Of a DNA stretch of 40,096 nt, positions 1 to 40,096 are shown piece by piece; position 1 is the stretch's first letter, and every line of letters begins with the position of its first letter. The stretch is taken from the IMG/VR virus record IMGVR_UViG_3300009962_000005; one strand, written 5' to 3'. The translations under genes were made by a program, and so were the position numbers. The notes beneath the pieces were generated by a model. That model did no database searches. It saw only the letters and a program-made list of their open reading frames with translations, and had not been told where the DNA came from. The DNA is from a virus.

Positions 1-127
1 ATTGTATGATTTCGTCCTCTGGGCCTATGCCGTGGATTACCCGCTCACCGGTAGGCTGTTCAACCCAGATGGGGGTGCTGTAGCGCGCCCAGGTGCCGGG
101 GAAGATACCGCCTTCGTCGGGTGACGG
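1..127. repeat. Left copy of an exact 127-bp terminal overlap (identical to 39970..40096); indicates a closed circular contig
   Basis: Direct comparison: bases 1-127 (attgtatgatttcgtcc...cttcgtcgggtgacgg) recur exactly at 39970-40096. The overlap lies inside the terL reading frame. Confidence 0.95.
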
Positions 128-1033
128 TGTGCCCTGGTATAGGGCGGCCCATGATTTCGGCCCGGCTTCGCGTTTGCGTTTCTCCCAGTTCTTTTGTGTG
201 CGGCCGCGTGCGGACACCATGAACTCGCCGGGTTCCCGCCCTAGCGGGTCTTCTTCCCCGGCCTCCGGCTTATGGTCTGCCTGCGCGGGTATGCGTAGGA
301 ACTCCCATTCGCCGGGGTTTTCCCGCATGAGCATCCCCGCCAGGTCGTTATCGTGCCACCTGGTGAGGATTAGAATCACGGGGGCGCCTGGGGCGAGACG
401 CGCGGCGGCGGTGCCTGTCCACCAGTTCCATTGATCCTTTTGAATGGTGGGTGAAGAGGCGTCTTTGTGCCCGCGCACGGGGTCGTCGATAATCAGCAGG
501 TCGGCCGGTTTACCGGTCATTGCGCCGCCTACGCCCGCGCAGAACACGCTCCCCTCGTGCCCGTCCAGCTTCCAGAATTGTTTTGAGGATGAACCGGGGC
601 GCACACGTATGCCTAGTTTCGCGGCGTTATCGCGGATGTCGTCACGAATAACCCCGCCCCACTCCGTGGCTATTTCCTGTTGGTAGGAGGCGATGATTAC
701 CCGCGTGTCCGGCCTCTGCGTGAGCACCCATTCGACGAAGCGGCGGGAGGCGCGCTGTGATTTGCCCTCCTGCGGTGGCATGCTGATGATTAGCCGCGAA
801 TCCGGTGTGTTGAACGCTTCTACTAGTTTCTGGTCGATCAGGTCTAGCGCCGGGGTCTGCACTGTCCTTTCGTCTAGTGCGGCAGCCAGCTCCCCGGGCG
901 TACTGTATGCGGGTTTACCGGATGTGGTGGTGATGGATTCCAGCAGCTTTTGCGCCACGTGATCGGGTAGTGATGCTACAGCCTCCGCTACCAGCTCGGG
1001 CGGGTAGGCGGCCACCATTTTCAGGAAGTCCAT
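1..1033 (-). CDS. terL: Terminase large subunit, N-terminal ATPase part; the gene wraps the window ends and continues at 39969->39449
   Basis: My translation of the minus strand from ATG 1033 reads MDFLKMVAAYPPELV... It has a Walker A-like SMPPQEGKSQ and a Walker B-like ADLLIIDDP. The frame is open to base 1 and joins in frame (..EIIQ/SWDLAFKGTDQ..) to ORF 39449..39961 across the overlap. Plus-strand ORFs 93..962 are antisense shadows. Confidence 0.9.
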   Translation of the reverse strand, partial: MDFLKMVAAYPPELVAEAVASLPDHVAQKLLESITTTSGKPAYSTPGELAAALDERTVQTPALDLIDQKLVEAFNTPDSRLIISMPPQEGKSQRASRRFVEWVLTQRPDTRVIIASYQQEIATEWGGVIRDDIRDNAAKLGIRVRPGSSSKQFWKLDGHEGSVFCAGVGGAMTGKPADLLIIDDPVRGHKDASSPTIQKDQWNWWTGTAAARLAPGAPVILILTRWHDNDLAGMLMRENPGEWEFLRIPAQADHKPEAGEEDPLGREPGEFMVSARGRTQKNWEKRKREAGPKSWAALYQGTPSPDEGGIFPGTWARYSTPIWVEQPTGERVIHGIGPEDEIIQ

Positions 1034-1055
1034 ACACCCCACCCGCCCCCGTGTT

Positions 1056-1400
1056 TTATTGTCCGGTCATTTGCTGCAGCTTCGCTATCAGCATCTCCTG
1101 CGCCGTTGTCTCGTCCACCTGATCCTGCTTTCTGGTTATACCGGCCCTGTCTAGGACGTTTTCTACGGCGCGTAGCCTGTCGCTTGATTTTTCGGCGCTC
1201 ACCATTTCGCGGGCGAGCACTTTTAGGGCCGGGTCTACCAGCTCTTGGAGCCGCAGGGCGGCTTTGCGTTTGACCTGCGGCGCGGCCCCGCCGTGCATTT
1301 TGCAGACGGTGCCGCCGGGGATGGGGTACCTTTTGCATTGGCCCCCGCGCCGGTTACGGGCTTTGCAGCGCCTACGCGGCGGCTTCTCCTGCTGCGTCAT
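1056..1400 (-). CDS. Putative small terminase / zinc-ribbon DNA-binding protein
   Basis: 114-aa basic protein immediately upstream of terL. It has an N-terminal Cys cluster CKARNRRGGQCKRYPIPGGTVCKMHGGAAPQVK, which I recognise from proteins at the small-terminase position in actinobacteriophages. The function is assigned mainly by position. Confidence 0.5.
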   Translation of the reverse strand: MTQQEKPPRRRCKARNRRGGQCKRYPIPGGTVCKMHGGAAPQVKRKAALRLQELVDPALKVLAREMVSAEKSSDRLRAVENVLDRAGITRKQDQVDETTAQEMLIAKLQQMTGQ

Positions 1401-2862
1401 TCTCCCTCTCCATCTCTGCCACGGCCTCTTGCAGGTCTATAGATACGTCTACGTCGCCGAGGCGTTTAGCGGCTTTTTTCCGGTCGCCCTTCACGAACAC
1501 AAGGATTTCCTGGTGCGTGCGGGCTAGCACACGGGTTTGTTTGAATTGGCGGGGTGAGCGGAGCGCGGCCGTACCAACCTGGGTTAGCAGTATCGCGTCC
1601 TGCGTGTAGGTTAGCCCGGCGGCTTCTGCGGCGTTCAGCATGCACCGGTGCATTGATAGCAGCTCGCCTTTTTTGTTGCGGACGTTGCCGACGATGAAAA
1701 CGGCGAACCGGTCTTTCCGTAGTACGCGGGCGACCTCACGCATGGTTTTCACCATTGATGCGTCGAACTCTGCGGGTGACATGGTAGAAAGGTCTTCCGC
1801 TAGATCGCTGTATACCTCTAGGTCGTAGTAGGGTGGGCACCCTATCACCATGTCGGCCGAACCGGCCGCGCGGGCTGCTAGCGTCTTCCGTGAGTCACCC
1901 ACAACATAGGTGGGGTCGCCCGCCCACCCGTCATAGTTGCCGCGTGACTCTTCCACCTGGGCGCGGTTCTCGTCTACCTGCTCCTGCCGCAGCTCATGCC
2001 CCGTGTAGTGGCGGCCCATTGCTGAGGCGACGATGCCGCGCACTGATCCACCGGCCCAGGGGTCGGTGATTTCGTCGCCTTCGCGGGAGAACCAGCGGTA
2101 GAGGATTTCGCATAGTGCGGCGTCAAAGTTTGATGTGCCGCCGTCTACCTCGTTTAGTTTTTCGGCGAACTCGCTATCTAGGACTTCCTGGGTGGTGAGC
2201 TTCTTACCGGTGGCCTTCTCGGCGAGGTTTTTTACCTCCATGAAGTTTGTGTAACGGTAGTGCGGGGCGTCGCTTAGAAGGCCCTCCGAGCGGCCCGCGA
2301 CGGATTCTATACCACTGGCTGCCCACGCCCGTTTACGGGCCTGCCATGCCCCGCCGCGCGCCGATAGGGTGGTGAAGGGGGGGGTACCGAACTGTTCTTC
2401 AAGGCTGCCGCCCTCCGTGTCTTTCTCCGGCTCTATCTCTTCGGCGATTTCTTCTAGATCGGCCCGTAGCTCGTCCAAATCATCCAGGTCATACCCGGTG
2501 CCTACGAGGTCGTCCAGATCATCTAGCATGTCAAGGAGCGCCTGCGCATCGTATTCCGCGAGGTCGCTTGTGCGGTTATCGGCTAGGGCGATGCGTTTAG
2601 CCTCACTATCGGTGATGTCTAGGACGATAGCGGGGATGGTTTCTAGCCCGAGCTTCTGTGCGGCTTGCACCCGGTGGTTACCGGCTATAACCTCCATTTC
2701 GCGGCCGGTGTGCGTGCCTTTGTTGATGATGACCGGCTGGTAAACGCCGTTGGTCTCCATTGATTCGGCTACGGCGTCGATGTTGCCTCGGCGCGGGTTG
2801 CCCGCTAAAAGCGCAATGTTTTTGAGCGGGATTTCCTGGATTTTGAGTTTGTGCGTGCGCAT
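1372..2862 (-). CDS. ParB-like nuclease domain fused to a DNA (N6/N4) methyltransferase
   Basis: The N-terminus is ParB/Srx-like (IPLKNI..GNPRRG..VIAGNHRVQAAQKLGLETIPAIVLD). The C-terminal half has an AdoMet motif I-like ITDPWAGGS and a catalytic motif IV-like VIGCPPYY. Confidence 0.85.
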   Translation of the reverse strand: MRTHKLKIQEIPLKNIALLAGNPRRGNIDAVAESMETNGVYQPVIINKGTHTGREMEVIAGNHRVQAAQKLGLETIPAIVLDITDSEAKRIALADNRTSDLAEYDAQALLDMLDDLDDLVGTGYDLDDLDELRADLEEIAEEIEPEKDTEGGSLEEQFGTPPFTTLSARGGAWQARKRAWAASGIESVAGRSEGLLSDAPHYRYTNFMEVKNLAEKATGKKLTTQEVLDSEFAEKLNEVDGGTSNFDAALCEILYRWFSREGDEITDPWAGGSVRGIVASAMGRHYTGHELRQEQVDENRAQVEESRGNYDGWAGDPTYVVGDSRKTLAARAAGSADMVIGCPPYYDLEVYSDLAEDLSTMSPAEFDASMVKTMREVARVLRKDRFAVFIVGNVRNKKGELLSMHRCMLNAAEAAGLTYTQDAILLTQVGTAALRSPRQFKQTRVLARTHQEILVFVKGDRKKAAKRLGDVDVSIDLQEAVAEMERENDAAGEAAA

Positions 2863-3053
2863 GCTGCCTCTCCGGTCGGGTCTCGGTATGCGGGTGTTGG
2901 CCTGTTTCTGGGTCTGCGTTGGGTTTGGCGGGCGTGGTGGCGCTCTATCGCCCGCGTTATGTCCCGGTCGGTGAGGGCGCGTATTTCGGCGTCGTCGCTG
3001 GTGTCGCGCATCTGGAATGCCCGGAGGATGTCGAATAGTGTTGTGTCGCTCAT
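2805..3053 (-). CDS. Hypothetical protein (start moved to ATG 3053, MSDTTLFDIL...)
   Basis: ORF track 2805..3080; the upstream start would lie inside hairpin 3071-3099. The 3' end overlaps the ParB-MTase start by 58 nt, so this call is uncertain. Confidence 0.35.
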   Translation of the reverse strand: MSDTTLFDILRAFQMRDTSDDAEIRALTDRDITRAIERHHARQTQRRPRNRPTPAYRDPTGEAACARTNSKSRKSRSKTLRF

Positions 3054-3070
3054 GGTCTTTAAATTGGTTT

Positions 3071-3099
3071 GGCCCCGCACACGTGTTGTGTGCGGGGCC
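3071..3099. terminator. Perfect 12-bp stem hairpin (ggccccgcacac/gtgtgcggggcc) between genes
   Basis: Read directly from the sequence. Only a modest T-rich tail on the plus side (tgtttggtgt). Confidence 0.5.
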
Positions 3100-3160
3100 T
3101 GTTTGGTGTAAAAAAATGCCCGGGTGCTCCCGGGTTAGTGTGCGCCTGGTGTACCCGTCA

Positions 3161-3748
3161 CTAGGGTACAGTTGTGCCTGCTAGGGACATGATAGCAGTT
3201 TTCGTTTCGCTGTTCAAATTCTCTAGCCCGGTGATTCCGTGCGCGGTGTGCCCGCACCCGTCGGCACCGCAGGCGATGGTGAGGCGCGGCCCGTCCAGTG
3301 TGATAGTGAGCGCGGGGGTAACAACCCGCTCCCCCTCACTGTTGTGCCTATACACCTGCTCCGCCCCGCAGTGCGGGCATACACCCTCTAGCGGTACCTT
3401 GATATGGTTGAGCGCCCGTATCCGGTCGCACCATTCCAGGGCCTCGGCTAGGGCGTGCAGCCCGGGAGTGTTAGACGCCCAGTATTTCACACGGGTTTTC
3501 CTATCGGCCGCCCGCATATGGTGTGAGCAGACCCGGTTCACCTCCGCGTCGATGTCCTGCTCTATCTGCGCCGCGTCTAGGTTGATGGGTGATGATGCGC
3601 CGCCGCCGCCTGCACCGCCCCACCGGCGGGCTGTTTTCGCGTCTGCCAGCTGATCCAGCAGCGGCATTTCGGTGATCCGTTCCCCGCTGGGTAGTGTGGT
3701 GGGTGCGCCGTCGCATAGTGCGCGTATTGCTTGAGTGAGTGTTTTCAT
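3161..3748 (-). CDS. Hypothetical protein with C-terminal Cys/His cluster (CPHCGAEQ...CGADGCGH)
   Basis: 195-aa ORF with ATG at 3748, tightly packed in the minus-strand operon. No family recognised. Confidence 0.6.
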   Translation of the reverse strand: MKTLTQAIRALCDGAPTTLPSGERITEMPLLDQLADAKTARRWGGAGGGGASSPINLDAAQIEQDIDAEVNRVCSHHMRAADRKTRVKYWASNTPGLHALAEALEWCDRIRALNHIKVPLEGVCPHCGAEQVYRHNSEGERVVTPALTITLDGPRLTIACGADGCGHTAHGITGLENLNSETKTAIMSLAGTTVP

Positions 3749-3779
3749 GAGCTGTTTTTCCCTTGCTGAGTGATAGGGA

Positions 3780-3807
3780 AGACCCCGGGGTATGCTCCCC
3801 GGGGTCT
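3780..3807. terminator. 11-bp stem hairpin (agaccccgggg/ccccggggtct)
   Basis: Read directly; intergenic between 3748 and 3824. Confidence 0.45.
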
Positions 3808-3823
3808 ACTGTTTACTATTTGG

Positions 3824-4081
3824 TTACCGTGAGGTGGTTTCCCATATTTCGTTTGAGTTCAGCCGGTGCTCCCGGCCCATCCTGTCATGCACCACGACCA
3901 GCCGCCCGCAGTGCAGGCACGAGACGACCAGGCCCCGCCGCGTCGCGTAGTGAAACTGTGGCATGTGCAGCGTGTCCGGTAGACGCTCGTTTACTCTCGG
4001 CCACATGCTGAGCTGCGGTGTGAGCGACCCGGGGTAGGGGATGATGCTCCGCCGCTGCGGCGTAAATAGTTTCCGTGTCAT
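3824..4081 (-). CDS. Hypothetical small protein
   Basis: 85-aa ORF; its ATG 4081 overlaps the upstream stop as ATGA (translational coupling). Confidence 0.55.
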   Translation of the reverse strand: MTRKLFTPQRRSIIPYPGSLTPQLSMWPRVNERLPDTLHMPQFHYATRRGLVVSCLHCGRLVVVHDRMGREHRLNSNEIWETTSR

Positions 4082-4347
4082 GCGTTCACCGCCTGCCCTA
4101 GCCGCTCACGGCGGCGCGCAATGAAATAGTTCAGCCCGTAGGCTTCGGCCGCCTGCTCGCCCGTCAAGGCCACCTTTTTAGGCTTAGGCCCGGTCTTAGC
4201 GCGCACGCTTTTCTTTTTCCGCAGGTACCTTTCGCGGGAGTATTTCGCGGCGCTTTTGCGTTTGCTGCAGTTGAGGCACCCGGCCTGGTATTGGCCGTGA
4301 GGGCACCCGCAGCCTATGCACCTACCCCCGTTCTGTGGCTTCCTCAT
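4078..4347 (-). CDS. Hypothetical basic Cys-rich protein (CIGCGCPHGQYQAGCLNC)
   Basis: 89-aa ORF with ATGA overlap to the upstream gene. N-terminal Cys cluster followed by a Lys/Arg-rich region suggests nucleic-acid binding. Confidence 0.55.
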   Translation of the reverse strand: MRKPQNGGRCIGCGCPHGQYQAGCLNCSKRKSAAKYSRERYLRKKKSVRAKTGPKPKKVALTGEQAAEAYGLNYFIARRRERLGQAVNA

Positions 4348-4856
4348 TTCTGATTCACCAGCTCCCAGATGGTTTTTTGGTCTTCATCACCTATTTTTTG
4401 CGCCCAGCATTCCAGCATTTCCGCTCGACTATGGAGGCGGAGAACGTAGCTAGCGCCTGCGATGAAAGCTTTTTCTTTGCTACCTTCTTCCTTCTCGTGC
4501 AATTCATGGATGAAGCTTTTACTGCTTCCCCACAGGACTATTGATAGGACTGAGTTCACCGCTAATGCGTGAACGCTTGAATGGTTGCTTAGTTTTTCCT
4601 GTAGAGTTTCCGATTTAGAAACTGCGCCCCAGTATGGGAGTTCCTGGGGTGCACCATTGACTAGCTGGTTAGCGTACCGGCGTAGGCAGTCGGCGGCTTT
4701 CAGGAAGTCTTCGCCGCCGTTCTTACGGGGTGCGCGCCACACATATTTGAGGGCCGACCCGAGCCAGAACGGCAGGGGGGTTACGATCATGTCCGGGCTA
4801 ATGCCGTGGATGGGGGCGTAGTGCCCGCCTTTGAGCTGAGGATTTTGTAATTTCAT
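4344..4856 (-). CDS. DUF3310-like phage protein with a long AT-richer C-terminal extension
   Basis: The core LGSALKYVWRAPRKNGGEDFLKAADCLRRY matches the DUF3310 pattern as I remember it. ATG 4856 is preferred over GTG 4868 because GGTGGA lies 8 nt upstream. Confidence 0.6.
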   Translation of the reverse strand: MKLQNPQLKGGHYAPIHGISPDMIVTPLPFWLGSALKYVWRAPRKNGGEDFLKAADCLRRYANQLVNGAPQELPYWGAVSKSETLQEKLSNHSSVHALAVNSVLSIVLWGSSKSFIHELHEKEEGSKEKAFIAGASYVLRLHSRAEMLECWAQKIGDEDQKTIWELVNQK

Positions 4857-4902
4857 TGTGTTGTCCACCTATGTGGGGTTTATTTGGTGTTTCCTTTTGT
4901 GT

Positions 4903-4945
4903 CCCCCGGCCGGGTTTTTAGCCCAGCCGGGGGTTCTTTTTATTT
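4903..4945 (+). terminator. Hairpin (cccccggc/gccggggg) followed by TTCTTTTTATTT on the plus strand
   Basis: Read directly. The T-tract is on the strand antisense to the flanking genes. Confidence 0.5.
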
Positions 4946-4950
4946 AGTGG

Positions 4951-5154
4951 CTAGATCGCGTTTTCTTCCACGATGCGCCAGAAGTCGGGTTCTTCGACTT
5001 TGAGCATGTACCCGTCTTCATAGCCGCAGAGCACCTTATCGGCGATTGCGTCGATATTGTATGCGGCGTAGGCGTCTTGTACGTCGCCTGCTTCGATTGG
5101 CTCTACGATTTCGCGGTAGATAGCTTCGCTGCGGGTGGTGTAGGTGCGTGCCAT
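4951..5154 (-). CDS. Small acidic hypothetical protein (67 aa, MARTYTTRSEAIYREIVEPIEAGDVQD...)
   Basis: ATG 5154 is preceded by AAGGAG. It is driven by promoter-module copy a. The longer track ORF (to 5256) would translate the promoter. Confidence 0.65.
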   Translation of the reverse strand: MARTYTTRSEAIYREIVEPIEAGDVQDAYAAYNIDAIADKVLCGYEDGYMLKVEEPDFWRIVEENAI

Positions 5155-5227
5155 TTCAAGGCTCCTTAGGTTGTTGTTGTTTCCCCCGGTGGTTCCGGTT
5201 CGGTGGGCTGTTTGCCCTACAACTAAT

Positions 5228-5256
5228 ACTATACGCCCCGTATAGTTTACGTGCAA
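5228..5256 (-). promoter_or_regulatory. Promoter/operator module copy a: TTGCAC-17-TATAGT with CTATACggggcGTATAG
   Basis: The reverse complement of 5228-5256 reads ttgcacgtaaactatacggggcgtatagt. This is one of five near-identical modules. Confidence 0.7.
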
Positions 5257-5471
5257 GCCGAAACGGAGTGAACTCCATCACCAACCCTGGGTAGCTCCCA
5301 CACCGGCGTACACACCCGCAAATGATAATCCAGAGCCGCCCTAGCCGTACCCTCACTCACACGCCAAAGATACTGCTCTGACTGGCAGCGGGGGCATATG
5401 AGCGTCAGCCCCTCCCGGTTCAGGTAGGATTCCACTACGCGGGTAGGGCCACTAGCGACAACCTCGATCAT
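5247..5471 (-). CDS. Hypothetical small protein with CPRC...C motif
   Basis: 74-aa ORF in the operon, with a 4-nt overlap to the upstream gene. Confidence 0.5.
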   Translation of the reverse strand: MIEVVASGPTRVVESYLNREGLTLICPRCQSEQYLWRVSEGTARAALDYHLRVCTPVWELPRVGDGVHSVSACT

Positions 5472-5650
5472 TGGCGCACACCCCCCGCATTGCGCGTGTA
5501 CTCATGCGTCAGCCCGTGCTCACGCGCTTTCTCCCACGTCTCATAGAGCGGGAGCGTGTAGCGGCAACCATCGTCCCAATGGCACACACTGCATTTCCAC
5601 ACCCAACCCTCTTGCGCAATGGGCACAACCCGCGTGCTGTGGCTAGTCAT
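5468..5650 (-). CDS. Hypothetical small Cys-rich protein (CSVCHWDDGC)
   Basis: ATG 5650 (MTSHSTRVV...) gives an 8-nt overlap with the stop of 5643..5846. Confidence 0.5.
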   Translation of the reverse strand: MTSHSTRVVPIAQEGWVWKCSVCHWDDGCRYTLPLYETWEKAREHGLTHEYTRNAGGVRQ

Positions 5651-5846
5651 TTGCTGCCACCCCCTCAGATGCTTTATCGTAGGCGGCCTCAAGCGCTAGA
5701 ATGATGCATTTTGAGTCGTGCTGCAGGGCAGCCTTGGACGGCCGGTAATTGCCCGCATCGAATGCATGCCCGGTGTCGGGGATCATGTCTAGCATGATGC
5801 GGATGTTTTCCTCTAAATCATCCAGTAGGGCGGTGAAATTACTCAT
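5643..5846 (-). CDS. Hypothetical small acidic protein
   Basis: 67-aa ORF with ATG 5846. Confidence 0.5.
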   Translation of the reverse strand: MSNFTALLDDLEENIRIMLDMIPDTGHAFDAGNYRPSKAALQHDSKCIILALEAAYDKASEGVAAND

Positions 5847-5867
5847 TGTTATCTCCCTTGTTTCTTT

Positions 5868-6617
5868 CTATGCGGCTAGCGTCAGTACCGGCTTCTGCAT
5901 CATGGCGCGCAGCTTCTCTATACCCTGCGCGGTCACCCGTATCTGCGGTGCTCCGTTTACCCGCTCGCCGGTGATGTCGGTGTAGTGTGTAGCGCGGGTG
6001 GCTAGCAGGCCCCGATCAATCGCTGCTTGGTAGGGGTGGCGGCGGCCGCCGCGCTTGAATACCCACCCGCATTCTTCGAGGTAAGCGAAGAGCCGCGTCT
6101 GCCCGGTGGGCACCCCGGCGCGGGAGAGAAGCTTAGCGGCCTCCCCCACGCTATAATCACCATCAGCACCCAGGAAGCCGTCGTATGCGCCTACCTTCGG
6201 CGCTTGCTCTTCGACTTTGGCGGTGAGCGCGAGCTTTTCTTTTTCGGAGGCTACTAGCGCCTCTAACGCCTCTAAATAGTTGCCCGGTAGGGCGGGCACC
6301 CCGTAGGCGCCGGTCTTGCGGATGGCCGGGAGCACCTGCTCAGTCACCCACGCCTCAAATGGTTCGGCCGCCGGGCTGTTAGACCGCAACACTACGCGGT
6401 AAAGGTTCGGTTCGTTGATGATCGTCACCGGCTGCGAGCCGCCACGGGTAGGGGTGTGAGTTTTACTCACCCCCTTCTGGTTGAGTCGTTCGGCTACCCG
6501 GGCGGGGGTGGTGAGGTCTAGCAGCTCGCAAATGTCCCGCAGCACGAACCACGGCTCACCGTCGATCATGAAAACCCGAATGGGTTCGCTGTTGAATTTG
6601 TATATTTCCGGTTTCAT
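5868..6617 (-). CDS. Phage antirepressor (Bro-N domain plus KilAC/ANT-like C-terminal domain)
   Basis: The N-terminus (FNSEPIRVFMIDGEPWFVLRDICELLDL...NLYRVVLRSNSPAAEPFEAWVTEQVLPAIRKTG) is a typical Bro-N domain. The C-terminal part (YSVGEAAKLL...) resembles KilAC. Confidence 0.8.
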   Translation of the reverse strand: MKPEIYKFNSEPIRVFMIDGEPWFVLRDICELLDLTTPARVAERLNQKGVSKTHTPTRGGSQPVTIINEPNLYRVVLRSNSPAAEPFEAWVTEQVLPAIRKTGAYGVPALPGNYLEALEALVASEKEKLALTAKVEEQAPKVGAYDGFLGADGDYSVGEAAKLLSRAGVPTGQTRLFAYLEECGWVFKRGGRRHPYQAAIDRGLLATRATHYTDITGERVNGAPQIRVTAQGIEKLRAMMQKPVLTLAA

Positions 6618-7267
6618 TGTTTCCCCTTGATTTGCGCGTAGTTTTCCGCGTCGATTTCTTCCACGGTTTCGATTATTTTTTTGAGAGCATTTTTTGCGGC
6701 GTCCACGCCCTCATTTATTCCGTCGATTACCGGTTCACTGAATGCCCATTGCGATTTTTCTTGCGCATACGATATTTCTTCATCCAGTATTTCTTTTGAT
6801 TTCTCTAATTCGATTAGAGCGTTATCCGCACTGTCTTTTAGAGATAATAGTTTTGATACGTCCACTATTGAATCGTCCTTACTGATCGGGCGTATTATCA
6901 CCATCACCCCGGGGCGGTCTTTATCCGGTTCGCCGTGGTGCAGGTGAGGCCCGTCCACGTGCGTGTAATCATCATCTTCGAGCAGCCCGGATAGTACGAT
7001 GCCGTCCACGATTGCCTTAGCCACCGGGTACAAATTCCCTGGGTCGTAGCGGCGGCCGGTGGGTTTGTGAATTATCATGTCGATTTTGGCGAAATAGTTT
7101 ATGCGTGATTTGGGGATTCCCTCACGGATTTGTTTTGCTGTTTCGTCTCGCCATGCCCGCGTGTTTTTTGCCCGCGCCCAGTGTCCGGCCCGGTTTACTT
7201 CGTTGCTGGTGAGAAATTTTTTATCACCTAGCGGGATTGTGAATACTAGCCCGGGTTTTTGCGCCAT
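6614..7267 (-). CDS. rusA: RusA-like Holliday junction resolvase with an extra ~85-aa AT-richer C-terminal extension
   Basis: The RusA pattern is present: ..RYDPGNLYPVAKAIVDGIVLSGLLEDDDYTHV.. Start taken at ATG 7267 (MAQKPGLVF). The C-terminal SKDDSIVDVSKLL...IKGKQ has no RusA counterpart. Confidence 0.7.
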   Translation of the reverse strand: MAQKPGLVFTIPLGDKKFLTSNEVNRAGHWARAKNTRAWRDETAKQIREGIPKSRINYFAKIDMIIHKPTGRRYDPGNLYPVAKAIVDGIVLSGLLEDDDYTHVDGPHLHHGEPDKDRPGVMVIIRPISKDDSIVDVSKLLSLKDSADNALIELEKSKEILDEEISYAQEKSQWAFSEPVIDGINEGVDAAKNALKKIIETVEEIDAENYAQIKGKQ

Positions 7268-7286
7268 TGCTTTCTTTCTTTTGTTT

Positions 7287-7332
7287 CGCGTGTGCCCCGG
7301 CGTGAACCGGGGCACACGCTGTTTTTTGTTTT
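7287..7332 (+). terminator. Textbook intrinsic terminator on the plus strand (13-bp stem gcgtgtgccccgg/ccggggcacacgc followed by TGTTTTTTGTTTTT)
   Basis: Read directly. It lies between the ssb stop (7332) and the rusA start (7267), both minus-strand genes. Confidence 0.6.
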
Positions 7333-7835
7333 TAGAACGGTGGTTCGCCCTCTGTTGATGCGCCCCAGTCGTAATTACCCCCGGCCTGCTGCCCCCACGG
7401 GTCGCCGCCCGGGTTCTCGGGTAGCTTCTGGTTCACCGGCCCCTGCTGCTGTTGCTGCTGGTACCCGCCCTGCGGGGCCTGCGGGGCGTTGTTCTTCGGC
7501 GCGTAGGGGATTACCCCTAGCAGCCGGGCCGTGACCTCTAGGGAGTAGCCGCGCCCCCCGTCCCGGGTCGTATACTCACGGTTCTGCTCCGGCCCCGCGA
7601 CGATCACGGGGGTGCCTTTCTTGAGTACGCCGCTCAGGTGTTGCGGGTCTAGCCCGTTGCGCGCCCACACGGTGACTTTGCGCCAGGTGGTGCCCACGGG
7701 TTCCCATTGCCCGGTTTGCTGGTTTTTCCGGTTGTGGTTCTCAGCTAGTGAGAAATTCAGTACGGGGTCGCCGCCGCCGGTGAACCGCAGTTCGGGTTCG
7801 CTTCCGATATTCCCATGAATGGTTACATCTGCCAT
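7332..7835 (-). CDS. ssb: Single-stranded DNA-binding protein
   Basis: OB-fold N-terminus (MADVTIHGNIGSEPELRFTGGGDPVLNFSLA...), a Gly/Gln/Pro-rich linker, and an acidic tip ending EGEPPF. Confidence 0.9.
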   Translation of the reverse strand: MADVTIHGNIGSEPELRFTGGGDPVLNFSLAENHNRKNQQTGQWEPVGTTWRKVTVWARNGLDPQHLSGVLKKGTPVIVAGPEQNREYTTRDGGRGYSLEVTARLLGVIPYAPKNNAPQAPQGGYQQQQQQGPVNQKLPENPGGDPWGQQAGGNYDWGASTEGEPPF

Positions 7836-7852
7836 TCTGTTTTTTCCTTTCA

Positions 7853-7884
7853 GAAATGCGCGGCACGGGTGTGATGCGCATTTC
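7853..7884. terminator. 9-bp stem hairpin (gaaatgcgc/gcgcatttc), T-rich on the plus side (ttttgcgtgttttatttg)
   Basis: Read directly; intergenic between dut and ssb. Confidence 0.4.
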
Positions 7885-7895
7885 TTTTGCGTGTT

Positions 7896-8330
7896 TTATT
7901 TGCCTGTTGATCCGAATCCGTTTGCGCCGCGCGCCGTATCGGTGTCGAATTTTTCGCGGGGCACGGCCTGTAATTCCAGGGGCGCTAGCTCTAGCGGCAC
8001 TAGCTGCGCGATCCGGTCACCCTCATGCGCCACATACGGTGTTTTGCTGCGGTTTTCTAGGATTACGCCGATTTCGCCGGTGAATCCCGCATCTACTACC
8101 CCGGGTGCGTTTGCTACGGCGATGCCTTTTAGGGCGAGGCCGGAGCGGGAGTGCACCATGCCTACCGTCCCGGCGGGGAATTTCACGGCTACACCGGTGC
8201 CGATCAGGGTACGCTCGCCGGGCTGGATTGTCTGTGTGGTGCGTGCGCGCAAATCGTAACCGGCGTCGTCGGGGTGAGCTTTCGTGAGCGGCTTTGCGTT
8301 GGGCGCTACTAGCGTGTAGTTGATTTTCAT
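7896..8330 (-). CDS. dut: dUTP diphosphatase (dUTPase)
   Basis: From ATG 8330 (MKINYTLV...) the protein carries the motifs AGYDLRA, SRSGLALKG, GVVDAGFTGEI, RIAQLV and RGANGFGSTG. The 224-aa track ORF N-terminus (Arg/His-rich) is rejected. Confidence 0.93.
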   Translation of the reverse strand: MKINYTLVAPNAKPLTKAHPDDAGYDLRARTTQTIQPGERTLIGTGVAVKFPAGTVGMVHSRSGLALKGIAVANAPGVVDAGFTGEIGVILENRSKTPYVAHEGDRIAQLVPLELAPLELQAVPREKFDTDTARGANGFGSTGK

Positions 8331-8341
8331 GTAGGTTTCTC

Positions 8342-8533
8342 CTAGTCGGCTGAGGTGATGGGGAGGAATAGTACGGCGGCGGCGAGGGTGAAGGCGAGTA
8401 GCCCGGTGTCGCTTGCGCGGAGGGCTAGGGCGCCGAATGATGCGGTGGCTGCCGCCCAGATGATGGCTACCGCGACGGCGGCTATGGCCCATCCTATGGC
8501 GATTGTGCGTAGAGCTTTGAGTGATTTTTTCAT
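8342..8533 (-). CDS. Small membrane protein (two predicted TM helices)
   Basis: MKKSLKALRTIAIGWAIAAVAVAIIWAAA...LLAFTLAAAVLFLPI. AAGGAGA lies upstream and promoter-module copy e is just upstream. Confidence 0.6.
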   Translation of the reverse strand: MKKSLKALRTIAIGWAIAAVAVAIIWAAATASFGALALRASDTGLLAFTLAAAVLFLPITSAD

Positions 8534-8575
8534 TGTGTTCTCCTTGGTTTTTGGTGGGTTGCCCCGCCAATAAAA

Positions 8576-8605
8576 ACTATACAGGGTGTATAGCTAATTG
8601 TTCGA
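8576..8605 (-). promoter_or_regulatory. Promoter/operator module copy e: (TCGAAC)-TATAGT with CTATACaccctGTATAG
   Basis: The reverse complement reads tcgaacaattagctatacaccctgtatagt. The palindrome is identical to copy c; the -35 is weaker. Confidence 0.6.
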
Positions 8606-8626
8606 GCCAGGCGGCAGTGATATGCG

Positions 8627-9103
8627 CTACTCGGGCATAGCCCCCAACGTCGAAGCGATAGACGCCACGCGGCCACCAGCGGCCCGCACAGCCGATTTCT
8701 CAACCGGCGCGGGTAATTGGGCCTCCAACGGCTCAAAACCCCGCGACGCGGCCACAGGCGCCGGTACACGGGCAATAGCGCGGTTATGCGCCCCCGCAAT
8801 ACGGCCCGCAAGCTCAAGATCACCCGAAGCGACAGCCGCCGCATGAGTCCGCCGCATACGCGGCACACTACGCAACGCCCTATCCACCTCCGCGTACATG
8901 CCCTCCCACGTCTCCGTAATCAGCCGAAGACTCAGAAAATCGCTGCTTTTCGCGCACCGGGTGATAATCTCCCCCGCATAATCGGCGGGAACATCAGCTA
9001 GCACCATTGCCCACGCGGCCGCCATCTCGTCCGTCGGCGTCTTGAGCGTCGGGAAAAGCTGCGCCGCGACCTCTAGCATCTTCCGTGTCTCGTCCGCGTT
9101 CAT
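8627..9103 (-). CDS. Hypothetical replication-module protein
   Basis: Start taken at ATG 9103 (MNADETRKMLEV...), which overlaps the upstream stop as ATGA. The longer track ORF N-terminus overlaps the initiator gene. Confidence 0.55.
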   Translation of the reverse strand: MNADETRKMLEVAAQLFPTLKTPTDEMAAAWAMVLADVPADYAGEIITRCAKSSDFLSLRLITETWEGMYAEVDRALRSVPRMRRTHAAAVASGDLELAGRIAGAHNRAIARVPAPVAASRGFEPLEAQLPAPVEKSAVRAAGGRVASIASTLGAMPE

Positions 9104-10023
9104 CGGGCACCCCCGGGGGGTAGCGCCGCACCAGCTGGCGGCATGAACGGGTCGGGTGCCGCGCCGAAGCCGGGCGTTGAGGTCATGGCCTTTAGCGCCT
9201 GCATCATCTCGGATGCCTGCGGTTGCGGGTCTGGTTCGTCTTCCCACGCCCCGGCGTTTAGCCATGTCGCGGGGTACTTCGTGTAGCGGGCGTCCTGGTT
9301 TTTCCGCTCTGCGGCGTAGCGCTCCGCACCGGTGATGATGTCGGCGGGGTTGGCCCCGTTTTTGATCGCGGCCCGCCAGGCGCGTTCTGCGGCCCGTTTA
9401 TCCCTGCGTTTGGGGAACAGTGCCCAGAACGCTTGAAAATCGCTCTGCGGGGCCGTAGCGGGCTTCTCGTGCCGCTTTTCGGGTGTCACCGCCGGTTGCA
9501 GTTCGTTGAGGGGTAGCTCCACGTCCTCGAAATGAGGTTTTTCCGGCGGGTCATTCTCAGCCGCGCTAGCGGCGGCCTCCGCTGTGGCGGCCGTCACCGC
9601 AACGTCGGCGTGGGGGGTAGGGGGGAGAGATTCAGGTGGTAGGTTAAGTTGGTTGGTTAACTTTGTGTGCAAATTTTGCACCCCTAGGGGTGCAGATTTT
9701 GCACCCTCCCCCTGCAGATTTTGCACCCCTAGGGGTGCAGATTTTGCACCCCCACTATCTAGCGTAAGAACATACCTTGATGTAGTTTGTTTACCTTTCT
9801 CGTTGAATCGGCTAATAACCTGTATGTATCCCTTGTCTTGTAGCGATTCAATCGCGTAGGCTACCGTCCGCCGCGAACACCCCATGTTCTTAGCCAGCGT
9901 GCTAAGCGACGGGAAACAAGAACCGGCTTCATCTGCGTATGAGGCGAGCATGAAAAGCGTAAATTTATCTTTCATTGAAAGACCATCAAGCTTTTGCACC
10001 TCAGCAATATGTAAAAAAGACAT
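9100..10023 (-). CDS. Replication initiator / replisome organizer (winged-HTH N-terminus, internal iterons)
   Basis: The N-terminus (MSFLHIAEVQKLDGLSMKDKFTLFMLASYADEAGSCFPSLSTLAKNMGCSRRTVAYAIESLQDKGYI) is HTH-like. The C-terminus (FWALFPKRRDKRAAERAWRAAI...YPATWLNAGAWEDE) is typical of phage replication proteins. Iterons lie inside the gene. Confidence 0.7.
   Translation of the reverse strand: MSFLHIAEVQKLDGLSMKDKFTLFMLASYADEAGSCFPSLSTLAKNMGCSRRTVAYAIESLQDKGYIQVISRFNEKGKQTTSRYVLTLDSGGAKSAPLGVQNLQGEGAKSAPLGVQNLHTKLTNQLNLPPESLPPTPHADVAVTAATAEAAASAAENDPPEKPHFEDVELPLNELQPAVTPEKRHEKPATAPQSDFQAFWALFPKRRDKRAAERAWRAAIKNGANPADIITGAERYAAERKNQDARYTKYPATWLNAGAWEDEPDPQPQASEMMQALKAMTSTPGFGAAPDPFMPPAGAALPPGGAR
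9668..9752. repeat. Four iterons TGCA(A/G)ATTTTGCACCC at 22-23 bp spacing (candidate ori)
   Basis: Copies start at 9668, 9691, 9713 and 9735. Flanking GGGG/CCCC make overlapping inverted repeats (ggggtgcagattttgcacccc). They encode the duplicated peptide GAKSAPLGVQNL. Confidence 0.75.
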
Positions 10024-10057
10024 TTTAAATCCATCTTTTAAAGCGTGAAACACAATA

Positions 10058-10095
10058 CTTTCGGGGTGTGCCCGCATTCACAAACACACCCCGAA
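10058..10095. terminator. 12-bp stem hairpin (tttcggggtgtg/cacaccccgaaa) between recT and the initiator gene
   Basis: Read directly. The minus-strand downstream sequence is moderately T-rich (agtattgtgttt). Confidence 0.45.
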
Positions 10096-10113
10096 AATGC
10101 GATTACCGGCGCA

Positions 10114-10947
10114 TCATCCAACAAGCTCACCCGTGGAAACATCCACCCGATCACCACGGGCAGCCTCCAACTCAGCAAGCCGCAGCTTCAACTCCATAGC
10201 CCGGTTCTCAGCCTCAAGCCTCCGCGTCTCCGCGTCCATCACCTCAACCGCAGCCTGCCGCCGCTCAGCAATCGCCGTAAGCTTCTCCGGGCGGCACTCC
10301 TCAACCGAAGTATCAACCCACGTAGCCAGCTCACGAAGCGCTGTCTTGCGCCACATTGCCTCGGGATGCTTCTCCCACACCGGAGAGGGCCTATCCGTAT
10401 TCGGGTTGCCCGAGGCCCGCATAGCCGCCTGGATACGGTCTTTACCCGCCCTAGCAACATTCGAGATACGGCCATTCTTGAGACGCGCATAGGCCACAGC
10501 AAAAAGCCGCTCACCCCGCTGATCGTCCGGCGCGGGCTGGAATTTCGGCTCTTCATCCACCCCGTAGGTAAACGCCCACTTGTCATTAGCGTGCACCACG
10601 TAGCACACAATGTCATCCACACGGCCCGCACGGTAAATCAGCTCAATCAGCCCCTTATACCCCGTCACCGCGTTAATCTGCTTGCCATAGGGCACTAGAT
10701 AGAACTCGTCCGTGCCCGGTGCCAGGCCCAGGCTAGCCGCCTTCTGAATCGCCGAAATGAACGCCTCACCGTTGTTCATCGCCGCCTGCATCAGCTTAGG
10801 ATCAGCCTTCACCGTCGCCAGGACACCGCGCATCCAGTCATCCCCCATATCCCGCATATGCGAGGGGAGGCTAGAAACTAGAAGCGGCTTCTGCGGCCGC
10901 ACTAGCGACTGATCGAACTGCCGCAGCAACTCAAGATTCTTACTCAT
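10114..10947 (-). CDS. recT: RecT-family single-strand annealing protein
   Basis: ..FISAIQKAASLGLAPGTDEFYLVPYGKQINAVTGYKGLIELIYRAG.. is a typical RecT core. It is adjacent to the YqaJ exonuclease. Confidence 0.85.
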   Translation of the reverse strand: MSKNLELLRQFDQSLVRPQKPLLVSSLPSHMRDMGDDWMRGVLATVKADPKLMQAAMNNGEAFISAIQKAASLGLAPGTDEFYLVPYGKQINAVTGYKGLIELIYRAGRVDDIVCYVVHANDKWAFTYGVDEEPKFQPAPDDQRGERLFAVAYARLKNGRISNVARAGKDRIQAAMRASGNPNTDRPSPVWEKHPEAMWRKTALRELATWVDTSVEECRPEKLTAIAERRQAAVEVMDAETRRLEAENRAMELKLRLAELEAARGDRVDVSTGELVG

Positions 10948-10967
10948 GTTGTTGTTCCCCTTTACTT

Positions 10968-11876
10968 TTAGTGTGTTTTCTTAGGCTTCGTGAAAGAAAC
11001 ATAGGGGCGGCCCTGCCCGCGCGCCATGCGCTTAGCAACGACCGACCCGCAGAACGTGCCCGTGCGCGCCATCTCCATATCGCCCGCTACGAGGGTCTTA
11101 GCCCGCGCCTCGGCGAGCTTCGCCAGGGCCGATAGGCGGACATGCCGTGCCGCTGCATTAGCGGCCGCCGGTGAAAGCTCCACCGATTCGTCTTCAATCT
11201 CCGGGTGAATCGCCCGCATCGTCTCGTACACATCAAAATCACCGGCTTCTAGGCGGAAGTCCGGCACCTCTTCGGCGTGCAGGGAATCCATGAAATCGGT
11301 GCCTGCCGCAACCAGCTCACCAATGCGCGCATCATCACGCGGCACGACGTATTCGCGGAACTCAAGGGTAGCGAGCAGCACGGCCACATAGGCTTTTTGC
11401 ACGCCCGTGCACGCCAGCTGAAACTGAACCTGATCGTAGTACCCGGCCGGTATCTCAGCCGTGCCCGCCGCGCCCCAGCCGTCAGACCGGGCCGCCGTCT
11501 TAATCTCCAACAGCCCAATGACGTTAGCGCCGGAGCCGGGGCCGTCCGCTATGATCCTGTCCGGTGTCGCCGCGAAAAAGCTGTGCGCCTCCCACCAGCG
11601 GCCCCCGCACTCACGAACCACCCACTCGGGGTGTTGCGCCTGGAACCAGGCCGCGACCGCAGGCTCTAGAATATGCCCGCGCTCCAAAACCGCCGGGTTA
11701 ATAGGCTCCGGCGTGAAAGTCCCCGCCATCTCATGCCACAGTGTGAACCGTGACGACCAGGGGGATGTGCCCATGACCGCCGGTATCTTAGACGCCGTGA
11801 GAAGCGTCCGCCACTCTGCTGTTCCTGGCTGCGGGGCGTTGCGCCGCCCCCTCCGCATCAATGTTGAGCATTTCAT
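10968..11876 (-). CDS. YqaJ-like (lambda-exo type, PD-(D/E)XK) recombination exonuclease
   Basis: TAEWRTLLTASKIPAVMGTSPWSSRFTLWHEM..., GLLEIKT (ExK), YYDQVQFQLACTG. Confidence 0.8.
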   Translation of the reverse strand: MKCSTLMRRGRRNAPQPGTAEWRTLLTASKIPAVMGTSPWSSRFTLWHEMAGTFTPEPINPAVLERGHILEPAVAAWFQAQHPEWVVRECGGRWWEAHSFFAATPDRIIADGPGSGANVIGLLEIKTAARSDGWGAAGTAEIPAGYYDQVQFQLACTGVQKAYVAVLLATLEFREYVVPRDDARIGELVAAGTDFMDSLHAEEVPDFRLEAGDFDVYETMRAIHPEIEDESVELSPAAANAAARHVRLSALAKLAEARAKTLVAGDMEMARTGTFCGSVVAKRMARGQGRPYVSFTKPKKTH

Positions 11877-12052
11877 TACTTATTGCCTCCCATGCGTCCG
11901 ATAATCAGTGCGATAGCCACGGCACCGACCGCTAAGCCCATACCGGCCCCGTTCCCCGCTTCCAGGCCGCCCGCGATACCCGCGTAGAGGCCCACCGCGC
12001 ATGCGCCGGTAAACACGGCAGCCGCGGCTAAAAAAATCATGTCCTTACTCAT
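11876..12052 (-). CDS. Small hydrophobic protein (58 aa; not in the ORF track)
   Basis: My translation reads MSKDMIFLAAAAVFTGACAVGLYAGIAGGLEAGNGAGMGLAVGAVAIALIIGRMGGNK. Its stop overlaps the exonuclease start as TAATG. Confidence 0.5.
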   Translation of the reverse strand: MSKDMIFLAAAAVFTGACAVGLYAGIAGGLEAGNGAGMGLAVGAVAIALIIGRMGGNK

Positions 12053-12076
12053 GTTGCTGTTCCCCTTATATGTGGT

Positions 12077-12205
12077 TTAGAAGGTAAATTCGTCGTCGCG
12101 CGCCTCGTCACAGCGGGCGCACCAGTCTATTTCGGCGCATTCGCCATAGCATTCAGTGCGTAGGCACCGGCCGCACCAGTGCGGTTGCAGGTTCGGTTCA
12201 CGCAT
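12077..12205 (-). CDS. Small Cys-rich protein (42 aa from ATG 12205)
   Basis: MREPNLQPHWCGRCLRTECYGECAEIDWCARCDEARDDEFTF. Its ATG overlaps the upstream stop by 8 nt (ATGCGTGA). Confidence 0.45.
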   Translation of the reverse strand: MREPNLQPHWCGRCLRTECYGECAEIDWCARCDEARDDEFTF

Positions 12206-12440
12206 ACTTGGCCACCAAACCGTAATTCTTTTCCATGTACCGGCGTATCTCCGCGCCCTCATAGAAGACCGAGCAGCCGCGAACGATGCCGCCTATCTCG
12301 GTGCCGCCTACCCGCACGAAATCAAGGTTTTTGCGGGCCGCCCGCCAATTGGCTAAAGTGCGGGGAGAAACACATAAAAATTCGGCTGTTTCCTTTGGTG
12401 TGTAGAGTCCTTCTAACTCAATGTTTGTTAAACTATTCAT
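12198..12440 (-). CDS. Excisionase-family / MerR-type HTH DNA-binding protein (candidate Xis or early regulator)
   Basis: LYTPKETAEFLCVSPRTLANWRAARKNLDFVRVGG...YEGAEIRRYMEKN resembles HTH_17/excisionase proteins. It is the first gene of the early operon after the non-coding gap. Confidence 0.65.
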   Translation of the reverse strand: MNSLTNIELEGLYTPKETAEFLCVSPRTLANWRAARKNLDFVRVGGTEIGGIVRGCSVFYEGAEIRRYMEKNYGLVAKYA

Positions 12441-12476
12441 AGTTACTCCATTAGATTTGAATAACTAGGCTCAAAC

Positions 12477-12508
12477 GTCGCCGCCCGGCTTTCCTACCGG
12501 GCGGCGAC
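12477..12508. terminator. 12-bp stem hairpin (gtcgccgcccgg/ccgggcggcgac), followed by ACTTTTAT on the plus strand
   Basis: Read directly. A second 7-bp hairpin (cacaacc/ggttgtg) lies at about 12525-12543. Confidence 0.5.
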
Positions 12509-12545
12509 ACTTTTATGCCCATGCACAACCGGGTTGGTTGTGTCG

Positions 12546-12570
12546 TGCCCGCCGGTGGAATCGAACCACC
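12546..12570 (-). other. tRNA 3'-end-like fragment (T-arm, acceptor 3' strand, discriminator A); candidate attP core or tRNA remnant
   Basis: The minus strand reads GGTGG-TTCGATT-CCACC-GGCGGGC-A, a canonical T-stem/T-loop (G53 T54 T55 C56 R57 A58 C61). A partner GCCCGCT at 12630-12636 could pair as an acceptor stem, but no D-arm or anticodon arm folds. Confidence 0.5.
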
Positions 12571-12793
12571 GTTGCCGCATACATATGCCCCTAGCGCGCG
12601 GCCGCAACCATGTGCGGGCTAATCAGTGAAGCGGGCGGGATTATCGAACTCAACGGATACTAGGGGGATGGGTTTTCACACGCCCCGCGTCACTCTCTAT
12701 ACGGTTATCAATCAGCTAGCCCTAACCAGAATTTCCCCTCTGTCACTGGGTGCCCCCTGGCGGCTCTAAAGTCTTTGTTGCTTCTGCAGCTGT

Positions 12794-13111
12794 CTATGCT
12801 GCTTTCGTCTTCTCTCGGGTGGTTACCATGTCGCTAAGCTCTAGCCCGGTTGCCCGGTGCAGTCTCGCTAGGTGCCCGATGCTCGGGCCTCGCCCTACAC
12901 CGTTGCGCCAGTTCGCTAGCGTGTTCACTGATACGCCGAGGAAGTTTGCCAAGTCTGAATTGGTGTCTATTCCCAGGTTTGCTTTAGCCATCCTGAGAAC
13001 ATCGGGGTTCAGAATCTCAATCACTGTTGTTACCTCTGATTCACTTTCGTTCTCCCGTTGCCGGGTGGCTGTGTAACCAGCATACACCAAAATTTTTGTA
13101 GAAAATGCCAA
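12794..13111 (-). CDS. XRE-family HTH protein, Cro-like (start uncertain: ATG 13111, GTG 13024 or ATG 12991)
   Basis: ..DVLRMAKANLGIDTNSDLANFLGVSVNTLANWRNGVGRGPSIGHLARLHRATGLEL.. It is divergent from the repressor-int operon and heads the early minus-strand operon. Confidence 0.7.
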   Translation of the reverse strand: MAFSTKILVYAGYTATRQRENESESEVTTVIEILNPDVLRMAKANLGIDTNSDLANFLGVSVNTLANWRNGVGRGPSIGHLARLHRATGLELSDMVTTREKTKAA

Positions 13112-13226
13112 TTTTTTAGCGATTATTCACAAAATTTTGTGAATTTCGCATGTTTGCGGGGTAAAAACGGCCAAAAAATTTTTCACAACCAGTAAAAACT
13201 TAAACAGAAGGTGTAAAGTTAATTGC
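13081..13226. promoter_or_regulatory. Divergent genetic-switch region with a perfect 20-bp palindrome ATTCACAAAATTTTGTGAAT (13125-13144) and related sites
   Basis: AT-rich intergenic region. Related imperfect site caccaaaatttttgtag (13086-13102) and half-site TTCACAA (13182-13188). TAAAGT (13214-13219) lies 7 nt before ATG 13227. Confidence 0.7.
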
Positions 13227-13577
13227 ATGAGCCTAGGAAACTACATAAAACAAAAACTTGGACTGTCCGTAACCGCCCTATCCAGGGAAACAGGGCTAGA
13301 GTACAACTCCCTCTACCGGCGCATGCGCGGCGATCAGCCCTTCACCATCGACGACATGGTGGCGATCCACCGCGCAACCGACCTTGACCTGCTCGAAATG
13401 CTCAAGGCCAACGGGTCAATCACCCCCGCCGAGGTAGCGGAACTACGGGCCACACCCGCGCCCGACCTAACCCACGCAACAGACAGTGCGCTAGGGGCCG
13501 AAGTCTTCCGCCGCCTCACCGAAAAACGCGAGGTAGACCCGTGGGAAACACTCACCGCCGCCTACGCGGCCGTATAG
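13227..13577 (+). CDS. HTH protein, candidate immunity (CI-like) repressor, co-oriented with int
   Basis: MSLGNYIKQKLGLSVTALSRETGLEYNSLYRRMRGDQPFTIDDMVAIHRATDLDL.. (HTH). It lies immediately upstream of the integrase and divergent from the cro-like gene. Confidence 0.6.
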   Translation: MSLGNYIKQKLGLSVTALSRETGLEYNSLYRRMRGDQPFTIDDMVAIHRATDLDLLEMLKANGSITPAEVAELRATPAPDLTHATDSALGAEVFRRLTEKREVDPWETLTAAYAAV

Positions 13578-13609
13578 AGGAACAAGAAAATAGCGAGGAG
13601 TAACAACAT

Positions 13610-14899
13610 ATGGCGCGCCCACCCCTGCCCATAGGATCACACGGCCAAATCACGGTGCGAAAGGCGAAAGGCGGGGCGTGGGTAGCCCGCGCCACCATGC
13701 GGGATGTCACCGGAAAGCGCCGCGACATCACCGCACAGGCACCAACTAGAGCCGCAGCACACACCAAACTACAAGCCAAAATCGCGGCAAACACCAGCGG
13801 CCCAGCTGCGCCCCAGACACTAGGCGACGCTATCGACGCCTGGCGCGACACATACGCGGGAAAATCTCACAACACCATAAAGCAGAGGGAGCAAATGGTG
13901 CGGTTGCATCTCACCGAATGGAGAGACCTGCAGCTAATCGAATGCACCGTGCCCACGCTAGACCGCATCATAACGGCGGCGGCCAAGCCTAGACGGGTAA
14001 CCAGCATCAACGGGAAAAGAATTACTATCGGCGGCGTATGGGCCGCTAAAACAGTCCGAACAGTTCTGAACCTAATCATGCAAGAGGCCGTGCGATCAGG
14101 AACTATACCGTATAACGCGGCGGCCGCTACCCGTGTGCCGCACACCCCACGGAAAAAGGCGCGCGCCCTAGCCCCGGCCGAGGTGAGGGAGATTATCGAC
14201 ATTGTAGATGCGGCCTCAGCACCCAACATTACCGGCTCCGGCCGGGCGCATTTTTGGTTCCCCGACATGGTGCGCGTGCTAGCTGGCACGGGTCTGCGCA
14301 TCGGTGAATGTGTCGCCCTCAAATGGGCAGACTATGACCGGGCGCAGCGCACCCTGCACGTGCACGCCACCGCTATTATGGTGGGCGGCACGCCGGTTTG
14401 GCAGGACAAGACTAAGACGGGTGCCGAGCGGGTAGTGCATTTGCCGTCATGGTGTGCCGATGCCCTGGATGCGCGGGCGCGCCGGTTCAAGGCCAAGGCG
14501 GGGGATTATATTTTTATGAACCGGGACGGGGGCATGATTAGTCTAGGCACGCCTACTAAGCGGCTGCATGAGATGCTGCCCGGCCGGTTCGCATGGGTTA
14601 CCCCGCACACCTTCCGCAGGACTGTTGCCACGACTCTTGAGCGTGAGCTAGGGATAGAGGCGGCGCAGGCGCAGCTCGGGCACGCCTCTGCATCCACGAC
14701 GCAAATTTATGTGGCCCGCCGGACTATGGCTATCTATGGTGGGGCGCTTGAAAAATTGGGTGGTAAATTGGGAGGTCACGAGAAACTCACGGAAAACGAA
14801 ATGCATTTCAGTGAATTGTCGGAGGGGCAAAATGGGCCGGTTGAGCGCTTGATAGCTGAGCTTGAGGGGGTTACCGTGAATCCCAGTGAATCCCAGTGA
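13610..14899 (+). CDS. int: Tyrosine integrase
   Basis: The C-terminal catalytic region is present: ..LAGTGLRIGECVAL.. (Arg), HTFRRTVAT (HxxR), LGHASASTTQIYV (His...Tyr). N-terminal SAM-like/arm-binding region. Confidence 0.92.
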   Translation: MARPPLPIGSHGQITVRKAKGGAWVARATMRDVTGKRRDITAQAPTRAAAHTKLQAKIAANTSGPAAPQTLGDAIDAWRDTYAGKSHNTIKQREQMVRLHLTEWRDLQLIECTVPTLDRIITAAAKPRRVTSINGKRITIGGVWAAKTVRTVLNLIMQEAVRSGTIPYNAAAATRVPHTPRKKARALAPAEVREIIDIVDAASAPNITGSGRAHFWFPDMVRVLAGTGLRIGECVALKWADYDRAQRTLHVHATAIMVGGTPVWQDKTKTGAERVVHLPSWCADALDARARRFKAKAGDYIFMNRDGGMISLGTPTKRLHEMLPGRFAWVTPHTFRRTVATTLERELGIEAAQAQLGHASASTTQIYVARRTMAIYGGALEKLGGKLGGHEKLTENEMHFSELSEGQNGPVERLIAELEGVTVNPSESQ

Positions 14900-14902
14900 A
14901 TA
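14876..14902. repeat. Tandem direct repeat GTGAATCCCA x2.7 spanning the int stop codon
   Basis: gtgaatccca gtgaatccca gtgaata. It is followed by the inverted repeat tagatat-N7-atatcta (14910-14930). Confidence 0.8.
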
Positions 14903-14932
14903 GGCTCATTAGATATGTAGGAAATATCTATA

Positions 14933-14960
14933 TAAACCCCGGAAACCCGGGGTTTTTCTT
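14933..14960 (+). terminator. Intrinsic terminator after int (aaaccccgg-aaac-ccggggttt followed by TTCTTT)
   Basis: Read directly; correct orientation for int. Confidence 0.7.
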
Positions 14961-15023
14961 TATGCTCGGGTGCCTAGTCACGGTTTACTCACGTTTTTGC
15001 TTCGTTTTTCTCCCGGTTTTGGC

Positions 15024-15052
15024 TTGAACCAATTCTATACGGTACGTATAGT
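15024..15052 (+). promoter_or_regulatory. Promoter/operator module copy b: TTGAAC-17-TATAGT with CTATACggtacGTATAG
   Basis: ttgaaccaattctatacggtacgtatagt, read directly. Confidence 0.7.
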
Positions 15053-15110
15053 ATTGAGTGAGGGGGGAACCCCCGAGAGCCAAGACACAAAAACGATGGA
15101 GACAACCAGA

Positions 15111-15446
15111 ATGAAACCTGCAGCCGCATACATGATCGTGACCGAGCTATGGAGCGATGGTGTGAACCGCACCGCCCCGGGTGAAGGGAAATTCGCGGGC
15201 TACCGCACAATGGTGTACACACCTAAGGCCGTAGGGCACACCACGCGGCTAGGCAAAATCATTTCACGCTCATACGGGCGATGGGATGCTACCTTTTCCG
15301 CTACTGATGCGGTGGCGGCGCACGGTGAGAACCTGGCCGCCCTGGTTGGTGTACGTGGCCGCTATACGGTTGATGCTCTTGATGCTGAGGTGGCGCGTGA
15401 GATTACCGGGGATGCGGTGGGCGGGTACACCATCAGCCCCAAGTGA
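15111..15446 (+). CDS. Hypothetical protein (island gene 1)
   Basis: MKPAAAYMIVTELWSDGVNRT... GGAGA lies 8 nt upstream of ATG 15111 (alternative ATG 15096). The track ORF start 14970 would translate the promoter. Confidence 0.55.
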   Translation: MKPAAAYMIVTELWSDGVNRTAPGEGKFAGYRTMVYTPKAVGHTTRLGKIISRSYGRWDATFSATDAVAAHGENLAALVGVRGRYTVDALDAEVAREITGDAVGGYTISPK

Positions 15447-15466
15447 TTAGTTTCACTCGTAATAAC

Positions 15467-15495
15467 TTGTATACGGACTATACACCCTGTATAGT
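15467..15495 (+). promoter_or_regulatory. Promoter/operator module copy c: TTGTAT-17-TATAGT with CTATACaccctGTATAG
   Basis: ttgtatacggactatacaccctgtatagt, read directly. Confidence 0.7.
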
Positions 15496-15549
15496 ATTAG
15501 ATGTAGGGGAACCCACCCCACAGGAAACAACAACCTAAGGAGCCTTGAA

Positions 15550-16164
15550 ATGGCACGCAATAACAACGCCACAGAAGCACAGCGCCGGTACATCGAATCC
15601 CTCGCTAAAAACCTCACCGATGAGCAGTTTAGCCAGGCAATCCGCAAAACCGGGTCAGCCTCAGATAAAGCTCATGATCACCGGGCAACCCGTAACCAGC
15701 GGCTGAGCCACCTCACCAAGGCATACGCCTCTACCCTGATTGAACTGCTCAAGGATGAGGAATATGTAAATTCTCTCATCGCTACCGATGAGCATGAAGA
15801 CGAAGAGAGCCAGCAAATGCAGGACTTCGCCGCCCGCTTCGAAGAAGGTGTGAGCTATGAAGACGCAAAAAATACCCTCAGGGAATACCTTAAAGCTGGG
15901 GCTAAAGCAATGATCGAGTGGGAACTAGAGGGGCAAACCTATATTGCCAAACTTTTAGTTTCATGGCCCGAAGACCTGGGGGATTTCGACAGTCTCGGTT
16001 TTGTCTTCGGAAACCAAGACCTCGACGATATGTCCGCATTCGATGACGGGAAAAACGGTGACCGTGCGGACGAATCAGAACCGTATGAGCGGTGCGAGGA
16101 TGAGCTGTTAGACCGTTTCGGCCTCACTCGCGAAGACATTGTACTTATTCAGATACCTTGGTAG
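15550..16164 (+). CDS. Highly acidic hypothetical protein (island gene 2, 204 aa), AT-richer than its surroundings
   Basis: AAGGAG RBS. The C-terminal two-thirds are rich in Asp/Glu (..DEHEDEESQQMQDF..DLGDFDSLGFVFGNQDLDDMSAFDDGKNGDRADESEPYERCEDELLDRF..). Confidence 0.7.
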   Translation: MARNNNATEAQRRYIESLAKNLTDEQFSQAIRKTGSASDKAHDHRATRNQRLSHLTKAYASTLIELLKDEEYVNSLIATDEHEDEESQQMQDFAARFEEGVSYEDAKNTLREYLKAGAKAMIEWELEGQTYIAKLLVSWPEDLGDFDSLGFVFGNQDLDDMSAFDDGKNGDRADESEPYERCEDELLDRFGLTREDIVLIQIPW

Positions 16165-16187
16165 ATATAAAAACCAGCTCAACCCAA

Positions 16188-16210
16188 CGCCCCGCCCACC
16201 ACGGGCGGGG
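16188..16210. terminator. 9-bp GC hairpin (gccccgccc/gggcggggc) after island gene 2
   Basis: Read directly. There is no clear U-tract, so it may only attenuate. Confidence 0.35.
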
Positions 16211-16233
16211 CACCCAGAAAAAGGAACAGAACA

Positions 16234-16623
16234 ATGGAAAAACAGTACACCGCCCGCGTAATCGAGAACGGGAAAACCACCGCAGAACGCACCGGATCGC
16301 TACGGGAACTAGTGCACTGGGCATACAGCGACCGTATCGGTGAGTACTCCCGCCACATTGAGGAAGGTGAACTACTCGACACCCCCGGCGGTGCCTATGA
16401 ATGGTTTATCGACCTACCCGAAGTACAACAACATGTACGTGAAAAACTGAGCAGCCACGAGCTAGAAACCTGGTGGGACGACGACGAAGGAACATATGTA
16501 GTGCTGCACACCGAGCCGATGCCGCTAACTCCTGAGGGGGTAGCCGCCTACATTGCCCGCAGTGAAGAAAGCGTGAGCCATCACGGCAACCAATGGTGGG
16601 TAGAAGTCAAACCAGCCGAATAG
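16234..16623 (+). CDS. Acidic hypothetical protein (island gene 3, 129 aa)
   Basis: MEKQYTARVIENGKTTAERTGSLRELVHWAY...ETWWDDDEGTYVVLHTEP.. AAAGGAA-type RBS. Confidence 0.65.
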   Translation: MEKQYTARVIENGKTTAERTGSLRELVHWAYSDRIGEYSRHIEEGELLDTPGGAYEWFIDLPEVQQHVREKLSSHELETWWDDDEGTYVVLHTEPMPLTPEGVAAYIARSEESVSHHGNQWWVEVKPAE

Positions 16624-16729
16624 AAAAAGGAGGGGCGCCGCCCTTAAATCTCGCGCGGCGGCACCCCTACCCGCATACCAAGCGGGAAACAACAACTTAT
16701 GAAGATAAGTATAGAGAGGATAAAGAGGA

Positions 16730-16951
16730 ATGACAAAGAAACCTAGCTACCTCGGCCCCAGTGACGTTGCGCGGCGCCTCGGCGTAACCCGCGACGCCGT
16801 ATACAAACTATTGGCCGTGCACCCTTTGGAAAACGACGCATGGGGAGCGAACGGCACCCCCCTATGGCTCCCCGAGACAATCGACGCCTGGCGCGCGAAA
16901 CACCCCAAGCCACGCGGCCCGCACAAGAAAAAGAGCACCGAGAATGCGTAG
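16730..16951 (+). CDS. Excisionase/AlpA-like HTH DNA-binding protein (island gene 4)
   Basis: YLGPSDVARRLGVTRDAVYKLLAV...PLWLPETIDAWRAKH resembles HTH_17 proteins. AAGAGGA RBS. Confidence 0.65.
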   Translation: MTKKPSYLGPSDVARRLGVTRDAVYKLLAVHPLENDAWGANGTPLWLPETIDAWRAKHPKPRGPHKKKSTENA

Positions 16952-17756
16952 CGCATCATACGGCGCCCGTGACATGCCCGCCATCAAGCAGGAGCTAATC
17001 GGGCACCTTGAGACGGCGATCAGCACATGCACACAAGGGGTCTGGCACATAGCCAAATACCGGACACACCGTGCAGGCATAGAAGACAGCGCCCTATGGT
17101 GGGTACACGCGGGCATGACCGAAACGGTCATAGACACGGCCCCCGAGTTCCTGCTGCACTACATGCCCCACATGGAGCACATGCCGTCTGACGCCGGGGT
17201 AATCGTATGGGACGGCGGGACAGACCAGGTAGCCCCGTGGGGTGACGCGCCCGACAGCATCAGCGACGCCTCGCCGTTCATGGTATCCACCCCCGCGACC
17301 ATCCAAATTGTGGGTGCCGCATGGGTGCGTGAAGACCTCTACATGCTGCTAGGCACCTCACGCGGGCGCATATGGCGCGAAGTGGAAGGCAACACGGGCC
17401 TGTACGCCCGGCTATCCCGCCTACTAGTCACAACCTGGACGGTAGCGCGTGAACCCTCAATCGGCGATATACGCCCGTACCGGCCGGGCACCCAAGGGGA
17501 CACAACAACCAGCGCGGCGCGTGATACACGGGCTATCAACGCAGTGTACGTGCGTGAACGCCCCCACGGAGGCGGGGCGGGAGCGTCACGGCGCGGCATG
17601 GGCCACCGCGTAGAAGTGCGCGGGTACTGGCGCATGCAACACTACGGGCCGGGCAACCAGCGCATACGCCCAGTGTACGTTGCGGCGCACATGCGCGGCC
17701 CGGAAGGCGCACCGGTAGAAGAACCCCGCCCATCGGTACACATCGTAAAAGAATAA
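16944..17756 (+). CDS. Hypothetical 270-aa protein coupled to the HTH gene (island gene 5)
   Basis: Its start overlaps the stop of gene 4 by 8 nt (ATGCGTAG). It has a His-rich patch LLHYMPHMEHMP and a basic C-terminus HRVEVRGYWRMQHYGPGNQRIRPVYVAAHMRG. No family recognised. Confidence 0.6.
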   Translation: MRSASYGARDMPAIKQELIGHLETAISTCTQGVWHIAKYRTHRAGIEDSALWWVHAGMTETVIDTAPEFLLHYMPHMEHMPSDAGVIVWDGGTDQVAPWGDAPDSISDASPFMVSTPATIQIVGAAWVREDLYMLLGTSRGRIWREVEGNTGLYARLSRLLVTTWTVAREPSIGDIRPYRPGTQGDTTTSAARDTRAINAVYVRERPHGGGAGASRRGMGHRVEVRGYWRMQHYGPGNQRIRPVYVAAHMRGPEGAPVEEPRPSVHIVKE

Positions 17757-17801
17757 TACCCAGCCCCATAGGGCACAGGAACAACAGCAAAGGAAACAAG
17801 A

Positions 17802-18074
17802 ATGTGGGAATCACCCATTAGGCAGCTACCCATAAAGCTAGAGAAAGAAGAAGTCGGTGAAGACACTTACATGTACGGTATGGTCGATAAATCGCAGCTC
17901 ACAGCGCAAGAGCTGCGTGAACACGCTGCATACGTTGAAGGCATGAATCAGGACGCCATCAGCCTATACGTGAACATCACCGGGCTATCCGATGAAGAAG
18001 CCACGCAGAAATACCTTGAAGCGCTAACCCAGGTGAGGGCCGAGCGATCAGACCGCGAAGGGTGGGGCGAATGA
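17802..18074 (+). CDS. Hypothetical acidic protein (island gene 6)
   Basis: 90-aa ORF; A/C-rich leader with AAAGGAAA upstream. Confidence 0.5.
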   Translation: MWESPIRQLPIKLEKEEVGEDTYMYGMVDKSQLTAQELREHAAYVEGMNQDAISLYVNITGLSDEEATQKYLEALTQVRAERSDREGWGE

Positions 18075-18202
18075 GAACGCCCATTGCGTACACCCCCGCG
18101 CACAGCATCACGCCCCTAATCGCGGCGCTACCCGCCCCAGAAACACTACCCGCCCAGACGGATAGCATGACCGAGTGGGTGTTCACTCACTACACGGCAT
18201 AA
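18071..18202 (+). CDS. Possible 43-aa ORF coupled to gene 6 (ATGA overlap)
   Basis: My translation reads MRTPIAYTPAHSITPLIAALPAPETLPAQTDSMTEWVFTHYTA. It ends just before the convergent terminator. Confidence 0.3.
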   Translation: MRTPIAYTPAHSITPLIAALPAPETLPAQTDSMTEWVFTHYTA

Positions 18203-18211
18203 AAAGAGAGC

Positions 18212-18251
18212 GGCCCCGCCCACCCCCACAAAACAGGGGACGGGCGGGGCC
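18212..18251. terminator. Convergent (bidirectional) terminator hairpin ggccccgccc/gggcggggcc
   Basis: 10-bp GC stem between the end of the plus-strand island and the end of the minus-strand holin gene. Confidence 0.6.
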
Positions 18252-18267
18252 ACAATCACACTACCGG

Positions 18268-18630
18268 CTAGGCGCTCTCGGCGTGCTTCGGCGCGTAAGT
18301 CTCACGCGGAATCTCAAAATCATTCACCGGGGAAGCCGGGTAAGTAGTATCACCCTGCACCTCAGCACCCTTAGGGTCTACACCGGTCACCCCACGGGCG
18401 GCCGCCTCCATCAACCCTTCAAAGGTCGGCTTCTCACCACGGATCAAAAACCCGCCGATGATAGTACCCACCGTAGAAATCAGGATAAACACCGCATTCG
18501 ACACATCAGCAGGCAGCTCAACACCGTAGCGGCTAAGAATGTAGCCGGTAATAACGGTGAGGCTACCTGCAACGGCGGTACCTACACCCGCAGCAGCAGT
18601 GACGGGGCCGACTTTACGCTTTGCATCCAT
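18268..18630 (-). CDS. Holin-like membrane protein
   Basis: Two hydrophobic segments (VGPVTAAAGVGTAVAGSLTVITGYIL; AVFILISTVGTIIGGFLI). It lies immediately downstream of the endolysin, with a GGAGA RBS. Confidence 0.7.
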   Translation of the reverse strand: MDAKRKVGPVTAAAGVGTAVAGSLTVITGYILSRYGVELPADVSNAVFILISTVGTIIGGFLIRGEKPTFEGLMEAAARGVTGVDPKGAEVQGDTTYPASPVNDFEIPRETYAPKHAESA

Positions 18631-18635
18631 ATTCT

Positions 18636-19451
18636 TTACTCTCCTACCTTGTTGCTAGTCTGGGCTGCGATAAGCTGCTTCAACAGCGCGTTAGTCTCAC
18701 GCTGCGCCTCCAAATTCTCACGGAGCAGCTTATATGCGGAACCCTCAAACTTGACGTTCGGGATGCCCGGCGTCCAGGTGTCCTTCAGCTCCTGAGTCTG
18801 GCGGCTCACGTTCTGCAGCGCCATCCAGTTAGCGCCGTGATGGCGCACATGCTCAATGCCGGGTGCCCAGCTGTCCCGCAGCTCGCTAATCGCATCAGCC
18901 ATGCTCTTATCGTCCTTTCCCTTGGGTTGGGTCGCCTTCTCGGCAACCTTAGTGATAGCGGTCTTACCTTTTTTCGCCTCGTAGATTTGCAGGGCGCGGG
19001 CCGCAACCTCGCCCTTACGGTAGGTGCCGCAGCACTCCGTTGCGAACCAGTCCCGATGCTCTGTGACGGGCAGGATTTGCCCGTGCATGATCCAGATGTC
19101 GGCGACGCGCTCACATACGGTCTCGAAGTCGCCAGCAGACATGCGTGGGTTGCATTCCAGGGTGATTGACTGCGCATTACCCTTGCTGTTGCCGTTCGCC
19201 CAGGCTGCGTTAGCGTGGTCTACGAGGCACGCCACCAAGCCATCAGAGATGACCTCGTGCGCGCTAGTCTGCGTGCTATTCAGTTCGCAGAAGAACCTGA
19301 TTACGTCCTCAAATTTTTGCTTCCATTCTGGGCGGCCCCACCAATGAATCGTGATGTTTGTGATTACACGGGGGAACCCGAAAACGGATTGGACTAGCGC
19401 GTTTGGTGTGAACCGTAGCGCGTTGTATTGTGTGAGGAATTGGTAGGCCAT
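18636..19451 (-). CDS. Endolysin: N-acetylmuramoyl-L-alanine amidase (Amidase_2/PGRP type) with a repeat-containing C-terminal domain
   Basis: ITIHWWG..., SAHEVISDG, AAWANGNSKGNAQSITLECNP. ATG 19451 has GGAGG 8 nt upstream. C-terminal repeats are DSWAPGIEHV and DTWTPGIPNV. Confidence 0.85.
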   Translation of the reverse strand: MAYQFLTQYNALRFTPNALVQSVFGFPRVITNITIHWWGRPEWKQKFEDVIRFFCELNSTQTSAHEVISDGLVACLVDHANAAWANGNSKGNAQSITLECNPRMSAGDFETVCERVADIWIMHGQILPVTEHRDWFATECCGTYRKGEVAARALQIYEAKKGKTAITKVAEKATQPKGKDDKSMADAISELRDSWAPGIEHVRHHGANWMALQNVSRQTQELKDTWTPGIPNVKFEGSAYKLLRENLEAQRETNALLKQLIAAQTSNKVGE

Positions 19452-19504
19452 AGGCCCCACCTCCTTTTGTGTGATAGTTCACTTGGTTTTATAGGTGTCT
19501 TGGC

Positions 19505-19533
19505 TTGTATCCAAACTATACAGGGCGTATAGT
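19505..19533 (+). promoter_or_regulatory. Promoter/operator module copy d: TTGTAT-17-TATAGT with CTATACagggcGTATAG
   Basis: ttgtatccaaactatacagggcgtatagt, read directly. Confidence 0.7.
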
Positions 19534-19564
19534 ATTAGATATAGGGAACGAAAGGAAAACCAAA

Positions 19565-19870
19565 ATGGAAATCACCAACCGCCAAGGCACCTACTACGAA
19601 GAAACCGAAATCATGAACATCTTCGAAGCCCACGAAAACGGCCAACTAATCGGCGAAATGTACCTAGACATCAACACCGGACAAATCATGCAAATAGAGG
19701 TAAACGAAGACCGACGCGGCGAAGGAATCGCCCGCGCAATCTACGAATACGCATGCAGCATCACCGACGTATACCATGCACCCGATGAACACTGCACCCG
19801 CGAAGGACTAGCATTCAAAAACGCGGTAGGCGGCGAAGAAATCGACCCCGAAACCGCATACCAGCCCTAA
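19565..19870 (+). CDS. Minimal GNAT-like acetyltransferase (YjdJ-type, 101 aa)
   Basis: From ATG 19565: MEITNRQGTYYEE..GQLIGEMYLDINTGQIMQIEVNEDRRGEGIARAIYEYA.. This fits the beta4-alpha3 R-x-x-G-x-G/A acetyl-CoA motif. The track start 19505 would translate the promoter. Confidence 0.55.
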   Translation: MEITNRQGTYYEETEIMNIFEAHENGQLIGEMYLDINTGQIMQIEVNEDRRGEGIARAIYEYACSITDVYHAPDEHCTREGLAFKNAVGGEEIDPETAYQP

Positions 19871-20286
19871 CCCTGGCGCGCCTCCAAAGACCGCACCCGA
19901 GCATCCACGGCGTCAGCCAACTCACGCGCATGCCGTATATCACCCCGGATACCTCCAATATCCTTGCGCATATCAGCATGTTCAGACAGGCCAAGGTTCA
20001 ACATGGCCGCCGTCTTCTCCTGCTCCTTGCGAATCTCCGCAAGCTGCGTGATAACATCGGCAATACCCTTAGCGGTCGCCGCCTGGTTCCGGTCAATATC
20101 ATCACGCAGATTCGTCTGATGATGGTTCTTCACCTGGTGCTCAACACGGTGCAGCCCCGCCCGCACATCCTTAAGCTTCACGGCAGCCCATGACACGAAA
20201 GCGGCCGCCGAAAGAGTGGCAGCCGCCTTGAGAACGTCCATGAGCGCAACCCAGAAATCGGGTGGAATGTTAGTGCCCATCATCAC
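19867..20286 (-). CDS. Membrane-anchored coiled-coil protein (lysis/tail-proximal, unknown function)
   Basis: N-terminal TM segment (FWVALMDVLKAAATLSAAAFVSWAAV) followed by a charged helical region. Start is GTG 20286 or ATG 20283. Confidence 0.55.
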   Translation of the reverse strand: MMMGTNIPPDFWVALMDVLKAAATLSAAAFVSWAAVKLKDVRAGLHRVEHQVKNHHQTNLRDDIDRNQAATAKGIADVITQLAEIRKEQEKTAAMLNLGLSEHADMRKDIGGIRGDIRHARELADAVDARVRSLEARQG

Positions 20287-20308
20287 CCCTCATACGCTGT
20301 CCCTGGGA

Positions 20309-20455
20309 TCACTGCTGCCCATCCTTGGCAGGCTCAGGCTCCACATCACTATGCACGACGTGGTAACCGCGATCAGCAGCAGTATCAGACACGGGCGGAG
20401 CCGTATTACCTGGCTTAGCTTCCACGAGCCAGAAAGGCCCCTCATATTTACTCAT
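20309..20455 (-). CDS. Possible 48-aa ORF ([21 protein letters not shown]...)
   Basis: My translation. Its ATG overlaps the fibre stop as TAATG. It is not in the ORF track (<60 aa). Confidence 0.35.
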   Translation of the reverse strand: MSKYEGPFWLVEAKPGNTAPPVSDTAADRGYHVVHSDVEPEPAKDGQQ

Positions 20456-22926
20456 TATTTCTCCTCAAAAAATCCGACAATGTTCAGGATGTAGCGCCCT
20501 GGGGTGCTTATCCTGTCAGTCTGTACCTGACGGCTACCTTTTTCTATCCAAATGCCGCCGCCGCCTGGTGTTACTGACTGCATCTCAACCAGAGATGATG
20601 CCACCGGCCCCGTGTCAGGGATGGAGAACAGGGATCCGCTCGGAATTTTCCCGGCCTGTATTGTGAAATCCAAATGCACTATCCCTAGCCCCGTATTTGG
20701 GTCAAACTCTAGGAAATGACGCAATAGTGCATTATTGCCATTGCCGTTCACGTTTGTCGTGTCCCTTGCCTCCCACGTCAGACCGTACCGCTTACGAGGC
20801 TTCATCACAGCCCCGCCACCGCCGCCGCCTTGCGGGCGTGCTTCCAGGGCCTCTACCCGGCGGGCAAGCGCATCAGCCCTAGAAACAAGAGAAGATAAAT
20901 CAGTAGAAGGCAAGGTTACCGTACCCCCATCAGGTGAGAGCGTAAGCTCACTACCAGCGATAGAAAGCTTCTGCGGCACCCCTACCCCGTCCGCGCCCTT
21001 CGGCCCAGGGTCACCTTTCGGCCCCTGCAACCCAGCACCAGCCTTACGGGTAGTGAAAAACACCGTATCCACCTGGATAAAGACGTTATCACCCTGCGGG
21101 GATCGCCACCGCACCGGCCCAGTCTCAGACCCGGCCGGGCCTGCAACATCCTTAGCTGCACACCCGGTGATCGTGAGGCCCCTAAACCAGGTTTCAACAT
21201 AGAAAGCCCAGCGGGCGCCGGTGCCGCGCCCCCCAACCTTCTGCGAAATGCAGCCGGTAATAATAGTGCCGTCAGCCCCGCCGTTCGCAATATAGAAATC
21301 GGCGGCGTCACCCTCACGAGCAGACCCGTGAACCGTGTCACGGTAAGAGGAAGATTCGGCGCGGCAATTCGTGAGCTGATTCTGCCCCCAATAAACAAGG
21401 AACCCATGCCCACCGTTCTCCTGCGCCAAACAGCCCGTGAAAATGCATTTAGTTCCCTTGATGAACCATCCCGAGCCGTCCTTCTGCGCCGCCCGGTTCT
21501 CACCCTGCGGCGCGCCAGCAGTAATATCAGTGCCATCAGCCGAAGCCACAGGCAGGGCGTATATCTGCTGCCACGAAGCGGCGCGGTGCGTAAACCAGAC
21601 GCGGCAATGAACAAACGTGCACTGAGACGTATACACCTCAACACCGGCGTAACCACCCTGTGACTGATTCGCACCGCCGACATTCAGCCCGAAGAACTGG
21701 TTATCGGCGCCGCCGTTCCCGCCCGCAACCTTCGCCACCAGCTCGGGGTGCCCATCAGGTTTACCCACAACAAGCCCGGCCTGCAGCGTGTTGCGTATCT
21801 TGAGGTTCCACACGTCCATTGCCTGGTCGTCGCGGCCAAGGATCGCCGCGCCCGTCTCCATATCCCAGACCTTGACGTTATTCATGGTCGGTGCGGCGTC
21901 CGGCTCAGCAGGGGAATCCCCAAGGTCGGTGTTTAGTAGCACGCCGCAGAGGTTAGGTATGGCCGCCTGGTGGTTACGGCCTGTCCGGTGGGCGCGAATC
22001 CATACGCTAGACACACCGAAATGAATCAGGTCTGGGTCTAGGGCTCGCTCATTCCAGGTGCCGGTATGGAAAACCCCGGTCTTCTCAGTGATAGGCGTAC
22101 CGTCTGTTGCTAGGATTTGGGTGCCGTCACCGTCACCAATAACCTGCACAAACCCCTTGAGCTTGATAAACGGGTATGATACTAAATATTTACCGGCGGG
22201 GATGCGTACAGCCCCGCCACCAGCAGCATACACAGCATCAACCGCCGCCTGTATCGCCGCCGTAGCATCAGCCTTACCCGTAGGGTCTGCACCATAAGGG
22301 GCGTCAATCACACTCACACTGTAACCAGACTTAGCGGGCGCCGCCTGCTTCGGCGCCGCCTCAAGAGCATCAAGGCGCCGCAGAATCTTTGAATCATCAA
22401 ACGCCCCGCCATCACGGCCCGGCGCACCCGGGGCACCAGGCGGGCCGGGAGGCCCCGGGTCTCCCTGCGGCCCAGGCAAGCCACGCTCACCCTGCACACC
22501 CGGCGGCCCCGCCTCACCACGCGGCCCACGCGCAGACCAACCAGACGGCGAACCCGGATCAGGTACCGGAGCCTGCTCAGCAAGATTCAGTACCGCCCCA
22601 GCCGTAGGGTGGATAAAACCGCAGGGGTACGGGGCCGGGCGGCCCTCACCATCACGCAAATGCGTAGTAACCTTGTACGCGAACTGCTCCGGCGACACAC
22701 CAGGAGACGGGGCGACAAGCCGCACACCAGCGGTGGTTGCGTCAGGCGAATCATAAAGCACGCCGCCCACAACGTACCCGGTGCGGGCCGCCTGCGTAAA
22801 AACAGAATCGCTACTGTATGCGTGCGCGGTTGGTGTGAACTCCACACGCCCAGACACAGGAACCGGGGCGCCACCCCGCTCCTGCATCGTCAAAAAATTA
22901 GCTGTCACCGTACAGTACTCAGCCAT
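20455..22926 (-). CDS. Tail fibre/tailspike: collagen-like repeats, pectate-lyase-type beta-helix (putative depolymerase), second collagen stretch, C-terminal globular domain
   Basis: Start taken at ATG 22926 ([11 protein letters not shown]; AGGAGA RBS). G-X-Y run [40 protein letters not shown] (22408-22527). [46 protein letters not shown] is typical of pectate_lyase_3 N-termini. Second G-X-Y run at 20980-21039. Confidence 0.8.
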
Positions 22927-22934
22927 ACATTCTC

Positions 22935-25196
22935 CTAATCTATCTGAAGGTAAGTGCGCACCGTAAGTTCGGTGCGATCCTCCCCCGGGCGGTGCTCCAC
23001 ACCCAGGACAAGGCAATAAACGCGGGTGCTAATGCCCGGTACCTCCCACCGGTAGACATCGCCCACACGGTAACCCGGGTCAAAAATCACGTTGATAGAG
23101 TCCGAATACACGGCCTTGGAATCCGATAGCCACGCGGCCACATCCTTAGCAAGCTCAAGCCCGCGTTCGCGGCTGCCCGCCCAAATACCGGCGTCTATCT
23201 CCAGCTCTGGTGCCTCACGCAGCGGCCCGAGAACAACGGCGTCACCATCATCTTTAGCTTTCGCCTTAGCGCCGCCGCGTATGATCGGCATTTTTTCGCC
23301 CCACATGTCTTCATAGGTGCCTGGCATGGTGCGGTTATTCACGGGGAACTGCATTGTGGATCGGGAGGATTCTCCCCCGTTCCCGAACACTGCTTTGTTG
23401 TCAATCGTGAGCTTCCACCGCCACCGGCCCAAACCTTCAAGTTTTGGTGCGGCAACATAACCCGTGTAACCGTTCTGTCCGATGGCGAAGTAGCAGGAGC
23501 CGTAATAGATTTTCTCTATCTCACGTTTCCACCCGTTCCCGTGCTGGGATATGGGTGTGTTGAAGAAATTATGCAGGTTCCACATAATGTCGTCGTCCAG
23601 CTCGAACCAGTCTTCGTTCTCGTCCGGGCCGATAAACTCTTCAACAGTCTCATTGCCTAGGATGGACTGCCCGGTGCCCTGCCAGAGTGTGGCGCGGTGA
23701 ATCTTCCCGATGTCGCCCATGTTGGAAATCCATGTGATTTTGCTTTTCACCCGCACCGCAGACCCGGAGCGTAGAATGTCCTGCCGTAGCGTGTAGTCCA
23801 CCACATCATCGGCGGAGATAACGCCCTTCTCAGTGGCTTCACGTAGCATTGTTCCGTGTTTGAAATGGAACTCGCCCGCCGCATCAAGCCACATTGCGCA
23901 GTGAATCAGTTCACCCAGTTCTTCAAGGAACCCTGAGGCTTTGCGGCCACGCACAGACGGCACCCAATAAGGATTATTCAGATAGTCGGGGATGCGCACA
24001 TGCGCCTGCTTCCTACCCGATAGTGGCAGCGGCTCCATAGCCACCAACACATCGGATATTTCACACCCTAGCTCGGCGATAATCTCACAATTACCAACCT
24101 CACTATTCGGCCCCCACCACCTTTCATGTACGCCACTAGGCCCGGGCGTACCCTCAACCCCTAGCCGCGTCTCCCAGCGCCCGTTCACATGCATCAGGAA
24201 CTCCACGACGCCATCTTTCGGCACCAGAAAATCCCCATACTGCGGATTCTGCCCGGGGTGCACAGACAGCCGCTTATTCCCCTCAAGGGTGATAGCGACC
24301 TTCTTACCGCCCACCGTCAGCTTGAGCGTGAATTTACCGGTGTGCCCGGCACCCACACGGAACCTAACCATGACCGGCTGCGTCCCCCGCAGGTTCCGGT
24401 TCTCCGCCAAATTCTCATACACGCCCCAGCCCTTGAACAGGTAGCATTCGCCGCTGTCGTGGTACACGAAGGTGGGGAAGAAGTCGTATGTCTCCTCAGT
24501 AGGCCCCGCTTTCACGCACGCACCCTTATACCGCTCCCATGCCGTCCACATCGTGCCCTGCAGGGGTGCGTGCATCACCACCCGCTTATCGACACCAAGA
24601 GGAACCTTAGACGCCGGGGACACCGCGAACCCGCACTGATCCAGCACATCCCACACCACGTAATTAATCGAGCAGCCGGGGGTGAACTTTTTAAAATCGC
24701 TGTTCTTACGGCCGGGCATGTGCCGCAGCAGCGGCAGAACATCCACACCCTTACCGAACTTATCCCAATCATCCACAATATGGGTGACAAGCTGGTTACC
24801 GTCCTGAACCTCATTAAAATCCACACGGCCCGTGAAAACCCGCACCCACTTATTAGGGCCGGGTATATCCGACGGGGAAAGAGACATGTCAATTTCGATG
24901 CGCTCACCGATTTTCGGGACACGCAGCCCACCAGAAAACCCCGTCCAAAGGTTCGGTGTCGCATCGGTCATCTGCCATGTAATAGTTCCCGTAGACTGAT
25001 TGAACCCCGAGGTGATAGCCAGGCGGCCGGGCAGGTCACCCGACATCGCGGAAGAAATCTCCACCTGGTGCATACCTTCATCGGAGCCGCCGACATAGAT
25101 GCGGGCGTAGATGATGCGCACACCCTTTTGCCGCACATACGACTTACTGGCTTGCATCCCCCAGATTTGGGTAGGCCCCGGATTTTCAGCACCCAT
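22935..25196 (-). CDS. Large tail-tip / minor tail protein (Tal-like position)
   Basis: 753 aa, between Dit and the fibre. Its start overlaps the Dit stop (TAATG). Function is assigned by synteny. Confidence 0.65.
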   Translation of the reverse strand: MGAENPGPTQIWGMQASKSYVRQKGVRIIYARIYVGGSDEGMHQVEISSAMSGDLPGRLAITSGFNQSTGTITWQMTDATPNLWTGFSGGLRVPKIGERIEIDMSLSPSDIPGPNKWVRVFTGRVDFNEVQDGNQLVTHIVDDWDKFGKGVDVLPLLRHMPGRKNSDFKKFTPGCSINYVVWDVLDQCGFAVSPASKVPLGVDKRVVMHAPLQGTMWTAWERYKGACVKAGPTEETYDFFPTFVYHDSGECYLFKGWGVYENLAENRNLRGTQPVMVRFRVGAGHTGKFTLKLTVGGKKVAITLEGNKRLSVHPGQNPQYGDFLVPKDGVVEFLMHVNGRWETRLGVEGTPGPSGVHERWWGPNSEVGNCEIIAELGCEISDVLVAMEPLPLSGRKQAHVRIPDYLNNPYWVPSVRGRKASGFLEELGELIHCAMWLDAAGEFHFKHGTMLREATEKGVISADDVVDYTLRQDILRSGSAVRVKSKITWISNMGDIGKIHRATLWQGTGQSILGNETVEEFIGPDENEDWFELDDDIMWNLHNFFNTPISQHGNGWKREIEKIYYGSCYFAIGQNGYTGYVAAPKLEGLGRWRWKLTIDNKAVFGNGGESSRSTMQFPVNNRTMPGTYEDMWGEKMPIIRGGAKAKAKDDGDAVVLGPLREAPELEIDAGIWAGSRERGLELAKDVAAWLSDSKAVYSDSINVIFDPGYRVGDVYRWEVPGISTRVYCLVLGVEHRPGEDRTELTVRTYLQID

Positions 25197-26014
25197 TAGC
25201 TACCGCTCCCTGTCTCCTTGATCGTGCATGTGATCTCTGAAATGTTCTTGTTGCCGCCCCGGTAGAGCGGCTTCACCTCGTAATCATCCACGATGCCGCC
25301 CATTAGCGTTTCGCCTACCGTCCAGGGCTTCTTTTCGCGCCCTAGCACCATTGATGCGCAGGTGCCTGTCCCGCTCAACTGTACGCCGTAGAGGGTGCAG
25401 GCTTTGGGGACTAGCACGTAGGCTTCCCTACGGTGCACGCCCGCGCCCTTACCCGGCCCTTCCACGGTGGTTACACCGAATTGTCCGGCGCGGCCGCCGC
25501 CCCACCAGATGCGCAGGTATGAGTCATCCTCTAGCACGCATGAGATGTTCACCACCTCACCGCCCCACGGAAACGGAATGTCCTGCCTAACAAACGTCGG
25601 GGTTGTCACCGATGTGCCGCCGGGCCATATGATGCCGTGCCCACCCGAATCAACCATCATTGGGGAATACACCGCCCCGTAAGTATCCAGCAGCAGTGAG
25701 GTGCGCGGGGGCATGACGTTGATATGCTCCGCCCCGGCCGGTATGACCGTGAGCGGGGTAGCGGGGCCGACTAGTGACCCGCCGAGCATGGACAGGTTTA
25801 GTAACCCCTCAATCATCCCGAGCTGTTCACCCTCAGCCCGCCAGGTGCAGCGCATCTCACGCATACTGCGGGGAGGCCCGTAGAAGGAGGTTCGGCGCAC
25901 ACCCGTGAGCGGGTCTGTGTCGATCCGGTTCACCAGTGTCCGGGTTGTCGTCACCTCTGAGTACCCCTTGACGGGGACCATTGTTGCGGGCCGCCCTATC
26001 CACATCCTAGACAT
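25196..26014 (-). CDS. Distal tail protein (Dit-like)
   Basis: Immediately downstream of the tape measure gene. ATG 26014 (MSRMWIGRPATMV...) has a GGAAGGAGG RBS. Function is assigned by synteny. Confidence 0.6.
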   Translation of the reverse strand: MSRMWIGRPATMVPVKGYSEVTTTRTLVNRIDTDPLTGVRRTSFYGPPRSMREMRCTWRAEGEQLGMIEGLLNLSMLGGSLVGPATPLTVIPAGAEHINVMPPRTSLLLDTYGAVYSPMMVDSGGHGIIWPGGTSVTTPTFVRQDIPFPWGGEVVNISCVLEDDSYLRIWWGGGRAGQFGVTTVEGPGKGAGVHRREAYVLVPKACTLYGVQLSGTGTCASMVLGREKKPWTVGETLMGGIVDDYEVKPLYRGGNKNISEITCTIKETGSGS

Positions 26015-26051
26015 GCGCCGCCCCTCCTTCCTGTTCTGTTTCCTCTTATCT

Positions 26052-29000
26052 TTACCGGCGTGCGCGGGTACGCGATTCAGCCATGACGCCATAGAACTTC
26101 GTGCCCGATATTTCCACTACCGGCTTCCACCCGCTCAACGCCGCCGCTATCTGCTCCCCAATCCGCAGGTTAGCGTCGGGTGCGGGCGCGAACCCCACGG
26201 GTGCGGGCGAACCACCATAGGCGAAGCCGCGCACCGAACGCGGGTTACCCCCGGCGTTCAGGAACTCAAGCAGCGGCCGGTTACGCCGCGTAGCCCTCTC
26301 GTTCATAATGAACTCGCCAGAGCGCACACGGATAGGCTCGCCCGTATCCTCAACCACCGCACGCCGGTTATCGACGTGCGGGGCGGCAGGGGGGCGGCCG
26401 CTAATCAGACCGCCGGAGGCGAAGCCGCGCATCGTGTCACCCACATGCCCGCCGGAGGCAAAGCCGAAAAACTTCTTACGGTAGGTCTCGATCTTGTGGG
26501 TAATATTCTCGGTGATATTCCTGATCCGCAGGGTAGTTTCGCGGACAGTAGGGATTGAAAACACCCAGTCGATAGCGCGGCGTACACTGCCTACGAACCC
26601 GCCGAGGCCGACGACGTTCAGCTCAGTGTTGTGCCTATCGGGAACCTTGCCCACGGAGTCTGACGCTTGCGATGCTGCGCGGTTCACATTCGATGCGTCA
26701 CCCCGCATGTCGGTGTTATGCGACTTCGGGAGGTTCCGCACAGACTCGGCGGTTAGCGCCGCAGCAGAATCAAAATTGCCCGTGGTAGCCGTCATATCGG
26801 TATTGTGCGACCCGGGTACCGCGTTCACCGCGTCACCCACGCCCTGGATAGCTGAGGACGCATCGAATGTGCCCGTCGCATCAATCTCAATCTCTTTGCT
26901 ACCGGGCATAGAATCAAGCCACTTAGCAACCTCACTGAAACCGCTAGTAGTCTCCTCGATACCCTGCGCCTGCACGTTCACATTCTTCTGCCCAGGAATA
27001 TTACCCAGGGCGTCACGCAGCTGCGTTGCCTTGCCCGTAGCCTGGTCGAAACCGATAGTGCCGCCCGCAACATGCACCTGGTTAGGGATGCCGTTCACCT
27101 CTTTAGCGGTGCGGTTCGCCACAGCCCGGGCGTTATCATCCATGAACGTTGAAATGCTAATGTTCTTGTCTTGCAGGCCGAAAGCGGCACGCGCCAAGTC
27201 CTCAACCTGCTCAGACGAAAGCCCAGCCTGGTACCCATATTTTCGAATCGTTTGGTACCCGCGCTCATAAATCGCACGAATCTCTTCCTGCGATTTACCG
27301 GCGTTAGAGGCGGCAACGGCAACCTTGTTCGTTTCGTTAGCGACAGACCCGAAAAGCTTGTTCAGCTCACGGCCGCTCTTAGAAGCGTTATCGAAACCGT
27401 AACCCATTTCATAGGAAGCGGTCTTGCCTTTCTTGAAAGCCTCCGCTAGCTTCTCGATACTTTCGTAAAATGACCCCATAGAGTCGTTATAGGAGCGGAA
27501 GCCCTTGCCCAGGTAATCGAAAGCCTTAGCAAAATCAGAAAGTAGGGACTCAACCTTTTCTACCACTTCGCCGTTCTCGTCCAGCTTCTTAGTGTTCTCA
27601 CCGATAGCGTCCGTGGCTTCACTGGTAGCGGCCGTGCCCTCCTTGATTTTCTTGTTCAGCTCTTCCTGGGATGCCCCGGCCTTTTTCAGCTTCTCAGGCA
27701 GCTCACCCTTCATCGCCTGGAATTTCTCTTCATCGGTGAGCGCTACCCCTAGCTTGTTCGCGTAGTCGGTGACGGCCTGCCCGAGCTTCGGGAACAACTC
27801 GGTAATCTTGCTGACGCTCACACCCGAATGTTCCGCTTCGTCCGCTATCTGCTTGAACAGTGCGGTGGCGCGCTGCGGATTCTCACCGTACATTTTCGCT
27901 AGCGCCTCATCCACCTGCAGCACACTATCCTTGAGCAGATCGAACGAACCCTTGGAGCCGACGATGTTGTTCACCATGCCGTTAAACCCGTCGAAAGCGG
28001 TTTGGTTGCTGAGGCGTTTCAGTGCGTCGTTGATGCCGTTGATGCCTTCTTCGGTGCCGTGCATGGCCCACCTGCCGCGCCCGTTGGTGAACTCCGCGTT
28101 TTTGAAAATGTCGTTGATGCGGTTCATTTCGCCGCCGCTCTCGGAGAGGGCGTTAGTCATTTTCTCCACGCCCGGTGTCTGCGCGTTGAGGTTCTTGAAC
28201 GGCAGGGCTATTGTCTCTGCCCCGGCTACTGCTAGCGCCAGGTACCCGAAGCCCCGGGTGAGTTTCCCTATCACACCGGAGAATTTACCGCCGGTAGCGG
28301 CCCCCGCTTCCATCTGGGCGTTGGATGCGGCTACACCGGCTGAGGCGCTGCGCCCGGCTAACCCTAGCTCAACTAGCGCCGTGCGGGTCGCGTGCACTAT
28401 GGTTACGAACTTCGCGGCGGCGGCCACAGCCAGCAGCAGGCCGCCGGTTACACCGGCGATAGCTAACACTGTGTTGATTGTTCCAGCATCCACGCGGGTA
28501 AGCTCTTCAACCATCTTATCCAGCCATTGCACGGCCGGTCGCAAAGCGTCGGCCACACCAGAACCGGACTTGATGAAAAGAGTCTCGATAGCTCCGCCCA
28601 GCTTCTCAAGGTCTCCCTTAAGATTATCCTGCGCGATAGCAGCAGTCTTAGCAGCGTAACCAGAGTCATTGACCTTATCAATCCACCCCTGGATACCCTC
28701 TTGCCCGTTTTCGTAGAGCACGGCGGCGGCACGCACAGCGTCAGAACCGAAAATCTGCGCCAGGGTTGCGTCGCGCTGCTCGGCGGTCATGCCCTTCAAC
28801 GCGGCTTTCAGCTCGCCCGCGAACACCGCAAGCTTCTTGACCTTGCCCTGGTTATCGTACAGAGACAAGCCCATTTCGCTCATTGTCTCCGCCGTCTCCT
28901 TGGACGGATTCTGTAGCTTCTGCAGCATGACCTTGAACGATGTGCCCGCGTCAGAGCCGGTGAGACCCGCCGCCGCGAACGACGCTAGCGCACCGATAGC

Positions 29001-30890
29001 TTCTTCAATGGTGAACCCTGTCTGTGCGGCAACCAGGCCGGACTGCTTGAGCGCGTATCCCAGGTCGCCGACACTACCCTGCGCCTTACCTGCACCAGCA
29101 GCCAACAGGTCTGCTACGTGGTTCAGGTCGCTACCTTTGAGCTTGAACTGTGTCAGTGCGGTAGCCGCCAGTTCGGCGGCGTCACCGACACGAAGCTCAC
29201 CGGCCGCCGCCAGGGACAGGGCACCGTCAAGGCCGCCTTTCAGGATGTCCGATGTTTCCACACCGGCCTTAGCAAGCTCCGTGATACCGTATGCCGCCTC
29301 GGTACCCGAGTATTTTGTGTCGGCACCGGCTTTGATCGCGGCCTCACGCAGCAGCGCCATATTCGACGCACTTTCATGCGTAGCCGCTTGCACGCCGGAC
29401 ATTGCCGCATCAAAATCTGCGAAAGCCTTCACAGGTAGAGCGAACGCGGCTAGCAGCCCGGCCCCGGCGATAGCGCTACCCGAGGCGAGCTTGTCCATTG
29501 CGTCACGGTTGCCCAGGATAGAGCGGGTGAGTGACTGTGAAGAAGCCTCAGCCTGGCGGCTGTTTTCCCGCATCTGCGCATACGTATTCTTAGCCGCGGT
29601 GGCGTAGGTTTGCACCGATGATGCTGTTGCGGCGGCCCCGGCCCGGGCGTTCACCGCCATCTCCGAGTACACCAGCTTGTTTACGGGGCCGATGCTTAGG
29701 ATGTGGTCGCGGGCGCTCACAGCCGCCGATTTGAAAGACGCCCCCACGGATGAAGCTAACCCACTGTATGCGTTTTGTGAGTTGAGGGAGGCCCGCTCCA
29801 TAGCCGTGGTGATGCCGCCCGCGTAATCAATAGCGGCCCTAGCAGCTTCACGCCGCGCCGCTTTCTCCGCCCGCGTCATACCGGAGAACACGCCATAGGA
29901 CTGTGCCGCCGTGTCACGATACGCCTGCACTACCTGCGCCCCGGACTGTCGGGCCTGCGCCGCACGGTTAGCGAACAGGGCCGCGTTAGCCGCCTGCCCA
30001 GCCCGTGACGTTTCGGCGATAGCCCGCACCGTCCCCTGCTGCGCGGCCCGTATGCTGGTTGCGCTAGTGAGTGCGGCCGCTGCGGCTACTGCTGCTGTGG
30101 ATCGTATCGCGGCCTGTGATTCGGCTGCTGCGGCGCGTGCTGATTTTGCTGACTGCTGCCCGGTGAGTCCGCTTGTCTGCTGCGCGGCGCGGCGTGAAGC
30201 TGCTACGGCTGCTACGGCGGCGGCTTCGTGGGCGCGCACTGTCTGCGTTGCAGCATCGCGGGCTGAGCGGGTGACGGTGCGCATACCCTGCTGCATCCCG
30301 TCACCGGCGTGCTTACCAGCGGCGGCGGCTGCTAACCCGATACCGGATAGTGATTTAGAGGCGTCGCGTGATGCGGCGGCGGCCCCTGCTGATACGGCGG
30401 TGAATGCGCCGCCCCCGGCGCGGGCGTGCCCTGCCGCTACCACTGCGGCCTGCACCTCTGCTGAGGCTGCGCGGGATGATGCTACGGCGGCCCGCTGGTC
30501 TGCCGCTAGCCGCCGCCAGGGTGCGCCGAGGTCACCGGTGCCGCCGCGCACGTTCGCGGCCCGCTGCGCCTGCGCCCCCGCACCCTTCGCTATTTCGCCC
30601 ATGCGTTTCATGGCGTTAGCTGCTTCGGATGCTGAGCGGCGTGAGGTGGTGCCGATGCCGCGCAGTGCTTTTTCGGAGGTGGTGGCGGTTTTGCGGGCTT
30701 CGGTGCCGATGCCGCGCATGGATTTAGCGGCGGCGGCCCCTGCTTGGCGCGTGGATTTTTCGGTGTTTCTGAATGATTTTTCGGTGTGTTTGGCGGCGTC
30801 TTTCGCTATTTTACCGGCCTGCCGCATACCCTCAGTGAATTGCTTCACATCAGCGCGTAGCCTTACCGTAACCTTCTGCTCCGCAGCCAT
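26052..30890 (-). CDS. Tail tape measure protein
   Basis: About 1612 aa, Ala-rich and helical, with hydrophobic central segments, downstream of the G/GT chaperones. ATG 30890 has GGAGA 8 nt upstream. Confidence 0.9.
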   Translation of the reverse strand: MAAEQKVTVRLRADVKQFTEGMRQAGKIAKDAAKHTEKSFRNTEKSTRQAGAAAAKSMRGIGTEARKTATTSEKALRGIGTTSRRSASEAANAMKRMGEIAKGAGAQAQRAANVRGGTGDLGAPWRRLAADQRAAVASSRAASAEVQAAVVAAGHARAGGGAFTAVSAGAAAASRDASKSLSGIGLAAAAAGKHAGDGMQQGMRTVTRSARDAATQTVRAHEAAAVAAVAASRRAAQQTSGLTGQQSAKSARAAAAESQAAIRSTAAVAAAAALTSATSIRAAQQGTVRAIAETSRAGQAANAALFANRAAQARQSGAQVVQAYRDTAAQSYGVFSGMTRAEKAARREAARAAIDYAGGITTAMERASLNSQNAYSGLASSVGASFKSAAVSARDHILSIGPVNKLVYSEMAVNARAGAAATASSVQTYATAAKNTYAQMRENSRQAEASSQSLTRSILGNRDAMDKLASGSAIAGAGLLAAFALPVKAFADFDAAMSGVQAATHESASNMALLREAAIKAGADTKYSGTEAAYGITELAKAGVETSDILKGGLDGALSLAAAGELRVGDAAELAATALTQFKLKGSDLNHVADLLAAGAGKAQGSVGDLGYALKQSGLVAAQTGFTIEEAIGALASFAAAGLTGSDAGTSFKVMLQKLQNPSKETAETMSEMGLSLYDNQGKVKKLAVFAGELKAALKGMTAEQRDATLAQIFGSDAVRAAAVLYENGQEGIQGWIDKVNDSGYAAKTAAIAQDNLKGDLEKLGGAIETLFIKSGSGVADALRPAVQWLDKMVEELTRVDAGTINTVLAIAGVTGGLLLAVAAAAKFVTIVHATRTALVELGLAGRSASAGVAASNAQMEAGAATGGKFSGVIGKLTRGFGYLALAVAGAETIALPFKNLNAQTPGVEKMTNALSESGGEMNRINDIFKNAEFTNGRGRWAMHGTEEGINGINDALKRLSNQTAFDGFNGMVNNIVGSKGSFDLLKDSVLQVDEALAKMYGENPQRATALFKQIADEAEHSGVSVSKITELFPKLGQAVTDYANKLGVALTDEEKFQAMKGELPEKLKKAGASQEELNKKIKEGTAATSEATDAIGENTKKLDENGEVVEKVESLLSDFAKAFDYLGKGFRSYNDSMGSFYESIEKLAEAFKKGKTASYEMGYGFDNASKSGRELNKLFGSVANETNKVAVAASNAGKSQEEIRAIYERGYQTIRKYGYQAGLSSEQVEDLARAAFGLQDKNISISTFMDDNARAVANRTAKEVNGIPNQVHVAGGTIGFDQATGKATQLRDALGNIPGQKNVNVQAQGIEETTSGFSEVAKWLDSMPGSKEIEIDATGTFDASSAIQGVGDAVNAVPGSHNTDMTATTGNFDSAAALTAESVRNLPKSHNTDMRGDASNVNRAASQASDSVGKVPDRHNTELNVVGLGGFVGSVRRAIDWVFSIPTVRETTLRIRNITENITHKIETYRKKFFGFASGGHVGDTMRGFASGGLISGRPPAAPHVDNRRAVVEDTGEPIRVRSGEFIMNERATRRNRPLLEFLNAGGNPRSVRGFAYGGSPAPVGFAPAPDANLRIGEQIAAALSGWKPVVEISGTKFYGVMAESRTRARR

Positions 30891-30909
30891 AACCACATCT
30901 CCAAATCAT

Positions 30910-31308
30910 CTAAACAACATCGTCAGGTACAAAAGCGGGATCATCCCGCAAATCCTCAAGAACCGGGTACATAACCCGCCCCGGCTCCGGCCGGAAATTC
31001 TTCCCACCAGTCACACGATCCACCGCAGCCTTCGCATAGCACGTCTCCTGCTCCACCTCGAACCAGCCGGAGAACTTGGGGTTGCGGCAAATACTGGTGT
31101 GCCGCCCGCATTCCTTACACAGCTCACGCTCATACAAGGCTAGACCCATCACGGCGATACGGTCGGCGTCAGTCCACGGCCCCGTACCACCAAGCAGGAT
31201 ATGCGGGGCTACACCCCAATCACGGGCGGCCTGCAACGCCAGCAGGCCACCCGCGTGTTCCTCACAAATGAGGCAGTCAGCTACGAAACCGGGGCGACAC
31301 CTCGAAGC
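30910..31308 (-). CDS. Tail assembly chaperone frameshift extension (T part of GT)
   Basis: This frame is open from 31308 and lacks an ATG/RBS of its own (the track start is an internal TTG). It overlaps the 3' end of the G ORF in the +1/-2 frame. Confidence 0.6.
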   Translation of the reverse strand, partial: ASRCRPGFVADCLICEEHAGGLLALQAARDWGVAPHILLGGTGPWTDADRIAVMGLALYERELCKECGRHTSICRNPKFSGWFEVEQETCYAKAAVDRVTGGKNFRPEPGRVMYPVLEDLRDDPAFVPDDVV

Positions 31309-31852
31309 CTACGGCGGCGTTAGCGGCCTCAACGTAGGCGCCGATTACCCGCACGAACTGCCCGCCGATAGTCTCGTGCACGCCCTCCCATTCGGTGGGG
31401 GTGAGCCGGTGCCCTTCCAGGGTCGCCGCCTCCGCCAAGATGCGGTACCACAACCTCACATCATCATTCTTAATGCCCTCGTCGGTGCCACCATCAGCCT
31501 TGTACTCTTCACGGATACGTTCGCTTTCGGTGTCCACCAGGCCGTAAACCTTAACCTCTGCGGTCTGCACGGTGCCTAGCAGGTGCTCTAGTTCGTCCTG
31601 CGCCTCAGTGAGCTTGTCCGCGTTGCTCACCTCACCCAGCGCCTCGGTACCGGCCGGGGCCGCACCCTCCGGCCCGGACAGCCGCTTAATAGTTGCCTCT
31701 AAATCGGCGATGCGCTCAGCTGCGTTAGCGTCCAGCGCCAGCAGGGCGGTGCGGGTGAGACGGTGCTCAGTGCCGCCGGTAATCCAGTCGGTTAGGTTGA
31801 ACCCAGCAGGGGCCGGTGCGGTAGTGGTGGCGGTCTTCTTCTTGGTAGCCAT
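31277..31852 (-). CDS. Tail assembly chaperone (G)
   Basis: 191-aa acidic protein between the major tail and tape measure genes; classical position. Confidence 0.7.
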   Translation of the reverse strand: MATKKKTATTTAPAPAGFNLTDWITGGTEHRLTRTALLALDANAAERIADLEATIKRLSGPEGAAPAGTEALGEVSNADKLTEAQDELEHLLGTVQTAEVKVYGLVDTESERIREEYKADGGTDEGIKNDDVRLWYRILAEAATLEGHRLTPTEWEGVHETIGGQFVRVIGAYVEAANAAVGFEVSPRFRS

Positions 31853-31900
31853 AATGTCTATGAATCCTTATTGTGTGTGTTTCGCGTGTGATTAAAGTGC

Positions 31901-31944
31901 CCTTAGCCGGGCCGGGGCACACACTAAACCCGGCCCGGCTAAGG
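31901..31944. terminator. Perfect 16-bp stem hairpin (ccttagccgggccggg/cccggcccggctaagg) after the major tail gene
   Basis: Read directly; 12-nt loop; intergenic 31853-32008. Confidence 0.55.
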
Positions 31945-32008
31945 GGTATGAGCCGCGATCACCGCCTATTGTGAGCGCGGGGGAGCCACCGCACGGGTGG
32001 CAGGACTA

Positions 32009-32551
32009 TTAGGCTGCTTTAGCCGCGATGAACGGCCAACCGTTGTTCACAGCCAGATCGACTTCGGCGCGAATGTACCCCTCCGAGCCGTTCTCGCCCT
32101 CGGGATAACGGGGGGTGTCGGTGATGGCTTGGTACACGCTAATCTCGTCTTCGGCCTCAAACGGCGCATCGTAGGGCTTGGCGGAGACGCGGACGACAAC
32201 GAAAATATCGGTGCCCTTAGTCTTGAGCATCTGAAAAATCTCGTCGCCCTGCGTATCAGCCTGCCCCGGCTTATCCTTATTGAACCAGCGGAAAGGTACG
32301 AGCTTACCCTCAAAGTTGGCCTTGCCGAACGTCTTTGCGTTGGAGTCTTCGCAGAGGGCGGCCATGCCGTCGATAGTCTCGGATGCGGCCGCACCAACGT
32401 GCGTGCCGTCCTTGAGCAGGCGGCACGATGCGTCCTTGCCCGCGTTTAGCTCGGTGATGGTCGGGGCCGCCGGGTTTTTGATGCCACCGGCGGGGATTAG
32501 CACAAGCTTGGTCTTGGCACCTGCAAGGGTGCGGCCCGGGGGGACTGCCAT
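32009..32551 (-). CDS. Major tail (tube) protein
   Basis: 180 aa, upstream of the chaperones and followed by a strong hairpin. Assigned by synteny. Confidence 0.75.
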   Translation of the reverse strand: MAVPPGRTLAGAKTKLVLIPAGGIKNPAAPTITELNAGKDASCRLLKDGTHVGAAASETIDGMAALCEDSNAKTFGKANFEGKLVPFRWFNKDKPGQADTQGDEIFQMLKTKGTDIFVVVRVSAKPYDAPFEAEDEISVYQAITDTPRYPEGENGSEGYIRAEVDLAVNNGWPFIAAKAA

Positions 32552-32772
32552 TAGTTCTTACCTCCATTGTTGGCCGCCTTGTTGGCGGGGTCTATCTCTG
32601 TCACCGGCTGCACGCGCCCCTCGGTTGAGGGCAGGTCGCGGTACAGGCCCGGGAATAATTTCAGGTAGTGCTCGGGCACCTCCACGATTAGCCCGGTCAC
32701 GCTGTGGGCTACACGCACGAATCCGTCCATGCTACTGTTCCACCTTTCGTTTATTGTGTTGTGAGACGCCAC
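32551..32772 (-). CDS. Hypothetical small protein (alternative start ATG 32730)
   Basis: Track ORF. Its stop overlaps the major tail ATG (TAATG). Confidence 0.45.
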   Translation of the reverse strand: MASHNTINERWNSSMDGFVRVAHSVTGLIVEVPEHYLKLFPGLYRDLPSTEGRVQPVTEIDPANKAANNGGKN

Positions 32773-33173
32773 ACCAGGGGGACGTATGCCCGTGCGGGTG
32801 GTGTCGTTGTGTCAAATTCTGGGTACGCGGTCTGCTGCTGCGGCTCGTCCGGCCTCACCTCATGCCCGCCTACAGCGTGCCCGGTGAGGCGGCCCCGCAC
32901 CTCTTCCGATAGGTGCATGACCGTGTTCACATCAGCCCCTACTAGGGTTGTCTGGATGGTGAGGGTCTGTGAATCGCGGTCGGCGCACCCCGCTACGCTC
33001 CGCATCGCGTCAATCCCCGTGGGCTGCGAGACCCACAAGAGAATGTAGGGCTTGGGGGTGCGGCCGTCACGGTAAAGCGGCACATCAGCTGGGATAGTTC
33101 CCGTGTACACTGTTGTGTTCTGGATGCCGTCTAGGGCGGCGGTGAGCGCCTGTATTATCTCCGTGATTCGCAT
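32751..33173 (-). CDS. Tail terminator / tail completion protein (by position)
   Basis: 140 aa, between the gp10-like protein and the major tail gene. Confidence 0.5.
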   Translation of the reverse strand: MRITEIIQALTAALDGIQNTTVYTGTIPADVPLYRDGRTPKPYILLWVSQPTGIDAMRSVAGCADRDSQTLTIQTTLVGADVNTVMHLSEEVRGRLTGHAVGGHEVRPDEPQQQTAYPEFDTTTPPARAYVPLVWRLTTQ

Positions 33174-33511
33174 CAGAAAATCTTCCCCCCAACCTCCAAT
33201 AGCGCCTTCTCCACAGACGGTATGACCGCATCAGTGGCGGGCCGCATGTACGGCCTGGGCCGCATGTGCACGGTGCCGTACTCGACAAACCCGGCGTATG
33301 CGGCCCCGGCGGTGATCGCGTACTCGTCCGCGCTTACACGGCGGGGTTTGATGGATGCCCGCAGGTGCCCGGTGCGGATGGGCGCTATCACGGCCGCCTG
33401 GGCCGCGATGTCCCCTGCACCTTTCGCTAGCACCTGTTCGGTGCGGGGGCGTATAGCGGCTAGCTTCGCGCCGATGGCGGCTAGCTCGGTGATGTCTACG
33501 CTTTTAGTCAC
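33173..33511 (-). CDS. HK97 gp10-family head-tail protein
   Basis: ..AQAAVIAPIRTGHLRASIKPRRV...AAYAGFVEYGT.. matches the gp10 family pattern. GTG start. Confidence 0.65.
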   Translation of the reverse strand: MTKSVDITELAAIGAKLAAIRPRTEQVLAKGAGDIAAQAAVIAPIRTGHLRASIKPRRVSADEYAITAGAAYAGFVEYGTVHMRPRPYMRPATDAVIPSVEKALLEVGGKIF

Positions 33512-33941
33512 CGCGCGCCCCGTTTTCTTGTAGCGGGTCTGTGCATACCAGGTCGCGGCACGGCAGCTCCGATCCGTAGAGTATCTGCCGCACTGTGAGT
33601 TCGCGGCCTACCGTGCCCGGGTCGTCGCTCCCTGTGATGCGCACTACCCAGCCGACGCGGGGCCGCTCAACCCGCAGCGGGATGCTAACCCGGTACTCGC
33701 GGCGGGCCGCGTCAAGCTGCCCCGTAGCATCCTGAGTGTTACCGGAGAGGTTTAGCTCTTGCACGCGGCAGGGGATGCCCTCATACTCTATGCGCGGCTC
33801 CCCCGGCCCTTCTAGCGGGTTGTCCTTGTCGGGTGCCCCGGGTGAGTATAGGGCGCAAGTGCTGTTCATCGACCCGAGCAGGACGGGGGCCTGCCTAGCA
33901 CCCCACCCCTTCGGGACGACGCGGCTGTTAGCTAGTACCAA
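33504..33941 (-). CDS. Head closure / head-tail joining protein (by position; start TTG 33941 or ATG 33869)
   Basis: Track ORF within the connector module. Confidence 0.45.
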   Translation of the reverse strand: MVLANSRVVPKGWGARQAPVLLGSMNSTCALYSPGAPDKDNPLEGPGEPRIEYEGIPCRVQELNLSGNTQDATGQLDAARREYRVSIPLRVERPRVGWVVRITGSDDPGTVGRELTVRQILYGSELPCRDLVCTDPLQENGARGD

Positions 33942-34351
33942 CCAAACCCACCCCCATAGGGTGCGGTGGCCCGGGGGGATGCGCCCTCACTCATAGCCGA
34001 GCCGTGCAGGCCACCCAGCGCCTCCCAGAAAGCGCCGCTGCTGCCCGCCCGGTCTTCGTCACGCTGCGCCTCAGCATCCAGCGCGTCAGCCTGCGCCCTC
34101 AGCTCAGCCGCAACCGCCGGGCCATCAACCGATAAATCCTGCTGCGTTATCTTCTTGGATAGCAGCACCTCGCTAGTGGCGATGGTGCGGAGCGCCCGGG
34201 CTGCGGCCCGTTTCACGTTCCCGCCGGACAGGTCTAGCAGGTCTTCCACCTGCACATCGGTGAGCAGGGTGCCCGTACCGCACCCCGCCTCCCCATCCTT
34301 CGGCAGGTCGGCGATGAGGAGCCGCACCCGGCTAATATCTCTCTCTATCAT
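33932..34351 (-). CDS. Head-tail connector/adaptor protein (by position)
   Basis: 139 aa, directly after the major capsid gene. Confidence 0.45.
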   Translation of the reverse strand: MIERDISRVRLLIADLPKDGEAGCGTGTLLTDVQVEDLLDLSGGNVKRAAARALRTIATSEVLLSKKITQQDLSVDGPAVAAELRAQADALDAEAQRDEDRAGSSGAFWEALGGLHGSAMSEGASPRATAPYGGGFGWY

Positions 34352-34374
34352 GGGCGCGGCCCTCCATCCTCTGA

Positions 34375-35448
34375 TTATGCGCCGGTAGATGCGTACACGG
34401 CGGTGTTGTATACGGCGGTTGCGCCGGTGACATGGCGGCCGCGATAGGTGATTACGTCGCGGTCGAAAGAACCAGCGGTCGGGTCGATGTCTCCACCGGC
34501 GACGTTGCGGCCCGCGTCGTTCTTCACACGAATGTCCGGCTCGGCGTAACCGCGCAGGCTGGCTTTCACCAGGGCGGGGTTGGTGGTTCCCACACCGGGG
34601 AGCACGTACCAGGTGGTGGCGGCCTTGGTGGACTTGTCTACGGCGGTGAGGCCGTCAAGAACTTTGAGGGTGAACACGCCGCGCAGGTAGTTGCTCTCTT
34701 CGGTGGTGGTGTCCCCCACGGTGGTTTTGATCCGCTCGGTGTTGAGGATACGCTGCGCATCAGCCTCAAGGGTCTTGGGGACTACCAGCACGAGGCTACC
34801 GGTGTCTACCGGTTCACCATCATTGTTCAACCGCTGGGTGATGGATTTGTACGCTTCCCAAAGGTTAGCGATGGTGAGCGGCTTAGCAGCAACAGCGGCC
34901 TTGCCCTTGAAGAAGCTGGCGCGGGGGCCGGTACTGCCAACGAACGCTTCGATTACGGCGCGGTCTTCACGCTTGCGCGCACCCTTCGCCAGGCGGTCGG
35001 GGATGCGCGCCAGCTGTTCCCATTCCTGGTTGAGCTGCATCTCCCATGTGAAGGGGAGGGTGATGCCGTACTTTTGCACCTTGATTTCGTGCTTAGTATC
35101 ACTCAGCGAGGTAGCCTTGTACTCTTCGCCCTGCGCCACCAGCTCGTAATCTACCGGGCCGAACAAATCCTTGAGGGTCTTAGGACGGAAGTCCGCCACC
35201 TCTGTGGTGTCCGCAAGACCCTGCCACTGCGGCACGTAATCCCTGTAGGTGTGCAGCATGTCGATTTCTAGGGCCTGCCCCAGGAGCGTAGGGAAGTCGC
35301 TGGTAGTCATGGCTTCGCTCAGGCGGGCCTGGGCGGAGGGGGTGCCGGTCATGCCTGCACGGAAAAGGCGGGCGGCCTCAATGATGCGATCACCGCCGGG
35401 CACACCGGCCTCAGCGATTTTATCGGCGTGTAGGAAGTCTTTGCTCAT
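34375..35448 (-). CDS. Major capsid protein
   Basis: 357 aa, downstream of the scaffold and DUF2190 genes. Size and position are typical; the family was not determined. Confidence 0.8.
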   Translation of the reverse strand: MSKDFLHADKIAEAGVPGGDRIIEAARLFRAGMTGTPSAQARLSEAMTTSDFPTLLGQALEIDMLHTYRDYVPQWQGLADTTEVADFRPKTLKDLFGPVDYELVAQGEEYKATSLSDTKHEIKVQKYGITLPFTWEMQLNQEWEQLARIPDRLAKGARKREDRAVIEAFVGSTGPRASFFKGKAAVAAKPLTIANLWEAYKSITQRLNNDGEPVDTGSLVLVVPKTLEADAQRILNTERIKTTVGDTTTEESNYLRGVFTLKVLDGLTAVDKSTKAATTWYVLPGVGTTNPALVKASLRGYAEPDIRVKNDAGRNVAGGDIDPTAGSFDRDVITYRGRHVTGATAVYNTAVYASTGA

Positions 35449-35478
35449 GAGTGTTTCTCTCTTCTTGTCGGGGGTGGT

Positions 35479-35811
35479 TTAGAATGCGCCGAGCGGCTTC
35501 ACGTGGGCGTCGGCTCCGGGGGCTGCGGAGCCTTCCAGGGCGACACCCCATTTCTTGCCTGCCCCGGTGGTTAGCTTCCCGTCGGTGCCTACGTTCACAC
35601 GCTGCCCGGCGTTCACCTTCTCCTTCACGGGGATAAGCCAGGAGCCTACAAGATCAAGGGTTACCGGGTAGCCGTTCGCTGCGTCGATGATTGCCACACC
35701 GGCGTAACCGGCGTCGTTGGTGCCGACTACTACGGGTTCGCCGCTTTTCACGTCGGCGGGGGAGGGTACGCTGATGTGTTCGGCGCGGGGGTAGACGAGG
35801 TTTTTAGCCAT
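35479..35811 (-). CDS. DUF2190-family head decoration/cement-like protein
   Basis: MAKNLVYPRAEHISVPSPADVKSGEPVVVG...GQRVNVGTDGKLT.. resembles DUF2190 proteins found next to major capsid genes. Confidence 0.6.
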   Translation of the reverse strand: MAKNLVYPRAEHISVPSPADVKSGEPVVVGTNDAGYAGVAIIDAANGYPVTLDLVGSWLIPVKEKVNAGQRVNVGTDGKLTTGAGKKWGVALEGSAAPGADAHVKPLGAF

Positions 35812-35817
35812 GATGGT

Positions 35818-36840
35818 TTAGCCTTTCATTGCTTCGATAATGTCGGATTCGGTGATGGTGTCCCCGGTGTTGGGGATGCCGTAGACGCCGGGTGCGCCGT
35901 AGGGGGCACGCGGGTATTCTGCGGCGTGGGCGCGGACGCTTTCACGGAACGCTTCGGGGTCTAGGTTCTTGTCCGCAGCCCCGGCCTCTGTGAGGGTTTT
36001 CACCGCATGGGGTGCGTTGATGCCGTGGAACTCTTCACGAACAATGGACTCAACGACGGCGCGGCGCGCCTCACCCTCCAACACCGCGATGCGCTCACGC
36101 AGGGCACGGTTCTCACCAGCCAGCCGCTCAGCCTCAGACACGGCGGACTCACGGGCCGATTCGGCGCACCCATCATTCTCCACCGGCCCCGGCTCTACTG
36201 CTTCGGCCCCTGCCTCGGCGGTGTTTTCGTCGCTGGCGGGTGCCGTTTCACCGGCCACGGCCTCACCGGGGGTGTTGTTTTCCAGGGTGTCGTTGGTGCC
36301 TGTGATTTCTTCCACGGGGTTCTGTTGTTCATGGGGTTTGGGCATTTCGCCTTCGTCCTCCTTCTGGTGTTCTAGGATTTGGTCGATTCGTCCCCCCCTG
36401 CCTGGGCGGGTTACGAAGTCTACGGAGCGGATGCTGTGTATTGCTTCTACGATGCCGTCGGGGTTGATGCTGGCGGTTCCGTTGATGCTTACGCCGATGA
36501 TGTGTGCGCGGTCTGCTAGGAATTTTCGGTGTGATTCGAAGATTTCGGCGGTTGCTTCTAGTGCCCCGGTTTCTGGGTTGATGGTGGCGGGGGTGGCTAG
36601 TGCTCCGGCTAGCTGGTTTAGGTCGCCTTCGGGCCTCTCCCATTCTTCGTTTTCGGTTTGGTGGTTGATGTACATGTGTGTACCGGCGGGGAAGAGGTGG
36701 GCGGCGCCCGAGATGGTTTCGGGTGGGTAGTAGCCGCTTGAGCCTTGGCCGGGGGTGATGATGGTGATTGCGATTTTTGCGCCGGTGAGGTCGCTGGTTG
36801 GTTGTCCGCCTGCTGATTCGCGGGTGAGTGTTTTAGGCAT
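35818..36840 (-). CDS. Capsid scaffolding protein / possible prohead protease
   Basis: 340 aa between the MuF-like and capsid genes, with an acidic, Ala/Glu-rich helical C-terminal half. Confidence 0.55.
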   Translation of the reverse strand: MPKTLTRESAGGQPTSDLTGAKIAITIITPGQGSSGYYPPETISGAAHLFPAGTHMYINHQTENEEWERPEGDLNQLAGALATPATINPETGALEATAEIFESHRKFLADRAHIIGVSINGTASINPDGIVEAIHSIRSVDFVTRPGRGGRIDQILEHQKEDEGEMPKPHEQQNPVEEITGTNDTLENNTPGEAVAGETAPASDENTAEAGAEAVEPGPVENDGCAESARESAVSEAERLAGENRALRERIAVLEGEARRAVVESIVREEFHGINAPHAVKTLTEAGAADKNLDPEAFRESVRAHAAEYPRAPYGAPGVYGIPNTGDTITESDIIEAMKG

Positions 36841-37888
36841 TTTTGGCTTTCTGTTTTAGGTCGCTCAGTGGGCGTTGGGTGATGGTGTCGCGCCAGCCCG
36901 GGTTTGTTGTTCTTTGGGCTAGGGCGGTGAATGGGATTTGCCCGGTGTTTATGATGTGGGCGCGCTGGGCACCGAGTATGTCGGCTTGCGCTTGTGGTGT
37001 TAGTGAGCGGTACCATTCCTCGCCGGTTTGGATTTTTGGTGCGGTGTCGGTTTGGTTGATGCCGAGCTGCGCCCAGGGCTTGGTTTTGGGAACGCGGGTG
37101 CACCGTCCCCGGTGGTGGTCGTTTGGGCCGGGTTCGGTGGTGGGGTGGGTGGTGCCGTGCATGGCGATGCATGCGGGGCATGTGCGTTTGTCTAGGGCGG
37201 CTACCCATACCCAGCCTTCTAGGATGTCGGTGTTACGGCTCTCCCATTGTTGTGTTGCGTGGCGTTGCGCGTCGTGGGTTTCTGTGCGGGCGATCATGGT
37301 TGCGCGGGGCAGCCCGCCTTTGAAGGTGTCGCCTACTTGTTTGAGTAGTTGCCGCGCGGTTTCTTCTGGGTTTGCCCCTGTTGCGGTGCCGCGTATTAGG
37401 GCGTGTTTTAGTTTGGTGTCGATTTCTTCGGGGAGCCGCAGGGTGTGGGTGGTGATGCGCTGTGTTGTGCGCCGCACCATCCAGTCGATTTCTTCGGGTG
37501 TGATGGTATTGAGGGTGTGGGATAGGGCGTAGGTGAGGGGCAGCTGTGTTTTTACCATCCTGGCGTGTGCGTCTAGTGCACTGTTGATTGCGTCGGGGAT
37601 GGTGATGTCGGCGGTTATGCCCGCGTATTCGGCTAGGAGTTCTTCTAGTTTTTCGCGGGCATGCTGCAGGGCTTCGTGGGTGCGGTTGGCTTGGAGGATG
37701 CGCCACCCGGGGGCTGCCCCTGTGGTGGGGTCTTGCGCGGCCCGGATGGCGTCGGCGAATGCTGCCTCTAGTGTTTCCCATGCTGCGGCCCATTGGGTGG
37801 CTAGCGTTGTCTCTGGGAGGGCTAGCATGCGTTCGGTTTGGTCTTTGAGGCGTTGTGCGGCTTCGGCGGCTGCCATGTGCACGGTCAT
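36833..37888 (-). CDS. Minor head protein, Mu F / SPP1 gp7-like
   Basis: From ATG 37888 (MTVHMAAAEAAQRL; ATGA overlap with the portal stop). ..MIARTETHDAQRHATQQ...WVAALDKRTCPACIAMHG.. is the MuF signature. Confidence 0.8.
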   Translation of the reverse strand: MTVHMAAAEAAQRLKDQTERMLALPETTLATQWAAAWETLEAAFADAIRAAQDPTTGAAPGWRILQANRTHEALQHAREKLEELLAEYAGITADITIPDAINSALDAHARMVKTQLPLTYALSHTLNTITPEEIDWMVRRTTQRITTHTLRLPEEIDTKLKHALIRGTATGANPEETARQLLKQVGDTFKGGLPRATMIARTETHDAQRHATQQWESRNTDILEGWVWVAALDKRTCPACIAMHGTTHPTTEPGPNDHHRGRCTRVPKTKPWAQLGINQTDTAPKIQTGEEWYRSLTPQAQADILGAQRAHIINTGQIPFTALAQRTTNPGWRDTITQRPLSDLKQKAKNA

Positions 37889-39429
37889 TCGTCGCTCCGT
37901 TCTCCGCGTGTTGCTTGCGCTATTATTGCGTCGGCTAGGTTTGCCCCGGCGGGGATGAACTCCCCTGTGGCGGGGTCTGTCATGCCCGCTATGATTTCGT
38001 CGGGGTCGCGCACCCCTAGCGCGCGCAGTGTTAGCAGCGCCAAGGTCTCGTAGGGTACTAGCCCTGTCCCGTAGGTTTTGGTTACCGCGTCGATGGTCTC
38101 GGCTAGCGTCTGCTCGTTGAGGTCTGGGAAATGGAACACTAGGGTGCGTTCTACCCCGTCGGGTAGTGCGATGTCCCATTGCCCGGCGGCCTGTTTTATG
38201 GTGCCTTTTAGTGGGCCTTGCGGGGCGGCTATGGCGGCGTCGATGACGTGCCCTAGGATCGCCCTGTATGTTTCTTGCCAGAGGTGTTGCCGCGCCATGA
38301 GGTCGTTGAGCATTGGCCGGTCTAGGGTTTCGGCTACGGCCCGCGCCCCAGTCTGCCCTGGGTCGCCTAGTAGCATGGTGACGGGTACGCCTAGTGCGGC
38401 GGCGACCATTGATGCTAGGGGTTTCCCTGATTCTGCGTCGATTGCCGCCCCGGTCTTGGGCATGGCCTCTACTGTGGCGTCTACGGCGCCGATTACCCCG
38501 GGCGTTGGGGATAGCGCGGCCTGCTGTAGTGCGCGGCGTGCCTCGGCGGCGGCTTTGTTGTTTTTCGCTGTTACCCGGTGGCTGATGCGTGCTAGTGCGC
38601 GCATGAGCCGCGCCCAGTCCTCAAGGTAGATTTTGTATGCGCGTGCCCAGGGGAGGGCGGCGAAGATGTCGGGGACACCCCAGGCCCAGCCGTCGGGTGA
38701 TCCGTCTGCCTGGTGGTGGATGGGGGTTGTCCAGTCTACGGGGATGCCGCCGATGGTTTGGGGTTGCGCTACGGGCCGCCACCCTAGGGCGGGGTAGTAG
38801 GCTTCTTCGCGGACGGTCTGGGTGCTCGCTGTGTCGTATAGTTTTTCTGTCCAGGAGCGCAGGTAGTAGCGTGGCTCCGCAGCGTTTTCTGGGTTGGTGA
38901 GTACGCCGGTGATTTCGGTGAGGGGGATGGTGCGGGCGGTTACGGCCCCACTGTTGGGGTCGGTGCGTAGGGCGATGAAAATGTTCCCGTCGGTCGCCTG
39001 CGCGTGTTCTAGCCGGTGCTGTGCCTGCATCCCTGTGAGTGCGCGGCGGTTTGCGGGCGCATCCCAAAACGCCTGTATGACGGCGTTCACATCCTGCGGG
39101 CTGTTTTCTGCGGTTGCTTTGGCGGTCACACCCACACCCGCACCGAAGACGTACCCGGCGCGGACGTGCACGCCACGCTTCACCAGCGGGTCGGATACGG
39201 ACATTAGCCTGCACACGTCGCTATTGCGCTTCACACCGGCTAGGGTGAACTCCTCAGAACCTATGGTGGTGAGCCGCCGCCACCCCGCGTCGTCCGCCAT
39301 CATCCCTTCAATCGTGGAGAATGATTCACGCAGCTGCGCGGTTGCGGCCTCTAGCTCACGGTCCGGGCCTTTGAACGCGCCCGCGATGGTCTCGCGCGCC
39401 GATTCGATGATGCTTTGCAGGCGGCCCAT
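37885..39429 (-). CDS. Portal protein
   Basis: About 514 aa directly downstream of terL. ATG 39429 (MGRLQSIIES...) is preferred because ATG 39480 would overlap terL by 32 nt. Confidence 0.85.
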   Translation of the reverse strand: MGRLQSIIESARETIAGAFKGPDRELEAATAQLRESFSTIEGMMADDAGWRRLTTIGSEEFTLAGVKRNSDVCRLMSVSDPLVKRGVHVRAGYVFGAGVGVTAKATAENSPQDVNAVIQAFWDAPANRRALTGMQAQHRLEHAQATDGNIFIALRTDPNSGAVTARTIPLTEITGVLTNPENAAEPRYYLRSWTEKLYDTASTQTVREEAYYPALGWRPVAQPQTIGGIPVDWTTPIHHQADGSPDGWAWGVPDIFAALPWARAYKIYLEDWARLMRALARISHRVTAKNNKAAAEARRALQQAALSPTPGVIGAVDATVEAMPKTGAAIDAESGKPLASMVAAALGVPVTMLLGDPGQTGARAVAETLDRPMLNDLMARQHLWQETYRAILGHVIDAAIAAPQGPLKGTIKQAAGQWDIALPDGVERTLVFHFPDLNEQTLAETIDAVTKTYGTGLVPYETLALLTLRALGVRDPDEIIAGMTDPATGEFIPAGANLADAIIAQATRGERSDE

Positions 39430-39448
39430 AGGGCGCCCCCTCTCTCTG

Positions 39449-40096
39449 TTAGTAGAATCCGATACTGTACCCATCCTCACCCCATTCTTCGGCGTCTTCT
39501 ATCGTGTCCCCGCCGGTGATGGGGTTGATGCCGAGCTGGTTCACGGCCTGCGTCATGGCGTCTACCGCGTCGTCGTGCTTCCCGTTCGGGAAAAGCTTCG
39601 CTTCTTCTACCAGCTCTTCAACATTTGGTAGCAGGTGCGGTTCGGGTAGGATGATGTCGCCGGAGTGCGCTAGTGGCGAGACTGCGTTAGCGCGGACGAC
39701 TTTACCGCCGTCGGGTGTGACTGGGATTATCCCGGCGACTTTCCCGCGTAGGGAGTTGATGACCGCCGGGCCGTTCGCCTTGTCTTCAACGAATTTAGCT
39801 ACGGCCTGCGGCCACCTAGCGGACATTGCCTTGATCGCGTCTAGCGTCTCCATGAAAGTTAGCCGTTCACGCCGCATATCCAGCAGGAAGCAGCGGGCAC
39901 CCCGGCGTAACCAGACTTGGCCCACGACGTAATCGGATTGGTCTGTGCCCTTAAACGCCAAGTCCCAGGATTGTATGATTTCGTCCTCTGGGCCTATGCC
40001 GTGGATTACCCGCTCACCGGTAGGCTGTTCAACCCAGATGGGGGTGCTGTAGCGCGCCCAGGTGCCGGGGAAGATACCGCCTTCGTCGGGTGACGG
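39449..40096 (-). CDS. terL: Terminase large subunit, C-terminal nuclease part (continues from 1..1033 across the circular junction)
   Basis: ..WDLAFKGTDQSDYVVGQVWLR...FVEDKANGPAVI...GKHDDAVDAMTQAV.. is a typical RNase H-like terminase nuclease. The frame is open through 40096. Confidence 0.9.
   Translation of the reverse strand, partial: PSPDEGGIFPGTWARYSTPIWVEQPTGERVIHGIGPEDEIIQSWDLAFKGTDQSDYVVGQVWLRRGARCFLLDMRRERLTFMETLDAIKAMSARWPQAVAKFVEDKANGPAVINSLRGKVAGIIPVTPDGGKVVRANAVSPLAHSGDIILPEPHLLPNVEELVEEAKLFPNGKHDDAVDAMTQAVNQLGINPITGGDTIEDAEEWGEDGYSIGFY
39970..40096. repeat. Right copy of the exact 127-bp terminal overlap
   Basis: Identical to 1-127. Confidence 0.95.

Follow-up and report, generated by a model that had tools for sequence, protein, structure and literature searches.

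A mosaic gene island between the integrase and lysis genes of a probable actinobacterial siphophage as candidate counter-defence cargo

Described accessory loci of mobile elements

In lambdoid and other temperate phages, units of promoter, gene and terminator known as morons are set between the backbone genes, and the place beside int and attP is the classic site of lysogenic-conversion cargo. A different organization is found in acr-aca operons, where an anti-CRISPR gene is paired with that of an HTH protein, which represses the acr promoter by binding its inverted repeats. The leading regions of plasmids and the early regions of phages harbour anti-defence arrays with ArdA/ArdC, orphan methyltransferases and Ocr-like acidic proteins. 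For AcrVA2, both the biology and the distribution on mobile elements, in most cases without Cas12a, have been described; its homologue on E. coli plasmids, FinQ, inhibits the transfer of a rival plasmid (Marino et al., bioRxiv 10.1101/2022.11.29.518452). Here, a gene block in the window (the whole 40,096-nt stretch analysed), which derives from a temperate siphophage probably infecting an oral actinobacterium, Rothia or a relative, is compared with these systems (Table 1).

Table 1. Features of the block and of related modules in the window. pN/pS values are from the comparison of 18 IMG/VR relatives; energies are in kcal/mol, with the shuffle mean in parentheses.
Feature	Position	Strand	Description
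Candidate attP core	14909-14929	.	Inverted repeat TAGATAT-GTAGGAA-ATATCTA directly 3' of the int stop codon, proposed from sequence
Intrinsic terminator, CI-int transcript	14934-14955	+	9-bp stem, then T-run; -15.5 (-4.2)
Promoter module P1	15023-15065	+	-35 TTGAAC, 17-nt spacer, -10 TATAGT; palindrome CTATACG-GTA-CGTATAG at 15035-15051, then GGGGGG/CCCCC leader hairpin; conserved in relatives
gpA	15111-15446	+	111 aa, pI 9.0; no family match; pN/pS 0.40
Promoter module P2	15466-15508	+	-35 TTGTAT, -10 TATAGT; palindrome ACTATAC-N5-GTATAGT at 15477-15495; left border of variable slot 1
gpB	15550-16164	+	204 aa, pI 4.45, net charge -22; slot-1 cargo; pN/pS 0.13
GC hairpin 3' of gpB	16189-16211	+	CCCCGCCC...GGGCGGGG, no U-tract; -23.0 (-6.7); right border of slot-1 cassette
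gpC	16234-16623	+	129 aa, pI 4.7; backbone gene; pN/pS 0.19
GC hairpin 3' of gpC	16629-16671	+	-25.4 (-13.2)
gpD	16730-16951	+	73 aa, basic, MerR/Xis-type winged HTH; pN/pS 0.07
gpE	16944-17756	+	270 aa; looks like a divergent AcrVA2/FinQ-like protein; pN/pS 0.21
Variable slot 2	17757-17801	.	Empty here; gene of a 150-aa Dam-type N6-adenine methyltransferase in 12 relatives
gpF	17802-18074	+	90 aa, pI 4.5; no family match; pN/pS 0.27
gpG	18071-18202	+	43 aa; overlaps gpF stop; conserved in 17 relatives; pN/pS 0.28
Convergent GC hairpin, gpG/holin gap	18212-18251	.	16-nt arms; plus strand -38.0 (-13.5), minus strand -43.6 (-20.7)
P3 + gpH	19504-19870	+	Palindrome 19516-19532; gpH at 19565-19870, set against the direction of the tail/lysis genes
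P4 + acidic-protein gene	4951-5262	-	Palindrome 5229-5245; 67-aa acidic protein 5154-4951; terminator hairpin at ~4933-4903, -28.6
P5 + 63-aa protein gene	8342-8612	-	Palindrome 8577-8593; protein 8533-8342

Layout and mosaic structure of the block

Directly downstream of a tyrosine integrase gene (13610-14899; Pfam Phage_integrase, 73 bits), seven plus-strand ORFs (15111-18202) converge on the holin and endolysin genes. All seven are present where the initial annotation had placed them, and the last one, gpG, which had been listed as doubtful, is real: like every ORF of the block, it is under purifying selection (pN/pS 0.07-0.40 overall). The seven are kept in GenBank phage D_HF5_3, which is 93% identical and is annotated with the same seven CDS, and in ~28 contigs of related oral phages; gpA is found in all relatives with coverage at that position and gpF is missing in three. 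The block had been described as running opposite to the early and late genes, next to int. Its position is as described, but the CI-like gene (13227-13577) and int are likewise plus-strand genes, which moves the true start of this stretch to 13227; gpH is a further plus-strand gene past the lysis genes. The genes for the replication initiator, SSB, RecT/exonuclease, RusA and Ant are located outside the block. In the candidate attP core, the spacer variant CCGGAAAAG is limited to three relatives with an 84%-identity Int variant; an integrated prophage copy that would confirm the core was searched for and not found.

A comparable layout is seen in Corynebacterium phage phi16 (ORF32-ORF25), where one or more regulators and int are followed by plus-strand unknown genes that converge on holin and lysin, and where a gpE homologue, ORF29 (25% identity, E 3e-17), lies in the int-to-lysis block. 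In contrast to the locus studied here, a second tyrosine recombinase (ORF28) lies directly 3' of ORF29, and all other genes of the two blocks are unrelated.

Among the relatives, the island is a mosaic in which a conserved backbone of gpA, gpC, gpD, gpE and gpG surrounds two swap slots; the cassette order is P1-gpA, P2-swappable cargo-hairpin, gpC-hairpin, gpD-gpE, slot 2, gpF-gpG and convergent hairpin. Slot 1 (3' of P2) contains either gpB or the gene of another protein, of 65 aa (acidic), 80 aa or 210 aa, with P2 standing ahead of any of these cargos, whereas slot 2 is occupied in 12/18 relatives by the methyltransferase gene (PF05869, 42.7 bits vs a cut-off of 28.1). The AT-richer stretch that had been noted by eye at 15550-16160 is borne out: the GC content is 51.2% in gpB, 52.4% in gpF, 55.1% in gpC, 61.7% in gpD and 63.6% in gpE, compared with 59.4% in the window. 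Searches of Pfam, PHROGs, NCBIfam and PADLOC matched no block product to a structural, replication, lysis or other housekeeping phage family, and recognisable families are absent for gpA, gpB, gpC, gpF and gpG. The accessory character proposed earlier is thus upheld by the lack of such matches, by cassettes that are present or absent among relatives, by their own promoters and hairpins and by the patchy composition.

The N-terminus of gpB is a helical domain with a weak DUF3072-like match, followed by a conserved C-terminal domain (residues ~93-204); no structural neighbours were found for its AF2 model (pLDDT 70). gpC is the most divergent backbone gene (76-95% amino-acid identity among relatives). 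In 75-92 kb elements, which are not necessarily plasmids, genes for a gpB homologue, a paralogue of the gpB C-terminal domain and a 42%-identical gpC homologue lie side by side, within an array of genes on one strand that includes ArdC. In another oral phage, the gpB C-terminal domain is encoded as stand-alone copies close to the start of the early (replication) operon. The ArdC-containing array, the small acidic proteins of the island and the orphan Dam of its relatives recall anti-defence arrays; unlike in these, none of the island proteins could be matched to a named anti-restriction family (ArdA, ArdB, ArdC, Ocr or others).

Both promoter/operator copies reported for the block (P1 and P2) are real. 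Their palindrome, CTATAC-N(1-9)-GTATAG, occurs five times in the window vs 0 expected from 100 shuffles. Since the five copies are spread across the genome, three of them preceding genes outside the island (P3 to P5), the module is not island-specific. Judged from their sequence, P1 and P2 are part of a set of five near-identical predicted sigma-A-type promoters with the -10 box inside the palindrome (CTATAC-N5-GTATAG), all of which are predicted to drive small accessory genes. The CI/cro operator sequence CACAAAATTTTGTG is absent from the island promoters, the leader GAAACAACAACCTAAGGAGCCTTGAAATGGCACGCA is common to P2 and P4, and the P4-driven 67-aa protein is a paralogue of the 65-aa slot-1 cargo. 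gpH (101 aa) has a weak GNAT-like match; the P5-driven protein has two hydrophobic stretches, judged transmembrane by eye. The convergent hairpin reported at the end of the block likewise exists, with energies far below those of shuffles on both strands and a U-tract solely on the minus-strand (holin) side. As in morons, a separate promoter precedes each of four genes: gpB (P2 to hairpin), that of the 67-aa acidic protein (P4 to terminator), gpH and that of the 63-aa protein; most of these units close with a hairpin, differ from the backbone in GC content and, in close relatives, are either retained or substituted. In contrast to morons, which are independent, the five cassettes are headed by nearly the same promoter, whose -10 box lies under a palindrome, and in two of them the leader is identical as well; they would form a co-regulated set.

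gpE, gpD and the resemblance to AcrVA2

The gpE family (phrog_15934, 1e-20) is large and actinobacterial and resides on mobile elements (672 clusters at 50% identity); some members adjoin FtsK/SpoIIIE transfer genes or sit on an M. avium plasmid, and many contexts have no recombinase nearby. For gpE itself, neither a Pfam model nor a PDB sequence match was found, and Pfam, PHROGs, NCBIfam and PADLOC yielded no nuclease, recombinase or DNA-binding signature. When its AF2 model (pLDDT 86.8, pTM 0.83) was searched with Foldseek, AcrVA2 (7ci2_A) was the sole PDB match at E <0.1 (E 7.8e-4, probability 0.98, TM 0.39, 329 aligned columns), with an E-value >250-fold better than the next; the superposition has an rmsd of 11.6 Å. 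Nine phage proteins in BFVD also match the model (E 9e-6 to 7e-4). At the profile level, hhalign of the gpE family with 13 AcrVA2 orthologues gave a score of 29.2 (P 0.0029, probability 10.7%), compared with 13.3 for the reversed alignment, 11.0-18.8 for 25 block shuffles and 10-12 for unrelated real profiles; HMM-to-sequence scores reached 12 bits at most. The low-stringency profile alignment is colinear over the full length, with five conserved landmarks in the same order (gpE family/AcrVA2 family): LWWV/GAW79R, LPxW/LPEW, G..W/G138FW, TWLLxxQPxxA/LLYICSxxPEI and RGHWRxQxxGP...WIxP/RRGHWHGYWxGP...WLxP, the last of which corresponds to the C-terminal RGHW...GP...W-x-P block. The C-terminal motif of gpE reads HRVEVRGYWRMQHYGPG...RPVYVAAHMRGPEG.

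By this weak but colinear profile match and the match of its model, gpE looks like a remote member of the AcrVA2/FinQ superfamily, with which it also shares its approximate size (~300 aa) and its occurrence on mobile elements. An AcrVA2 orthologue recognised at the sequence level, that of Lactobacillus phage JCL1032, has endolysin on one side and attP-int on the other, the same niche as that of gpE. The differences are considerable: the similarity is confined to the profile level (P 0.003), and no sequence relationship is seen in the N-terminal, target-binding part. Of the HxR residues needed for AcrVA2 activity, H286 and R288, neither is kept in gpE (V223 and V225), and H291 aligns with Y228, at a position that is H in 87% of the gpE family. 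Moreover, the gpE family is actinobacterial and hardly represented in the accessible part of the published list of orthologues, where one entry is from Actinomycetota.

The 3' end of gpD overlaps the start of gpE by 8 nt (ATGCGTAG), so the two genes are predicted to be translationally coupled. Of the earlier description of gpD as an excisionase-like HTH protein, the fold class is retained (phrog_597, 9e-11; phrog_66, 2e-4; HTH_17, 15.9 bits, under the Pfam cut-off; TIGR01764 'excise', weak), but the excisionase role is uncertain because the early operon encodes a better HTH_17 candidate, an 80-aa protein (12198-12440, 26.3 bits). An HTH gene that overlaps an AcrVA2-like gene is reminiscent of acr-aca operons, all the more as a MerR/HTH_17 gene adjoins the gpE homologue on the M. 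avium plasmid and inverted repeats overlie strong predicted promoters in the same island. Unlike in these operons, the HTH gene lies upstream instead of downstream and is of the MerR/Xis type, no promoter, palindrome-bearing or other, was recognised directly upstream of gpD-gpE, and regulator binding is putative.

Counter-defence and alternative readings

Because its largest gene, gpE, resembles AcrVA2/FinQ, counter-defence cargo is the most likely reading of the block: a moron-type island whose genes likely serve in conflicts with host defences or rival mobile elements (probability roughly 0.5). Of the conversion, defence or anti-defence cargo that the initial annotation had envisaged, it is the anti-defence part to which gpE, the Dam genes of relatives and the ArdC-containing elements with gpB and gpC homologues lean, whereas PADLOC matched no block product to a known defence system. 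A previously undescribed system, for which this block had been named the likeliest place, is not what the island represents; its cassettes are independent of one another and of a known sort. By analogy with AcrVA2, gpE would bind a specific protein of the host or a rival element, perhaps while it is still nascent, and reduce the level of its mRNA; Cas12a is not indicated as the target by any result. gpD may be the Aca-like regulator of the gpD-gpE pair or a recombination directionality factor. Candidates for inhibiting host defence proteins are the acidic gpB, gpC and gpF as well as the other slot-1 cargos; for gpA, gpB, gpC, gpF and gpG, the anti-defence assignment is a candidate one based on acidity, cassette behaviour and neighbourhood. 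The Dam cassette of relatives would shield DNA from restriction. One dimeric regulator could switch all five cassettes jointly via the common palindrome, for example in a burst of expression upon entry and subsequent shut-off. The left P1 half-site is mutated to CTATGC in three relatives, which counts against this best explanation.

The likeness to AcrVA2 may be a chance resemblance between alpha/beta proteins, gpE belonging to an unrelated actinobacterial family and the island being a set of orphan genes. The TM-score and rmsd, the hhalign probability, the HMM-to-sequence scores and the missing HxR motif are in keeping with this, and the BFVD neighbours of gpE are uncharacterised proteins rather than established AcrVA2 orthologues. 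It is nevertheless rather unlikely in view of a single PDB match well separated from the next, a profile score above every control, colinear landmarks and the mobile-element niche common to both families, down to the position in temperate phages. In another reading, the island would serve lysogenic conversion or defence: expressed from the prophage, it would alter host physiology or guard the lysogen by superinfection exclusion or abortive infection, with gpE acting in a FinQ-like manner to shut down an incoming element instead of host defence. The position beside int and candidate attP, promoters of its own that lack the CI/cro operator, the putative superinfection-exclusion gene in the equivalent block of phi16, the action of FinQ on rival plasmids and the P5-driven small protein with two putative membrane segments, a common exclusion type, would all suit such a role. 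We consider it unlikely: PADLOC gave no matches, the Dam methyltransferase and the acidic proteins are more in line with counter-defence, the position of the palindrome, over the -10 box, implies repressible rather than constitutive promoters, and the stand-alone copies of the gpB C-terminal domain belong to an early lytic operon in another phage.

Even less probable is an ordinary integration/excision and early-regulation module, with gpD as excisionase, gpE as an accessory factor of recombination or DNA metabolism and the small genes as dispensable fillers. The better Xis candidate in the early operon, the lack of nuclease, recombinase or DNA-binding signatures in gpE and the many family contexts without a nearby recombinase argue against it, and cassette swapping and the methyltransferase would be left unexplained. 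In its favour are the weak Xis-type matches of gpD, its distance of 1.8 kb from int, the presence of FtsK-type transfer genes in elements that carry gpE-family members, and the tyrosine recombinase (ORF28, Phage_integrase, 82 bits) that the phi16 homologue adjoins. Within the accessible part of the AcrVA2 source, one Bacillota orthologue has a C-terminus that runs on into a recombinase-like part.

Gene content and mosaic organization of the island

The DNA corresponds approximately to a complete temperate siphophage genome. In agreement with the initial annotation, the early and late gene sets are found on the minus strand, the early genes encoding a replication initiator, SSB, RecT/exonuclease, RusA, Ant and a ParB-methyltransferase; the plus strand carries genes for a CI-like HTH protein and a tyrosine integrase, the island (gpA-gpG) and gpH, which lies further downstream (Table). 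The seven ORFs of the island, described earlier as six or seven genes, are real: they are annotated in the related phage Caudovirus D_HF5_3 (OR148987, human saliva, 40,752 bp, circular; 93% identity across the region of interest), their order is kept in relatives, and they are under purifying selection (pN/pS 0.07-0.40; 0.28 for the 43-aa gpG). Both promoter/operator modules and the terminal hairpin, which is very stable (-38 and -43.6 kcal/mol), were recovered, and gpB is indeed AT-richer (51.2% versus 59.4% GC); GC is also low in gpF (52.4%) and gpC (55.1%) and high in gpD and gpE (62-64%). The guess of accessory cargo was right in kind, whereas the suspicion of a previously undescribed system was not borne out: the island combines known kinds of element in a new variant form and is no new class of system. 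The evidence fits best with a counter-defence island of the moron type, in which a divergent AcrVA2/FinQ-like gpE, paired with the HTH protein gpD, would form the anchor, and exchangeable cassettes for acidic proteins or a Dam methyltransferase would be placed behind a shared repressible promoter.

Coordinates of the island and of other features discussed
Feature	Position	Strand	Description
ParB-methyltransferase	1372-2862	-	496 aa; ParB-like N-terminal domain fused to DNA methyltransferase (phrog_723 + phrog_498)
P4 unit	4951-5262	-	precedes gene of 67-aa acidic protein
Leader element	~5183-5165	-	GAAACAACAAC, 67-aa gene
P5 unit	8342-8612	-	precedes gene of 63-aa protein
HTH_17 protein	12198-12440	-	80 aa, early in lytic operon
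CI/cro intergenic region	13085-13190		three related A/T palindromes
A/T palindrome	13128-13141		CACAAAATTTTGTG
CI-like HTH	13227-13577	+	
Tyrosine integrase (int)	13610-14899	+	
Repeats at int 3' end	14876-14935		GTGAATCCCA direct repeats, then inverted repeat
Candidate attP core	14909-14929		predicted
P1	15023-15065		precedes gpA
gpA	15111-15446	+	
P2	15466-15508		precedes gpB
Leader element	15523-15542		GAAACAACAAC, gpB
gpB	15550-16164	+	slot-1 cargo
GC hairpin	16189-16211		right border of slot 1
gpC	16234-16623	+	
Leader element	16685-16704		GAAACAACAAC, gpD
gpD	16730-16951	+	
gpE	16944-17756	+	
gpF	17802-18074	+	
gpG	18071-18202	+	
Terminal hairpin	18212-18251		
P3 unit	19504-19870	+	precedes gpH
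gpH	19565-19870	+	
Tail fibre	20455-23016	-	853 aa

The close relatives comprise 18 IMG/VR contigs and 10 metagenome contigs, and those with a readable origin (HMP, saliva samples) come from human oral samples. gpA, gpC, gpD, gpE and gpG are found in every relative that covers their position; the variability of the island amounts to two swap slots and one optional gene, gpF being absent from three relatives. Slot 1 extends from P2 to gpC, with the conserved P2 promoter and leader as its left border and a GC hairpin as its right one, and it accommodates different cargo sets: (i) gpB (204 aa); (ii) an acidic protein of 65 aa and, behind it, a basic one of 80 aa; (iii) the 80-aa protein alone; (iv) gpB followed by the 80-aa protein; or (v) a protein of 210 aa with an N-terminus similar to that of gpB. 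Slot 2, between gpE and gpF, is occupied in 12 of 18 relatives, and also in D_HF5_3, by the gene of a Dam-type N6-adenine methyltransferase of 150 aa (PF05869, 42.7 bits); in the window this slot is empty, with 45 nt between the two genes, and the orphan phage Dam methyltransferase (PF05869) is absent from the island. Owing to the ParB-methyltransferase fusion, the phage nevertheless owns a methyltransferase. Like a moron, the gpB cassette has its own predicted promoter (P2 consensus), its own hairpin (-23 kcal/mol) and a deviant GC content (51% versus 59%), and among relatives gpB is swapped for three other cargos at identical borders. Such swap slots behind a fixed promoter yield a limited set of small acidic proteins that could be screened for inhibition of actinobacterial defence systems.

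Scans of all island proteins against Pfam, PHROGs, NCBIfam and PADLOC gave nothing significant except the PHROG matches of gpD and gpE, leaving gpA, gpF and gpG without a family lead in these collections; the defence-component search that had been proposed (PADLOC-DB) yielded partial matches at best (E 0.004-0.03). PDB sequence searches with gpA, gpB, gpC, gpE, gpF and the gpE family profile found no match. The N-terminal domain of gpB is helical and has a weak DUF3072-like match; conservation is high in the C-terminal domain (residues 93-204), which bears the invariant signature FxDGKxGDxA...P..R.E.ELL.RF and also occurs as stand-alone proteins of 118-139 aa. The AF2 model of gpB is mediocre (pLDDT 70, pTM 0.43), and the suggested Foldseek search with it found no structural neighbour, the best match, to Hsp70 NBD fragments, being rejected as noise (E >= 0.07). 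No plasmid match was obtained for gpB, and among 50,697 phage genomes tblastn with gpB and gpC matched D_HF5_3 alone. In metagenomic elements of 75-92 kb with 49% GC (L041-L045), a gpB homologue (44-66% identity), a C-domain paralogue and a gpC homologue (42%) lie side by side within a long same-strand array that also carries ArdC (ArdcN + Peptidase_M78); a stand-alone gpB C-domain is located near the head of the early operon of another oral phage. By guilt by association, this neighbourhood and the early-operon position point to an early role of gpB and gpC in counter-defence or host takeover. The arrays of L041-L045 also encode a 480-aa protein with a Cse2-like domain (PF09485, 29.8 bits); they may represent leading regions in conjugative elements from oral bacteria.

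gpE and its probable relationship to AcrVA2

To our knowledge, the anti-CRISPR AcrVA2 is so far the sole bacterial protein to recognise a polypeptide while it is being made and to eliminate the corresponding mRNA. FinQ, encoded on E. coli plasmids, is an AcrVA2 homologue that lowers F-plasmid transfer-gene mRNA, and approximately 1,800 AcrVA2 orthologues reside on mobile elements, mostly in bacteria without Cas12a (bioRxiv 10.1101/2022.11.29.518452). gpE itself matches only phrog_15934, a PHROGs family without known function, and no Pfam, NCBIfam, PADLOC or PDB sequence; profile searches with its family were likewise negative in Pfam and the PDB. According to an exhaustive HMMER scan, the family comprises at least 672 clusters at 50% identity, mostly of 260-340 aa, with the C-terminal consensus HRWxVRGHWRxQxxGPxRxxRRPxWIAPHxKGPEGAPL. 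Its carriers are this phage lineage, Corynebacterium phage phi16, contigs with FtsK/SpoIIIE transfer genes and Mycobacterium plasmids, i.e., mobile elements and accessory regions, as in the AcrVA2/FinQ superfamily.

An AlphaFold (AF2) model of gpE built from 52 family members is confident (pLDDT 86.8, pTM 0.83), and the Foldseek comparison with the PDB, also proposed at the outset, returned 7ci2_A, AcrVA2 in complex with a Cas12a peptide (E 7.8e-4, probability 0.98, 329 columns), as the only match below E 0.1, the next one having E 0.2. The TM-score of this pair is below 0.5 (0.39 query-normalised, 0.34 target-normalised; rmsd 11.6 Å), which may be due to domain orientation. Nine uncharacterised phage proteins in the viral structure library BFVD match the model as well (E 9e-6 to 7e-4). 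For comparison at the sequence level, AcrVA2 and its orthologues were taken from the supplement of Marino et al. (bioRxiv 10.1101/2022.11.29.518452) and from phage genomes. hhalign of the gpE family against 13 AcrVA2 orthologues scored 29.2 (P 0.0029, probability 10.7%), as compared to 13.3 for the reversed AcrVA2 alignment, 11.0-18.8 for 25 block shuffles and 10.4 and 12.1 for two unrelated real profile pairs; hmmsearch gave at most 12 bits. The relaxed alignment is colinear end to end, with the conserved landmarks of both families in the same order, and the two sets have a C-terminal block in common, R-G-H-W-x...G-P...[KR]-x-W-[ILQ]-x-P-x-x-V (VRGHWRxQxxGPxRxxRRPxWIAPHxKGP in the gpE family, RRAHWHGYWxGPxxGxxxxFxxKWLxPIxVN in the AcrVA2 set). 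The HxR motif (H286, R288) and H291 are required for target-mRNA down-regulation by AcrVA2 (Marino et al., bioRxiv 10.1101/2022.11.29.518452). In gpE the HxR motif is not conserved, H286 aligning with V223 (W in the family) and R288 with V225; the H291 position is H in 87% of the gpE family and Y228 in gpE and its close relatives, and an H221-R222 pair is located two residues upstream of the HxR-aligned position. We place the probability that gpE is a remote homologue of AcrVA2 at roughly 0.7.

Should the link to AcrVA2 prove false, what is left is a moron region of the ordinary kind, composed of orphan genes. Homologues near FtsK-type genes raised the idea of a replication initiator, which was rejected: the phage has a phrog_270 initiator, and gpE is without a Rep signature. 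A bridge between gpE and AcrVA2 via Dickeya phages was also considered, as a protein of phage JA13 is among the BFVD neighbours of gpE and a different phage, AD1, has a sequence-level AcrVA2 orthologue; it was dropped since the two proteins could not be equated. The genome positions correspond as well: a sequence-level AcrVA2 orthologue of Lactobacillus phage JCL1032 shares the niche of gpE, being flanked by the endolysin gene and attP-int, and the gpE homologue of Corynebacterium phage phi16 is found at the same int-to-lysis position. In phi16, a second tyrosine recombinase (ORF28, 5765-6652; Phage_integrase, 82 bits) overlaps the end of the gpE homologue, and a Bacillota AcrVA2 orthologue in the table of Marino et al. 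extends into a recombinase-like C-terminus; this adjacency may reflect a functional link or merely a shared location.

Actinomycetota are represented by a single entry in the accessible part of the orthologue table of Marino et al., and on the basis of that part the gpE family appears to form a branch that has not been linked to AcrVA2. A far more specific proposal, which we regard as rather doubtful, is that gpE represents an apparently unlinked AcrVA2/FinQ clade, with HxR replaced and a MerR-type HTH partner, that acts as a polypeptide-directed silencer of a host or rival-element gene other than Cas12a, and that P1-P5 form a phage-wide counter-defence regulon under one regulator. The proposed clade spans phages, plasmids and integrative elements of Actinobacteria, including abundant human oral phages and Mycobacterium plasmids; if the proposal holds, this well-populated branch would offer tractable new cases for finding the targets and activity residues of AcrVA2 homologues.

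Promoter module, putative operators and gpD

The palindrome CTATAC-N(1-9)-GTATAG occurs five times in the window, as compared to none in 100 shuffles. All five copies overlap a TATAGT -10 box; 17 nt upstream, four of them have a TTGxxx -35 hexamer, and P5 has TCGAAC. The two island copies noticed initially exist, but the module is distributed genome-wide and not specific to the island. Behind P4, inside the early operon, a gene with its own strong terminator encodes the 67-aa acidic protein, to which the 65-aa cargo found in slot 1 of relatives is paralogous; the leader and first three codons are identical at P2 and P4. P5 precedes a gene directly upstream of the dUTPase gene; the product of this P5 gene contains two hydrophobic stretches, taken by eye for membrane segments, and is possibly an exclusion protein or membrane-acting moron. 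The P3 cargo, gpH, is an acidic protein of 101 aa with weak matches to GNAT acetyltransferases (19-20 bits); its gene is inserted on the opposite strand, flanked by the genes for the minor tail protein and the endolysin. Since the anti-CRISPR AcrVA5 is a GNAT protein, gpH may merit testing.

Occurrences of the module in IMG/VR are confined to this phage lineage and always lie ahead of one of the P1-P5 cargos, which led us to reject a general host promoter. P3 is unlikely to include a divergent promoter that serves the lysis genes, the -35 matching 2/6 by eye. The module palindrome was also rejected as a CI operator, the CI/cro intergenic region carrying different repeats; the A/T palindromes there are probably the immunity operators. 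As the CI/cro palindrome, e.g., CACAAAATTTTGTG, differs from that of the module, a regulator other than CI is implied. The leader element GAAACAACAAC stands ahead of three genes, gpB, gpD and that of the 67-aa protein, which suggests that the gpD-gpE unit arose from this cassette type and lost its promoter part.

gpD is a basic protein of 73 aa with a MerR/Xis-type HTH. The end of its gene, stop codon included, shares 8 nt with the start of gpE, so that both are presumably translated as a pair and co-transcribed. The excisionase-like HTH seen earlier is there, yet below trusted scores (HTH_17, 15.9 bits versus a cut-off of 27; TIGR01764, 15.8 versus 28.8; PHROG matches phrog_597, 9e-11, and phrog_66, 2e-4), and while gpD could be an excisionase, the HTH_17 protein early in the lytic operon is, judged by its sequence, the better candidate (D_HF5_3 orthologue 26.3 bits versus the Pfam cut-off of 27). 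Since this better HTH_17 gene lies elsewhere and, on an M. avium plasmid, the gpE-family gene has a MerR/HTH_17 gene next to it, we lean towards gpD as a dedicated regulator or partner of gpE. In acr-aca operons, an HTH gene is co-transcribed with the inhibitor gene, and their own promoter carries inverted-repeat operators; for gpD-gpE, the overlap implies co-transcription, and the sequence directly ahead of gpD showed neither a palindrome nor a consensus promoter.

Integration site and host

The direct repeats at the int 3' end mark the candidate attP region and are followed by the inverted repeat TAGATAT-N7-ATATCTA, the spacer of which co-varies with an Int variant of 84% identity in three contigs (L004, L011, L036). 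A prophage copy was sought in 185,579 species genomes, once with gpE and once with Int, and none was found; the sequence upstream of P1 matched 10 metagenome contigs, all with the int-island junction intact. tRNA genes and Rfam matches are absent from the window.

The host of D_HF5_3 was predicted as Actinomycetota by the authors of that record (PMC10537320). The closest cultured relative of the endolysin is that of Rothia phage Spartoi (47% identity), followed by Arthrobacter phages; together with the oral origin of the relatives, this likeness makes Rothia or another member of the Micrococcaceae the probable host. The tail fibre contains collagen-like G-x-y repeats, its D_HF5_3 orthologue is annotated as a pectate-lyase superfamily protein, and it is probably a depolymerase-type receptor-binding protein.
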